A stretch of DNA of 62,459 nt, the filler included, from Hausera hauseri (taxonomy: Eukaryota): NCBI GenBank assembly GCA_046269625.1. It is 10 parts of 10 records of this genome, joined end to end, with 100 filler letters (N's around TTAATTAATTAA, not from the genome) between each part and the next. Parts side by side here need not be neighbours in the genome. Positions count along the whole stretch, not along the records: positions 27,068 to 32,629 come from JBJURY010230961.1; 9 more parts are not named here. The stretch is one strand, 5' to 3'. This document shows positions 1 to 62,459 of this stretch, one piece after another. Made by a program: the position numbers and the translations under genes. The notes beneath the pieces were generated by a model. That model was given only the letters and a program-made list of their open reading frames with translations, was not told the DNA's origin and did not search any database. Each line of letters starts with the position of its first letter. The stretch's first letter is position 1.

Positions 1-226
1 TATACTACTTAAATGTACCAAAATAGTTGTTAAGGACCTATTTAAAAAATTAAGAATCACACTGTTCGTCCTTTACTTGATCCAATATCTTTATTATAGA
101 ATTTCATAACCTTAATTAATAATTAAAACCGAAATCTCGTTTAAACACCAATACAGTTAATAAAAAACAAATAAGACATGAAAAAATTACTTTTTATATT
201 TATATCGATGAATCATTGTAATTATG

Positions 227-1657
227 TTAATCTGATTTTGTACGCTTTGCTGATGGTTCAACAGTTGGATTTGCACAATTCTCATTTTTCTTTGAATCAG
301 TTGTGAGGTATTCTTTGTCCGTTAATTGTTTTGCATTTTCTCGAATCCTGCGTCTATAATCACGCGAATTTTGTCTTCGTTTTTCAAGTTGTTCTTCGGT
401 AAAAGTTTGTTTACGTTTCCGAGTACGTTTAATTTTACCTTGTCTTTTTTCTCTTGCTTGACGCTTCTTATATAATTCACGTTTTTGTTCTTTTGTCATA
501 TTTTTTCGACGTTTACGAGAACTTTCAGCGTTAGCTTGTCTTCTTTTTGCAGCCTGTTCTTCTGTTTGAGTTTCTTTACGCCACTGATAATACTTGCGGT
601 TTTCAACTCTTTTCTTTTCCTTATAGTCTTCCGTTTCATTTGCATTACGTATCTTCCTATATTTCCGCTTTTGTTCTTTGTGTTGTGTAAGATGCTCTTC
701 TGTCCATATTCTTTGACGTTTACGCGAGCATTCGGTATTAACCTGTCTTACTTTTGCTACCTGTCCTTCTGTTTGAGTTTTCCTACGCCTAGGGTAATAC
801 TTACCGTCTGCATTTCTCGTCTCTTCTATATCGTCTTTTGTTTCATTTTCTTCATATTTTTTATAATAATCACGCTCTTGTTTACGTTGTTCCTTTGTCA
901 TTTTAAGTCGCATTTTCTGATATTTTTTCGATATGTCTTGCGTCATTTTAGCTTTTAATTTTGCTCTAAATTTAAGATTGTACTCCCTTTGTTTCAACTT
1001 TCTCTTTTCACGTTTTATGCGTAAAAAATGTTCTTTAACTTCCAGACGACATTTACGTATCTCTTCTTTATTCCTTTCAATTTGTTCAACTCTAATACGT
1101 TTTCTGCGTTCAATACTTTTAATTTGATTCTGCTGTTCTATCTGTTTGACTTTGAGGTTTTCTTGATATTTCAATATATAATCACGAAGGGCTGTCTTTT
1201 GCTTTACAAGTACTTCTGATGAAATTCTAGGTTTCTTGTACAGATGTTCTGTTTGGGTTTGATTTTTCAAAATGTTTTGAGTTATAATCACTTGAGATTG
1301 AACTTTCTGTCCTAATTCTTCAGCATTATGGTATTCTTTTTGTTTGCGCTTATTTTGACGTTGAACCTGCTTTTCTTTTTCCTTTTGCTCTGAAATGAGT
1401 CTTTTCAATTTCTCATGTTTTGTTTCACAAGAAATTTGTTTTAAAATTTCCTTTTCCTTCGCTGAAGGATTATCTACAATACATTGTGCTTCTACATCAC
1501 ACTTTTCCATTTTTACAATTTCTACATCTTTCTCTTCTTCTTTCTTTGATATTGTTGCTGGTTCATAAAGTTTCGATCTCATATTTGCCAGTCTCTCTTG
1601 GAACTTTAAGCAAATTGCATTTAGTTTTTCTTTGTCTGTTATTATAATCATATCCAC
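227..1657 (-). CDS. Intronless basic/coiled-coil protein with 23-aa STPR-like repeats (putative DNA-binding)
   Basis: Intact 476-aa ORF. C-terminal half has consecutive 23-aa units (ETKDDIEETRNADGKYYPRRRKT, QTEGQVAKVRQVNTECSRKRQRI, WTEEHLTQHKEQKRKYRKIRNAN, ETEDYKEKKRVENRKYYQWRKET, QTEEQAAKRRQANAESSRKRRKN) matching the xTxEQ...RR STPR pattern. Confidence 0.65.
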   Translation of the reverse strand: MDMIIITDKEKLNAICLKFQERLANMRSKLYEPATISKKEEEKDVEIVKMEKCDVEAQCIVDNPSAKEKEILKQISCETKHEKLKRLISEQKEKEKQVQRQNKRKQKEYHNAEELGQKVQSQVIITQNILKNQTQTEHLYKKPRISSEVLVKQKTALRDYILKYQENLKVKQIEQQNQIKSIERRKRIRVEQIERNKEEIRKCRLEVKEHFLRIKREKRKLKQREYNLKFRAKLKAKMTQDISKKYQKMRLKMTKEQRKQERDYYKKYEENETKDDIEETRNADGKYYPRRRKTQTEGQVAKVRQVNTECSRKRQRIWTEEHLTQHKEQKRKYRKIRNANETEDYKEKKRVENRKYYQWRKETQTEEQAAKRRQANAESSRKRRKNMTKEQKRELYKKRQAREKRQGKIKRTRKRKQTFTEEQLEKRRQNSRDYRRRIRENAKQLTDKEYLTTDSKKNENCANPTVEPSAKRTKSD

Positions 1658-2601
1658 TAACTTAGAAAATTTGGTCTAAACATACTTGGGAACTAAATAT
1701 GAATTAAAATATTTTGTTAATATTTTTTATTTAAATTTATATTGGATTAAAATTTAAATAATTTATTGAGGAATTTAAAGTACAAAAAACGATAAATTTC
1801 TAAGCAAAACGAAAACAAATATTGGCGCTATTGTGGGTTCTTGGGTGCCCATGGGTACTAATATAAACATTTTGTGATATCCTTGGAGGTAAAATAGCAT
1901 ATTCTTGAATTTTGCATGTATGTTTTTAAAATAATTTTCGAATAGTCCCGGTTAGTCCAGAAGGTACTGTCCATATAAATTTGAAATTATTTACTCGAGA
2001 TTATACAAACATTTGAATTGTTTACAAAAATTTGAAATATAAGAAACTTCATATTGGGAACCGTTTATGTAAAAACTACCATATACGAAAAGTAACATAT
2101 ATTGAAGCCATATGTATACAAGGAGTTTTATTATTATGTAATGAAACTAGCATTACGTAAACCCCTTTTGCAAAGATCGTGGGCACGCCACTGATCACGG
2201 TAATTATGGCCACAACGTCGAACAAAACTATATGACGTTGTCGGTGGAGATTTAACATATGAGCCACTTGGATACAGAAGTGCGAAAATAAAAATTTTTT
2301 TCAAGGAACAAGGAAAAATATGGAATTATTGACCCAGTATGGAAACTCTCAGAAATTCGCTACAACTATCAATAATATATTTAAATTTGTATTATTATAT
2401 ATTGTATATATTATTATAAATTTGTATAATTAGAAATAAATGTTGTATTNNNNNNNNNNGACCCAGTATGGAAACTCTCAGAAATCTTATTTTCTTTCTT
2501 AGGTTTTATAAGGCGCCTTAACATGTAGTATTATTGTATTAATTTACTACTTGAGCATTTTGCTGAATAAACATAATTTATATAAAATATTAGCAAAAGC
2601 A

Positions 2602-3183
2602 ATGGAATTAAATAATATTAAAAATTGTCAAGTGGTAGGCCCGGGTGATAGTAGGAAGACTCATTTCGTATGTAAATTATTGCAGAATCAAGATAAATTT
2701 AAAAGTAAATTTAATCACATATATTGGCATCAAGGTGGTGGTGAAAACGGATTGACGAAGACTGAATTTTGTAAATTAAAAGATATGAAGTATTAAATAG
2801 ATTTTAAAAAAATTGGTGCAGTCGCCTTAGAAATAAAGATGAAATAGTAATTGATTTTTTTTAATGAAGCCGATAAGGAAACAGTAATTTTCGTTACACA
2901 AAACCTATTTTATCAAGCTGAACATTATAGATCGCGTAATCTGAATGCACATTATTTAGTTTTATTTAAAAATATTCGTGATCAAACTGTAATATATTTT
3001 GTTGCTCGTAGAGGTATACGCACATAATAAAAATGTTTAGTCTATTCATTTCACGATTCTACGAAAATGCTCATGAATATATGGATATATTTTTATTGAT
3101 TTTACTCAACAATGTCCAGATAGTGAACGCGTAAAAATCGATATATTCAACGCGGAAAATATAATTTCATATAAACAGCTTAA
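2602..3183 (+). pseudogene. Polinton/adintovirus packaging ATPase (A32/FtsK-like), decayed copy 1
   Basis: Degenerate Walker A VVGPGDSRKT-HFVCKLL, then TVIFVTQNLF..RSRNLNAHYLVLFKNIRDQ at ~2881-2990; stops and frameshifts; homologous to 8445-9091. Confidence 0.85.
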
Positions 3184-3889
3184 TGGCATAAACAAAAGTA
3201 AATGAAAGAAATATTCTGTAAAATGAATTTCAAAATGTTATACTTAACCAAAGTTTCATACCGACTGTACAGGAAAATGGCGAATTTTACAGCAAACAGA
3301 ATTGTAACTATTACAATGTATGTACAGTTTATTGGTTTTTATTGTTTTAAAGTTAAATTTATTGTTTTGTATTGTTTGAAATTTAAATTAAATCAAATTT
3401 AAATTGGCAAATAAAACTCTAATTTTAAATTGTCGTTATATTGTGTTGTATTATTGTTTCAGATCAACATTTTTATTTTATTTTTATAGAAACCACGAAG
3501 GACCACTTACGTTTTCTGATCGAAACTTTACGCATATGTGGTTATAAAGTGACTAGAATACATGATGTCATGGACGAAGTGTTGCCTGTGCGAAATTTAA
3601 GAAATGGGCAGAGGTCTACAGATTGCTCAAAGCACTTAAAATTATTAACTTTGATATACGAACTGCAATCAGTATGCAAATGCATTTTAATGCTACACTG
3701 TATCAATATAACATATCCCACAATTGATGGTATGGAATTTACAATGCACAAACCAAGTCTATACTTGACTTGTTTATACTTACACTACAAACGACATTTG
3801 ACAAATCTAAAGTCAGAATGTGATGATGATGATGATAGTGATGATGATGAATGTGATTGCACCGATAGAATCCAAAAGATCCAGGTTAC

Positions 3890-4740
3890 TTGAAAAAACA
3901 CTAAACAGTCCTGATGTTTACTCAGTCTTAGATTAAATGAATCTGAGTGACAGAAACTTTGCTATACTGGCAGCAGAAATAGCTAAATCCAGCAGGTAAT
4001 ACTTAAGTACAGTGACACTTTCACGGCAAACAATTCAACGTAAACCTTCAACTCACATGTCATGCATTGACAACTGTATACGTGGAGAATTCCAGAACAG
4101 TGACAAGCCACCTTTAGATGTTCACTGGGATGGCAAGCTTATGAGTGACACCACAACCACAAACATTTGTTCAGCAGACCAAAAATCCAATGTTGATAGG
4201 GTTGTCGTGGCTGTTAGTGTATACGAGGTCAGCAAAATACTTGGTATCACTAAAGCATCATCAGGAACCGGAGAGGCATAAGCAGGTGCTACCACCCAAT
4301 TGCTAAATCTCTGGGAAGTTGCTGATAACATTGTGGGCAAGTGTTTCGACACAACAGCCAGCAACACAGTGCACACAATGGCTCATGTGTTCTTCTCAAA
4401 CAGCAACTTGGCAAGAAGCTTCTGTACTTGACATACAGGCATCATGTTTATGAAGTAATTGTCGATGGGGTGTTCACCACATCGTTTGGACCGAGCAAAA
4501 GCACAAACATTACCATATTTTAATGCTTCCAGTCGTTTTGGTCTAATGTTGTTTAACAGATTTTCAATCCGTTAGAAGGTGCGCGTCTGTTATTGCCAGT
4601 CATGACACAACCGCGACAAGAAGTGGCCTCTTTCTTACAAAGCTACATATCATCAGATAATGCCTACATACCAAGAGTTGATTGCAGAGAACTTATCAAA
4701 TTGTACACACTAATTCTTGATGCCCCACGTGTCGCCAAAC
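3890..4740 (+). mobile_element. hAT-superfamily (hATm-like) DDE transposase remnant
   Basis: LD..NLSDR, VHWDGKL, VDRVVVAV, SGTGEA, CFDTTASN, LLYLTYRHHVYE (decayed CxxH-type motif) across frameshifts and stops. Confidence 0.7.
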
Positions 4741-4779
4741 AATGCATCTTTGTAAAACGTAGTTAAATCTTTGAGTATG

Positions 4780-5452
4780 GTGTAAAACACGAGTTCTGTG
4801 CGTTGCAATGGTTACAGGCATTTTGTTTTTCGAAGCCCATTAGGTGTCCCATTGATCACAGATTGTTCTACCTTTACACGACGTACGTATAATCGTGCCT
4901 CGGTAATTTTCAGTATGGGTTTTAGATTTGCAACTGCAGTTTTCAAACAAAAGACATTGTCGCTACGTTTAAGCTGAATCATGGTTCTAACATCGGATAG
5001 TAGGTATTTCGGCTGATCGAAAAGTCAAAGTACAGCGGTCCACACATTGTAAGCGCTTTTGATTCTGCTACGTATGGCTGACGGTTTGCTGCAATGGGGT
5101 TATATCTGATGGTTTTCGTCAAATGAGTTGTTTTCGTTTCTGCACTGTAATTCAGTGTTTCAATGAGTGCTTCGATACTGTATAGACTGGTGTTGCCTTC
5201 GATTTTGACGCTGTTTAGAGTCAGCGAAGCCTCTTGGAACAGTGTGAGGAATAGGTAATTGGTCAGTGTGACAGTGTATATTTCAGCGAGAACCTTTGAT
5301 GCATCTCTTTTAACAATGACTTTTATATACAGTAGCGTATCGTTCAAATTGAGATATTCATTGTTCGATGCCATAATGTTGAATTGAATGTCAATATTGA
5401 CGTCCGTTGAAACAGAATCAATGGGGTAAACTTCTCCAAATTCTTTGTACAA
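4780..5452 (-). pseudogene. Polinton major capsid protein (double jelly-roll), N-terminal part
   Basis: IQFNI...EYLNLNDTLLYIK, TNYLFLTLFQEASLTLN, YSIEALIETLNYSAETKTTHL; after a frameshift LKRSDNVFCL...ITEARLYVRRVKV; truncated next to the hAT remnant. Confidence 0.8.
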
Positions 5453-6047
5453 ATTTCCTTGTACTTTTGATTTTAAAAGTATTGACAGACATGTGATACA
5501 GAATTGATATATATAATGTTGACACCCTTTGTTCTGTGTAGGTAAATTTCACCGTTGTCTGGTAATGTACGAGACTTAATCTTGGAGCAACTCCATATGC
5601 ACTTTTAATATCCCTACCTTTGTACTCTGTATTTTTGAATCCAAATTTCTGCGCCATCTCAGAGGACATAAAGTCAACAGAAAATTCAAAATCTGTCTTA
5701 AAACGTAAGTTTTGATCTAAAATAAAAGCACCGATTTTGCTGAGTGAACCGTAATTTGCTTCGGTCGTACAAGTGGCCGATTCTCCAACTGTTATTTTAT
5801 TGTTAGTAAGTGTCAGAAAGCAAGAATGTGTTTTGGTTTCAGTAACAGTCTTGTTGTACGTTATTTTTGTACTACGTTTCAATGTCACCGGTGCATAAGG
5901 AAATTTAAATTCCGTCAGTGCAACCTCCAATTTACCAGATAAATCTAAACGATTGTTCCAATCTACAACGTATTCACTGGCTAAATTGTCCGGACGAATC
6001 GTTGGACAACTGTTGCTCGGCAACACCATGTAAATACTCATATTCAC
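5418..6047 (-). pseudogene. Polinton minor capsid (penton-like) protein, copy 2, C-terminally truncated
   Basis: N-terminus IYMVLPSNSC...PDNLASEY...LDLSGKLEVALTEFKFP matches the Polinton penton consensus (FYxTLPSN...WEVAL.EI.YP). Confidence 0.75.
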
Positions 6048-6080
6048 AACTATGTCAATGATTATTATGCAGTTTGTATA

Positions 6081-7145
6081 TTATCGATGTCAAAAACGTA
6101 ACGGCAAATGTGTAATTGTCCCAAACAGAAATTTAATAGGTTCCCAAAATTTATCAATCATATAAACGGAAATACTATACACAATATTGGGAGACAATGG
6201 TAAGTACATGGGTTTGAGCATATTAACTCGAACAATTTAATCCGATGTTATGTACGTGTCAGAATCTAGTTCGATAGAAGCCAGTAGTTGTTTACGTTCT
6301 CCACTAACAAGTACGGATTCGGTTAAGTCCGTTAAAATGTTGATTCTATGAAATGTTCCATAGAGTTGCGGTTTGTATTTGGCAATAATATATGGTATAG
6401 ATCGTCCAACAATGTTTTGATAGAATTTCGTTTTTAAAAACTCAGATTCCGAGCCAATAATTCCCCAAATGTAAAATGTGTTACAATGTCGTGTAGTGCA
6501 AGCTAAATATAATCATCTGCGTTTATTTGACATGTCTTTACAGCTAATGAAATTGTTTTCTTGACGTATTCACACAATTCCAGTTCCGTTTCCATTAATA
6601 AATTGTGTTGTATAATATATGGGCGGAAGATTGATTTTTACTTAGTCCACTTTACTATAATATCGGATTCCGCATAGGATGAAAGGTCCAATTTTTCACC
6701 AATTATATCATATCCACCTAGCCGTAGACGTTTTGAGTGTACATTGATTGATTGTAAGCCCCGTGTTTGAGCATCAGCTATAGAATTAAACTGCATTTCA
6801 ATGGGATTTCCATGTATTAATCTCATGCGGTAGTTTAAAATTAGCATAATCAGAGAAATGTTGTCGCGAATAATTACGAAGAGTATATCGGTTATTGTGT
6901 CGGATTGTACGCAAACGACTTGAAATAGGGTACTTTTCTTGCCCGGTACAGTAAATGCCACTGTTATATCGTAATGTCATTGGTGAAAATGTAAATGTCA
7001 ATTTCGTTAAAGCCACATCCCAGGCTCACTCGTATAAATCGGCCGGTTTGCCCAACTGCATGGTAAACTGTTTAGCGATATTGTCATTGTCCTCATATTG
7101 TGAAAATGATCTGTTACTATCAAGTACCAAGTAAATGCTACTCAT
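6081..7145 (-). pseudogene. Polinton minor capsid (penton-like) protein, copy 1
   Basis: Manual translation: MSSIYLVLDSN...DNIAKQFTMQL...WDVALTKLTF at the N-terminus; INILTDLTESVLVSG..KQLL and PMYLPL..IVYSISVYMIDKFWEPIKF...LRF at the C-terminus; stops and frameshifts. Confidence 0.72.
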
Positions 7146-7838
7146 TGAATCTGTTATGCAAAAATCCAAATCTGTACAGTGTACCCGTGTCACTTGACGA
7201 GATATGGTTTATTCGAATCTTTGCCACGTAGACGTAGAATTTCCTGAATACGATATATATCGGGGTTCTCGGGCAGTACCTGTAGTTCCTGCTTGTAGAA
7301 TTTACTGCGTATTTCCTCACCGTTTTTATCCTCTAAAACGTACATGACAGGTGTTTGTTTTGTGTTGACTGCCGAAATGCGGAAAACATTATCGCTCCAG
7401 TTCTGATTGTAATTTTTAATGAATGACGTCGCACAAAAGCACCGATTTTATATTTTGGGAGTTTAATTGCTCGTTGTCGGTTTTGATAGTCACATGTCTA
7501 AATTATCGATTACGTCAACCCGGTGAATTCCATTGATGCCACGGCATGTCGAATGATTGTAACACATCAATATATGTCAACACGTACCGATATTCATCGT
7601 TAATGCTGGCGTACGGAATCATTTCTATCAGATCCATTTGCCATACATTATTTATACCGGCAGCGCAGTATGAATGAGTTGGACACCGACTTCTTATCGG
7701 TTTGTTTAGGCTGTATGCTAACTGTTTCCCCAGCCAACGTTGGATTTGTTGCCGACTTTGTTTGACAGTCTTTGCCAATTTGTCGCCGCCATTATACCCG
7801 ACGGCATAACACGGATCGAAACACACGTCGCCCGCCAT
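7143..7838 (-). pseudogene. Polinton retroviral-like integrase with C-terminal chromodomain; most of the catalytic core deleted
   Basis: FDP..GYNGGDKL...WLGKQLAYSLNKP...WQMDLIEM..YRYVLTYID, then jumps to NWSDNVFRI...YVLED.NGEEI..KFYKQELQ and YRIQEIL..R..YLVK*HGY. Confidence 0.85.
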
Positions 7839-7992
7839 TTCTGTTTACATTGCAGAAATGAAACGTTAATGAAAGATTCATATACTTACCGTCATTGTTT
7901 ATACTATGCTGCAGAACCACTGAGTCCATCCAGTAATGACGTGACAGTCGGTAGAATTGCACCGTCATTTTGATGACACATGACCTCTCGTT

Positions 7993-8214
7993 TTAGTAGT
8001 TTAGAGCGTTAGCAAGGCCAATGAGTCGTTTCCGATACTTTAGTAAATTTCGCTTTCCACTACCAATGTCAACGTGACCCACAAAAATATTGTACAAAAG
8101 TTCCATCAAATCGTCTACTACGAATTGCGGGAATAATCGTAGAATGTTTCGCTTATGTTTCATATGCGCCTTGAGCAAAGCAATAAAGTACGGCTGACAA
8201 CGTTTCAATTGCAT
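7993..8214 (-). CDS. Conserved small Polinton protein (putative virion protein), 3' truncated
   Basis: KRNIL...VDDLMELLYNIFVGHVDI...LLKYRKRL resembles a small gene commonly found next to Polinton ATPase/integrase; position within module. Confidence 0.5.
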   Translation of the reverse strand: MQLKRCQPYFIALLKAHMKHKRNILRLFPQFVVDDLMELLYNIFVGHVDIGSGKRNLLKYRKRLIGLANALNY

Positions 8215-8246
8215 TTTTGGACGTATTGATGCTAAGACGTAGTTTT

Positions 8247-8429
8247 TTACAACCGTTGCCACTGAGATGGTAATTTCCATTTAATTGCTGCTGCTGTTGC
8301 TGCTGCTGTTTTTCGAAGCACATAATTGATTAATCGCGTGACTCTAGCGGCTCCTTTTAATACATGTTTATTGCCGGGCACCCTCCTGGTATATTTATGT
8401 TTAACAATTGTTTTTCGGACATTCTTCAT
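8247..8429 (-). CDS. Small basic protein (possible genome-condensing core protein)
   Basis: K/R-rich 60-aa ORF directly downstream of the ATPase, co-oriented; function inferred only from composition and position. Confidence 0.3.
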   Translation of the reverse strand: MKNVRKTIVKHKYTRRVPGNKHVLKGAARVTRLINYVLRKTAAATAAAIKWKLPSQWQRL

Positions 8430-8444
8430 TTTATAACTATCGTG

Positions 8445-9091
8445 TCATTTTTTGAATTTGTTTATAGGCACATATACCTTTCTGATTGAAAATGTCTGTT
8501 TGTCCACGCATGTCATCGGGCCACTGTTTTGTAAAGTAAAGAAACGGATATCCATGTGGTTGTTCGTAGAATAATAATATGTATCTCTCAAGTAGGCTCG
8601 TTTGTGATTAAATGCTTGTCGTACAACATAATCAATGAAAGTCTGATCACGAGGATTTTTGAGCAACACTAAATAGTGTACGTTTAGATTTCTTGTTTGA
8701 TTCTGTCCGCCCTGAAGGAACATGTTTTGCGTAATGAAAATAACCGTTACACCACGGTGTTATGCAATCTTCGTTAACAGATTGTTGAATTCCGATTGTT
8801 TCGCGGCTTCCTAAAATAAATCGTCAATGGCAATAAGATCACCGTTACGTAATCTCTGAGACCAGTTTTCATCAAACCAATCAATTACCGTTACGATTTC
8901 AAGTTACAAAATTCCCGATATGTCAAACCGGACTCACTATCATCACCAATTCCCTGATGCCAGTAAATATGATTGTACCGCGGTGAATGGAACATGTTAC
9001 GGTAGTTCTGCAATAGTTTACACACAAAGTGTGTTTGACCCGTTGCCCTGGGACCTAAAATCTGTAAAATTGCGTCATTGTGCAGTTTCAT
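8445..9091 (-). pseudogene. Polinton packaging ATPase, decayed copy 2
   Basis: ILGPRATGQTHFVCKLL (Walker A), LIAIDD (Walker B, ~8820), VIFITQNMF..RNLNVHYLVLLKNPRD. Confidence 0.88.
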
Positions 9092-9906
9092 CTAATTAAT
9101 AATACAACCTTTACTCACATGATTTGTTTAAAATCGTGTTACACATATAAATAACTATAATATAAACTCTGTTTCCATAATTTGAGCTAATATCAACTAT
9201 CGCGGATATGTTACAGAGTGTCACATTAACAGACTACCTTTTAATCAATAAAAGCCGAGGCAGTNNNNNNNNNNNNNNNNNNNNNNNNNNNNNNNNNNNN
9301 NNNNNNNNTTAATTAATTAANNNNNNNNNNNNNNNNNNNNNNNNNNNNNNNNNNNNNNNNNNNNTACTGCTTGCGATAATAATTTGTGTCTTAAATTACA
9401 AATTCTAATATTATCTATGTATTTTAAGTTGATTTTACCTTCAGGTAGTCTAATCGTCTTTAAGAGATGATGTGAAACTATATGAGAGATTTTAGAACAA
9501 TGAAATGAAAATAACCTTTTATTTCACAACTGGCTGCAAGAAAAAACAAATCACAACTGAATTCAAAAGTATAGTCAATAAGATTGTAGATAGCGTTCTA
9601 ATCGACTCTAAAGGCGCTGATAGTTCTGATCCGCTATGTATGAAGCCTGCTTATATAGCAGCAGGTCCGGAATTCGTTAAGTTTATTTACAATTTCTTTT
9701 AAAAATATCTTCAAATTTTCAGTATTATAATTCGTTCGTAACCATTTCTATAATTATCATACATTCTAACAGCTATCAATTTATAAATAAAATCCATAAT
9801 ATTTACAATTCGGTTGCTTATTTCCGAAATAATGATTAAATAATGGTATATTTATAACCAATAGCTCCGCGTTTCACAATATCCTGTATGATTGTGGTTC
9901 AGTATA

Positions 9907-12259
9907 TTACATCTCTCCTCCCTGAGCGGCATCCTCGAAGGAGCCTATTGCATCAGATGTTCTAGGTTGTCGTAATAGGTTTAATCTTTGTCTCAAATCA
10001 GTATCCTCCTCTGGCCGGTTCCGGTTGCTCATAGGGTTTGTTTCCAAATCATAACTATAATGGGGTTTGATACGAACGACTCTGGTATAGTTTCCATCTG
10101 AGTAGTATTTTAGGTCTGTCGCTACTGCCCGACGTACTGGACATGTCGTTTTTCCATTTTCGAGTGTCCACTTCTCCAGACAATCAGGACATTATTTGAG
10201 GTGGCAGACTTTGTTATCCAATATTACATAACCTTTCCTCATATTGGCGTCACACACAGGACATTCATTATCTTCTTTGTCCCAATTGCCTCTATCCAAG
10301 TCCACCTGGATTGTTAATTCAATCGGTTCGAATACCAGACCATCTCCGTCTTGATACAGGTATCCATGGATTGCCTTTTGTTTAGGATTAACTGAACTTT
10401 TCCGTGCGTCACAATTTACTTGAATTAACGTCCAATCTGCCATAAAGTCTCGATCTAAATCGGGAACTTTTCCTTCTATTCGATATTTCTGATATTGTTT
10501 TTTCAGTAGTATCCGGATTTGCTTATCTACTGGAAGTATTATCTTCCCTGTCCTTCTTGAGCGAAAAACCGATGTGAGATAATTTCCTAATTTGGGATTT
10601 TACGAGATATACGTATTTTCGAAAACTTCTCTTATCGAGCCGACCTTTATATAAAACATAGCCTTTTTCGGCGAGTTCTGGGTGGTTTTGCAATGGACAT
10701 TTTCTCCAATCTTGTTTTTAAGAAGGACATTAATCTCGGTTATCATAGGCTCGACGGTTTTTTGAACTGTTTGGGAAGTACTAGGCTGGGCCTCGTCTTC
10801 AAGCTTTTCTTCCTTTCTTTTTCGTTTGAATATTTAGTTCTAGATAGACGGTATCTTCTTTTGTTGGGGTTTCTCTTCTAGTTTTTGTTCTTTTCGTGGT
10901 GTTTTCAGTTTTCGATTCGTTTTGGGGTTTTCGTATCTTAAGTATTTCTTGATTTCATATCTATTTCCGCTTCTTTTCGTGTTCTCGTAATACCTGTTTC
11001 TTGAGCTTCTTGGGGTTTTTGGGAACTATACTAAACTTTTGTTGGTCTATCTCTCGTGTGACCTTCTCTGGAGAATAGGGTATAATCCTTTTCCCGTACT
11101 TCATATTTAGATTCTCGGGTATCAGCGAGCTACATGGATTGTGAATAGGATCCTCGGGGGTCCGTTCATGTTCCCATTTCAGTTGCCTACAAATCCCTTG
11201 TAAGTAGTGGGAACATTGACTATCAGTTAGACATCTGTCAATTCTATCCGTGTTCTGGGTCACTGCCTCTATTGTCAATTTCAAGAAGGCTTCTGGGGCT
11301 GTCGGTCGTGGGCGATTTCTTCTTTGTAGGGTTTTCTCCATTTAGTCCTGAACTACTGGATGGGTAGCTATTTCTCTGACTCCAGCAATATTTGTATTAG
11401 TCAATTCTGATAATTCTATGGATCGTTAAACATTATATCCTGCTAGCACACATCCATAAAGACAGTGTTCTAACTCTAAACGAACCTTTTTGATATTTCT
11501 TCCTCTTATTAGTTGGTCCTCTTTTAGGCCTGTTACTTCTGCATAAGATTCCTGGACCCGTTTTCTGGGGTTTATCGTTGTGGCGTATATTTCGTATCCA
11601 CCTCTTTCTCTTATGCATATTTCTATGAGAATTTCGTAACCATCATCTCCTCTTCCGCAATTTGTCGCAATAATCTTTGCGTTTTGACCGTCTTTTACTA
11701 ATCTGTATGACTGGCGATGTATGTCTTTTTCGATTTCAGACGGAACTTGTTTAAATTTTAAATACGGAATTGGTAGGTCATAGTTTTCTTTATATACCAC
11801 CTCTATCATCAATTTAACAAGAATAGCGGCTACTCAAAATTCTAGGCTATGGTTAATTCGCTGTAGACCTTGGCTGTTTATTTTGAATGTACTAAATCGG
11901 TACTGGTGCTCTTCATTGCAGTTCCAAGGTTGCTCTTCTATTCTGTAATGTATTTCTCCATCAGCCAGATGGATGAATATATCTTCCGCTTTAGTGTTTC
12001 TATTCCGGATCAGTTCTTTAAGGCAATGTGACTTAGCATGATTATTTTCGCGCATTGCATATAGAAAAACCACGCTATTCTCTTCTGTAATGCCTTTTAA
12101 ATCATTTGGTATCTCGTTTACTTTCAAGTATTCGACGGACTTTTTTGTTTGTAGCGCATCATTTATTCTACTGTATATCGCTTTCGTCTTGGGGGTGAAG
12201 ACTGTTGCGTATTCTTCTAAGTATTCGTCGACACTAACTCGGCTGATCGTATTTACCAT
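9907..12259 (-). pseudogene. Accessory protein: inactive DEDDh (ISG20/REX4-like) exonuclease fold + C-terminal C3HC4 RING, decayed
   Basis: IEICIRERGGYEIYATTINPRKRVQESYAEVTGL...VLAGYN; CPVC...CHLK*CPDC...CPVR; frame ends QGGEM* across the PPT; many stops and frameshifts. Confidence 0.7.
9912..9923 (-). promoter_or_regulatory. Polypurine tract preceding the 3' LTR (LTR begins TGTAAT at 9911)
   Basis: Minus strand AGGGAGGAGAGA followed by TG; nearly identical to 59192-59203. Confidence 0.8.
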
Positions 12260-12399
12260 TCTGAAGAAAATTATGAAATAAAGATCAGTCCTATAACAAA
12301 GTATCGTTCTAAATTTGAAACAATTTTTGTTAGATGGTGGAATAACCTAACCTGTAATTGTCAAGTTACTCCATCATTGATTCTATCCTGCGGTACCAC

Positions 12400-13518
12400 T
12401 ACCCTTAATTTCCTCTCGGTGATTTTATGACGCTTATTACAACAGTGTTTGGTAAGCACTCGACAAAACNNNNNNNNNNCAAAACGCGATAAAAGTTACG
12501 AGAGCAAACGTTGATGTTCCAATAATCGATATCAATGACAAAGTTATCCATTTAGCTAAGTTTTTCATTTTAACGGTATTCTTAATTTCGTTTTTTATTT
12601 TCTTGTTGATTCGTAGTTTGGTTAAGACGATCTCGTTTAGGGTTCGTACCGTACACGTTCTACTTTGTTTATTCCTTGCACCTATTTGTATTATATAGTC
12701 TGCTTTAGGCTTTAAATAGGTACATTTGATTCGATAGTTACCTTTAGCCTATTTTACTTTCTGATTATTGTGTAATGTTCGACAGCTTACTTCGACGTCG
12801 TAGTTAAGTGCTTCTTCCAAAATGAACGTTATTTCATGTTTTTATGTCCGATATTTTATAGGAATCGTTTATAGTTCTTTCTGAGGTAATCCACTTGTTT
12901 GTAGGATTCTGTTGGAAATTAAAGTAGTCGTATTTGTTCCTTTAGTCGTAATTCTACTAGTCGCTGTTTGAAACGGAATTTCCCAAATTGGATTTTACAA
13001 TTCATAGCTTCCTAGGAAGACACTCGACTGGTTCGGTCGAACTTCATATAAGTCTTACCGAATTCTATATTTATATCCTTGAGGTAGCTTACAATATCTA
13101 TTCGGCCTTTCAACGTCGATTTGACAGTATTGTTGATTATAAGCTACCTTGTTTTCTCGTATGAATTGCACTGTAATTACGCGTCCCTTATTTAGTCTTC
13201 GGTTTGTGTTTATTTGGATACAGTTGTCCTTTGGGTTTTTCGTTACACTAGTATATTCTCTTCGCGCATCCGTTTTAATGGGTCAATGGATTGGAGCATA
13301 TCTTCCCATTCTATATTAAGGTAGTCTCCGTAAGTCCGTGGTATAACCAAGTGGGAATTCGTGTTTACTTCAGAATGTATTTTATTACAATTTGACAAAT
13401 ATGAATGATAACTGAGAGCGTAATAGTGTCCGTACTTACGTTGCAACAAATTGTGTTATTTTCTGGTTCGACTTCACAATTAGACTCGACGTGGCTTAAT
13501 AGGTCATGAAATAATATC
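12400..13518 (-). pseudogene. Type I membrane protein with FN3-like domain (retroelement accessory or env-position gene), decayed
   Basis: IPIKY...NYDVEVSCRT...CTYLKPKADYIIQIGARNKQ...RTLNEI and hydrophobic WITLSLISIIGTSTFALVTFIAF; homologous to 61827-62459. Confidence 0.6.
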
Positions 13519-13618
13519 NNNNNNNNNNNNNNNNNNNNNNNNNNNNNNNNNNNNNNNNNNNNTTAATTAATTAANNNNNNNNNNNNNNNNNNNNNNNNNN
13601 NNNNNNNNNNNNNNNNNN

Positions 13619-14350
13619 CTGTATACATTTAAAGATTTATCGATTTTTGCTTCACTGAGCTTAAAAGGAACATTTTGCTTAATTCGAATTATTGATTTTA
13701 TATCTATATAGTACATTTTCATGGATTATTTTAATGGATCTAGGGGTTTTGACTCACGCGGAATCAAATGACATCATCAGATTTTTCGAAAATTTCAAAG
13801 TTCGATATTCTGTCAAAATAAATTTCGAATATTTACTTTCACATTCGAAATCTACATATTCGGTTTCCTATTTGTCCCCGTTCGACGTATTACCCTATTT
13901 TCACTCCTTATGGCCTAAAAAACTTATGTATATTCGCCCTTAGTTGGCATTTCGAGTTGATATTATTCGAAAACCACTTGATCGATTTAAAAGCTATTTG
14001 CACATTTGTATAGAGAATCGTTTTCCACATCGATTGCACCCGGTGCCATGTGCCTACCATCAATATTAGAATTATTGCAAATCCGATATAATTGATATTC
14101 ATCCTCTTGCACATGTGCAGCTGCACTGAACAGTGCACAGATCACATTTGGATCGATTTGCCTTGATGTGCACTATCGATTAACGCTTTAACCCGATCAA
14201 TTCAATCAATATTACACTGTGCAGCAATCGATTAGTGAATGTGCAAAAGTGCCATGGCAACGGTGCCTAACGGCTTCATTGTCATGCACATCTCCCTATC
14301 GATTGTGCACTATCGATTAGCACATATGTAATATCGATGTTACCGATTAC
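13619..14350 (-). repeat. Interspersed repeat arm, inverted homolog of 16290-17415
   Basis: Reverse complement of CATTTTGCTTAATTCGAATTATTGATTTTATATCTATATAGTACATTTTCATG (~13671) recurs with mismatches at ~17316-17370; ATCGAT/GTGCAC-rich internal block also shared. Confidence 0.65.
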
Positions 14351-14534
14351 CCCTCCGGCGAGGTGGTAGTGAGGACGAACATACATTTTCCGCTACTTTT
14401 TTATTTAAAAGAAAATTAAAAATGTACGAAAAATCAAAGTAAAGAAATACCAAAAAACTCTATTTAATCAACATATCACAGACACCACCAAAAACCCTTA
14501 ACGACAAGATAAATGCAGTACGGAATGAATTAAT

Positions 14535-15621
14535 TCATTCTTCCTTGCTACAGGATGCACCGGTATCAGAATAGAACGGTTCCTCATCATCAGTCAAATC
14601 AAGTTTTGGATTTTTCAATTGTTCATTAAAGTTAGTCTCCGTTCCTTTTCTTTTCTCAGGCCGTTTTTTCCCTTGAATTTCTCTATCCTGTTCAGATGCT
14701 GACAGAACCTTCTTTAATAATTCCTTTTCAAATTTCTTATTGATCACCATCAATTTTTTTCTTTCCATTCCTTCTAATTTTGTCTTACGTTCGAATGAAT
14801 AACCCTGATCATTGAGAAATTGTCGTTTTTTCCGACAAGAAATTTCTTCTGCCGTTTCCGATGAAAAAAGCGAGTACAAAAAAGCATTGGATCCATTTGT
14901 TCTCATGCCCCCTTTCGCACAAGTAATTCGTCCGAACTGTTAAGCTTCTTGTATTCTCGAAGTGCCCTGAGAGGATATTTTGATCAAAACGTTGGCTGCC
15001 GGCAAGTCCAAAGCGAAATCCGCAATTTTTGATACAAAAATGGTGTTCACCTGTAACAAGTTCAACAAATCGACCTAACAACCGATAATAGATTACTTTG
15101 TTATTTTTACGAAAATCCTCCATCACTCGAAGTCGTTCGTCATGATTGGTAGTTACATCCAAATACGGTTTTACCATTCGAGTGGCATACTCCTTTAATG
15201 AAAATAAACTATCGGACAAAACAATTATTTTATCGCCGCATCTTTCATGATACTTAATGAGATCTTTGCATTGTCGCATCTTTTCAGGGTTCATAATACA
15301 AAGTAAAGTCTGTATATCGGGCGGACTCTTAGGGTTAATAAAATAATTGATGCATTATTCGGAGGTTAAAATTACTTTCTTATATTGATCGTAGAAAACT
15401 CCTGTCATTGGACAACTGACTTCAATGCACTGGACTTTAGTAATAAATCTTTTATCTTGCAACTCCTTTAAATCAGCCTCATATAGTTTCGGACCAACTA
15501 GAAAATTAAGATCTTTGATCCAATTATCTTTTTGTACTAAAGTTGCTGTAAGGACTAATTTACAATTTCCATGAACTTTTGACACAACTAAGCTAAATGT
15601 TCGGGCTGGAATGGTATGTAT
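14535..15621 (-). pseudogene. ERCC3: Divergent XPB/ERCC3 TFIIH helicase, C-terminal three exons
   Basis: IHTIPA...[23 protein letters not shown]...[15 protein letters not shown]...[46 protein letters not shown]; GT-AG introns 15328-15375 and 15051-15096; in-frame stop in helicase motif VI. Confidence 0.88.
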
Positions 15622-16289
15622 CTAAAAATAAGACTTCATAAATCAAGCTCCAATTCGATATATTCGTAAAAAAAATAAATTATTATAAAGACCTGTTGAA
15701 AATTTCACACAAAGCAAATACTTCAATAAAATGAATATCGAATATACAGTAGGATTCACTTGTTCGAAATTCATCTGATAGCAAAATTCGCTTAATAGCA
15801 TATTGATACAAAACATCGGTAAAATTATGATACATCACACATGAATTTAGATAACAGCTATTTGCTCAATGGTAACATTCGCTTTATATAACGTATTTAC
15901 ACATCATCAATATGAAATTGTTTTCGCTATTAGTAAGATAAAATATGCACATTACCTTCATACATTTGCAATGGCTTCATGTGACGGTAACAGGGATACG
16001 AATATTACTGTATATACTCAGAGAATTACAAATATAATGCTAATTAATAAAATGAAAAAAATTACCGAGAAAGTCAAAATAACACATTTGTAGCTTTTAA
16101 ATGTAACAGTATTTCGCGTTTGTTCAAATATCACCCACTATGTTTAGAAATTTTCAAACTTGACAACATTTTCGTTACTTTTTTCGTGCTACTGTTTTTT
16201 CAATATTCAATTTATACTGTTTTCTAGATGTTCTGTCAATCAAAAATGTTTTGGTTTAATTCACAATAGCATATTCCATCGTGTATAAA

Positions 16290-17415
16290 TAGGGGAAAAA
16301 TGGGCATTCGCCCTCATCCGGGGCGTGTGCGAATCAATAAATAAATAGTGCACATGGAGCACTATCGATCGGCAATGTGCTAGGCAACGGTACACAGTGT
16401 CGTGTTGATCGAATCGATTGGGACAAAGTGCTAATCGATAGTGAACATCGAGGCACATCGATTGATGCACAGTGAAGGTGCACAGAACATGTGCAAGTGT
16501 GCAAAAACCAATATCGGATTTCGGATATTTCCAATATTGATGATTGGCACATGGCACAGGCTGAAATCGGTAACACACATGATGCACTATGTGAATGTGC
16601 AGTTAGAATTTAAATATATCGATTGGTTTTCGAATAATTGCCAACTGATGGCGAATCCCCATAGGCCTTTCCGGTATAAAATGTAAATCAGTAATATCAA
16701 TATTGCATATATACTGGCGGGTACAGTACTTGTTGTACTTTCGTTCAATGAAATACTCGAGTCACGTGTGCTCTTAGTTACGGTTGCCAAGGCACTTTGT
16801 CACTTTTCACATATTTGTCATTGTACAGCGTAGGATTGAAGGAATTGATCGGGGGTCAAGTGCAGGTAGATAGAGCTTGTCGAGATGCATCTTGATATAT
16901 GCTGTGCAGTGCAAAAAGCATGTGCAAGTGTGCGAAAATCAATAATATCGGATTTCCGATATTTCCAATATTGATGATTACGACATGTGACCGGGTGCAT
17001 TCGAACACAAACATGATGAAGTATATGGATGTGTAGTTAGAATTTACATTTATCGATTAGTTTTCGAATAATATCGATCCAAATTGCAACTGAGGGTGAA
17101 TGCCCATAGGTTTTTAGGTCATAAGGAATAAAAATTTGATATTATAATTAGCAGGGACACATAGTAAGTCGAATATGGCGATCTCGAATCTCAAGTGAGA
17201 TATTCGAAATTCGAATATTTTCGAGTTCGAAAATCGAAGTTCGAACTATTCGAAAAATCGAACAATGGAAATCGATTCCTGATATATGAAAACCCCATTA
17301 TACATAAAAGTTATATCATGAAAATGATCTGTATAGATATAAAATCAATATTTTCTAATTACGCAAAATGAGCATTTAACGCCCAGTGAAACGGAAATCA
17401 ATAAATCTAATTGAG
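16290..17415 (+). repeat. Interspersed repeat with internal partial duplication (16450-16680 vs 16880-17120)
   Basis: Repeated CATGTGCAAGTGTGC...ATATCGGATTT..GATATTTCCAATATTGATGATT; inverted homolog at 13619-14350. Confidence 0.65.
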
Positions 17416-18004
17416 GGGCTGGATAGTATGTCATATATGTTGATTCTGAATATGATGTTAGATAATCAAATTCGAGATTACAAGTCGAATATTTAGGTAT
17501 TCAAACTCGAATATTCGATAATGCATGCATTATTCGAATAATCTAATGAAGCCATTCCATTCCCCATGGCCGAAAACCTTAAATTTGGCGCCAACGAGCA
17601 TTTAATTTTTTTGATGCATTAAAACATAAGTGTGTTACATTGGGTGTATAAACATGTGCTAAATACAGAATGTCACCTACATTATGGAGTATAATAATAA
17701 ACCAATAACTGATATGAGCAAACAGGATGATGAGTACTTTGAAGATGTTATAAAACATACATGTGTCCAATTGGATGCAGCTAATAAAATTGAAGATAAT
17801 GAATTGTTCGAGGACTGTTGTGAAGATTGCCAACACAGTGAATGTGGTGATGACAAAACTGAAATCAATATTATAGAAGAAAAAGAAGAGGGTGATATTA
17901 AAGATTGATCATGTAGAGGTGGTATAGTGACAAATTGTTATTTTTATGTTAATAAAGTTGTTGTATACACACATTTTGCTTTTTGAAAAAGACACGTCGA
18001 TAGA

Positions 18005-18410
18005 AATATATTGTCTAAAACACAACTAACAAAATCACTATAATTCAAATCGTTCAAACTGGTAATAATAATTTTACCGGTATGAAACACATTTACACAG
18101 AGGATTATAGCAAGTTAATCTAGGGGCAGGAAATAAGTCTGGCTCTTAGAGACTTGGATTATTCCGTGCCAATGTGTTTAGATCTATTGGTTCACCAAAA
18201 TCACATGTCACTGTAATTGATTGTATGCCCACAATTTATATATTGTTATGTAAACTGCGTGAATCAATTGGCTTTTTACATTCCATTATTCGGCATTTTC
18301 CACTGGGGAAGAATATAATCGTACATTCGGAGTATCGTAAAACACTGTTTAGGTCTACATCCGAATTTTAATTCATCCAAGAAAAATGTGAAATCTCTGC
18401 AGTTGAAGTT
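18005..18410 (-). pseudogene. Minimal TATA-binding-protein-like gene, intronless, decayed
   Basis: Manual translation: CTIIFFPSGKCRIMECK...IQSITVTCDFGEPIDLNTLA...L*EPDLFPAPRL...VNVFHTGKIIITSL, i.e. both TBP half-repeat signatures; absent from the ORF track. Confidence 0.72.
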
Positions 18411-19244
18411 TTATGTGCTCCTCTCCTGCCTTTATCTACTTTTAGAATTGTAACATTGAAAATGCTGATGTTTCACTTGGTAGAGCGATTGAAGAGGTGC
18501 TAGGTTTTCCAAACTGTAACCAAAAGACTGAATAACTGATCGATTACATGAGAAAGCTGAAACAGCAATTGGATATTACATATCCTTATGGAGATGATGA
18601 AGTCAGAATGTTAGGTGTGAAGCCCATGACATCTCATCAAGAATTGAAGATTGCTCAAATGAAGATGGCACAAATGAAAGCTCCAAGAAACTATATGAAA
18701 TATCAGATACGTTTCCTAAAATGTCAGAGAACAATAGAACTACAGGATCCAGTATGTATTCGACAGACTCAGTTTTGATACCATGTTAAAGATTACAGAT
18801 AATAACTACAACAAACTGGCTGCAGAATTAGAAGCACTTGGAATAAGTCTTGATAAGTTAAATGATGAGACAGTCGGTCAGACGCCGTAAAATTCAAAGA
18901 TTTTATGGGCTGTGATATGAAGACAATGGATTTATCCCAATATACAATGGCATACATTAAAGTATATGTCCTAGGATTGAAAGAAAAAGATGGGGGAAGT
19001 CAACCCATTTGGAAAATTATTGAAATTAAGTGTTAATTGTTGTATTCATAAATCTCGTTATTGTTAATCTTCACTTTTTGATAAACAAACTTTAAATACA
19101 TAGTTTTAAAAATGGACTTAGAAGCTGAAATTAAACAACTTACANNNNNNNNNNNNNNNNNNNNNNNNNNNNNNNNNNNNNNNNNNNNTTAATTAATTAA
19201 NNNNNNNNNNNNNNNNNNNNNNNNNNNNNNNNNNNNNNNNNNNN

Positions 19245-20163
19245 TGTTTCCCCTCCATTCCCCACCTGATATATAATTATATATAAAATTATTTATTTTT
19301 GCAATTTCTTTAATTTTCGCAGCCATTGATATCGGAGGGCTGCTCTCCGGGGGAGTTTCTCCACCATTTATTTTGCCGTGAACACTCAAACTGATTTTAT
19401 CAGTCACACACAAACACACACAAACCCTGGCAGGGTTCATCAAACAAAGTGAACAAGAATAACAATGAACGATCTTATTTACATAACACTCAAATACCTT
19501 TGGGAGGATCAAATAAAACTCGGTCCTGAGTGATAAGTCAAAGTCAAACGTATTCGATGCATTTTCGTTTCTGACTTCAAACGTAGAAGCATCAGTGTGT
19601 TTCCATTTCTGTGTTGAATTGGCACTTTGAGTGTTTTTCCATTTTGTTATAATTTCGTTTAAATCACAGTCATCCACAGAACTGAGATTTCCAAATAAAG
19701 CAATCACGTCTCGACGAATGAGTTTTGGAACGTATAATAGATCAAACTGATCACTCATTTCAAGTTCTGATATACTTTCTTTACATATTTTCTCATCATT
19801 GAACTGCTTTTTAGTTTCAGGAATTTGCTGAGATATATACACAAAAATCATTCTTAATATTTCATATCCAAAATTTTCTACCTCAAAATGTTGCATTTGT
19901 TTCTGTAAATAAGACGATTTGGACAGTTTTGATCGTCTATGTTTCTGAGGCCTTTCCTGGCCCAAATTCTCCATATTTTTTGGTGAGGTTTCACACCCCT
20001 GGCCTTCAGAATCTTCTGCGTCTATTGGTGTTTCTTTCTTGTTGAAATTTTTGTCAATTACCATAAAAATTAGCGTTTTTGAATTTGTCCGTATCAGGAC
20101 ATTTTGGACACTAATTTTACAATTCATAATTTCAATTTGCATTTCTAATCGATATTTATCCAT
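19245..20163 (-). CDS. Hypothetical protein (open to contig end)
   Basis: About 300 open codons in AT-rich DNA; no recognised motif. Confidence 0.3.
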
Positions 20164-20827
20164 ATATCCTTTGGTGATTCCATTGATGCAGTTTTTGTTA
20201 GTTTATTTTATGACAAAACAGGGAATTCTGACAGTCTTGTACATTCGTACAACGATCATCATCCAAATATTCAATTTGAATTTCATACCGGAGAACAACT
20301 TAAGCTGGAAGTATCAATTTTACAAAAAAAATTATATTTCTTGATCTTTTCGGATAGATTACTTTATAAGATTCTTTTATTTCATAATCCCTTTTGTGGC
20401 AAATGTTTATTTCAACGTCCTTTTGAACAGTTTGCTATTTCTTCCTTCATCGACATATTTTCATATAGATATACAACTGAAACGCATTCACAAACATTAC
20501 ATAAGCTTAATGTACAAAATTCCATTTTCACAAGTTTATCAAAAAACGGGCAGGAGTCTAATAAAAATAGCCAATTTACCCTGTGTTATAATAAAAACTA
20601 TCTAATGTAAACTATACAACTACAATTAGTAAACACACAAATCAAATTCAGTCTTCATCGAAAGAAGCGAATTCATGAGAATTTCTAATTAACTCATAAT
20701 CTGAAACGAATTCCACTTAATAAATCCTACTCAAAATAAACAAGGGAAAAAACGATATTTCATTTCAACGAGAATCATTCTTTGCCTGTAATTTTGGTAT
20801 AATATACCTACTATCATAACAACTATC

Positions 20828-21364
20828 CTAAACCATAACTCCAAGGACGTAAGCAATTAGAATTATACTGGCAACTATCTTAAACAATTTCCTCGGACGT
20901 AAAATTTCCACTGTCGCCTTTTGATTCTCCTCCTTTTGCTGAGCTGTCCAATAGGCCGTTGCCATATCCATGTACTGATCTTTATTGAATACAATTTCCG
21001 GCGGTGGTATGTACGAATATTGTTTAGCACTGTCGAAGTCGGTCTCTGGTATTTTCAATATGTTCAAATTATAATTCCGTCGTTGTTCGGTCGATCCAAG
21101 TACTTCATAAGCTTTGGACACTTTTGAAATATCTTCTTCGCCACTTGGTCACTCGTTACATCCGGATGATACAATTTCGATTTGGCATGAAATGCCTCTC
21201 ATTTCGCTTTTTGTTGCATTCGATTTGACACCGAGAATAGCATACAAATTTGTCTCTTTCTGTATATCAGCTGAATGATATCGTATGAAAGATAGTCGAG
21301 GTGACATTCGAAATGCCGCTTGTAACGGCAATTTACCGAATGGAATCATGCAATTATAAAACAA
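20828..21364 (-). pseudogene. Mitochondrial-type J-domain protein (DNAJC30-like) with two frameshifts
   Basis: Presequence-like N-terminus, NLYAILGVKSNATKSEM / EAFHAKSKLYHPDV / VSKAYEVLGSTEQRRNYN, C-terminal hydrophobic helix. Confidence 0.8.
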
Positions 21365-22549
21365 TAGCTTCGTAAAGACCGTCTAACGACTTTCAACTGT
21401 GTTTATTCCTGCTCTCCCAATTCTCCGAACCCCGCCAGGGATCATGCACACTCACACTTTGCACACTGCTTTTATATCACGCACACTCATTCAACATCTC
21501 ATACGTTCCATACAACCCTTATTTTTGTACAACCATCACGCACAATGCAACAAACATATGAACACACATACATTCATATATACTATATATATTTATATAT
21601 ACACTATATACATTCCCTACCCCTCTATCTTTCTCATGCTTCCCGGATTACCCAACTATTCAGTCGGGTTCCAACAAGCCCTTTATTTTGATCAAAACGA
21701 TACTTATTATTGAACTGAAAATTGGCCAGTTTGGAACTTTGCAAAGTTCTTTTTCAATAACTTTGGTAATTTAGTATTTTTAAGCAGAAAATTTTTGAAT
21801 TATACACTCAGCTATGATAAGGATTTCTTTTATTCACAAAAATTGAGTGGCTCCCGGCAATAATGGCCTGTCTACAAAAAATTGCAAAATTGAGTTACAG
21901 TATTCATAACAAATACTGATGTTTAGTGCATTATGTGGTAGAATATAAACCTGTCAAGATTAACTATTTCAAATGTATTACTCCAAAACATGAACATAAG
22001 ATAGGCCATTTCAAGCTTAGTGTAGGCAATAATGGCCTTTTTTAGTTAACCGATCCGCTAGCAAGATGTAGATTTGCACAAAGATTTTAAACAGAAATTA
22101 TTACATTGTGGTACAGTATTTGCTTTTTATCTTTGCATATTACGAATAAAATTAAATTACGATAATTTGCATTATCAGAAAAGGAATCATATCAGCTTGT
22201 GGATATTCGGGAGTCATTACCTTGAAGTGCGAGGATTATGATAAGGCCGGGGTGTTGCATGTTTCATGTGGTCAAGTTAAGGTGCAGCACCCTGAGAGGT
22301 CAGACCGCATTTGCATTAAATTTTTGGTTAACAACATTCCGCAGAATATTAACCCGTTAATGAAAACTTTACAGTAATCATTAGAAATTTAAGCTGTGGT
22401 TTATTCAAATTAGAAGGATGATTAGCAAAAAACAAAATCATACGTGTAAATAATATCTGCAAGTTATAAATTAATTGAAAAATTACAGGATGGTCATGAC
22501 CTGCCAATAGTTTGTCGCCTGTTCAATTCAATATGGACTGAATGAGACA

Positions 22550-22920
22550 AGCTCAGAAGGCAGCCCTCAAGCAGTCTCGCCTCCTGAAATGCAACCATAA
22601 ATTTCATCCCACCTGTAATTTAGACCTCAATGTGTTACACTTGCCCTTAAGTACAGTGAAAATCATCTCTATGGAATTTAAATATGGACTGTAAATACAA
22701 CTGGTAAAAATGTGTGGCTTATATTATTGTCCGATGTGAAGTCTTTGACAATTCTGGTATGAAGTATGCTGTAACTATACATTACAAAAGCTTGTTCTTT
22801 CGAGGAAATTCCATTTTTGAGATCTTATTTTAAAAAAGCTATGAAGATGTGATGATTGACTGCCATTGACCATTTTATGGAGTTTAATTGCAACATGGCT
22901 TATGAAAGCATATAATGAGA
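22550..22920 (-). mobile_element. IS630/Tc1-type DDE transposase remnant
   Basis: HTFLP..YSPYLNSIEMIFTVLKGK matches the (FL)PPYSPxLNPIE motif. Confidence 0.55.
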
Positions 22921-22957
22921 TGTTAATTAACAACAAATTATAAAACTGCAAAACTAT

Positions 22958-23800
22958 TACTTCCGCCGTTCCAAAATAGATGTCTCATTTCACAATGCAA
23001 AAACAAAACTTTTGAAGGAAATAAAGTTTATTCAATACAACTAACTCATTTAGTAATTAATAATGCTAAGGCCTTCAAGAAAGGCTTTCTTGATGACTTT
23101 AGGAATCGTTCACATTAATGAATTCTCTCGCTTGTGTCACAGCCTCCGGAGAGCATGTGATCTTTTCTGGAAGACAGTTGTCACATCTGAGTTTAACTTT
23201 TCCTGTGTGGAATTTTGTATGTGTTACTTCCGTCAGTCATCATTATGTTTTCCATGCATTTTTGAAGAGTTACAAATACATTTTCTAATTTTTTAATCTG
23301 TAAATCAGCAAAGCTTTGTTGACTGCTTGAATTAGTTCATCTATATTCTTTGTAGATATCCGCTGTTGCGGGGCCTGAATAGCATCAGGGTTGTTAGGAA
23401 GTTGGTATTATAATTTTATATTCCAAGCCCCTTGAACACCTGCAATTATTTTACCTTCATCATCAGTTGCCAAACGAAGCTTCACATTGTCTTATTGGAT
23501 ATAAATAGGATTCGCTTTGAAGCAGACGGCAATCTTTTCACGAATGGCAGGAATAATTTTTCAATCATCTTCGTTTAGCTGGTTCATCATTCACAAATGG
23601 CCAGAAGCCTAATTTTCCATCAAAATATCGTTGTTTATCTTGTTTCCATCGTGGCTTTGCAACTGCTGCTATGAACATTATTTTAGAAATACACCGCTTA
23701 TTTCTGTATTTTCTATCCGGTTCCATTTCATTTAACGTTACATGATTTCGTGATGTAAAACCACTTCTCGCAAATACCATATTTCTTCGGGTATTACTAA
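22958..23800 (-). mobile_element. DD39D (plant-mariner type) transposase remnant with Stowaway-like TIR
   Basis: ISKIMFIAAVAKPR...FDGKLGFWPFV..EPAKR, IIPAIREK..IYIQQDN, WNIKL, IDELIQAVNKA; TA + CTTCCGCCGTTCCAAAATAGATG at 22958. Confidence 0.75.
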
Positions 23801-24123
23801 CATATTGATCAAGTCCATATTATGACGAATCGAAGAAGTCCGCGATTTCATTTATTGATACAGGGTGTTTTAAAGTCGCCTGTGATATTTTGATGGAAAC
23901 GACTGATTCATGCTATATATCATCAATTTCAAATGTATACATTTTATCCAGAATATAATTTCTATAATTTTATTAAAAACAACGTTTCTTTTATAGCTAC
24001 AATTTTAAATCACACAAGTGACTTTGAAAACACAAACGGATTCATAATAATTCAAATAAATAAGTGTAAACAAATGTTTGTTTTAATTACTTTAAATTTT
24101 AAAACTTGTTTTTGTCAAATTTT

Positions 24124-24738
24124 ATGGTGAGAATGAAAATGAATTCTACCGATTATATTACAGTTTCCGAAAGCGAAGATTCTGAGATAATTGAAATCCC
24201 AGTTGAAGAAGATGATTCTGTTCTTCTTTCCACAGTTGCTGGTATTTTTCCAAAAGTATGCGGTTTAAAATACCAATCACCCGAAACAAACAGTTTCCGT
24301 GCACTAAAATACAACAGTGGCAAATTTTACAAACCACCTATAGGTTGGGTTGGAATGATATTTTATTGTGTCTTTCCAAATAATAATAAGCGAAAAGGAG
24401 TCGATGAAGATGAAAAACCAAATCAAAAAACAAAACGACTGGACGGAAGACGATGTACAGATTTAATCGTGCTGAATATTGGATGGAAGGTGGATGAAAC
24501 AATTCTGAAGGAATATTTTTCTCAATTTGGTGAATTGGTTTTGTGTCAAGTAGAATTCGATGTGTAATTTCATGATCGAATTTCATTGTGTTAACAGATT
24601 AAACGAGAAAGAGAAACGAACAACAGTAAAGGATACGGATTTATTCGATTTTCCGAATATACTTCACAGGTTTTGTGTTTGGCAGATAAACATTTGATTG
24701 ATGGTCGATGGTGCGATGTTAAAGTGCCATTTTCAAAG
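24124..24738 (+). CDS. TARDBP: TAR DNA-binding protein 43, first two coding exons (24124-24549, 24598-24738); gene continues beyond
   Basis: IEIPVEEDDSVLLSTV..FP..CGLKY N-terminal domain, bipartite NLS, RRM1 DLIVLN..KEYFSQFGE / SKGYGFIRF..HLIDGRWCDVK; 48-nt GT-AG intron. Confidence 0.95.
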
Positions 24739-25779
24739 GTAAATATTTTTGTTATAGTAACTAATTTGTTGTTTGAATGTTTCGTGGAAAATAATCAGTT
24801 GTGTATGTTATTTGTTAAATTGTAACTATATATTTTAATTGATCATATATTTTGGATTTCCACGAAAATTTCAAATCAATTGAATTGAATTTGTGTATCA
24901 GTGTTTCGTTAAGTTTAATTGTATGTATTTTTGTTCAGCATGACATACATACGTTTTTGTATTTTTAAATTTCTACAATCAGGACTTTTTAAAATTTGTT
25001 AGTGAATGAATTTATTCCGTTAAATTACTAGAATTTTGATTACAGAGATTGTTGAATTAATTATCATCATTGTATATGACAGGAAATGCAATCTTCAACG
25101 TAAGATGAGTTTAGAGTGATTACGAATTATCCCTAAATTCCTATCTAATTATATGGGGATTTTGGAAGGGCTTGGTGAAAATATTGATACAAATTTCATT
25201 CATTACAGTCTTCGACATAAAATACCGAGCTGTGTATGATTTACTTTAAGAATATTAAACACTAATTTAATAATACATGCATAACGTTATTGAAATACCA
25301 TTGCGGTAACAAATGGGAAAATTGCCATATTTTAGAAAAATTATAATGGTACTGCACTTTTAGACGGAAACATAACGTTGTATTTATATGTTTTCGATAA
25401 CAACTGTAGATGGGCAACATTCAAATGTTTTGTGGCCTGCAAGGTGTGTATGTGCCTGGCACTACGGTCAGTAGTGTTGGGTCGGTTAGTCCCATTCGGG
25501 ATGAAAAGCGAAATTTAGTAGCCCGTCGGCGTCCTACATCCACACGTCATCCCCACCTCCACGCGGTTCAGACTGGAAATTGTGACTACCAGGTCACAGG
25601 CAAACGGGGCTCTGGCGCGCCTGGTAGAGATGAACACCACCAGGTTAAATCCTGCCCATTCGGGCAAAACCATAGTCTACCCTAGCAAACAAAGGTGCTG
25701 AAGCAGGGGGTATCACGCCAGGAGGCGCGCCACAGCAAGCATGATAACACGTATTGCCACTGCAGTGCCAGATGCCAAA

Positions 25780-26333
25780 AATTGATAAGAGATATGAAAT
25801 TACCGTTTAGGCGGGCTCACGAGTCACGACGACTTTTACACGAATTTTATGAGGGTGCCAATGTCGGCAACATTCTTATTTCTTGTAACAACATAGGGCA
25901 CTGGCAGTGCGTGGGTTAAGTGGATAACCGGCTAGTAAGGGGAGATAACGTTTGTGAAATGTATTTTATTTTCATTTTTAAGACGCAATATATTTGAATG
26001 TAGATAGATATTTTTTATGTACCATCATCATTGCTGATGGCGTATTTATGTAGTTAAATGATGTATGCATCTTAATCATTAGTCTTTTGATGACGTAAGA
26101 TATATGTAGTTACATAAAAATATATTACGTCATCAAAAGGGAAAAAAATAAATTTCACAAAAGTTGTCTCTCCTTAATACCAGGGTATTCATCTAACCCA
26201 CCTGCTGTTAGAACCCTATGTTGTTACATGAAATAAAAATGTTGCCGACATAGGCACCCTCATAAAATTCGTGTAAAAATCGCCGTGACCTGTGGGCCCG
26301 CTTAAACGGTAATTTCATATCTCTTATCAAATT
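25780..26333. mobile_element. MITE/foldback element with ~190-bp terminal inverted repeats
   Basis: TTGATAAGAGATATGAAATTACCGTTT...GAATTTTATGAGGGTGCC mirrored by GGCACCCTCATAAAATTC...AAACGGTAATTTCATATCTCTTATCAA. Confidence 0.8.
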
Positions 26334-26519
26334 TGTGTCTGTCGCCAACGCGGCCGTCTCTCGCTTATCGATACCTTTAAAATAATTAATTTTTCCATGC
26401 CCGCGCTTTAACCCGACACGCTATATATCCCAACATATAAAAGAACTGAATACTAGTTTGTGGCCATGTTTTGCGTGGAGTGTTGTCTATAAGTGTTGTT
26501 TATGAATCGGTATCTCTGT

Positions 26520-26754
26520 TTACATAAAAAAACGTAGTCCCGTAGCATTATGAATGTTGTAAGGGAATTAAGTGTTAGTGCCTTCATTTTTCTAGGCTTC
26601 GGCTTTGTTAGTAGGGCCTTTCTCGACACATTTATTTCCCAAGTTTTTATCCTGGTACCCACTTCAGGCTGGGTAAACCTGAAGTCCGGCGGCTGTAATT
26701 GAACCTGCACCACTTGACACAGCAGCACAGTGCACTAACCACTTGGCTACCTCG
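26520..26754 (-). mobile_element. tRNA-derived SINE
   Basis: A box TAGCCAAGTGG and B box GGTTCAATT, then CCCAGCCTGAAGTGGGTACC core-like segment and CTACGGGACTACGTTTTTT tail. Confidence 0.6.
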
Positions 26755-28550
26755 AACATCACACTGTCTACACAACCTCTAATTTTAAAAATTGAAGGCG
26801 AACAAAGCTACCAAGACGTCACCAGCGACCTACTGCGGAACCCCCAGACATAACACACCGCCCAAACTCTTATCTCACCCACCAAACTGTATCCTACGTC
26901 ATCAAAAGTATGACGTCTTCAAAAGAATTATGCTGATAATGCATTCACCTACATTAATACGTCATCANNNNNNNNNNNNNNNNNNNNNNNNNNNNNNNNN
27001 NNNNNNNNNNNTTAATTAATTAANNNNNNNNNNNNNNNNNNNNNNNNNNNNNNNNNNNNNNNNNNNNTGAAATTTTGCCGCCGGTCATTCCTGTACGAGT
27101 TTGAAAGATATCTAAAATATCAGCAATTATATTAAAACTGTAACTTGTGATTTACGTGATTAAAATAGTGAAAATATATTAGGGAGATTTTATCAAAACC
27201 AGTTATTAAAAAGTAGTTTTTAAAGTTTTAAATTATATAAAAATGGACAATCCAAAACCGTTGATTCTAAATCAGAACAATATTAAAAATTGAATTTTTG
27301 GCTCAGTTTCAATTATTTGTTCAAAATAAGAACATGATATTTGCAAAATTTGAAATTTCAAGTCAACTGGACTTAAGGAACAAAATTAGGAAAACAAATG
27401 AAAATATATTTATTGAGTAACAATTTGTTTAATTAATCAATTTTTCAAATAAATAAATTATTTTTTTTAAATGAAAGAACCTCGTTTATATTTATCTTTA
27501 TTTAGTTTTGAAAATGGTAAGAAATTTATAAAGTAGAAGTTTTTACAAAATTTATTTAATTTAGATGGAAATATTCAAATTGAAGAGGGAGAAATTAGAA
27601 ATTTGAAGACACTACTAAGTAGAAGGAAAAATAACTTAGGAAATTGAAAGAGGAATAAGAGAAAATATTTGGAAGAAAAGAAAAGTTAATGAATAAAGTT
27701 AAAAATATAAATATTAGAATCATCCAAGAAGAGGGTGTCTTAAATAATTTGAAACAGCAGGCAATTAATACACAAAAATTATACCATTTAGTTTTGTTTT
27801 GGTGATATTCGATGTTCTTATTATATTTAGTGTTAATTGTTATTTAAAAATAAACTTTTAATTATTTACTTATAAAATTGTATTAAAGTGGCAGATTTTT
27901 TCTACAAGTAAGCCTGATTAATCACAACAATTGAATGTTTTTGCTTAATGAGGACAGTTTAGACTTGGCAAGGAGCTGGGCGTAGATCGAACGCTGGAGC
28001 TTAGAGGGAATGTCTCCCCTGGGTTTTCTGCTCTGCATCACCATTCATTTTGAAGCACACTCACAGTCAAGTACAAAAGCTACTTACACAACCGTCTTCA
28101 GATGCTCGAGCCATAACGATATAAGAAAATACTCGTAAAGATTTAGAGCTACTTTAACAATAGATCAATGTGTTTTTCAGTCAATAGCGTGTTCTTTTTA
28201 GTGCCCACGCTTAAAGTTATAGTTCCTTCCAGGAAAAGATTTTTCAGCTTCAAATCAAGAGGAGACCTAATTACAAATGCAAACAAAAACAATGATGCAC
28301 AGGATATTATATACAATCAACTTTAGCGTTACAAGCAATTTAGCTTTGTTTCATTTGTTTATGCAAGATCCAAATAAATACACTGATGGTGATAGTTGTA
28401 GTGTAACAAAATGTGGAAAATCCGTAATCCAACATGTTCCTTCTATTCATCCCGAGGGAAAGTCCTTAATAATTCAAAATAAACGACTTGTAATTAATTT
28501 TATTGACAATTAATTTTCATGATCTAAAATGTATATAGTTGTAAATTTCT

Positions 28551-28924
28551 CTACTGTTCCGGCCAACTGCCGTAATCTTCATCAATTACTAATACTATAG
28601 ATGGTCGACTATCAATATTCAAATATGTAATTATTCCTTCTGCAATATAAAAGTCTACTGATTTGAGGCAGTAAGGACACCATTGACAAGATCCCAAATA
28701 TTCCAAAATACATGGCCGGCAAAACACATGGCGACATGGCAGGATAATCAGGTTATCTGCCACTAATTTAAGGCATACCCAACAGAATGTACAGGCTCGT
28801 CGACAACAAGGGCAGTTACTCTGTTCGTTCAACCAAGTGCCGATACAAAGCTGGCAATATGTGTGTCCACATGGTAATGTTGTTCTTTCATTTGTCATTC
28901 CTTCAAGACAAATGGGGCAAATGT
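28551..28924 (-). CDS. Double C3HC4 RING-finger exon (putative E3 ligase)
   Basis: CPIC..LPCGHTYCQLC..WL..CPCCR and CWVC..LPCRHVFCRPC..CPYC; no ATG before the first CxxC; acceptor TTACAG at 28925. Confidence 0.85.
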
Positions 28925-28977
28925 CTGTAATCAATAAAACACTTCATTAACTATTACTATATTTTATTACAAATTTA

Positions 28978-29210
28978 TTAACCAATTAATTTATTAATTT
29001 CCTCTACATCACTATCCGACAGGGCACAAACAGGACACATCAAAAAATAATTTTGGTCCATTGTCATGGTACTTAAATTAGCCTCTTCTTCACAATAGGC
29101 ACATTCAAATATGTCTTCTTGATGGCTCAGTTTCTCAACAAGGTGGCATAATTGGCAGGTATTTTCTTCCTCGTTACTGGTTTCTGAAATCCTTTTGCAT
29201 ATAATGCAAC
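28978..29210 (-). CDS. Zn-finger exon (4 x CxxC)
   Basis: CIIC, CQLC, CAYC, CPVC; acceptor ATTTAG at 29211. Confidence 0.6.
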
Positions 29211-29341
29211 CTAAATTCAATATATTTATCAAATTGATTTGATTATTTTCTTCTTTAATAATTATAATAAACTATTTAATATCTTCTTCTTATCCCTTTA
29301 CTCTGTTTACTTCACATTAAAACAATCAAGATAAACATTTA

Positions 29342-29628
29342 TTAAATTGGCATTTGCACAAGTCCATTGGGACCGACTACATATAATGGAGTTGGGTCTA
29401 TTATCCTATCTTCCCGTTCTTCTTCCTCCTCGTCAAGGATCACTACTGTGGTGACTCCCAGGCAGTTGTAGCTGCTTGCCTTCCTCCTGCAGAAAGGGCA
29501 GCTTTGCTTTCTCGACAAACATTGGTCAGCACACCTGGTACACATAATATGTGTACACCTGAGTAGAGCATAACGCAATCCAAGAGCGTTGTAGCATATT
29601 TTGCATTTTGTGACTCTAGTTCGGATAT
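29342..29628 (-). CDS. C3HC4 RING-finger exon with acidic tail
   Basis: CKIC..LRCTHIMCTRC..CPFCR; frame is open upstream of the ORF-track start to acceptor TTATTAG at 29629. Confidence 0.8.
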
Positions 29629-31274
29629 CTAATAAAATATGATCAATATTTACTTACTGATGATAACAATATTATAAATCGCATCAAAATATTTAACCCT
29701 CGAGTTTTACATCCTCACTCGGGGCACCAGAAAATGTTTATCATGCTGGTGTGAAGTACAAATATAACTTATTCTTATACAAGGTAACCATAATCTAATT
29801 CTCACCAACACGTAAACATTTTAAAATAATCTTCTAAAGGCTGAGTTCTTTGGCGGTACGGTAAATGAATACCTGCGCCTCCTATCAACTGATCATTTAC
29901 ACTAATGGCATTCCCAATACGATTGTAAATATAGCATAATAGTGAAATTAATTCTATTAATCTTAAACAATCATTCGTCGTATCAAAAATCAAAGTTACA
30001 TCTGACGTATTTTCTTCATTTTCTAGGAATCATCATCAATCACAGTAAATAGCATTTATGGTAATAATTACAATCACATGTAATGTATATATATTAAGTA
30101 CATAACAAACGAAACATAAACCTATCATCCAAGTAACAAACCCTTGTTTCGGTCTAATTTGCATCAGTTTATCATAAAAATAAAAAAAATAAATATATAT
30201 ATTGATTCGGGTTTGTGATAACGAAAGAATTTATACTGACAATCACAATCGCATATAAATGAATGGTAAAATATATTTAATATATTTATAAAGATAAAGT
30301 TAATAGACCATTTTTTCTTTAAAACTCATATCCTTATAAAGGATTAATAGACCAGGATCAATGAAAATCATCCCTAGCCATTCCCTTTTCATGATTGTTC
30401 TAACATCCGTTATCCTAATTTTCTGTCGGGATTTGACTACGGGGTCTGTGAGGACATTTAGTATATAACACAGAATCAATACCTCATATGAGAATTTATC
30501 ATTTATGGTTGTTTCATTGACTATTATTATTGTATGTCGATATCGGTCGTTTTTCATCCTTTTAACACCATGACTAACCACTTAACAGTATCTCCACTTA
30601 CCAACGTTATTTATATAAACCTCCCAAAAGATTTACTCAAAAACTTCAACCAATTAATTTCCAGTTTTTAGTTTCTCATAACATTTATCATTCTTTAAAT
30701 TTAAGACAACAAATTAATTCTTTATTTTTCCATTCTCAATTCCCAACGATATGTACCATTATTTCGGCATTTTAAGACCATAAAGTAATCATTTAATTTC
30801 TTCATTATCATATTTGAACATTACGTGTTACCATCTCCACTATTTCAGGTTTCTATTCTTTTATTAATAAGAATATTTACTCTCCTTTGTCTTTCATCAT
30901 AATATCTCATTTAGCTGATTGCTGATCTGAGAACATTTGGAGGTACAATCTGATTCGAAGGGTCAATCGTACTATAAAATCACCCAATTGTATATCACTT
31001 CGGTCCACTCAACTTTTCTTTCTTTAGATATTGGTTATCGGAATCTCTTAAAACTTTGTTCAACATCATATACGTCTTCTACTGTACATCCAAAGTTATT
31101 AACCACAAGATCTGTATACAACAGTAATTCATATTAAACAATGCAATAATTTATTATTTGGCAACATTTATTATAATACAAATTAATACATGAAAGAAAA
31201 ATTTCTTGCAACTAATTTAAGGGATAATATTTTATATTAATTTATTTATATATATAAATTACAATCATGTTTAC

Positions 31275-31320
31275 CATTCTGTGTTTGACGTGTTTCAGTA
31301 TTATCATTATATTCGGCCAT
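31275..31320 (-). CDS. Candidate short leader exon (MAEYNDNTETRQTQN + G, phase-1 donor GTAAAC)
   Basis: ATG at 31320 in GGATGG context, 15 codons + 1 nt, then GT; phase matches the downstream acceptors. Confidence 0.35.
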
Positions 31321-32729
31321 CCTCATGTGCTGGTTCAAATTCGATATCAATATGAATGTAGCAGTATTCAATGAAAGTTTTGTCCCGTAGAAAGTTTCAG
31401 TATTCTTTGATTTATCTGTTGCACTATTACTATATTCAAAATTATTAAATCGAATATAGCAATATCCTGCAAATATCTTTCCTTGAAGAATTCTTTCCAG
31501 TAGAAATTAAAACTGGCTGATAAGTCGAACTGGTTTATAAGTAAAACTGGTTTTTTGTGTGTGTTCTAAGCTGGTTTCCAATGTGCTTATATATCAATTT
31601 TCGGGTTTTTAAAATCTATATTATTAATTGCTGTTCCAATATTTTAATTGTTTCATAATTTTGAAAATCAATTTCGCTAATTGCTGCTTACCTTTAGAAA
31701 CATGTGTTTTCTTCAGTGGCCGAATTGTGTAAAATAAATTTTACTAATGTGCTGACATATAATCAATTTTATTAATGCACTGACATATGCACCTGTTGGA
31801 TGTGATGCCTCTGTAGATATCATCGATAACAATGTTAATGCACTGACATATTCACCTGTTGGATGCGATGCCTCTGTTGTAGATTCAGAAGTCAGTCAAC
31901 TAACAGAAGTCAGTCCTAGTCCAGTGGACGATGAGCTTTTCAGAGGTACGTCAGAAGCAGAAATCTTGCGAGAGAACAATACAGAAAACAAGAGAGAATT
32001 GGATATGTACTCGACATCACTGACTGCTCCTAACATGGCGGCTCAAGGGGAGGACAGCAGTAGGAGGAGGTAATTTCTTATATTCTGATTGCTTTTTCTG
32101 TACAGTGTACGACGTTCATGGTGTGTTGACTTGACATTGCTCGAACGAGTTCCACCCCGTGTTGTGCTGTTCATGAGTGTTAGACATGACACAGGGCTTC
32201 TCCAAAGGGATCTGACCCTTGAGTTGCTCAGCGGTAGTAGAGTGTGTGAAACAGTGCTGCTCGTCACCCGTAAGGCGTCCAGGCCTCGTATATCCGCTTT
32301 TGGCACATTCTAGACTTTTATTAAATGACTGGACCTTTTACCTGGACCCGTCATTCTGCAGACTAGAGACGATCAGGAGGGGAGGTCAAAAACGCGATCT
32401 TCATATTCGAGCGCCCTGTCTGTTCCTAGCTGGCTGGCCAGTTGGTTGGTTAGTCCGTTGCATTGGCTAAATTATATTGATAACAATTGCAAAAAAAAAA
32501 AATAAAAGACAAAAATGTGGACCATCGTTGATGCTCTCGAGTGCGCCGCGCTAAGATTGCTCACAATGGGATCAGAGCACTTATGACATTGATCCGATGT
32601 ACTGTAATGATGGTCCTTTTTACAAGCCGNNNNNNNNNNNNNNNNNNNNNNNNNNNNNNNNNNNNNNNNNNNNTTAATTAATTAANNNNNNNNNNNNNNN
32701 NNNNNNNNNNNNNNNNNNNNNNNNNNNNN

Positions 32730-34500
32730 TGAATTCATTGTGTAATTTGAATTATTTTAATTGGCATCCCACTGATCCGATTATGTTTACAATGTTGTTG
32801 GATGGTACGACATTTCTGCGTGTAATTGACAGTGAATAATTGAAAATTATTGGATCTCTTAACAATGCCATTTGCGTTTCATGGGCTCCAAAAGGGAAAC
32901 AATTTGCTGCTGCGTTAAAAACAGATAATCTAGAAAAACTTCATTTGAAACTATTTGATTTATTAATGACAGAAAAACGAAAAGCCGATTTGGACCGTTT
33001 CAAAACACATTGTAAATTCATCATTGGATTTCGCAAAATATTTGCTTCTTTTTTCGGACAAAAAACTAATAGCGTTAAGGTCCTGTCTGATATAAACAGT
33101 TCGTTGGATTGTGTCAATGAAACTGGACTTAGGTTCAGGCTTTACTGCGTTCATATCATCGATTGTAATGTTGTAATCTGGATGAATAACACTGGCGAAG
33201 ATCTAGCAGTGTGTCGTTGCAATGTGAACAATGAAATCAATCAGAGAATTACGTATTGTCTTCCTGTTGAATGTAATGTCATTGGGCTATTTGTTAATCG
33301 GACAAATATCGACGGCATCCCATCAAATTGCAAAGTAGATCTGGGGAAAGTTGATATCAATCGAATTATTTCTACTCAACCAAGCAACGGACAAGTTTGC
33401 GGATACTTTTTCGCTTATGGTGTACCGAACGCCGATGACTCTATTAAATCAAACAAAGTAAAAGTGACACTTGAGAAGAGGAAAACGAAATTGAATGAAA
33501 ACTCTCTTCCAGAGACAAAGGCCAATTTATCATCGATTTCATCATCAAATTTGACCTAAAAAGAAATTTTCTGCGCATTCACTTCGCCTGCATTGTCTCT
33601 GTCAACAATCAATTTATCTTTTGCTCCACAAACAAACCAATACTTTGGTTTTCCAAGTAATACTTCAAAACCATTAATCGGTAACCCTGCTCTGGTACCG
33701 TTTACATCAGCAAATCATTCTTCCGCCGTGCCAAATTCTATATATAAATCACTATTCGATACACCACCTCCGGCATCATTGTCTGCTTCACAACCCAACC
33801 AACTCACCGGATTTTCAAATTCTGTCTGGAAATCAATATTCGGTGCACCATCCACTTTACCGTTTGATCCATCAACAAATTTCTCTTTCGATTCATCAAA
33901 TTAAACTATAAAATCATTAAACACACCTATACGGTATTATCAACTCCTTCAAAAACCGCATCTTTCGTAACGTTCATGGACAATGAAAACCACAAGCCGA
34001 TAAATGCGTCCACATCAAGTAGTGTTGCGTAGAGTAATCTAGGATCATTGGGGTTTACTATGAATACTGCCGATACAAAATCCTCTTTCAAACCTTTCGT
34101 TTCCAGTTCTGCCACGTTAAATTTATCCGGAAATCTCAAATCACCACCGTTACTTTCAAAAGCAATCGCAACGCCCCATTTGCATAATCCCGCGAAATCA
34201 TCAATGTCCCAGAAAAAGCTTCGAAACACACATATTTCAGTTTTTCCAACGCCACTAAACAGTCGGTGTTCAGTTCGAATAATCTTACACCAAAGAGGGA
34301 GGAGAGAAAGAATCCTGATCAAATCAAGTTACACAATCTGTCATTCATTGCTAATTTGTTCAATACAAACACCGGCAGACAGAAGGACAGTAGAAAAAGT
34401 AATTCATTGAATGTTGTTGTGAATCAGAGTCCACAACCAGAAAAGGTCGATCAAGGTGCTACATCTGAGATTGACGTTAACATTTCCAATAGAACCAATC
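32730..34500 (+). pseudogene. Nup214/Nup159-like nucleoporin fragment, decayed
   Basis: CVSWAPKGKQFAAAL beta-propeller signature followed by an S/T/P/F-rich region with FG-like motifs; internal stops. Confidence 0.55.
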
Positions 34501-34789
34501 TCAAACACCGTGGTTTTATTGCGGTTCCCGGAAATGCCGTACCGGCGGTCGTTTTCTCCGACGGGGGTTTCCTTGCCGTGCCGTTTCAGCGCCGTCGTGA
34601 CGGAGCCGTTGTATCCGTTGTTCACTCTATGGTCGTGGGTCGCGCGGCCACGCCACTCACGTCACGCCACTAGCTCCAGACAGCCCACTTTTTCCATTTT
34701 CATTTTCAAATACAACACACATCCATACACATATCGCAAATCACAATACCTTAGGAAAAGAGCTACATACTTCAATCTTACACGCCACC

Positions 34790-37530
34790 GACATGTTTGA
34801 CTTTGCTTTGTTTTTCAACGGCTTCATTATCCGTCCACATGGTCGTCTGTATAGCTTTCTTTTGCAATCCTCTTCATACATCTGTATCACGCTTCAGCCT
34901 AAACTTCATTGGGGCTCTAACCCCAACTCTGACAAGATTAAGAAGTCGCCTAACATAACTTTCGTGTCGCCAACTCCTTTCTCTTTTTCGCACTTCCAGT
35001 GCGTTGCCTTCTTCCTCGATAGTCAGAATTGCAGTAGAACATGGCTAGACTTCCACGCAAAGTGGCTAAATCACCAATTCCTTTCAAAAAAGCCAACAGT
35101 TTGCTGATACATCTGCCGCCCAACATAAAATCCTTCATTACTAATCTATCTGACATTTTCAGTCACTCTGACCCCTACAAATCTCTATTTGACGCTGTGA
35201 CTAAAGCAACTGAGCCTTCTCTGGACTCTATATTTCAAAAATATTTCAATAAGAACGCTCTTTGGAAGCAAAACCCCACTGAGTTCCTGCGAACTTAACT
35301 ATCACAGTAGAATTCTTTGGGAGCAAACCAACGAAATAACGCCGATCTTCTCCGACGTTACTTCCTTTCAACCCTACCAATTCAAATGCGCGCACTCCTC
35401 ACTGCAGTTGAGGATTCTACGTCGTTCGACAAACTTACGCAACTTGCGGACAAAAGTTACGAAATTTTTCATAACAATAATACATATAAAACGATTTCAG
35501 CTCTACAAGCAATGTAATAGCCAACAATAGTTGCACATCTACAATCAGCAAACTCATCAAACAACGAGAAGAGTATAGTTCATCAAATTAAAAATCTGCA
35601 AGCCGAAAATGCGACCCTACATCAAGCTATATCGACCATCTCTAGCAAAACTGACGCTTTGTCTCTACCGCGTCGTGATGGGTTTAGCGAGGATCGAAGC
35701 AGACAGTCATCTGCAAATTCTAGTCATGGCCAGTCATCTTCACGACAAATGGTGTGCTATTATTACACCAAATTGAATCGAAATGCCAAAGAATGCTGTA
35801 TAGGCTGCAAGTTCTATACATAGCGTTTTCAATCACACGATGCGGTCAGCATCTATCACAGTAAGTTTAAAGGCAATGCAGAACGCTGCTTATCTGGGTG
35901 TAAGTTTTACACCCAGAAAGCTCCAACATCCTCTTCATCTATTCAAAAAAACGAATAAAGCCACCAGAATCTACGGCAACCTATGGCAAAGGCCATTTTT
36001 CATCACTTAATCGCTGTACCAACGCTGTTTTTCTTTTGGACGCTGCATTCACATCTTTCCTGCACCACACCAAATTTCCGATTGACTCGGGTGCAGCCGT
36101 CTCATTACTTCCTTCATCCTTCAACTCCTTAAAAATACTTCCCACGTCTGCCAGACTTTTCACTGCCACTGGGCAAGCTTTACGAATTTCTGGTACTGCA
36201 GAACTTTCTTTTACTTTAGCACATTTCTCTGAAGTTATCCCATGGAAATTCATAGTCGCTGACATCAAAACTCCTATCTTAGGTTCTGATTTTCTATAAT
36301 ATCACAATTTACATGTCGACTGCAGACAGAATCGTGGCATCAAAAATACAATCGATAATACAAAATCACAAAACGATACACCACTTGTCGCGCATCTGGC
36401 TGCGATGCCGAATTCGATATCAAAGAAATTTGTCATCAGACTAAATGAATTGAGTGTTGGCAACACCGATTGTGACTATTCTATTCATACAATCACTAAA
36501 AAACAACTGCTGATACAAACATGATCTCTCAGCCTGCATCTCCATTCTTACAAGTAGATTCAGTTCTTCGCGATTACATAACAACTTCTTGTGCATGAAC
36601 ATTAAAGAAAAATCCCAATTTTAAACCCGCTTCTGCAACGTACCATCACATTGTCACTGATCACCAAAGACCAGTGAAACAGAAGGTTAGGCCACTTTCT
36701 CCTGGCAGACGCAAAACGGTAGAGTTGGAATTTAACGAATAAGAAAAAAACAGGAATTGCAAGAAGGTCAAAATCCCCTAGGGCCTCACCATTACACGTT
36801 GTGCTCAAGAAGGACGGCACATTCAGGCCCTGTGGCGATTACTGACGATTAAACACCATCACGGTAATGGATGCATATCCATTACCTCTCATTAACGACA
36901 TTTTACATCGACTCGATGGCAAAATCATATTTTCATCAATCAATCTTCATAAAGCCTACCATCAGATTCCCGTAGCACCAGCTGATATACCGAAAACGGC
37001 TATAACAACACCTTTCGGCCTTTTCGAGTATGATTTTATGCCATTCGTACTTCGTAGTGCCTCACAAACATTTGAAAGGCACATAGACACAGTGCTCGCC
37101 GGTCTAAACTTTGCGTTCCCATACATAGACGATATCCTTATCGCTTCGTCGTCTCCCAAGCAGCATTCTGAGCAATTACACATAGTCTTCCAGCGCCTCC
37201 ACCAAAGTAGCCTCAAAGTCAACTTCTCTAAATGCTCCTTCTTCCAACACAGAATCAACTTTCTTCGTCACATTATCACTAAATCTGGCCACTCTCCTCA
37301 ACAATATCGCATAACTCAACTTAAAAAACATTTAACTGCAACGTAAAACAACTGAAATGTGCTCTTTTCTTGGTACACTCCACTTTGTTCATAAATACGT
37401 GCCGCCGTGCTCTGAATTAACCGCACCCTTTGCATTTCTATCGTCTGGAAAAAAGAAACATTTAATTCACTGGACGTCTGAACTAGTAAACCAATTCGAC
37501 CATTTACGTATGGGTTTAAAAACCGTTTTT
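34790..37530 (+). mobile_element. Ty3/gypsy retrotransposon (CsRN1-like) gag-protease-RT, decayed, truncated before RNase H
   Basis: Gag (DPYKSL...FLSTLP..LADK; CYYY/CIYH..F..A..C knuckles), AAAAAAC slippery site ~35945, protease IDSGAAVSLLP...PILGSDFL, RT AYHQIPVAPADIPKTAITTPFGLFEY, YIDDILIAS. Confidence 0.92.
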
Positions 37531-37860
37531 TACCCACACGCACACACAAACACACTCACAAGACATATATATTAATCATTCATTTCTCAAGTTACTCGCA
37601 TTTTACCCATATACACAGACAAAACACACACACACGAGACATATTTAAGGCGATTCATTTCCCAAGTTACTTAATTTTACCCATACAAACACACAAATTA
37701 TATTGTTATGAAATAAATGTGTTATGAAATTAGTTGGCCTTATCCTACATAGTTACTTAGTTTTACTTTGCCTTATCATATATTCCACATTACTTGATCA
37801 AGAAGACAACACGATATTTCTATACAACATTTATTAAACAAAGAATAACAATGTACATAT

Positions 37861-38445
37861 TTACAATGCCACATGTCCGTGGGGTAGTGTATGGATTCCA
37901 TCACCCAGGATCTGCCTCTAGTCATCCATCCAATCTAGGCTTTTCTTCTGTAATGTTACTATCTGAATGTTATGAGCCCTAGACGGGATCCTTCGCATCT
38001 CTGATACGATATGAGTCTGCTCATGCAGAACTTTAACATAGTCATTGAAGCCTATCTTCTTGGCTAAGGTCGCCCTTTGAACCCCTTTAGCACGCTTGTT
38101 TATTTGGCCATACATATCAATAGCATACATTTTGGAACTAAGAGCTACAAATGTCGAAATGATTGCTCCATTCACCTTGTCTTTGAATTTCCCAAGGAAC
38201 TTTTTGTTGGTAAATGAATAGTTGGGATGTTTCTTCGGATAGTTGGACGTATTCTTATGCTGATCCAACTTCACAAAGTCATCATAAATATCCTCAGTAT
38301 GGATCTGGTAGATGAAACTATCAGTATCTATATACATCAGCTGTATATACTTGAATGTGGGGATCATAATGTCATAGTGGAATTTGTACATCAAAGTCTT
38401 TGACAGGTCCAGTATTGCCATACCCACATATATGGGCTTGTTGAA
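37861..38445 (-). pseudogene. Protein-primed DNA polymerase B, C-terminal part (subfamily B)
   Basis: ILDLSKTLMYKFHY, YIDTDSF, LGKFKDK, KRAKGV; closely similar to 54504-55131 including the 3' UTR. Confidence 0.92.
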
Positions 38446-38656
38446 NNNNNNNNNNNNNNNNNNNNNNNNNNNNNNNNNNNNNNNNNNNNTTAATTAATTA
38501 ANNNNNNNNNNNNNNNNNNNNNNNNNNNNNNNNNNNNNNNNNNNNAAACATGTACAGCAGATGAATGTAAAATAAAGATCACAAATGTCAATGATCTAAC
38601 TGGACTGAATTGCATGTTTGCAGTGAACTCTTTGTAAACACTAAACGTGTGATATT

Positions 38657-41600
38657 TTACTCCAAACGCCAATGTCCGTACACCAAACTCTTATTTCGCC
38701 CCACCCACTTACGCTTATTATCATTGCACGATAAAGAGACTTTTTTATTCGTTACGGTATAGAGCTGGTGCTCAATTGATCGGATGATCGTTTGAGACAC
38801 AACAACCTTTGATTTTCTTTCTTCTTTAGAGACACGGCGATAGTCATCGTGGTCGATTTTCGTCTGAGCCAATTGAACGCGGTCTTCGCTTTCATCCTTG
38901 AAGCAGTCGATTTTGTTGGTGATCGCGCTGCTGTGCAACGCATCATCCGGTGGGTAGTTGGACGTGTCCAGTAGTCCATCTGCCATCATTTTCTGGAGCA
39001 GCTGGTCGCGATTGACGTGCTTCGCTCAAGGAAAAAGCTGCCTGTGTCACCGGGAACGATGCTGATCTCACAACCTCCAAAAATTTGCCGGTAACGTGTT
39101 AAGTCGCGATACTGGAGCTTGTACATTCGCAACTTACTCAGGTCCAATACCACTTGTCCGATGTAACTTGCTTGGTCCAGTAGGACTTCTTCCCGGTCTA
39201 ACAGCACCGCAACCAATCCATCGGCAATGTATATTGACCGTCTGAACTGAGCCTTGATGGTGTACGTAACCAGCCGCAGTTTTTTTACTTTTGAGCCGGG
39301 CGGATAATGGCTGATTGGTGCACGCGTAATTCATCCAGAGCGTCATGCAACTCATCTGGTACCGAAAGATCGACTTCCATTAGGTCGCCGACTGAGCTGC
39401 TTTCTGTAGTGTTTGCTGCTGGCAGACTGTCCAGCAATATATTTAGTTCTTGTTTGCCCATTATCCATTCAAATGAACCGTACGGCAAGGGGTTGCAAAA
39501 CCGCCCAGCCGCACAGGTTATTAATATCGGTACACAACATTTACGTTGTATCGTCGGTTACGTGATGCTTGTTGACAAATGTCATGCCGCCACGAAAACC
39601 AACATCAAATAGTCGGTATATTTCCGGGTCTTGCAACAGCTCAATTTCCCTGTCCAGCAACATTAGTGCCGATGCCCAACTCATCCTCGGTATGGAGTAA
39701 AAGTTTAGCGGCTCCAGCCTATCTTCCACTAACTCCTTAGCACGAAATGTCTGAAACACATCGGCTAACAAGTACACATCCAGTTTCAGGTACTGCAGCA
39801 TGTACTCCAACATGTTTTTGCAGCCGAGCACTGTCCAGGCTTCCTGTGCTCTGTGGTACTCGTCCTATGTGATTCCGGCCCACTGTGGCGGCAATTCATC
39901 TGCTGTTTGAAGCCGCTCGTACGACACAGCAAAGTCATACGGGAATATGCCTTTGCTGCATACAATATGCACGGGAACTGCGTCAGTGTTAGCGGCACAT
40001 CCGGCATGGCATTTACGAGCTTTGCTAGAGACTCATTGAGGAACTGCAATGAGTCAAGATATCGTATGTGAAACCGGTTTATGCGTGACGATAAGGACAG
40101 GTAATTCTCCATCGTTGCTGGGATTATGGATAGCTCCCAGTGTGGAAATCCGTTAATGGCCAATTTCAGAATATGGTGATAGTCATAATCCCTGAAGTTA
40201 TGAAATATCACCGGCAGGAATGGCCGTGCCCGTCTTGCCAAATTGCATGAATTGTGCCCAAGTATCGACCAGTGAAATGATTATGATCCGGTACGAACCG
40301 TTCCTGTGCATCGAACGGCAGTATTTTGTGGCACAGGTAACATTCGTCAGTGGCTGCGAAAAGCAGTGGTTCATATTTGTCTGCTTAGACCAAGGGTTTA
40401 GTGCTATTATTCCAATACCACGGTAGATTTCCGTTTCCTCTATTGTCTCTAACTGATGCAGGAAATTATGGACACAGTTCCATCCGTATAAAACATAGTA
40501 TTGTGGTTGTCGATGGACTTTGATTGGCACAACCAGCAGGCCGACGACAATTGTGACATGCTTTTGGTCGCAGATATTGTGCCGTGGTAAAATTTCCTCG
40601 ATATCGGCATATACCACATATGCCGGACTGCCGATTTTTGACCAGTCAATGAATCTGAGTTCCTCTTTTTTGACTGGCATGACATACTTTTTGTTCCTGT
40701 TGCATTTTTTCTGCACAGCGCCACATGCTTTTCCCATATCTCTTCTGACCTAAAGCCATGAAAACATATGGGACACCATTTGCAGCATATGCGTTTTTGG
40801 ACAAACTGATCATGGTCCATTTTTAGTAATCTATTTAAATTTGTTACTTCCACATAATGAAAGTTTTCTGCATTCTCCAACAGCAACAAATTTACTGGTC
40901 GTCTATTTGGGTTCCGACTGAGGTAGGTTATGTCTACATGGGGATTTTTGTATATTTCTTCATCTGTTAGTATCTCTATTATTATGTTGTACCGGAACAC
41001 GTTCATTGTCAGTGTCGAATTACGCCGTTTAAAAGCCGGAATGGTTTTGAGTTTCATTGGCATCCAACATTCGTCGTAGTCCAATTCTGAGAAATACTTA
41101 CTATACTGCTTTGGACAATTTTCATGATGTCTGGACACATGATCATATTTCAATATAGCCAGAATGCTGTAAGTAAAGCAGTATTCATCGTTAGTATTTT
41201 TGAACATTCACTACCGCCAGAGAATGCTTCAAGGATGCAGGTGTCGGTTTGAATATACGTCCGGACAAGTAAATCATGTCACTCATCTTGGTCAGAATAA
41301 AGGCGAAAGTGACAATCTTTACAATTCGCCAGCCGCTGCCTTTTTCCGTATAGTTGGCGATTTTCTCATCGAGCTTTTCGCCAATGTCCTCAACAACGAA
41401 ATCTTCGGTATATGGCAAAGCTCGATGTGATAGGTACCATTGTTTCCTGTCACCTTGCACGTTTTCGAATTCTGCAAATGCATAATACTGCACTTTGCAG
41501 TTGTTGCGTTTGAATTTCCGCACTTCAACTTCCAGTCGGTTTCGCACACTGGACGTGACATGTCTCAATTGCATTGTTGTTGTCGTTGCCGCTGACATGT

Positions 41601-42243
41601 GCACGTACGATCTATTTAGATCGTACTTGACGGTAATGGGTGGTTCCTGCTGGTCATGTTGCTCCTGCTACTGATGCTTACTGCTGCTGCTTTGCGCGTA
41701 TTCGTCAAAGCTTGTGGATGCTTGACGTTTTCTACTGGTTGTTGTTGTTGTTATTGAGGGGATGCTTCTTTTTGTCGAGTCCATGACTAGTTGCTTTTTG
41801 GACCGCTTAAACTGGTTTAAGTGGTCCTTGTGTTGATTATAGAATTTCTCATAGTTGATTTGATGATCATCAACTATAGAACAACAACAACCGGGACAAA
41901 CATAGACGCTTTTACTGTGCAGCGTTGTGGTGATGCCATAGTACTGTTCCATTGCAGTATGGCAACCATCAACGTTATGCACTCTACTAGTACAGTATTG
42001 TGGGTATGTGGGGTAATGCTCAAGCATCTTCTTGGACCGCGTAAACGGCCCGAGATGAAGCTTGTGCATCTCGTAAAAGTCGGCGTATGGGCACTGGGTT
42101 GAAGTATTGCACGTTGGACATAGATATGTGTCCGTCCCCACAGCGTAATATTTCGCCATCTGCTGATGGCACTTCTCCTGATCTATGTGTATGCGTGATA
42201 TGCAATACAAGGGATAATGTTTGCATTTCTGAATGAGAACCAA
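38657..42243 (-). pseudogene. Protein-primed DNA polymerase B polyprotein (Cys/His domain, terminal-protein/vOTU-like region, Exo with EndoVII-like insert, Pol), decayed, subfamily A
   Basis: KGSGW, NDEYCF, YADIE (ExoI), VIFHNFRDYD, YLDSLQFL..SLAKLV, YLKLDVYLLADVFQTFR, RGGMTFV, GDTGSFF, LDTSNY, FKDE; internal deletions. Confidence 0.9.
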
Positions 42244-42785
42244 ATTAAAGTAAGCGTAAAATGCAATATATATGTATATTAACTTATTAATAGTTTAAAT
42301 TAAAATAAAACACTACTTCTATGGTGGGGTGGGATGGTGATGGTAGTGGTCTAAGGGCGACTATAAATATTTGTCAATCAATGTCACAAGTAAACGAGAG
42401 ATGAAAGAGTACATAGAAAGTAAGATTCAGAGATTGACCTATGACATTTTGACCGGCCATGTGTTTGATGTTCAGTACATATGTGAGCTGTCAGAAACGA
42501 GAATAATGAGCAGGCGAGAATATATTGAATTAAGTCAGATCTCTGTTCGTAAAACGTATAGAGGATGAAATGAGACAAAAACGACAAAAACGACGACGAA
42601 TTAATTTCCTCATTGGACTTGTATTTACTGTTTCGCTTTGTATTGTAATAAAAAAGTTGATTGACCGTATTTAATCACAAATATATAATTTCGCTACGTA
42701 TTTGTTTTTATTGTGTGTGTGTGTGTTCAAGCTACATTGCAGTATAAATACTTGTGCTTCTTCTTTCTTTCCGTAAGATTATACA

Positions 42786-43037
42786 ATGTCTCACTTGACG
42801 ACACAAGTAATTAGCTTATACCACTCATTCGACGGTCTCCGGAACAACCTGTACAATCTCTATCGACCTTTGGACAGTGCTCAATATTTGCCGCCGGAAG
42901 AGCTACTTCTACTTGCTGAGCAGAATTGGAGGGCACGAGAACCCCACTTACGCCATATGAAGCAAATTGTTGGTGATATGGAATTTTTATTCCGTAAGAT
43001 TTTTTGCACATGGAAAAATGACGACGTTGGACGATAA
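42786..43037 (+). CDS. Small hypothetical protein of the pPolB element (divergent from polB)
   Basis: TATAAATA at ~42743, ATG start, overlaps the next small ORF (43017-43245); followed by AATAAA. Confidence 0.35.
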   Translation: MSHLTTQVISLYHSFDGLRNNLYNLYRPLDSAQYLPPEELLLLAEQNWRAREPHLRHMKQIVGDMEFLFRKIFCTWKNDDVGR

Positions 43038-43334
43038 TCCTCGTCAAGTACGTCAATTTATGACCAATTTTGTCAAACGTGGTAGCAGTGGTAGTCAGAC
43101 GGATTACATTCCTACGTGGCAGTCAGCAAATGAAATTTGCTTGAAGCAATATTGCAATATGATTAATTCCGATAGTCTCGATCATTCTTCTTCTTCTTCT
43201 TCTTCGGAATTGGTTAATCCCTTTGGTTTGTGTAATCCGAATTGACTCGACGAACGAATTAGTAGCAGTAGCAGTACTTGTACAAAAAAAATAAAAGTTT
43301 GATGTAAACTTTGTTTTTTCGTTACTCAAAACGA

Positions 43335-44039
43335 TCATTATAGCGAGGTAGGTGGGAAAAGGTGTCCAAAAACTAGGTCAAACAAAAAATGTTTGTTATA
43401 GTCAGATAGGTGGGGAAATGGTGTTTTCCTGAAAATAGGTCACAAAAATTTTTCAAAAATTTGTTATAATCAGATATGTGGGGAAATGTGGTTGTCCGAA
43501 AACTAGGTTATAAAATTTTCAAAAATTTGTTATATAGTCAGATAGGAGGGGAAATGATGTTGTCTGGAACTAGGTTATTCCAAAAATTTTTCCGACTCAA
43601 CTCATCTTACTAAATCTAAATATGCTGGTGTCTCGAACTAGGTCATTCCAAAAATTCTTCCGACTCAACTCATCTTACTGAGTCTAAATATGCAGGTGTC
43701 CAAAAATTTTTCCGACTCACTTCACATTACTGATTTCAAATATGCAGGTGTCCAGAACTGGGTCAGTCCAAAAGTTTTTTCGACCCAACTCACCTTGCTG
43801 AGTTCAAATATGCAGGTGTCCAGAACTAGATCAGTCTAAAAAATTTTTCGACTCAACTCACCTTACTGTATCTAAATATGCAAGTGTCCAGATCTGGGTC
43901 AGTCCAAAAATTTTTTCGACTCAACTCACCTTGCTGAGTTCAAATTAGTAGATGTCCAGAACTAGGTCAGTCTAAAAAATTTTCCGACCCAACTCACTTT
44001 GCTGAGTTCAAATATGCAGGTGTCCAGAACTGGGTCAGT
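43335..44039. repeat. 68-bp-period tandem arrays (two related sub-arrays), probable subterminal repeats of the pPolB element
   Basis: GGTGTCCAGAACT-like motif at 43747, 43815, 43883, 43951, 44019; TAGGTGGGGAAAT-like motif at 43407, 43475, 43543. Confidence 0.9.
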
Positions 44040-44160
44040 NNNNNNNNNNNNNNNNNNNNNNNNNNNNNNNNNNNNNNNNNNNNTTAATTAATTAANNNNN
44101 NNNNNNNNNNNNNNNNNNNNNNNNNNNNNNNNNNNNNNNCAAGGTGAAGCCGCCGCGCCG

Positions 44161-44220
44161 CGTAGCCGCCGACGTGAGGAGGCGGACTCGACACCCCAGC
44201 GCCGGAATCCGCCTCCTCAC
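44161..44220 (+). repeat. GTAG-type REP palindrome
   Basis: CGTAGCCGCCGACGTGAGGAGGCGGA...TCCGCCTCCTCAC; exact inverted copy of the first arm at 47857-47882. Confidence 0.7.
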
Positions 44221-44347
44221 AGGAGCGCGGCATTCAAGACGCAGGAAGGTTCGCACAATGCAGCGCATACCTAAATCCTCTGATTGGCGAACCATCCTGC
44301 GGAATGAAACCCAAGCCCAAGTGCATCTTGCAAGACACCGTTAATGT

Positions 44348-44722
44348 TCAATCGCACGGGCCCGTCCCGACCACTTCCGTGTATTCCTCTAAAGTCACAG
44401 CATCCGCAACCTCATCACCACCAACACATTCATGATAAAGAGAAAGATACCGCCCAGCGACAGGTAAACAATTTCCACCCGTCATTGGCGTTACAGTAGT
44501 TGAACGTAATTCTCCATACACACAGCTCTCGCCTGACCGAAATGTGGAGGAATCACATACGGTCTTAGCAGGTGAATACGCCGTGTAAGAACAAGGATTG
44601 GAGCTGCACGTTGCTCCAGTTTTTTCCACCGATCTCGCGCTCTCATAGCATGCCAACCCATACGAGATGCATGTTGTTAAGGCTAGAACGCACGCCGTCC
44701 GCATTTTATTTGTTGTCTTCAT
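44348..44722 (-). CDS. Secreted Cys-rich protein (signal peptide + 8 Cys in mature part)
   Basis: MKTTNKMRTACVLALTTCISYGLA-CYE...PCD; start overlaps or abuts the upstream stop. Confidence 0.7.
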   Translation of the reverse strand: MKTTNKMRTACVLALTTCISYGLACYESARSVEKTGATCSSNPCSYTAYSPAKTVCDSSTFRSGESCVYGELRSTTVTPMTGGNCLPVAGRYLSLYHECVGGDEVADAVTLEEYTEVVGTGPCD

Positions 44723-45785
44723 GTTTGTTTTGTTTACTTGAGCGGCGCCTCGCAGCCACACAGGTGACTGCAATTGGAGGCACCACAAAAAGGATTATCA
44801 AAATCGTCAGAAGAGCGCGGCCATTATGCGCACTCTCCCGCTTCTTGTCGCTGTTACTAGCAGCCAAACGCTGCGCAAACTGTCTCGCTTTGATCATCGT
44901 TGGACTGTTGGATTCAGGTATGGCGTAATTAGTGATTGATTTTATTGTAATCGGATTCTTCTCACGATAATCACCGAGATCTGTCACATTAGTCATTGCA
45001 GAAAATACTTTGCTGCCATGTAGGACTATGTTCGTCAGCACTCCTACGGTGTGCATCATAAATCCAGACTCACCATTTAACGCTGCTTTTTCTGCCGGAT
45101 GAAATTTCCTCAATTCAAACCGCGATGGAAAATCAAATCCAGATATGTTTGTCTTCTCAAGAACCGAATAGCGGCATTGCAGATATTCTGTTAATTTTTG
45201 CCCTGCTGAAGGCTCCCCGCTAGGTTGAAACGTGATTCCTATTGGATTGATGGAATATATAGAAACCGATTCTGGAAGCCCCCCGTTCTGCATCAACTTC
45301 CATTCGCCACGGCCCTTGATTGGCTTATTTCCGATGCCCAGCCCAGCCATCACCTCCATTTGTGTGTTTGTCTTGTTCCGGAAATACTCGGCTGTGCCCA
45401 AGCCCATGCAGGCTGCTTCCACTCTGGTTGACCTGGTTAATACATAATGCGCCGGTATAATGGACCCGGCAGCTTTATTGACCGTTCTTGCCTTTGAGAA
45501 GTTAACAAATGACACGACGTATTCCCCATTGTATGCGTCAACAAATGTATTCTCACTGCCAGCTCCCGAAGCTTTCATTGAGACAGCTTCCCATGTGTTA
45601 TTGCTGACACTGATTTCAAAGATTGATTCTGACTGCAAAGTCATATTTGATTCATACAAATACAGTCTAGAATTGATAATTCCCTGCGCAGTAAAGTGCG
45701 TTAAATTTACGGCATCTGCTGCCAGGCATCCAATGCATACTGCAAGCATCGTCAGCAGCACTCCAACACTCTGCAACATGTGCAT
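44706..45785 (-). CDS. Exported protein with signal peptide and C-terminal membrane anchor
   Basis: MLQSVGVLLTMLAVCIGCLA signal; ALLTILIILFVVPPIAVTCVAARRR anchor with basic tail. Confidence 0.7.
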   Translation of the reverse strand: MHMLQSVGVLLTMLAVCIGCLAADAVNLTHFTAQGIINSRLYLYESNMTLQSESIFEISVSNNTWEAVSMKASGAGSENTFVDAYNGEYVVSFVNFSKARTVNKAAGSIIPAHYVLTRSTRVEAACMGLGTAEYFRNKTNTQMEVMAGLGIGNKPIKGRGEWKLMQNGGLPESVSIYSINPIGITFQPSGEPSAGQKLTEYLQCRYSVLEKTNISGFDFPSRFELRKFHPAEKAALNGESGFMMHTVGVLTNIVLHGSKVFSAMTNVTDLGDYREKNPITIKSITNYAIPESNSPTMIKARQFAQRLAASNSDKKRESAHNGRALLTILIILFVVPPIAVTCVAARRRSSKQNKHEDNK

Positions 45786-45816
45786 TGTTGCGTTAATAGG
45801 TAAACAGCATTTCATG

Positions 45817-46308
45817 TTATGTGCGCTGAAATCGATCAATGAAACTTGTCTTTATTAGTCCTGCCGTGGATCCGATCAGCAAAAATAATACAATCATCGT
45901 TGCGGCGGTGTTTTTAACATTATCACTCACGCCTATCCACTGCCACCATGTTCCCAAACAAGCGCACTCACCTTTATAGCCAATTACTTTCAGCGACACG
46001 CGATAAAATCCTGCTACTGATGAAAACCACAATAAAGCTGTTAGTTGCAACAGCACAGATCTTCTCTTGTAGTAGGCCACGGTTAAAAGCACCAATACCT
46101 CCATTGCAATCGCGCAGATCATTACTGTTTTGTTGGTGGCAAACTTAAACAGTGGATCCGAGTTATTCATATAGGCGTTTGTTGGCTGGAATAGGCTGGC
46201 CAACTTGAAAGCCGCCGTCAGTGCAATGAGTGCGGACGCCACTGTGATGAACCCATTTGTAAATCCATCACCTGCGTGTTTTTGATTATCTTCCACGCTC
46301 ATTGTCAT
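45817..46308 (-). CDS. MauE/DoxX-family membrane protein
   Basis: About four hydrophobic helices, TAAFKL, DPLF, AMEVLV and the CACLG motif (MauE CxCxG). Confidence 0.75.
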   Translation of the reverse strand: MTMSVEDNQKHAGDGFTNGFITVASALIALTAAFKLASLFQPTNAYMNNSDPLFKFATNKTVMICAIAMEVLVLLTVAYYKRRSVLLQLTALLWFSSVAGFYRVSLKVIGYKGECACLGTWWQWIGVSDNVKNTAATMIVLFLLIGSTAGLIKTSFIDRFQRT

Positions 46309-46438
46309 TTCTCATACCCCAATCACCGTGACCGTCACGATGTCGCTTCATTGTCTCATCTGGCCTCACCCCGGTGGTAGGCGGCCTTGTAGCACCAACT
46401 GTTGTTCCCTCGTGTGTTCATGGCGTGCTTCATCGCCT

Positions 46439-47128
46439 TCAGGCTTGTGCCAGCGGGGCGTTGTAGGTGGCCTGGCGGATGCCGGAGCCGTAGTTCACGC
46501 GCACGAGCAGGGTCTGCGGGCCGGTGAGGGCGGCGGGCACCAGCACCAGCAGGGTGCCCTCGGTGCAGGTCAGGTAGCGCGTGGCGCGCGTCTCCACTCC
46601 CGCCGCGTTCTTCAGGAAGACGCCCTGTGTGGCGTCCGCCGGGTCCAGCTTCAGGTCGTGGCCGGTCAGGCGCAGGGCGTCCCCGGGGGTGTAGCTGTTG
46701 GGCGTGGGGCTGGCCTCGTTGCGCACCAGTTCCAGCTCCGGCAGGCGTTCGGTGTCAATCCCGGTGCGGTCCAGGGTGAGTCCCGCCTGGAACTGGCCCT
46801 GGAGTTCGCTGCTGGCGTAGAGGTTCAGGCTGGGGCCGATGTCGGCGGCGGAGAGGCTCTGCTCCGGGTCGTCCACGGTGCCGCCGCTGGAGAGGCCCAT
46901 GCGGAAGAGGCCAAAGAGCGGCTCGCTGGGGCGGGTCTGCTGGGCGGCGTTCACGAGGATGCGCCGGAGGTTGGAGAGCACGCTGCGGATGTCCCCCTCG
47001 GAGATGGCGGAGGCGTGGACGAGTTCCTCGATGACCTCCCCTTCCGTGAGGGGCGGGGCCAGATCGGGCCGGGTGGTGTAGGGGTGCGCGCCGAGGTGGC
47101 TGGGCTTGATGCGGTAGCGGAAGGGCAT
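46439..47128 (-). CDS. HU/IHF-like DNA-binding protein with C-terminal Ig-like (DUF4469-type) domain
   Basis: HU-like helices and GLFRMGLSSGG arm; YTPGDALRLTGHDLKLDPAD..QGVFL Ig-like domain; GC3-rich codons. Confidence 0.7.
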   Translation of the reverse strand: MPFRYRIKPSHLGAHPYTTRPDLAPPLTEGEVIEELVHASAISEGDIRSVLSNLRRILVNAAQQTRPSEPLFGLFRMGLSSGGTVDDPEQSLSAADIGPSLNLYASSELQGQFQAGLTLDRTGIDTERLPELELVRNEASPTPNSYTPGDALRLTGHDLKLDPADATQGVFLKNAAGVETRATRYLTCTEGTLLVLVPAALTGPQTLLVRVNYGSGIRQATYNAPLAQA

Positions 47129-47579
47129 GGGGTGGAGGTTTCAGGTTTCAGGTTTCAGATTTGAGATGGGAGGAAGCTGCTGCGGACGTCCGTGCTCCGG
47201 CAGCCGTGTGAGGGAATTTTTGCAGGGCAGTCTGGCGGCTTTTCCAGCCGTGTCCGGCGTCCGATCCCGGCGTGTTGGGGAAGGATTCATGCCGTGTCTG
47301 CCCCTCCCACACGGCGTGTTGGACGGGCAGACACGGTTGGGAAGGCAGCGAACCCAGTCCTGAAATGTTCCCGCTACCCGCGCAGAACTGTCCCATAACG
47401 GGACGAATGCGGGGGGGGGGTATAAAAACGGGACACGACTCCCGCCCATTCCGGGCCGGGGCAGAAGAAAGGCACTCTGGTGTCGGTCTCTCTTCATGCG
47501 CTAGGTGTGGCGCACGACATACCCGCTCCCTGTGGCAATGTCAAGTGTGCTGGCTGTGCCATTTCCGTTTCGGGAGCAT

Positions 47580-47752
47580 TTCAACCCGAATTCCGAAACA
47601 GGCCTCACGCAAAGGCGCGAAGGCGCGAAGAAGAAAAGGCTTCCGTTGGACAGTGCCCTGAAAAACAGCCGCCATCGGCCTTCAGGAGAAAACCGCTCCC
47701 TTTTGCGCCTTTGCGCCTTTGCGTGAGGTTTCATTTAGGAAGTCGGGTCAAA
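47580..47752. repeat. REP-like inverted repeat pair
   Basis: CTCACGCAAAGGCGCGAAGGCGCGAAG (47604) mirrored by TTTGCGCCTTTGCGCCTTTGCGTGAG (~47702). Confidence 0.7.
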
Positions 47753-47888
47753 ACCCCACCCACTGAGGGCACCGGGCCTGCAAGCGGGATATTGCGTCCG
47801 GTTCCTGCAGGCCGCGTGCCCCACGCGGCGTTCCGGCGGGTCTTGAAAGAACCTCATCCGCCTCCTCACGTCGGCGGCTACGGGGCGG

Positions 47889-48882
47889 CTACCTGCCTCC
47901 GGGGAGGTAATACTTCTCGGAGTATTCCTGCACCATGCGCCAGGTGCTGTATTGGGCGGCGAGGGTGCGGAGGGAGTGGCGGATGCGGGCGATCCACTGG
48001 CGGGGGATGCCCTGGGCGTCGCGGTTGAAGAAGGAGGGGATGACTTCCTGGGTGAGGGCGCGGTAGAGGTTCTCGCTGTCGCGGCGATCCTGTTCCTCGA
48101 TGTTGTCGGGGTGGGTGTCGTCGCCGATGGAGAAGCCGTTCTGGCCGTCGTAGCCTTCGCGCCACCAGCCGTCCATGATGCTGAGGTTGAGGCCGCCGTG
48201 GGAGGTGGTCTTCATGCCGCTGGTGCCGCTGGCTTCGAGGGGGCGGCGGGGATTGTTCAGCCAGATGTCGCAGCCGCCGACCATCTGGCGGGCGACGTGG
48301 ATGTCGTAGTTCTCGATGAAGACGAGGTGGCCTTTGAGGGCGCTGAATTTGCTGAGGTGAATGACTTTCTGGATGAAGGCCTTGCCGTGGTCGTCGCGGG
48401 GGTGGGCCTTGCCGGCGAAGATGAACTGCACGGGGCGGGCGGCGTCTTTGACGAGCTGCACGACTTCATCGAAGCGGTCGAAGATGAGCGGGGCGCGCTT
48501 GTAGGTGGCGAAGCGGCGGGCGAAGCCGATGGTGAGGGCGTCGGGATTGAGGAAGGCGTCGAAGGTGATGAAGTCCCCGGCGCTGATGCGATGGCCCTGG
48601 ATGAGCAGGCGGCGGCGGGCGAACTCAATGAGTTCGCGGCGGAGGCGGTAGCGCAAGGCCCACAGTTCCTCGTCGGAAAGCAGGTCGGGATCGGTGACGC
48701 GCGCCCAGAATTCGGGCGTGTTCGCGCCTTCGATCCAGGCGAGGCCGTCCTTGCCGGGGTGCAGTTCGTTGAACTTGCGCCGCCAGAAGCGCCGCACGGT
48801 GCCCTTCATCCAGCCGACGAGGTGGACGCCGTTGGTGATGTGGCCGATGGGCACGTCCTTCGCCTCGGCCTTGCCGAAGAAG
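47889..48882 (-). CDS. glgP: Alpha-glucan (glycogen) phosphorylase, 5' truncated, bacterial
   Basis: ITNGVH, TIGFARRFATYKRA, FAGKAHPRD, WLNNPRRPLEASGTSGMK (PLP lysine motif), DGWW. Confidence 0.96.
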
Positions 48883-49819
48883 NNNNNNNNNNNNNNNNNN
48901 NNNNNNNNNNNNNNNNNNNNNNNNNNTTAATTAATTAANNNNNNNNNNNNNNNNNNNNNNNNNNNNNNNNNNNNNNNNNNNNCATCAGTTTCATCTGGAC
49001 TTCTTTTTCAGTTTCTGTCTCCACTGACTGTTTGCACATTTCCTTGAGTGAACTTTTATCTTTTCTCAAGAGAACAATCATTCTGCACTGCTGCTCAATC
49101 ACTTTTTTTAATGAGCCAACTGTTCATGGATATTTTCAATTTCTTTTCGCATGTCAGTCAATCGTCTACGCATATCATCAACATCATCATTCTTCCTTTT
49201 TGCATTCACTTCAAATCTTCGGTTTAAATTGATATGAAGATCTGGGTTGGACGTTGCCATCAATTCTGTCGTTTGTATTTTTTCTCCTGGCTGCAATTTC
49301 ATTTTTAATCTGCTTACCCTGCGCCTGTCATTTTCCTTCTGTCATTTTGTGATCAGGTGATCTTTAATAATAATACGTTCTTATGTATTATTTGCATCTT
49401 CCTCTGCTTTCTTCAACTTTTCCTGCTGCTGCTTTGTCATTCTGACTTGCATACTTGTTGGAGTAATTATCCTGTTTATTGGTTTGTTTTTATCCATTGC
49501 AGGTTCAGCAAACTTCGGCTTTTTTCAACTGGTTCGTACTCGTCATCAGATTGTGTTAGCTCTATATCTTTTCGGAGCTGGCCGTATGAGGACACTGAAA
49601 CGCTTTCGTCGAGATCAACTGATTTTGTCGGGTCAGTTTCAGCCGCCGCCACAATCAATTCATGAGTTAAATTTCCGTTATGGATATACATGGGAATATC
49701 CTTTGGAATGTTCATGTGATATTCATTGTCTGTTTGCTGCTGTTGTTATTGTCGCTCCACTTCCAAGCCGACAACGATCATTTTTTGTTTGTCTTCTTCG
49801 GAAATCCTGATTTTCGACA

Positions 49820-50900
49820 TTGTAGCGTGTTGTCAATATTAAGAGGATGATCCAACAAATACCTTACATTGACTGTGTTAAGGAGAAACGAGGTTTAGTC
49901 TTTAAAGTTGACTTGAGAATTCCAGCAGATAAACATGATAAATTGGAATAACTGATTTTAGCTTCAGTCAACCAGTGTCCACCAGGTTCAAAAGTAAAAA
50001 AATTGTTACTGACACATGAACGTAAATCCAACTGTGTTGTTCACTATCGGCTCTTACAGTTGTACATGGAGTTAGGCTCTATAGTTGAAAATGTTCATGG
50101 GGCTGTTGAGTTTGACAAAGGCTATGTCTTTAAGGATTACCTTGATCTAAACACTGCTAAGAGGGCTGCAGCGAAAAATCCTTTTGAAAAAGACTTTAAG
50201 CTCAAGAACAACAGCTTGTATGGTAAGACAGTCGAAAACCTTTTAAAAAGGTCCAACTTGAGACTATGTAATAATGCTAAAAAGCTTGTGACATATGCTA
50301 GTAAGGCCCAATTTAAAGAGAGTATTATAATAGACGATGATCTTGTTGCTGTTCTCCTTGATAAAGATACAGTCACCTTAGATAGACCCTCATATCGGAC
50401 AGGCTGTACTTGATCTTTCCAAGTTGAGAATGTATGAATTGAATTACATAGAGTTAGAGTCATATAAACATCAGTTCAATTGTGAACTTAATATTGTTGC
50501 TGGTGACACTGACAGTTTCTTTCTTCAGTGTGATGGTGTTGATTTGCGAACACAGCTCTTACCAGCAATGATAGCAAACGAGAAGTTGGACACTTCTAAC
50601 TATGGCGCTACAGACCCTCTTTATTCTACTCGTTTCGCTTTGGTAATTGGAAAATTTAAGGATGAAAGTAAGGGTAGTGCAGAATACGAAGAAGCCATTT
50701 TCCTAAGACAAAAATCGTATACCTTCAAAACTTAAAACAAACCAGTTCCGAAATGCAAGGGCATCAATGTGAAACAAACGGATTTGCACTTTGACAACTA
50801 CTTGCAAGCGTATGAGAATGGATGTGGAACAATTGTCGATCAAGAGCGGATTGGACAAGGAACTATCAATTAATGACGATCAGTAGCAAAAAGAAAGCAC
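49820..50900 (+). pseudogene. Protein-primed DNA polymerase B, polymerase-domain fragment (subfamily A)
   Basis: KLKNNSLYGKT (motif B), IVAGDTDSFF (motif C), LDTSNY, IGKFKDE. Confidence 0.9.
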
Positions 50901-51142
50901 TAGATCCATTCGGCGACAAATGACAGTAAATATCAAAAAACAAAAGTGTCGAATATGTACATTATTGTACAAATGTGTAAATATTTGATTGATTGTATGT
51001 ATTATATTAATAAATATTTGTACAGACTTCTTTGTCTTATGCTTTTTCTTATGTTTTGTCATAGGGTACCTTTAAATGTTGACAATTTGTTCACAAGTGA
51101 CATAGGGGTATTTATATCAACTTTGCAAAATTTAAACAAATT

Positions 51143-51222
51143 TGGGGTGGAAATAGTGAAACCACGACGAGGCCAATTGATTTTTTGGGGTGGGAATAGT
51201 GAAACCACGACGAGGCCAAAAT
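51143..51222. repeat. Two direct copies of GGGGTGG(A/G)AATAGTGAAACCACGACGAGGCCAA upstream of polB
   Basis: Copies at ~51143 and ~51187. Confidence 0.7.
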
Positions 51223-51289
51223 TTCCCATATAAAATATTGATTATTGATTTCCAATCTTGGAGGGTCCTCGAGATAGGAAATTTGTATT

Positions 51290-54200
51290 GGCCTCATGTC
51301 CTCTCATACCCATACTTTTACAACATGGTTCAGTATTATATATGCCCTGCATGTAAGGTAGTGTGCCAAACCAATTATGAAGACTTTTACAATGTCCATA
51401 AACAGCACTTGATTTCCTTCACCAAGTCGAAAAAACAAATATTCAGTACCAATATGCCAATAATGACTTTCATGCCAAAGGAAAATCAAAGATGAGGTTT
51501 ATATGTGTATTGCACATGTACAATACACAACCCTCAGAATTGGCACAATACCATGAGGAGCTATTATGTACACAAATTCAATAGGATCCTCTATTATCTT
51601 TGCCCAGGATGTGAGACTGTATGTGGTGGAGAATAAATACAGTTTTATGAAGATTACAAACATCATTTGACTGACTTCACATCAAAGTCAAAGAAGGTCA
51701 TATTTAATGAGCAGCATCCTGCTTTGGCAGGACAACCAGTTTTACAGCCTGTTTTAGCAGAAAGGCCCGATGCAGGACTAAAACGCATATCAGAGGTATC
51801 AGCAGATGTTCCATCAAAAAGCCAAAGACAGCGGCCAGTTGATGTATCTGCACTGAAGAGCAAAGTGCGGCGATATTTCATAGCAGCAGTAGGGCAGACA
51901 ACGCTCCATGAATTCCTGGAATATTCAAAGGAGGAGGCAGCAGGAATTCTCCAGGACGTGTTGGAGCTTGAAGGCCCTTAAGGTGAACTTCAAATTGGAA
52001 GCCACTTCACTAATGTCAAAGGAGAGCTGTCTAGTAGAGCCTTCAAGACAAAGAACAGGCCACTATTGAAATACTCTGACATTAAGGATTTCATTACAGA
52101 GGACTATGCAAGGCTCATCCAAGAAGCCGAAGAAAGCCAGGACAAGAAGAGCGGTTGGACTTTAGCAACAATAAATGGGTTAGTTGTGCACAAGTATTCT
52201 TCCATGAGAGGAAGCTCCTACAATACCGCTTCCTGAATAGATAGTTAAGAAAAAGGCATTCATCAATATCCATAATGAGGACAACATGTGCTTCATGTAT
52301 TCTCTTTTGTCAAAACTAGTCCAGGATCAACATAATGCTTCCCGAGTTTGGATATATGACAAAGTGCAGCACACATACGACTTCAGCTGTATTTCATTCC
52401 CACCGAGCCTAGATGAAGTCGTGAAATTTAAAAGAATGAACAACATCTCCATCAACATCTTCGGATTGGAGGAGGACAAATTTTATCCCTTACATGTGTG
52501 TAAGGAGGAATTGGAGGATCATAGGGATCTGCTTCTACTAGATGATGGACAAACGAGGCATTTCATCTGGATCAAGAATTTTGAGCGTCTCGTAGGATCC
52601 CAAATATCCAAGCATAAATCAAGGCTGAAAATATGCAAAAGATGCTTTACCTTTTTTAATGGAGACAGCCGCAGAAAACGTGGAGGAGCAAAAAACCTAC
52701 TGCAATACAAACTATTGCATCCGAGCAGAATTCCCCAAGGAGGATTACCTGGAATTCAAAGAGTTCTAGAAGATGCAGAAGTTGCCAATTGTCATATATT
52801 GTGACTTTGAGGCCATTCTCAGTCCAGTTCACAGCTGCAGCCCCAATCCACAGCAAAGCAGTGTACTACAGCATACCAGTACGATGAGTTATATTCATAC
52901 TGCATGTATGCCAAAGGATCCTACCTATACAAGGGTGTAAATGCAGCAGCACATTTTATGCAGGGTCTGGAACAGTATTCTCACAAACTTGAAGACATGT
53001 TGCAGCCGCATAAGGGCTACATGGTGATGTCGCAGCAAGAAAAATGTGAATGGCGCAAAGTATCAACGTTCTACTTATGCAGAAAGCCATTCACATGGGC
53101 CAATCACAAAATTCAAGGATCACTGCCATTTTACAGGCATATGCCGAGGCGCAGCGTGCAACAATTGCAACTTACGCTGCAAGACATGTACATATGTTCC
53201 CGTGGTATTCCACAATCTTGGTGGATACGATTTCTTCTTCATTGTTCAAGAATTGGGTAATATTAAGAGGAATATTGATATGATTCCAAATAGTGAATAG
53301 AAGTACATAACCTTCACGAAGCATGTGGGCCGCATTAGACTTCGCTTCATTGATAGCTTCCGCTTCATGAGCTCGTTACTGGACAGCCTCGTGAAGAACT
53401 TTCCAGCTGATGAACTCAAGGAGTCGAAGAGGTTCTTTCCGGATACATTTGACGTGGTGAAGCGGAAAGGAGTGTTCCTCTATGACAATATATAACGTCA
53501 TGGAAAGCACTGGATGAAGATGCATTACCGGCCAAGAGGGACTTCTATAGTCAGTTGCCATAGTCATTAGCGATGCTGACTATGAGCACGCCCAAAGAGT
53601 ATGGCAGACCTTCCAGTGTAGGACAATAGGGGAATACAGTGGTATCTATCTCCTCACAGATGTGCTGTTGCATACTGATGTCTTCGAAAGCTTCCGGGAT
53701 GTGACCCTTAAAATCCACAAGCTAGATCCAGCCCGTTTCTTTACAGCTTCAGGAATGAGTTGGGCAGCTATGCTGCGCTATATCGTCATAAGGCTCCAGA
53801 TCTTGAAGGACTACAATATGGTTCTCATGATTGAAAGAGGCATCAGGGGCGGAATCTGCTAGGCCATTCACAGGTACAGTGAAGCCAACAACAAATGCAT
53901 GGCAGATTATGATCCAAGTAATCCTCATATGTATTATACCTCGATGCCAACAATCTGTATGGATGGGCAATGAGCAACCCATTGCCCTATGATAACTTTC
54001 AGTGGGTGGAGCAGACGCAAGTCCTGGATATTGAAGGTATTGATCCCAATGGAGATACGGGCTACATGCTGGAGGTGGACGTGGAATACCCACATAGCAT
54101 CCACGCAAGGCATGAGCAGTTGCCTTTTCTCTCGGAGAGAAAAAGGCCGCCAAATGACAAGTATAAGGATCTGCTCCTTCACCTCGAAAACAGGGAGAGG

Positions 54201-55131
54201 TATGTAACTCACTACATAAACATCCAACAGACCATCCAAAATGGACTCCGAGTCATCAGGGTTTATCGGGCCCTGCAGTTCATCCCGTCCAAATGGCTGA
54301 ATACTTACATCGACCTCAATACCCAGCTGAGGGCCAATGCCAAGAACCAGTTTGGAAAGGACCAATTCAAGCTGTATAACAACTCGGTCTTTGGCAAAAC
54401 TATGAAGAACATGCGGAACCGGATAAACATCGAGCTGGTATGTGACTGGAAGAGTGCAAATAAACTCATCGCTAAGCCCAACTTCCACAACAGCACAATC
54501 TAAATGGAGAACCTGGTGAGCATCCATATGCTCAAGACATCACTTGAGTTCAACAAGCCTATATATGTGGGCATGTCCATATTGGATCTATCCAAGACCT
54601 TGATGTATGACTTTCATTACAACATCATGGTCCCCACATTCAAGGAGCTCCAGCTAATGTACATGGACACGGACAGTTTCATATACCAGATTCATACAGA
54701 TGATGTTTTTGAAAAGTTTGCAAAACTGGCGAAGTACATTAATACCTCGGACTATCCGAAGGATCATCCAAATTACTCAACCGTCAACAAGAAGGTCCTC
54801 GGGAAGTTTAAAGACGATGTGAATGGGAGGATCATTACCCGTTTCGTTGCGCTGAGATCAAAAATGCACGCCATCGATGTAAGTGATCAGGTAAAGAAGT
54901 GGGCTAAGGGAATTTCAAGGGTCGCATTAACTAAAGATATAGGCTTTGTAGATTTTGAGAGTGTTGAGGGAACAAACTTACATCGTCAGGGAGATGAAGA
55001 GGATCCAGTCCCGGGAACATCAGATTTTCACGTTTGCACTGCAAAAGAAAAGCCTCGATTGGTTCGATGATAAAAGGCACATTCTTGAAGACGGAATCCA
55101 CACATTATCTCACGGATATGTGGCATTGTAA
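51290..55131 (+). pseudogene. Near full-length protein-primed DNA polymerase B polyprotein with T4 endonuclease VII-like insert (subfamily B), decayed
   Basis: KSGW, NEDNMCFMYS (vOTU-like Cys), YCDFEA (ExoI), KDHCHFTGICRGAACNNCNL, FHNLGGYD, YLDANNLYGWAMS, KLYNNSVFGKT, YMDTDSF. Confidence 0.93.
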
Positions 55132-55633
55132 ATAATGCTATTCATTGTTATTCTTTGTTTAACAAGTGTTGTATAGAAATATCCTTTTGTCTTCTTGATC
55201 AAGTAATGTCGGATATAGGGTAAGCCCAAATAAAACTAAGTAACTACTACATAAGTTAAGACCAACTAATTTCATAACACATTTATTTAGTAACAATATA
55301 ACTTTGACATAACGCTAAACACTTTTATAGGCACAATATAAACCATGTTCACGATAAATACATGTAATGTTCTTTGGTATAGTTACCAATTTTTTACATT
55401 CATATGCACATATTCGCACATCTGGAAATATGCTATTAAATGTCTTCTTCTTTCGCCCATCAGCATGATCTTTGATATAGAACATGGATTCATTTATATC
55501 ACATATATTCCCAATATCTCGCATAATACAATCNNNNNNNNNNNNNNNNNNNNNNNNNNNNNNNNNNNNNNNNNNNNTTAATTAATTAANNNNNNNNNNN
55601 NNNNNNNNNNNNNNNNNNNNNNNNNNNNNNNNN

Positions 55634-58083
55634 GAACATGATTCGGTTCCTCAAGCTATAAATTTGTGCTCGCTTTTCATTTTCTATCTTCAGCCGATTT
55701 TCCAAGTTTGCATATTGTTTGGGCGTAGCAAATGCGATTTTTATTATTTCCATTAAGGGAGGAACATCCAACGGGTCTATACCCAGTATTTCCAAATCGA
55801 TATTACTGCGGTGGTTAACTGATTTTTCCTTAAGGTGTTTAATCATTGCATACCTGATTTTGTTCATGATACGTTCTAAGTTACGGACTACTCTCTTCAG
55901 TTTTGAGTTCTATTCTACAGAGGATAATAGTATTTGAGCCTCAGTGACTTTTACGTCAACTCTATCTTTGTTCTTATTCCATCCTTCTGCAAACTCAACT
56001 CCACTTTTAATCCACAATTCCAATTCGTGTTTTCATTTTAATAATATTTCTGGGGACAGCTCTTTAGGCTGTCTCACATCGATTGTTTCCACGAACCTTC
56101 CTTCGCTACGTTATTTCAGGCTTTTGTATAACTTCTCGGCATATTGCTGTTCCTTCCCAGATATGTCGACTTGTTCCCTAATCTGCTTGAGCTTCTCCAA
56201 ATTTTGCTGTAATATTTCGGGCTCTAAACAATAAATTCTCATTTTCTTTAATTCGTCGGGGTTTTTCCATGAGCGTCGGATTTTCCATTTTTGAATTGAA
56301 ATCGTCATTGTCTGCCGCTTCTTCCTCACTAAAGGGAAATGGGCAGATTTCGTTGATTTCATTAATTGACCCTATTGGCTCCGCTGCTCCTACAGGTGTA
56401 TATAAACCAATTTCTGGTGTATGCAAGCTATGTTCCGTGTCACCTTCCACAACAACATTCAAGTTTTCCCTTTCATTAATTTTCTCTCTGGTTATTTTGG
56501 AGCGTGAACGACTCTTACGTTTGGTTTTTAATAAAGGGCTACGGCCTCTATTTTTCGTAATCTTAAGTATTAATGGTTCCATAAATTTATTTTCCGCTGT
56601 ATCATCCTCCGCGAACTTAGCTACCTTCTCGACTGCGAGTTCGGGTTTCGCATTCGCGAGCTCTGCGTCTAAATCAATTTCCGTCAATGTGCCTGGTTCC
56701 TTAGGTGGCTTGTTACTTGTCGGAATACTCTTTTTCCGTGTCATATCGCTTCGCTTTGGTGCTATCTCGTGTTCGTATTTCGTCTCGGGTTCTGCTAATC
56801 CATGATATACCTCTAGCAATCTCAGTTTATCTCCGTATTTTCTTCTGGCCATCAAAATTTGTAAGTTCGTAGAGACTGGTTGAGCATCCAAAAATTTTCT
56901 CAAATCCTGTACATCGATAATGGTGGCTGTATCTCCACGAACGCCATATTTCGTCTCTAGTTTCTCGTTAGTTCTACTCATACTAGTCTTATTTGGTTCG
57001 GTAAATGAAACGCTACGTGGATTTGGACATGACCTTGAAATGTGTCCTTCTTTTCCACAAGTGAAACAAACCAAATTCCCATTCCTGCCGACTCCCTGCC
57101 GACCGTCTTCGTTCACTGGTGACTTAGATCTATTTATAATTTTATTAAACTGGTTTAACGGACTTTGCATATTATCGATATTTCGTTTATTATTGTTACT
57201 TCGGTTATCACTGATTTGATTCGAGTAGGTTAAACCTCTATAACTTCTTCTATTCCTATCCCAATCTGAATCTGGTCTGTTCGTATAATTATTACCTCTG
57301 CCATTTCTGTAACTAATATTATTATTCCTATTCCCATAATCTCGATTACCTGTAAATCGTCTATCATCTCGTTGATCATTTCTTCTGTCATTTCTTCCAT
57401 GATTATCATTGCGATTTCTATCATTTCGATCATTTCGGTCTATTCCTTTTGTTTCTATCGTTGTGTCTGGCGTACCTATCCAACGCCATTTCTAAATCTT
57501 GAGCTAGTCGTAACGTTTCTTCAAAATTTTCAGGTCTAGCCAGAATCAATTGTTTAACTAGGTCGCGCGACCAGATACCATTTATCAGTTGCGTCGTCAT
57601 CATAACATCTAAGTCTGGTGGTGAGGCCTTCTCTGCGGCGTCACGTTTTGCATCCGTCTTAGCTTTAGCTACGTTGGCTATTCTTAGCGTGCTAATATAA
57701 CTATTCGCAAGCTTTCTTAACGCAAAGGCGAACTGGGTTACCGATTCACCTTTTTGCTGTACTCGGTTCTGAAATGCCATGAGCTTTTGCTGCGGCGTCA
57801 CTGTCGGCAACAGTTTACGATTTAGTGCTCCTACCAGGGAGGACCAAAATTTCTTATCGTCATTAGTGAGTTCACTATAGGCATCTGCGGCTAAATTTTT
57901 TAAATATAACGACAGTCGCTTGATCATTACTTCCGTAGTCAAGCTAGCGCCTTCTGCGTGCAGTTCATAAGTCCTCAGAAATTCGTTAAGCCCGTCCGGG
58001 TCTCCGTCGTATGCCGGCAAGTTAAGAGAATCAAACGTGAAAATGTCCAGCTTCTGTGCTACTGGTGGATTATCTGCTGCCAT
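55634..58083 (-). pseudogene. gag: Ty3/gypsy Gag (capsid, R/N/D-rich linker, CCHC knuckle, long charged tail), frameshifted
   Basis: LPAYDGDP..EFL..YE, LYLKNLAADAY, RVQQKGESVTQFAFALRKLA; CFTCGKEGHISRSC. Confidence 0.88.
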
Positions 58084-58463
58084 ATTACTTACTTTATCTA
58101 ACTCTATATTCACTTTATTCACTTTAAGTTTTTCACGTGGGGTTTTAAATTTATTATCGTTTTTAATGTCATCTAGCTTAATTCTATTCTCGGAATTCGA
58201 TCGTTTATCTACTTTTTTTGTTTCTATATATATATATTTCTACGTGTCTCACGTATAGGGGAATTATCTTTTAGTATATGGTTTAATCTTGGTCTATCAA
58301 TGATTGTTCTCAGTTACGTTTGTTTTACTTATCCCCCTCTGAATGATCTTATATCCCGATAGATTTAAGTTTCAATATATGTCTAATTACTTGGTGTAGA
58401 TGGCGCTGTTCGCCGATATGTGATTATTCAACTCTGAAAGTAAGTCTAGCGAGGTACAGACTG

Positions 58464-58480
58464 TCCTGCTAGGGTCGCCA
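58464..58480 (-). promoter_or_regulatory. Primer-binding site (tRNA-Arg-like)
   Basis: Minus strand TGGCGACCCTAGCAGGA, 2 nt after the LTR-terminal CA; similar to the TGGCGACCGTGACAG tRNA-Arg PBS of mdg1/412-type elements. Confidence 0.8.
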
Positions 58481-58482
58481 AA

Positions 58483-59191
58483 TGTTATATATTGGGGTGG
58501 CCCTAATCAACTCCCTCTATATAACAAAAGTTTCACTTGAATTTGATATCACTATATGGCCCGGTCTATCGTAATCGTATAGACTGCCTGTACCTTACGA
58601 ATTTTATATCTCTGTGCTGGTACTGCGTGCGTTAGTTCTTGCGTAGTTTACAAATATCTGTTCTCTTAGCTATATATATTACGTCTCAATTTTTACCTTA
58701 CTGTGGTCTAATCACCCTTAAGGGGCGAAGGAAATTATCGGAGTTATTTTAAAAGAAATAATAATACCAAAACTTTAATCCTCAATAGATACACAAATTC
58801 TGCTTCAATCGATCACGAATCAATAAGTCGTTAATGTAATCTCTAAAATTCGGAATTTCTATCCAGACTTGGTTAACACGAAATAATCTGTCTTCGCACT
58901 GTTCTGTTCTCAATCGTTCTGCGTTCCCTTATATAATATTCTAGCCCCCTTCAATAACTATTAATTTTGTCTTTTTTTGCAATTAGTATCTCGACGGATA
59001 TATTTCATATCAATTTCGGCTCATACTATCCCGAGATTTCACATTAATTTCGTGATTACGTCTCGACAAAATCTCAATTTTTCTATTAATATTCTATTCT
59101 AATTTCATATCTGCTTGTAAACTAAAAATAAAATACCGATTACAATTATATACATTTCTACAAGATTTTGTTATTTTGGCCTGTCACAACA
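58483..59191 (-). repeat. LTR (~709 bp)
   Basis: Starts TGTTG directly after the PPT and ends TAACA directly before the PBS; TATATAA at ~58930. Confidence 0.8.
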
Positions 59192-61706
59192 TTTCTCCTC
59201 CCTGAACGGCACGCTCGGATGTGCCTATTGCGTCAGGAGAGGTGCCGCGTTGGCGTGGGTCTCTCAACAGCTCCATTCTTCTCCTCAGATTTGAATCTGA
59301 ACTGGTACTTGGTTGATCCTCTCTAGGGTTCCTTTCAAGCCCATAGCTATGGTAAGGTTTAATTCTAACTAATCAGGTGTAACTGCCGTTTGAATAATAT
59401 TTTAAGTCAGCAGCTTCTGCGCGGCATACCGGGCAGGTGGTTTTTCCATTCTCTAATGTCCATTTTTCTAAACAAAACCTACATTATTTGTGTCTACAGT
59501 CGGTGTTGTTCAACATTACATATCTTTGCTTCAGGTCGGCCTCGCAAACAGGGCATTCGTTTTCTTCTTTTTCCCATTTCTCGTCATCCAAATCTACTCT
59601 TATCGTAATCTCTATGGGCTCCACAACCAATCCGTCTTCGTCTTGGTATAAGTAGGCAGCAATTCTTTTCTGTTTGGGATTTATCGAGCTCTTTTTTGGA
59701 TCACATCCCACGGGTATTAAGGTCCAGTCGCTAATAGTGTCTCGATCTAAATCGGGAACTTCACCAGTCGACTGGTATTTCTGGTATTGTTTCTTTAGCA
59801 TTGTTTTTACCGCTTTATCGACGGGCACCAAAAGTTTGGCATTCCTTCTTGATTGGAATATTGGAGCGACATATTTGCCTATCTTGGGATTCTTCCAGAC
59901 ATATGTATTTTCGTATACTTGTCGGGCGGGCATCGCTTTGACGAAGAACATTGCTTCTTTGATTTTCTGCTTACTATAGTATTCGGTAGCTATTAACATT
60001 CGGGGGTAATCTGCTGTAGTAGCGTAATGAACATTTTCTGTGGACGTCTTTTTCCTTTAGACGTTTACTTCGGTTATTCGTTCTTTTTTGTTGTCTGGCT
60101 TCCAGTTTTCTTCCTTTTTGTTTTCTCGTTTATGTGTCTGTGTGGGTTCTGAATTCTTTTCCGGTCTTTGTTTTTCCTCTAATCTCTTTTCTCCTTCCTT
60201 ACTTCTTTTCTTAAATAGATAATCAAAAACGGATATTTTCCTTTTAGTCGTTTTTCCATTTTCGGTTTCTGGTTTCTTGTCGTTTCTTAAATATTTCTGA
60301 GGGGTTTCAGGTATTCTAAATGAATAATCCTTTGTTGAGTAGCTTGTACTGGGTCTTTCCCGAATTTGCCTCTGATTTTCTACTGCTTCGGCTTTCGATC
60401 CTTGTATGGTTATTTGATAGTTCCATTTTGGGGTAATCTCAACATTTCTGGGTGGAGAATAGGGGCGAAAATGTCTACGATAGTGTGTGTTAAAATCTTG
60501 GGTTCTTGGAAAATTTAGTAGGTTCTGTGCAGGGTTGTGGGGAATCCATTCGTGTTCCCACTTTAATCCGGCACTTATATCTCTTAGGTACTGGGATCTT
60601 TGACTGGCGGTCAATATTCTGCTGATTTTAATATTTCCTCCGGTCATGGCGTCTATCATTAGCTTAGACCGACCTTCTGGGGTTAGTAGAATATGTCCCC
60701 TTCTTTCTTTGTCTTTAATCTGCATTTGTTTCACAACGGTTGGGTGAGATTCTATTTCTCTTATTCCAGCTAAGTGTTCTATCGGTATGTCTAATTTTCT
60801 CATTATTCTCTCTAGTTGATACCCCACTAAGACGTATCCGTAAAAACATTGTGCCACTTCTTGTTGTACTAATTTGACGTCCTTTCCTTGACTCAATTGG
60901 TCTCTTCTAATTCCAGTGACTTCTGCGTGAGTTTCAAGTATCTTTTTCCTTGGAGTAATAATCTTCAAATAAATTTTGACTCCGTTTTCTTCCCTGATAG
61001 ATATTTCGATTGGGATATAATCTTCTTCTCCCTCCCCGTAATTTACTGCTACAACTCGGATGTTTCGGTCATTTGCTACCAGCCTAAAGGAATATAGATG
61101 ATTTTCTTGTTCTAGTTCTGTAGGCCTTTGTCTAAATTTTATAGGGGGCAGTATAGTGTATTTTGGTTCCTCTTTGGTCGTTTCGATCATCATTTTGACT
61201 GGCAGGGCGGCTACGCGAAATTCTAGTTCTTTATCCTTGAAGTTCTTGTTATCGAATACGAACGTACTGAACCGACTTTGTCTTCCTTGGAAGGAATCCC
61301 ATTTTTGTTCTTTTAACCGATAATATATTTCTCCGTAGGCTAGATGCACGTATATTCTTTGAGGCTCGTCTGTTTGATATTGAGCGATTTGCCTAAAGGA
61401 ATAGGCTATGACGTCTTTATTTTCCCTCCAGGCGTATAAATATACTGTCCGGTTTTCCTCGGTCATTCCCTTTAGACCATTTGGGATTTCACTGACTGTA
61501 TCATACTCAGCCATATCTTTCTCTTGTAATTCATTATTGATCTGTCTGTATATAGCGTTTGAATTGGGAATTCGTACGGTTACATTTTTCTGTAAAAATT
61601 CGTCGATACTAAGTCGACGTGTGGCGTTTTGAGTATCGTTTTCAGTGTCGACTGTAATTCGGCTCGCATTCTCTCCTGCGTCGATCCTAAGTCGGCTAGA
61701 ATCCAT
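59184..61706 (-). pseudogene. Accessory protein (~840 codons): unknown N-domain, inactive ISG20/REX4-like DEDDh fold, charged linker, conserved domain, C3HC4 RING; three in-frame stops
   Basis: ORF-track entries 60057-61706 and 59484-59999 share one frame that continues to 59184 (stops at 60057, 59484, 59373); IEISIREENGVKIY..IITP..I..THAEVTGIR...VQQEV...VLVGY; CPVC..CRHK*CRFC..W..CPVCR. Confidence 0.75.
59192..59203 (-). promoter_or_regulatory. Polypurine tract
   Basis: AGGGAGGAGAAA followed by TG. Confidence 0.82.
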
Positions 61707-61826
61707 TTGGGTCTAGTTACTTATTAATCTGAAGAAAAAGAGATAAAGGTTTATTCTAGAACAAAGGATTGTTTGGAACCAAAACCAATTCTTTGTTTGA
61801 TGACAGAATAACTTGCTCTGCAATTG

Positions 61827-62459
61827 TTAGGTTATTTTATCATAGGGATCTACAGAGGTTTCCAACTCCCTTAGTTCCCATTCCGAATTTTTATGGCGCT
61901 TAAAATAGCAGTTTTTGGTGACTAATCTAAAAGTCTCAATTAATATGATGAGAACAACCGCTGACAGTACCACAATAGATACGATTGGTAGTGCAGTTAC
62001 TCCTATCGGTGCTTGTGTGACAACTCGAGTTGTGATCTGCTCATCTATATCCTCATATGCATAGAATTCTGCGCGAATCTCATCTAAGGTTCGCAGTGTA
62101 ATTGTCTGATTTTGCTTATTCTCTGCCCATATTTGTACTATATATTCAGTTTGTGGTTGTAATAAGTTACACTCTGTTTGATAAATATTTTTAAATAACA
62201 TCACCACTTGATTATTATACGTTGTCCGGCAACTTAGATATATATCGTAGTTCTGTTTCTCTTCCACTGAGAACACAATCTTAGATCGATATGTTGAATA
62301 TTTAATAGGAATACTTCCTAGCATTTCTTTTGTGGCGATAAACGTAGTACTACGGATTGTACTTGGCGTCGTGGATGGTTTTCCCGTCGTGGTCGGGCGT
62401 GAGAGTTCCCATACTCTGTCCTTGGGACTATATCTTCTCAGGAAAAAACCCCGTTCACC
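61827..62459 (-). CDS. Type I membrane protein: Thr/Ser-rich stalk, FN3-like domain, TM helix, short cytoplasmic tail (5' end outside window)
   Basis: Frame open to the window end; CNLLQPQTEYIVQIWAEN resembles the FN3 L.P.T.Y.V.V.A motif; ALPIVSIVVLSAVVLIILI TM helix. Confidence 0.65.
   Translation of the reverse strand, partial: GERGFFLRRYSPKDRVWELSRPTTTGKPSTTPSTIRSTTFIATKEMLGSIPIKYSTYRSKIVFSVEEKQNYDIYLSCRTTYNNQVVMLFKNIYQTECNLLQPQTEYIVQIWAENKQNQTITLRTLDEIRAEFYAYEDIDEQITTRVVTQAPIGVTALPIVSIVVLSAVVLIILIETFRLVTKNCYFKRHKNSEWELRELETSVDPYDKIT

Follow-up and report, generated by a model that had tools for sequence, protein, structure and literature searches.

Analysis of a 62,459-nt window of Hausera hauseri DNA (the whole stretch examined, from assembly GCA_046269625.1) points to a transcription unit of an element that is multicopy and possibly viral; in this unit, a shared leader would be joined by splicing to alternative last exons encoding small RING and zinc-finger (ZnF) proteins. 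On the sequence features and copies described below, we give this reading a probability of about 0.6. Transcription would start near position 31560, driven by a promoter near a TATA box at 31593. From the donor of a 15-codon leader (31320-31275), cis-splicing would reach one of several competing phase-1 acceptors, 163 to 2350 nt away, each of which would open an ATG-less last exon ending in its own stop. The 3' ends would be formed at AATAAA signals, either those overlapping the RING and ZnF stops or the one after the double RING, and the choice of acceptor and poly(A) signal would pick a product of about 88-139 aa. The predicted leader fusions measure ~88 aa for an orphan exon, ~110 aa for the RING, ~92 aa for the 4xCxxC finger, and ~139 aa for the double RING.

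The window consists of small contigs joined via N44-TTAATTAATTAA-N44 linkers, and neighbours across linkers are therefore uninformative. The RING/ZnF row sits on a 5.5-kb contig (27068-32629), and the repeated element that carries it spans about 3-3.5 kb. Its features are as follows:

28551-28924, minus strand: double-RING terminal exon, phase 1; tandem C3HC4 RINGs and an acid-flanked SIM-like IVLVI; AATAAA at 28504
28978-29210, minus strand: ZnF terminal exon, phase 1; four CxxC pairs, tail acidic; stop overlapped by AATAAA
29342-29628, minus strand: RING terminal exon, phase 1; C3HC4 RING, SIM-like VVIL, then six acidic residues; AATAAA overlapping the stop
29802-30022, minus strand: orphan exon of 72 codons, phase 1; internal phase-1 donor CAG/GTATTC at 29873
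30300-30580, minus strand: weak candidate exon of 92 codons; AAG acceptor, own Met at codon 8
31035-31111, minus strand: nearest phase-1 exon, of 24 codons; stretch -40 to -3 free of AG, TTAAT at -26
31275-31320, minus strand: candidate shared leader, 15 codons plus 1 nt (17 codons from the ATG at 31326); donor G/GTAAAC
31327-31655, minus strand: ATG-free stretch of 329 nt, likely promoter and 5' UTR
31587-31593, minus strand: TATA-like box TATATAA, putative promoter element
32342-32354, minus strand: rival phase-1 micro-leader, 4 codons plus G, donor CAG/GTAAAA; own phase-1 acceptor near 32309 with a 63-codon frame

A Row of ATG-less Frames in a Common Phase

The original prediction held that four adjacent minus-strand frames lie behind YAG acceptors, all in phase 1 and with no usable ATG, and that each ends in its own stop. 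The coordinates all check, and reading of the frames bore out the four stops. The open codons in phase 1 number 123 after the CAG at 28924, 76 after the TAG at 29210, 94 after the TAG at 29628, and 72 after the TAG at 30022. In-frame methionines exist (M9, M48, M28, and M68) but fall within domains; in the 28924 and 29628 RING frames, a start at an internal Met would lie past the first CxxC, so that two zinc ligands would be lost. Near-cognate codons (TTG, ATT) are found in frame shortly upstream of each first Cys.

The spacers between the exons are short (53-173 nt from poly(A) signal to next acceptor) and AT-rich, with a GC content of 0.17-0.29 versus 0.36-0.45 in the three domain exons. When the spacers were shuffled 5000 times, a phase-1 YAG was placed by chance within 30 nt of the first Cys in 16-19% of cases per exon, and a phase common to all three domain exons arose in 1.6%. 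The shared phase of the three domain exons, taken alone, is modest evidence of limited weight. Shuffled spacers provided an ATG in just 11-18%, and the absence of an ATG alone is thus unsurprising. A TTRAY sequence was located at -17 to -26 in five of the six acceptors, three of which have no other AG within 40 nt.

Two further exons had been proposed as weaker candidates. Phase-1 frames do exist at both places, with 92 open codons behind an AAG at 30580 and 24 behind a CAG at 31111, but the former has a poor acceptor and the latter looks decayed. The 30580 acceptor is accompanied by extra AGs at -13 and -18 and has no branch-like TTRAY; its frame, unlike the domain frames, offers a usable methionine (M8), and the differences listed for it among the copies described below are two synonymous and five non-synonymous. 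Constraint is not visible in this frame, which makes a weak candidate exon. The 31111 frame runs on past several stops and is thus probably a decayed longer exon. Comparison of the 30022 frame with the 30580 frame gave no support for a suspected likeness.

Copies of the Element in a Sequencing Run

Among the sequencing runs compared, none listed as RNA contained the stretch; copies were sought in the assembled contigs of the one run that did (X1; 0.57 of words), possibly the window's own sample, in which the spacers were covered. The contig 27068-32629 was fitted by 533 X1 contigs, 338 of which showed less than 95% identity. The summed depth, which does not equal copy number, was 640-775 on the double RING, 72-192 over 28928-29857, 12-23 over 29858-31903 on the leader side, and 4-10 above 31904. 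A single variant was carried by up to 19 X1 contigs, which indicates that the unit is multicopy, its 3' end most so. The contrast in depth between the double RING and the leader side suggests that most double-RING copies come without a recognisably similar leader, and the drop above 31904 that the repeated unit takes in the leader at 31320 and not the rival at 32354-32342.

Among the 40 of 221 X1 differences that were listed, eight indel rows fell outside coding frames (at or upstream of the acceptors of the three domain exons, or in the leader flank), two at the RING stop, and one outside the unit. Exon differences classed in the three domain exons were five synonymous and six non-synonymous in the same set, and one of the latter changes a RING Cys. 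The most-supported listed differences in these exons do not clearly show purifying selection, and some copies of the unit are probably dead. Four joints were observed among X1 contigs, none of them GT-AG and none at 31275. On the plus strand, an 80-codon frame (28271-28513) is convergent with the double-RING exon, the two stops being 38 nt apart, and X1 variants reach into this frame.

The acceptor at 28924, one of the six acceptor sites, was examined in detail in 24 X1 contigs from this one run (summed depth 171). None of the eight listed substitutions affected the AG at 28925-6, an unlisted position not being proof of identity; position -3 changed from C to T only (four contigs), and position -4 was variable (three contigs). 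All eight listed indel rows were located within the 53-nt spacer, five of them with a frame-shifting length, and one diverged contig retains a TAG at the same place and in the same phase. An unchanged AG together with indels confined to the spacer is what a functional 3' splice site before a coding exon would show. These data support the view that the 28924 acceptor acts like a conserved splice site in other copies.

A Candidate Leader and Promoter

The coordinates of the predicted leader were verified: the ATG at 31320 opens 15 codons plus a G, followed by GTAAAC after 31275, in phase 1. This ATG has an A at -3 and a G at +4, a second ATG is in frame at 31326, and the leader is followed by a 163-nt spacer with a GC content of 0.17. 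Just downstream of the TATA box lies a 17-nt tandem repeat with CCAGYT motifs (31508-31574). The 329-nt ATG-free stretch is the longest in 28300-32629 (4.3 kb), and its length was reached in 6 of 3000 shuffles; in the window, 14 of 2182 inter-ATG gaps reach this length. No private leader running from an ATG to a phase-1 GT fits the spacers before the double-RING, ZnF, and RING exons, and the options found before 30022 and 30580 are weak. The 31275 donor, like one host donor, belongs to the GTAAA type and matches 6/9 consensus positions, compared with 7/9 for the rival at 32342 and 8/9 for one at 31692. The idea of one promoter and one leader serving the row is thus favoured by the TATA box, the ATG-free 5' region, and the want of a private leader for three exons, but is weakened by the 6/9 donor and by the rival at 32342. 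The frame above the leader ATG is open for 60 codons further up; a reading of the leader as the end of an internal exon was nevertheless rejected, as one X1 contig carries a nonsense change and the AG at 31468 differs in both of the two contigs that cover it.

The same alternative last exons might, with a rather small probability, be served by another donor, either that of the leader at 32354-32342 or that of a common exon which is distant or is joined by trans-splicing, in the manner of mod(mdg4). Such a donor would leave many dispersed RING exons with few common 5' parts, and the depth of the 3' exons does far exceed that of every leader; the 32342 donor is, moreover, the better match to the consensus and is in phase 1. 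Against this, 32342 falls in the zone of depth 4-10, outside the repeated unit, and the TATA box and the ATG-free stretch indicate 31326/31320 as the start. The rival leader and its exon are overlapped, on the plus strand, by an acidic frame with a 21-codon repeat (31756-32313), joined in frame to a 74-codon frame across a 36-nt GT-AG gap (32071-32106) and having no Pfam match of note.

Less likely again, the row could be an ordinary multi-exon gene made of consecutive phase-1 exons, the apparent stops being read-through into introns. Same-phase exons are common in genes of shuffled domains, and phase-1 GTs at 29873 (6/9) and at 28983 (5/9), the latter one codon before the ZnF stop, would give in-frame joins to the next acceptors. 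However, the sole phase-1 GT after the RING domain matches 3/9 positions, one X1 contig retains the ZnF stop and its AATAAA without the GT at 28983, and the RING and ZnF exons each have a stop overlapped by AATAAA, all of which argue against such a gene.

Apparently ATG-less Homologues of the Double RING

A search with the double-RING protein returned 1218 proteins with E up to 0.001, the best 150 of which were listed. Among these 150, one protein (P0002) was the sole near-full-length match, with 45% identity and an E of 4e-25. Two others, P0162 and P0163, belong to the same family, P0163 being 41% identical over 111 aa and encoded on a 6672-bp contig. In the database, both P0002 and P0163 start at a Met whose aligned position falls within RING 1, and neither has a Cys ahead of the first CxH; in both the region of the SIM-like motif of the double RING is also present. 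As a control, an upstream in-frame ATG was found for 60 of 62 RING motifs in 82 fetched loci. Homologues that look ATG-less at 41-45% identity, set against this control, suggest that the ATG-less state is old and not a product of decay; P0002 and P0163 are 81% identical, thus not independent of each other, and make up one indirect line of evidence. Homologues having ATGs where the copies in the window have decayed, which the original prediction had named as evidence against it, were not seen.

A word-based homologue search gave no relatives and then two, including the query row P0002. In a metagenome scan, in which 80 of 146 candidates were kept, the matches were at RING level only, with none for the ZnF, the orphan exons, the leader frame, or the family tail. 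The best non-family match to a profile of the second RING plus tail, among the proteins compared, was P0131 (E 1e-4), a 96-aa single-RING protein with its own ATG on a 17.8-kb Logan contig, a size that would fit a midsize DNA virus.

It is quite improbable that the frames are separate genes translated from an internal Met or a near-cognate codon (TTG, ATT), or genes whose ATG has gone in the course of decay. The near-cognate codons before each first Cys would be in keeping with this, as would the decayed look of the 31111 exon and the want of constraint in the 30580 frame, but internal Mets cost the first two zinc ligands, the homologues look ATG-less in like manner, and the AG is retained amid frame-shifting indels in the flanks. 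Lastly, an operon resolved by spliced-leader trans-splicing, in which the spliced leader gives the start codon as the terminal AUG of a flatworm spliced leader is described as able to do (PMC9851317), would suit the AT-rich, operon-like spacers but is the least probable of all, since such a leader needs phase-0 acceptors, and the double-RING and RING frames are opened in full by AGs in phase 1 or 2 and by none in phase 0.

Domains and Predicted Products

RING scores above the Pfam cut-off were obtained for two stretches of the 28924 frame and for one of the 29628 frame, and their eight zinc ligands in C3HC4 spacing assign them to the RING family. The ZnF exon matched no Pfam family above the cut-off, no family match was obtained for the 72-aa orphan (30022) and 30580 frames, and Rfam gave no match. 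The fold model of the ZnF was unusable (pLDDT 47), and the atlas search made with this exon was weak (recognition 2250). For the double RING, a model with pLDDT 64 led to generic RING matches; RNF4 and the EHV-1 RING were among the top PDB sequence matches, which covered the RING part alone.

Small effectors of the SUMO-targeted ligase kind are used by DNA viruses against SUMO-dependent silencing. Both RING exons finish in SIM-consensus motifs with acidic flanks, and they thereby combine the RING, the SIM-consensus core, and the acidic flank that mark a SUMO-targeted ubiquitin ligase by sequence. Such a SIM consensus with an acidic flank has been described in SUMO-targeted ubiquitin ligases of the ICP0 family and in RNF4 (PMC3174244). 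The acid-flanked motifs, with the tail region kept in homologues, lead us to predict an ICP0/RNF4-like action, in which the two RING products would be SUMO-targeted E3 ligases routing SUMOylated proteins to ubiquitination. They resemble ICP0 and RNF4 in having a C3HC4 RING and SIM-consensus motifs followed by acidic residues, but differ in that the predicted ligases measure about 110-139 aa and have a single SIM-like patch, which follows the RING on its C-terminal side. A natural tandem-RING, SIM-tailed protein of ~140 aa would offer a small model of a predicted SUMO-targeted ligase.

Origin of the Element and Comparison with Known Systems

A viral or mobile origin of the unit has, in our estimate, about even odds, and an expanded host gene family may be the alternative. 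The compact spacing, the poly(A) signals that overlap stops, the many diverged copies, and the Polinton remnants elsewhere are in line with an endogenous DNA virus or a large transposon. No pPolB, integrase, capsid, or ATPase gene was found with Pfam among the scanned frames of the 5.5-kb contig, and no long inverted pair was detected within 27068-32629, a stretch whose limits need not be those of the element. When the double RING, its alignment, the ZnF, the RING, P0163, P0131, and two pPolB pieces were used to scan viral contigs, no true relative emerged; two loci (L001 and L082) were rejected as short chance matches in phage genes. Decayed pPolB fragments of the Polinton type occur on separate contigs at 37900-42300 and 49300-55100 (DNA_pol_B_2, E 8e-5 and 1e-4). 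More tentatively, and with a good deal of doubt, the unit might be a modular early unit of an endogenous animal DNA virus or Polinton-like element, with one micro-leader and an expandable row of ATG-less exons for mini SUMO-targeted ligases and ZnFs, in which anti-silencing effectors would be gained or lost through the gain or decay of phase-1 acceptors.

The common region of mod(mdg4) and lola carries a BTB domain. In these Drosophila genes, a common 5' coding part of 4-5 exons is joined to one of many alternative 3' exons, with trans-splicing from separate promoters (PMC6237743). The candidate common part described here is, in contrast, a peptide of 15-17 codons with no Pfam match and not a multi-exon region, the unit is multicopy and of ~3 kb, and each last exon amounts to a whole domain, the domains being unrelated.

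Adenovirus pTP and polymerase share a tiny coding exon, and in FAdV-4 one tiny ATG-bearing exon is common to the pTP, ORF12, ORF13, and ORF24 products. The reverse-strand 17,972-nt promoter of FAdV-4 is described as giving rise to an N-terminally extended pTP, ORF12, ORF13, and ORF24 (PMC9962806). No sequence link to adenovirus and no adenoviral gene were found on the contig, whose cargo consists of RING and zinc-finger proteins.

The Oncoid accessory genes of adintoviruses (Polintons) are small CxxC-rich ORFs (PMC8502044), a likeness to the exons described here, and an 85-aa Oncoid ranked 40 among the RING-level fold matches (E 0.025). The main text of that paper makes no mention of splicing or RING, and the available text of bioRxiv 2024.03.25.586562 adds nothing on either. 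Unlike Oncoids, which have an LxCxE next to paired CxxC, the five exon frames contain no LxCxE, and no physical link to PolB was found, the pPolB pieces being on other contigs. In the literature covered, from which subscription papers were mostly absent, no description was found of a micro-leader feeding a row of RING or zinc-finger last exons. The layout works like known systems with a shared 5' part and alternative last exons, yet it is a member of none of those that were tested.

If the splicing is real, a compact panel of effectors would be obtained from one promoter and one start codon, with swappable whole-domain last exons. Gene callers that rely on an ATG would cut such genes short or overlook them, as the homologues suggest: among the matches listed, the only full-length relatives of the double RING lack the first zinc ligands as called, which points to an under-annotation of accessory genes of large mobile elements and endogenous viruses where splicing is ignored.

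Other Contigs of the Window

On the contig next to 27068-32629, a TDP-43 gene was identified that includes an intron of 48 nt and is a sign of an AT-rich animal; its best matches, insects included, are only ~50% identical. Downstream of it lies an imperfect, foldback-like inverted repeat of 565 nt (25778-26334) with 78% identity. Within 55634-62459, two unnamed ORFs (60057-61712 and 59484-60056) lie ahead of a gag-like zinc-knuckle region (56181-58239) and share its strand; the latter ORF leads into a broken RING. Both ORFs recur in another copy at 10192-12346 (61% identity over 135 aa), and the two loci possibly represent an LTR element with extra upstream genes. The contig 44140-48882 is GC-rich (up to 0.62), its ORFs look bacterial, and it has a terminal inverted repeat of 31 nt; it is probably contamination or derived from a symbiont. 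Finally, a fragment of an XPB/ERCC3-type helicase, either a host gene or a mobile copy, was found on the minus strand at 14535-15354, on a contig of its own.

Follow-up and report, generated by a model that had tools for sequence, protein, structure and literature searches.

The window, the stretch of 62,459 nucleotides from Hausera hauseri (GCA_046269625.1) that was analysed, consists of 10 separate contigs joined by 9 artificial 100-bp N-padded spacers (9265-55633), so features on different contigs are unlinked. Two of the contigs carry diverged copies of a long open reading frame (ORF) that lies against a long terminal repeat (LTR). Their features are as follows.

55634-62459: contig of 6.8 kb with accessory ORF copy 1
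62459-61827, minus strand: 3' end of a membrane-protein ORF in the env position, cut by the contig end, with one strong hydrophobic segment
61747-61729, minus strand: splice-acceptor-like site 23 nt before the ATG, 14 of 15 positions pyrimidines, the best of 4 on the contig
61706-59184, minus strand: accessory ORF copy 1, 840 codons (beta-barrel domain, pseudo-DEDDh domain, basic linker, domain without an assigned fold, RING, tail)
59203-59192, minus strand: polypurine tract (PPT) of 12 nt, coding for the last residues of the ORF
59191-58483, minus strand: LTR of 709 bp, TG...CA
58480-58463, minus strand: primer-binding-site-like sequence (PBS), starting with TGG, 2 nt past the LTR
58095-58087, minus strand: donor-like splice site, 9 nt upstream of the gag start codon
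58083-57430, minus strand: gag capsid region
57491-56178, minus strand: gag continued in a different frame; CCHC zinc knuckle at about 57071-57021
9365-13518: contig with accessory ORF copy 2
about 13516-12482, minus strand: upstream membrane-protein ORF of copy 2
12259-9907, minus strand: accessory ORF copy 2, more decayed
9923-9912, minus strand: PPT of copy 2, the same as that of copy 1
9911-9365, minus strand: partial LTR of copy 2

The PPT, the TG...CA LTR, the PBS and a gag with a CCHC knuckle show that copy 1 belongs to an LTR retroelement. The PBS presumably resembles tRNA-Arg primers. All three PDB matches of the gag capsid region were Drosophila Arc capsids, but these were weak (best E 0.085), and no significant Pfam match was obtained for it; the knuckle scored above the Pfam cut-off for zf-CCHC (E 1.8e-6). 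The first-pass annotation had called the element gypsy-type. The LTR, PBS and gag fit that label, and the element is likely a gypsy; because no pol was found on the 6.8-kb contig, the label depends on these three features. No aspartic-protease motif was found in 55634-58240, about 2.4 kb past the gag start, and a word-indexed protein search gave no longer gag relative among 2187 candidates, which is weak evidence. A further decayed frame follows gag-CCHC on the minus strand (56260-55637) with neither a Pfam match nor a protease motif, and gag seems unusually extended.

The accessory ORF sits between the membrane-protein ORF and the PPT/LTR, the position of a 3' accessory gene, as had been proposed. 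Its extent of about 840 codons through the PPT into the LTR was also as described: it ends 5 nt into the LTR, with its final stop (59186-59184) inside the repeat. The frame is, however, not open: three in-frame stops, read as X, fall at residues 550, 741 and 778. The putative donor and acceptor suggest that the ORF is likely made from a spliced subgenomic mRNA. The upstream membrane-protein ORF is 34% identical to that of copy 2 (E 1e-23); in the 210 residues available for copy 1, neither a significant Pfam match nor a furin site was found.

The diverged second copy reported previously was confirmed. It has its own acceptor-like site in the same place (12261), its own PPT, partial LTR and upstream membrane ORF, and its protein is 41% identical to that of copy 1 in the N half (E 4e-90) and 51% in the C half (E 5e-103), although the ORF is split over two frames with 3 and 4 internal stops. 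The LTR of copy 1 resembles the DNA downstream of copy 2 (local similarity score 53 against a maximum of 37 in 300 shuffles). A third member, P0002, is an intact relative of 870 amino acids with the same layout and 40% identity over residues 32-840, and is the sole intact full-length relative found among 1.84 billion representatives. All three proteins share a C-terminal QGGEM (QGGEML in copy 1).

No second LTR was found on the 6.8-kb contig, and a single LTR with the 3' gene on one side and gag on the other points to a tandem pair, to a circle or to collapse during assembly. A rival reading accepts the architecture but puts the link to this gag, or to an autonomous gypsy, down to collapse through a multi-copy LTR, or takes the unit for a non-autonomous or non-gypsy LTR element. 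We regard this as unlikely. The unpaired LTR, the short contig from a mixed assembly, the very uneven depth across the LTR (53 to 18,894), the missing protease motif and the empty search for longer gag relatives all speak for it. Against it, copy 2, which lies on a different contig, repeats the PPT, the LTR start and the acceptor, and P0002 terminates with these PPT-encoded residues; the link between ORF and LTR is therefore independent of the join in copy 1.

The remainder of the window is heterogeneous, with AT-rich eukaryote-like contigs beside a GC-rich, bacterial-looking one (44140-48882) that carries a glycogen-phosphorylase-like frame recognized by eye and marks the assembly as mixed. 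The type of the element and the contigs around it suggest that it comes from an animal. Decayed Polinton/Maverick-like pieces (packaging ATPase, capsid, protein-primed polymerase B) were seen by eye at about 4200-9264, 37695-42294 and 49952-55304, two stretches of which (37695-38445 and 54549-55304) are 74% identical. A reverse transcriptase fragment (36846-37346, plus strand; Pfam RVT_1, E 3.4e-22) lies on another contig and is unlinked to the element with the accessory ORF. Also noted were a frame that by eye looks like TDP-43 from its N terminus through its first RRM (24103-24567, plus strand), which could help to place a host, and a tandem repeat with a unit of about 68 bp (43338-44039).

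Domains of the accessory protein

The protein encoded by copy 1 is divided as follows, all on the minus strand.

61628-61107 (residues ~27-200): N-terminal domain, by prediction an AlkB/cupin-like double-stranded beta-helix, with no HxD/HxH metal motif
about 61094-60537 (residues ~205-390): ISG20/REX4-type DEDDh fold without any of the five catalytic residues
60536-60027: charged linker, poorly conserved (32% identity to P0002) and predicted disordered (pLDDT below 35 in the P0002 model)
60014-59571 (residues ~565-712): conserved domain before the RING with no fold assigned, 61% identical to copy 2 and 51% to P0002
59555-59424: C3HC4 RING finger, whole in P0002, with a stop codon inside it in copies 1 and 2

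The nuclease block had been aligned by eye to ISG20/REX4 nucleases at about 60560-61070, and sequence, profile, ESM Atlas and Foldseek comparisons all placed such a domain there, within slightly wider bounds. Pfam did not detect the block in copy 1, and copy 1 alone gave weak matches among 15 against the PDB (SDN1, E 0.33; ISG20L2, 0.74; ISG20, 1.0). With a 9-row family profile, 5 of 5 PDB matches were DEDDh proteins, the best being ISG20L2 (E 1.7e-18), and 28 of 30 ESM Atlas matches were RNase_T (0.94). The same Pfam family accounts for 13 of the 15 representative matches confined to the nuclease block. In an AlphaFold model of P0002 the domain has a pLDDT of about 70-91, and Foldseek returned ISG20 as the top match (E 1.1e-8, rmsd 3.2), the structural match to RNase T/DEDDh proteins that had been looked for. 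This match is not independent of the sequence evidence, because 3 of the 14 rows in the AlphaFold alignment are REX4-type. A single-sequence fold of the N half of copy 1 (pLDDT 36) was not used.

DEDDh catalysis needs the ExoI D/E, the ExoII GHxxxxD and the ExoIII HxxxxD. Neither window copy, nor P0002, has any of the five residues tested (ExoI Asp and Glu, ExoII Asp, ExoIII His and Asp) at the aligned position; at the ExoI Glu the alignment has a gap, and some rows have a Glu nearby. The ExoII words GYQLERI and GYNVxRS had been read correctly, as had the absence of the ExoII Asp and the ExoIII His/Asp. To these is added the ExoI Asp, which is Asn in all four rows of the clade and also in P0020. 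Since the intact P0002 likewise lacks all five residues, the loss of catalysis is not decay of individual copies. The suggestion that the loss is ancestral thus holds for the clade bearing the RING; it does not extend to the whole family, in which 6 of 12 rows are active. The ExoIII region of the dead domain is remodelled. Around the pocket, residues do not vary between active and dead members: all 12 rows have P252, R253, G265 and G295, and R316 is present in 11 of 11. The net charge of the dead domain is +2 to +4, and that of active relatives +3 and -6.

The N-terminal domain had gone unnoticed earlier. It is beta-rich in the P0002 model, with pLDDT mostly 65-89. The non-nuclease Foldseek matches of the model include ALKBH5, ALKBH7, Ofd2 and cupins (E 3.6e-4 to 1e-3, rmsd 5-11) and came with no query range; viral matches include 2OG-Fe(II) oxygenases. 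These AlkB/cupin-like matches probably belong to the N-terminal domain, for which neither a sequence-profile match against the PDB nor a usable ESM Atlas match was obtained. HxD/E, HxD...H or HxH ligands occur in 0 of 4 rows of the RING clade, which have no iron triad. The domain is common to active relatives. The conserved domain before the RING gave no significant Pfam or PDB match and has a low-confidence fold in the P0002 model.

The RING lies exactly where it had been reported and passes the Pfam gathering cut-offs (zf-RING_2, 28.5 against 27.3 bits; zf-C3HC4, 27.5 against 21), as does that of P0002. The C3HC4 ligand spacing matches in copy 1 (read with X) and in P0002, whereas copy 2 lacks the full pattern. 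Both copy 1 and P0002 have the Trp and Pro-x-Cys-Arg features that are usual in E2-binding RINGs. A weakness is that both window copies are broken, and at the same RING codon. Two of the stop codons could be compared with other copies; no differing letter was listed there, which does not prove sameness. We read the stop as decay because the RING of P0002 is whole and the codons past the stop are still constrained.

Relatives, phylogeny and selection

Searches for the family gave 61 representative matches: 41 are confined to the RING and 15 to residues ~190-350, and 5 begin in the N-terminal domain. A word-indexed protein search produced no match for P0001 among 5325 candidates, and the same kind of search with the family alignment had P0003 as its sole match among 8000 candidates; both are weak evidence, as the first also missed P0002. 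Viral contigs gave no match to the P0002, P0021 or L001 protein, and the RING clade was found in 0 of 502 stretches of metagenome contigs. Two DNA sequencing runs contain the family; no RNA run was listed for it, which says nothing about expression. In one of them, X1, 9108 contig pieces fall on the copy 1 contig and 4138 of these are less than 90% alike; the family is multi-copy in this run, with many divergent copies.

Twelve rows share the N-terminal domain and nuclease block. Four form the window clade (copy 1, copy 2, P0002 and P0003, the last truncated and uninformative on the RING), two are dead and RING-less (P0009, P0020), and six are RING-less with the full D-E-D/E-H-D set, including the ExoIII His (P0004, P0063, L001, L002, P0021, P0064). 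For the N-terminal domain, 7 of the 8 outside rows passed a shuffle test of homology, with 12.7-26.6 bits against a maximum of 9.6 in 1600 shuffles; P0009 failed. The window clade has support of 98/96 in one tree and 93/97 in another. The second tree, from which five rows were omitted (two near-duplicates and three tandem-domain rows), separates 10 family nuclease rows from 7 REX4 rows with 100/98. A single origin of all six dead rows was considered and set aside: its support is 76/87 on long branches, and the alternative is not rejected (p-AU 0.052). Proteins of 730-800 amino acids with about four tandem REX4-type domains, several of them degenerate, were also encountered (P0006, P0007 and P0016, the last named from the insect Clastoptera arizonana).

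Between copy 1 and copy 2, pS is 0.73-0.90 and pN 0.18-0.34 across the five regions measured, and synonymous sites are saturated; dN/dS could be computed for the RING alone and is 0.07. The comparison called for earlier thus indicates purifying selection, pS exceeding pN in all five regions. In the dead nuclease, pN is 0.34 against a pS of 0.77, and the domain was therefore maintained as a protein after catalysis was lost. It is nevertheless among the faster-evolving folded parts (37-45% identity, compared with 51-67% for the domain without an assigned fold and the RING), and these last two are the best-conserved parts of the protein. The active gene is under strong constraint (dN/dS 0.01-0.03 between L001 and L002). 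Upstream of it lie a signal-peptide/transmembrane ORF without a known family and then duplicated small coiled-coil ORFs (L001 1-1515, 1773-2207 and 2669-3061; L002 588-1169). Conserved synteny by homology between the membrane ORF of the window and that of L001 was rejected, since a pairwise E of 9e-4 was obtained but a two-copy profile did not rise above 1000 shuffles. No clear PPT or LTR was seen in L001 either, so the active relatives are not claimed here as mobile retroelement genes.

These data also bear on whether the ORF is a host gene, or a neutral captured fragment, that adjoins an LTR by chance. The nearest named relatives of both known domains are indeed cellular REX4-type and RING proteins. 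However, the ORF has no introns and ends in a PPT in two diverged copies, its synonymous sites are saturated while the protein is constrained, and many divergent copies occur in one run. This explanation is largely refuted, and we consider it extremely improbable.

Known systems and a possible role

The literature searched describes no LTR element in which a DEDDh pseudonuclease and a RING are joined; supplements, Repbase, Dfam and GyDB lay outside that search and could hold one. The words exonuclease, RING, accessory and ubiquitin do not occur in the text of PMC13524379, and the portion of the Kuafuortervirus report that was available (PMC11673190) names no pseudonuclease-RING gene. DEDD nucleases as extra LTR-element genes are already known. 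The bdelloid rotifer LTR retrotransposons Juno and Vesta carry a DEDDy exonuclease ORF3 with intact catalytic residues; there too, going by the sections of PMC5408684 at hand, a DEDD 3'-5' exonuclease is additional cargo in the 3' portion of the element. In those same sections, though, the rotifer enzymes are active and RNase D-like, and the word RING does not appear, whereas the window gene encodes a dead REX4/ISG20-type DEDDh domain with a barrel in front and a RING fused to it. Its profile matches are to DEDDh proteins, not to the RNase D-like DEDDy type with an intact active site. Ubiquitin-related cargo has a parallel in the planarian giant gypsy elements Burro and GYPSM1, whose MATH/TRAF, BIR, ubiquitin-like and AIR1 "RING Zn-finger" motifs were proposed to meddle with host systems; as described in the accessible part of PMC6431247, this cargo lies mostly within a gag-pol polyprotein of roughly 5,000 amino acids and includes no DEDDh pseudonuclease, which sets it apart.

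A precedent for the logic proposed below is PML isoform 1, which joins a RING-Bbox-coiled coil to a pseudo-exonuclease, PXL, that binds G-rich and poly(UG) nucleic acid and, like the domain described here, has a DEDDh fold without catalytic residues (PMC13659232, available in part). From the same excerpt, PML-1 serves host defence in vertebrates, its RING is N-terminal and its EXO-SAM module is TREX1/Exu-like, whereas the window protein is element-encoded and ISG20-like with its RING at the C terminus; the two are of separate origin. The fold and sequence family of residues ~205-390 are those of ISG20, ISG20L2, REX4 and SDN1 (PDB 1wlj, 7yw5, 5z9x), from which the domain differs in having none of the five catalytic residues at their columns. 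Poxvirus p28/N1R joins a KilA-N domain to a C-terminal RING E3 and so likewise combines a virus-encoded nucleic-acid-binding module with a C-terminal ligase, but it has an unrelated binding fold and comes from a DNA virus; the analogy is functional only.

The reading we favour, with confidence a little short of even, is that the ORF is a 3' accessory gene of an LTR retroelement whose product acts as a host-directed, nucleic-acid-guided ubiquitin ligase that removes host proteins hindering the element. In an ancestor, a captured REX4/ISG20-type 3'-5' exonuclease would have become joined to the C-terminal side of a beta-barrel domain, an active form still present in RING-less relatives. One lineage would then have lost catalysis, kept the fold and gained the conserved pre-RING domain and the RING. 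The dead nuclease and barrel might hold RNA or DNA ends, whether of element transcripts, reverse-transcription intermediates or small-RNA complexes, while the RING would recruit an E2 and lead to ubiquitination of proteins bound at the held nucleic acid. We infer the nucleic-acid binding, E3 activity and target of the protein, and an anti-silencing or anti-restriction role is suggested by analogy only.

The nuclease domain itself supplies an objection to this scheme. Its low net charge and fast divergence count against nucleic-acid binding, which, given the divergence and the remodelled ExoIII region, may be gone too; the better-conserved domain adjoining the RING may be the true substrate receptor. 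Pursued further, the dead nuclease and barrel could be protein-binding mimics or decoys of host RNA-processing enzymes that bind no nucleic acid, with substrates selected by protein contact, possibly through the domain without an assigned fold. The charge, the divergence and remodelling, the barrel without a metal motif and the peak of conservation in the pre-RING domain and RING would all suit such a protein. The fixed residues around the pocket (P252, R253, G265, G295 and R316) would not, and known DEDD pseudonucleases keep RNA binding in the parts of PMC13659232 and PMC5408684 available, so we think it improbable.

Alternatively, the E3 activity of the same gene could be aimed at the element, the protein binding element RNA and ubiquitinating Gag or the membrane protein in RNA export, particle assembly, budding or uncoating. 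The ORF directly follows the one for the membrane protein in each copy, its donor and acceptor sites are like those of retroviruses, and replication-cycle roles were suggested for the rotifer DEDDy ORF3s in the available part of PMC5408684. On the other hand, RING-less relatives exist, which makes the RING an add-on, and no fusogen signature was found in the part of the membrane ORF available (no significant Pfam match, one strong hydrophobic segment). We hold this self-directed role to be doubtful, if a serious contender.

Returning to the host-directed ligase, its boldest form is that an animal LTR-retroelement lineage turned a captured ISG20-type antiviral nuclease stepwise into a double-pseudoenzyme RNA sensor, made up of the AlkB-like barrel and the dead DEDDh domain and coupled to a RING ligase, a Vif/ICP0-style counter-defence that degrades host small-RNA or RNA-modification machinery and is the mirror image of host PML-1. 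We put this forward as speculation that is more probably wrong than right.

In any case, the N-terminal beta-barrel, the pre-RING domain, the splice signals and the shorter RING-less relatives with an intact active site go beyond what had been noted for this DNA. The family preserves a series from active DEDDh through dead without a RING to dead with a RING, suited to studying the repurposing of a host defence enzyme by a parasite, and it also offers a conserved domain without an assigned fold. To our knowledge, LTR retrotransposons of invertebrates are generally regarded as gag-pol(-env) elements that lack counter-defence genes. An accessory gene that is spliced and under selection, and whose product combines a fold for nucleic-acid binding with an E3 ligase, would give a concrete counter-defence candidate that can be put to the test.
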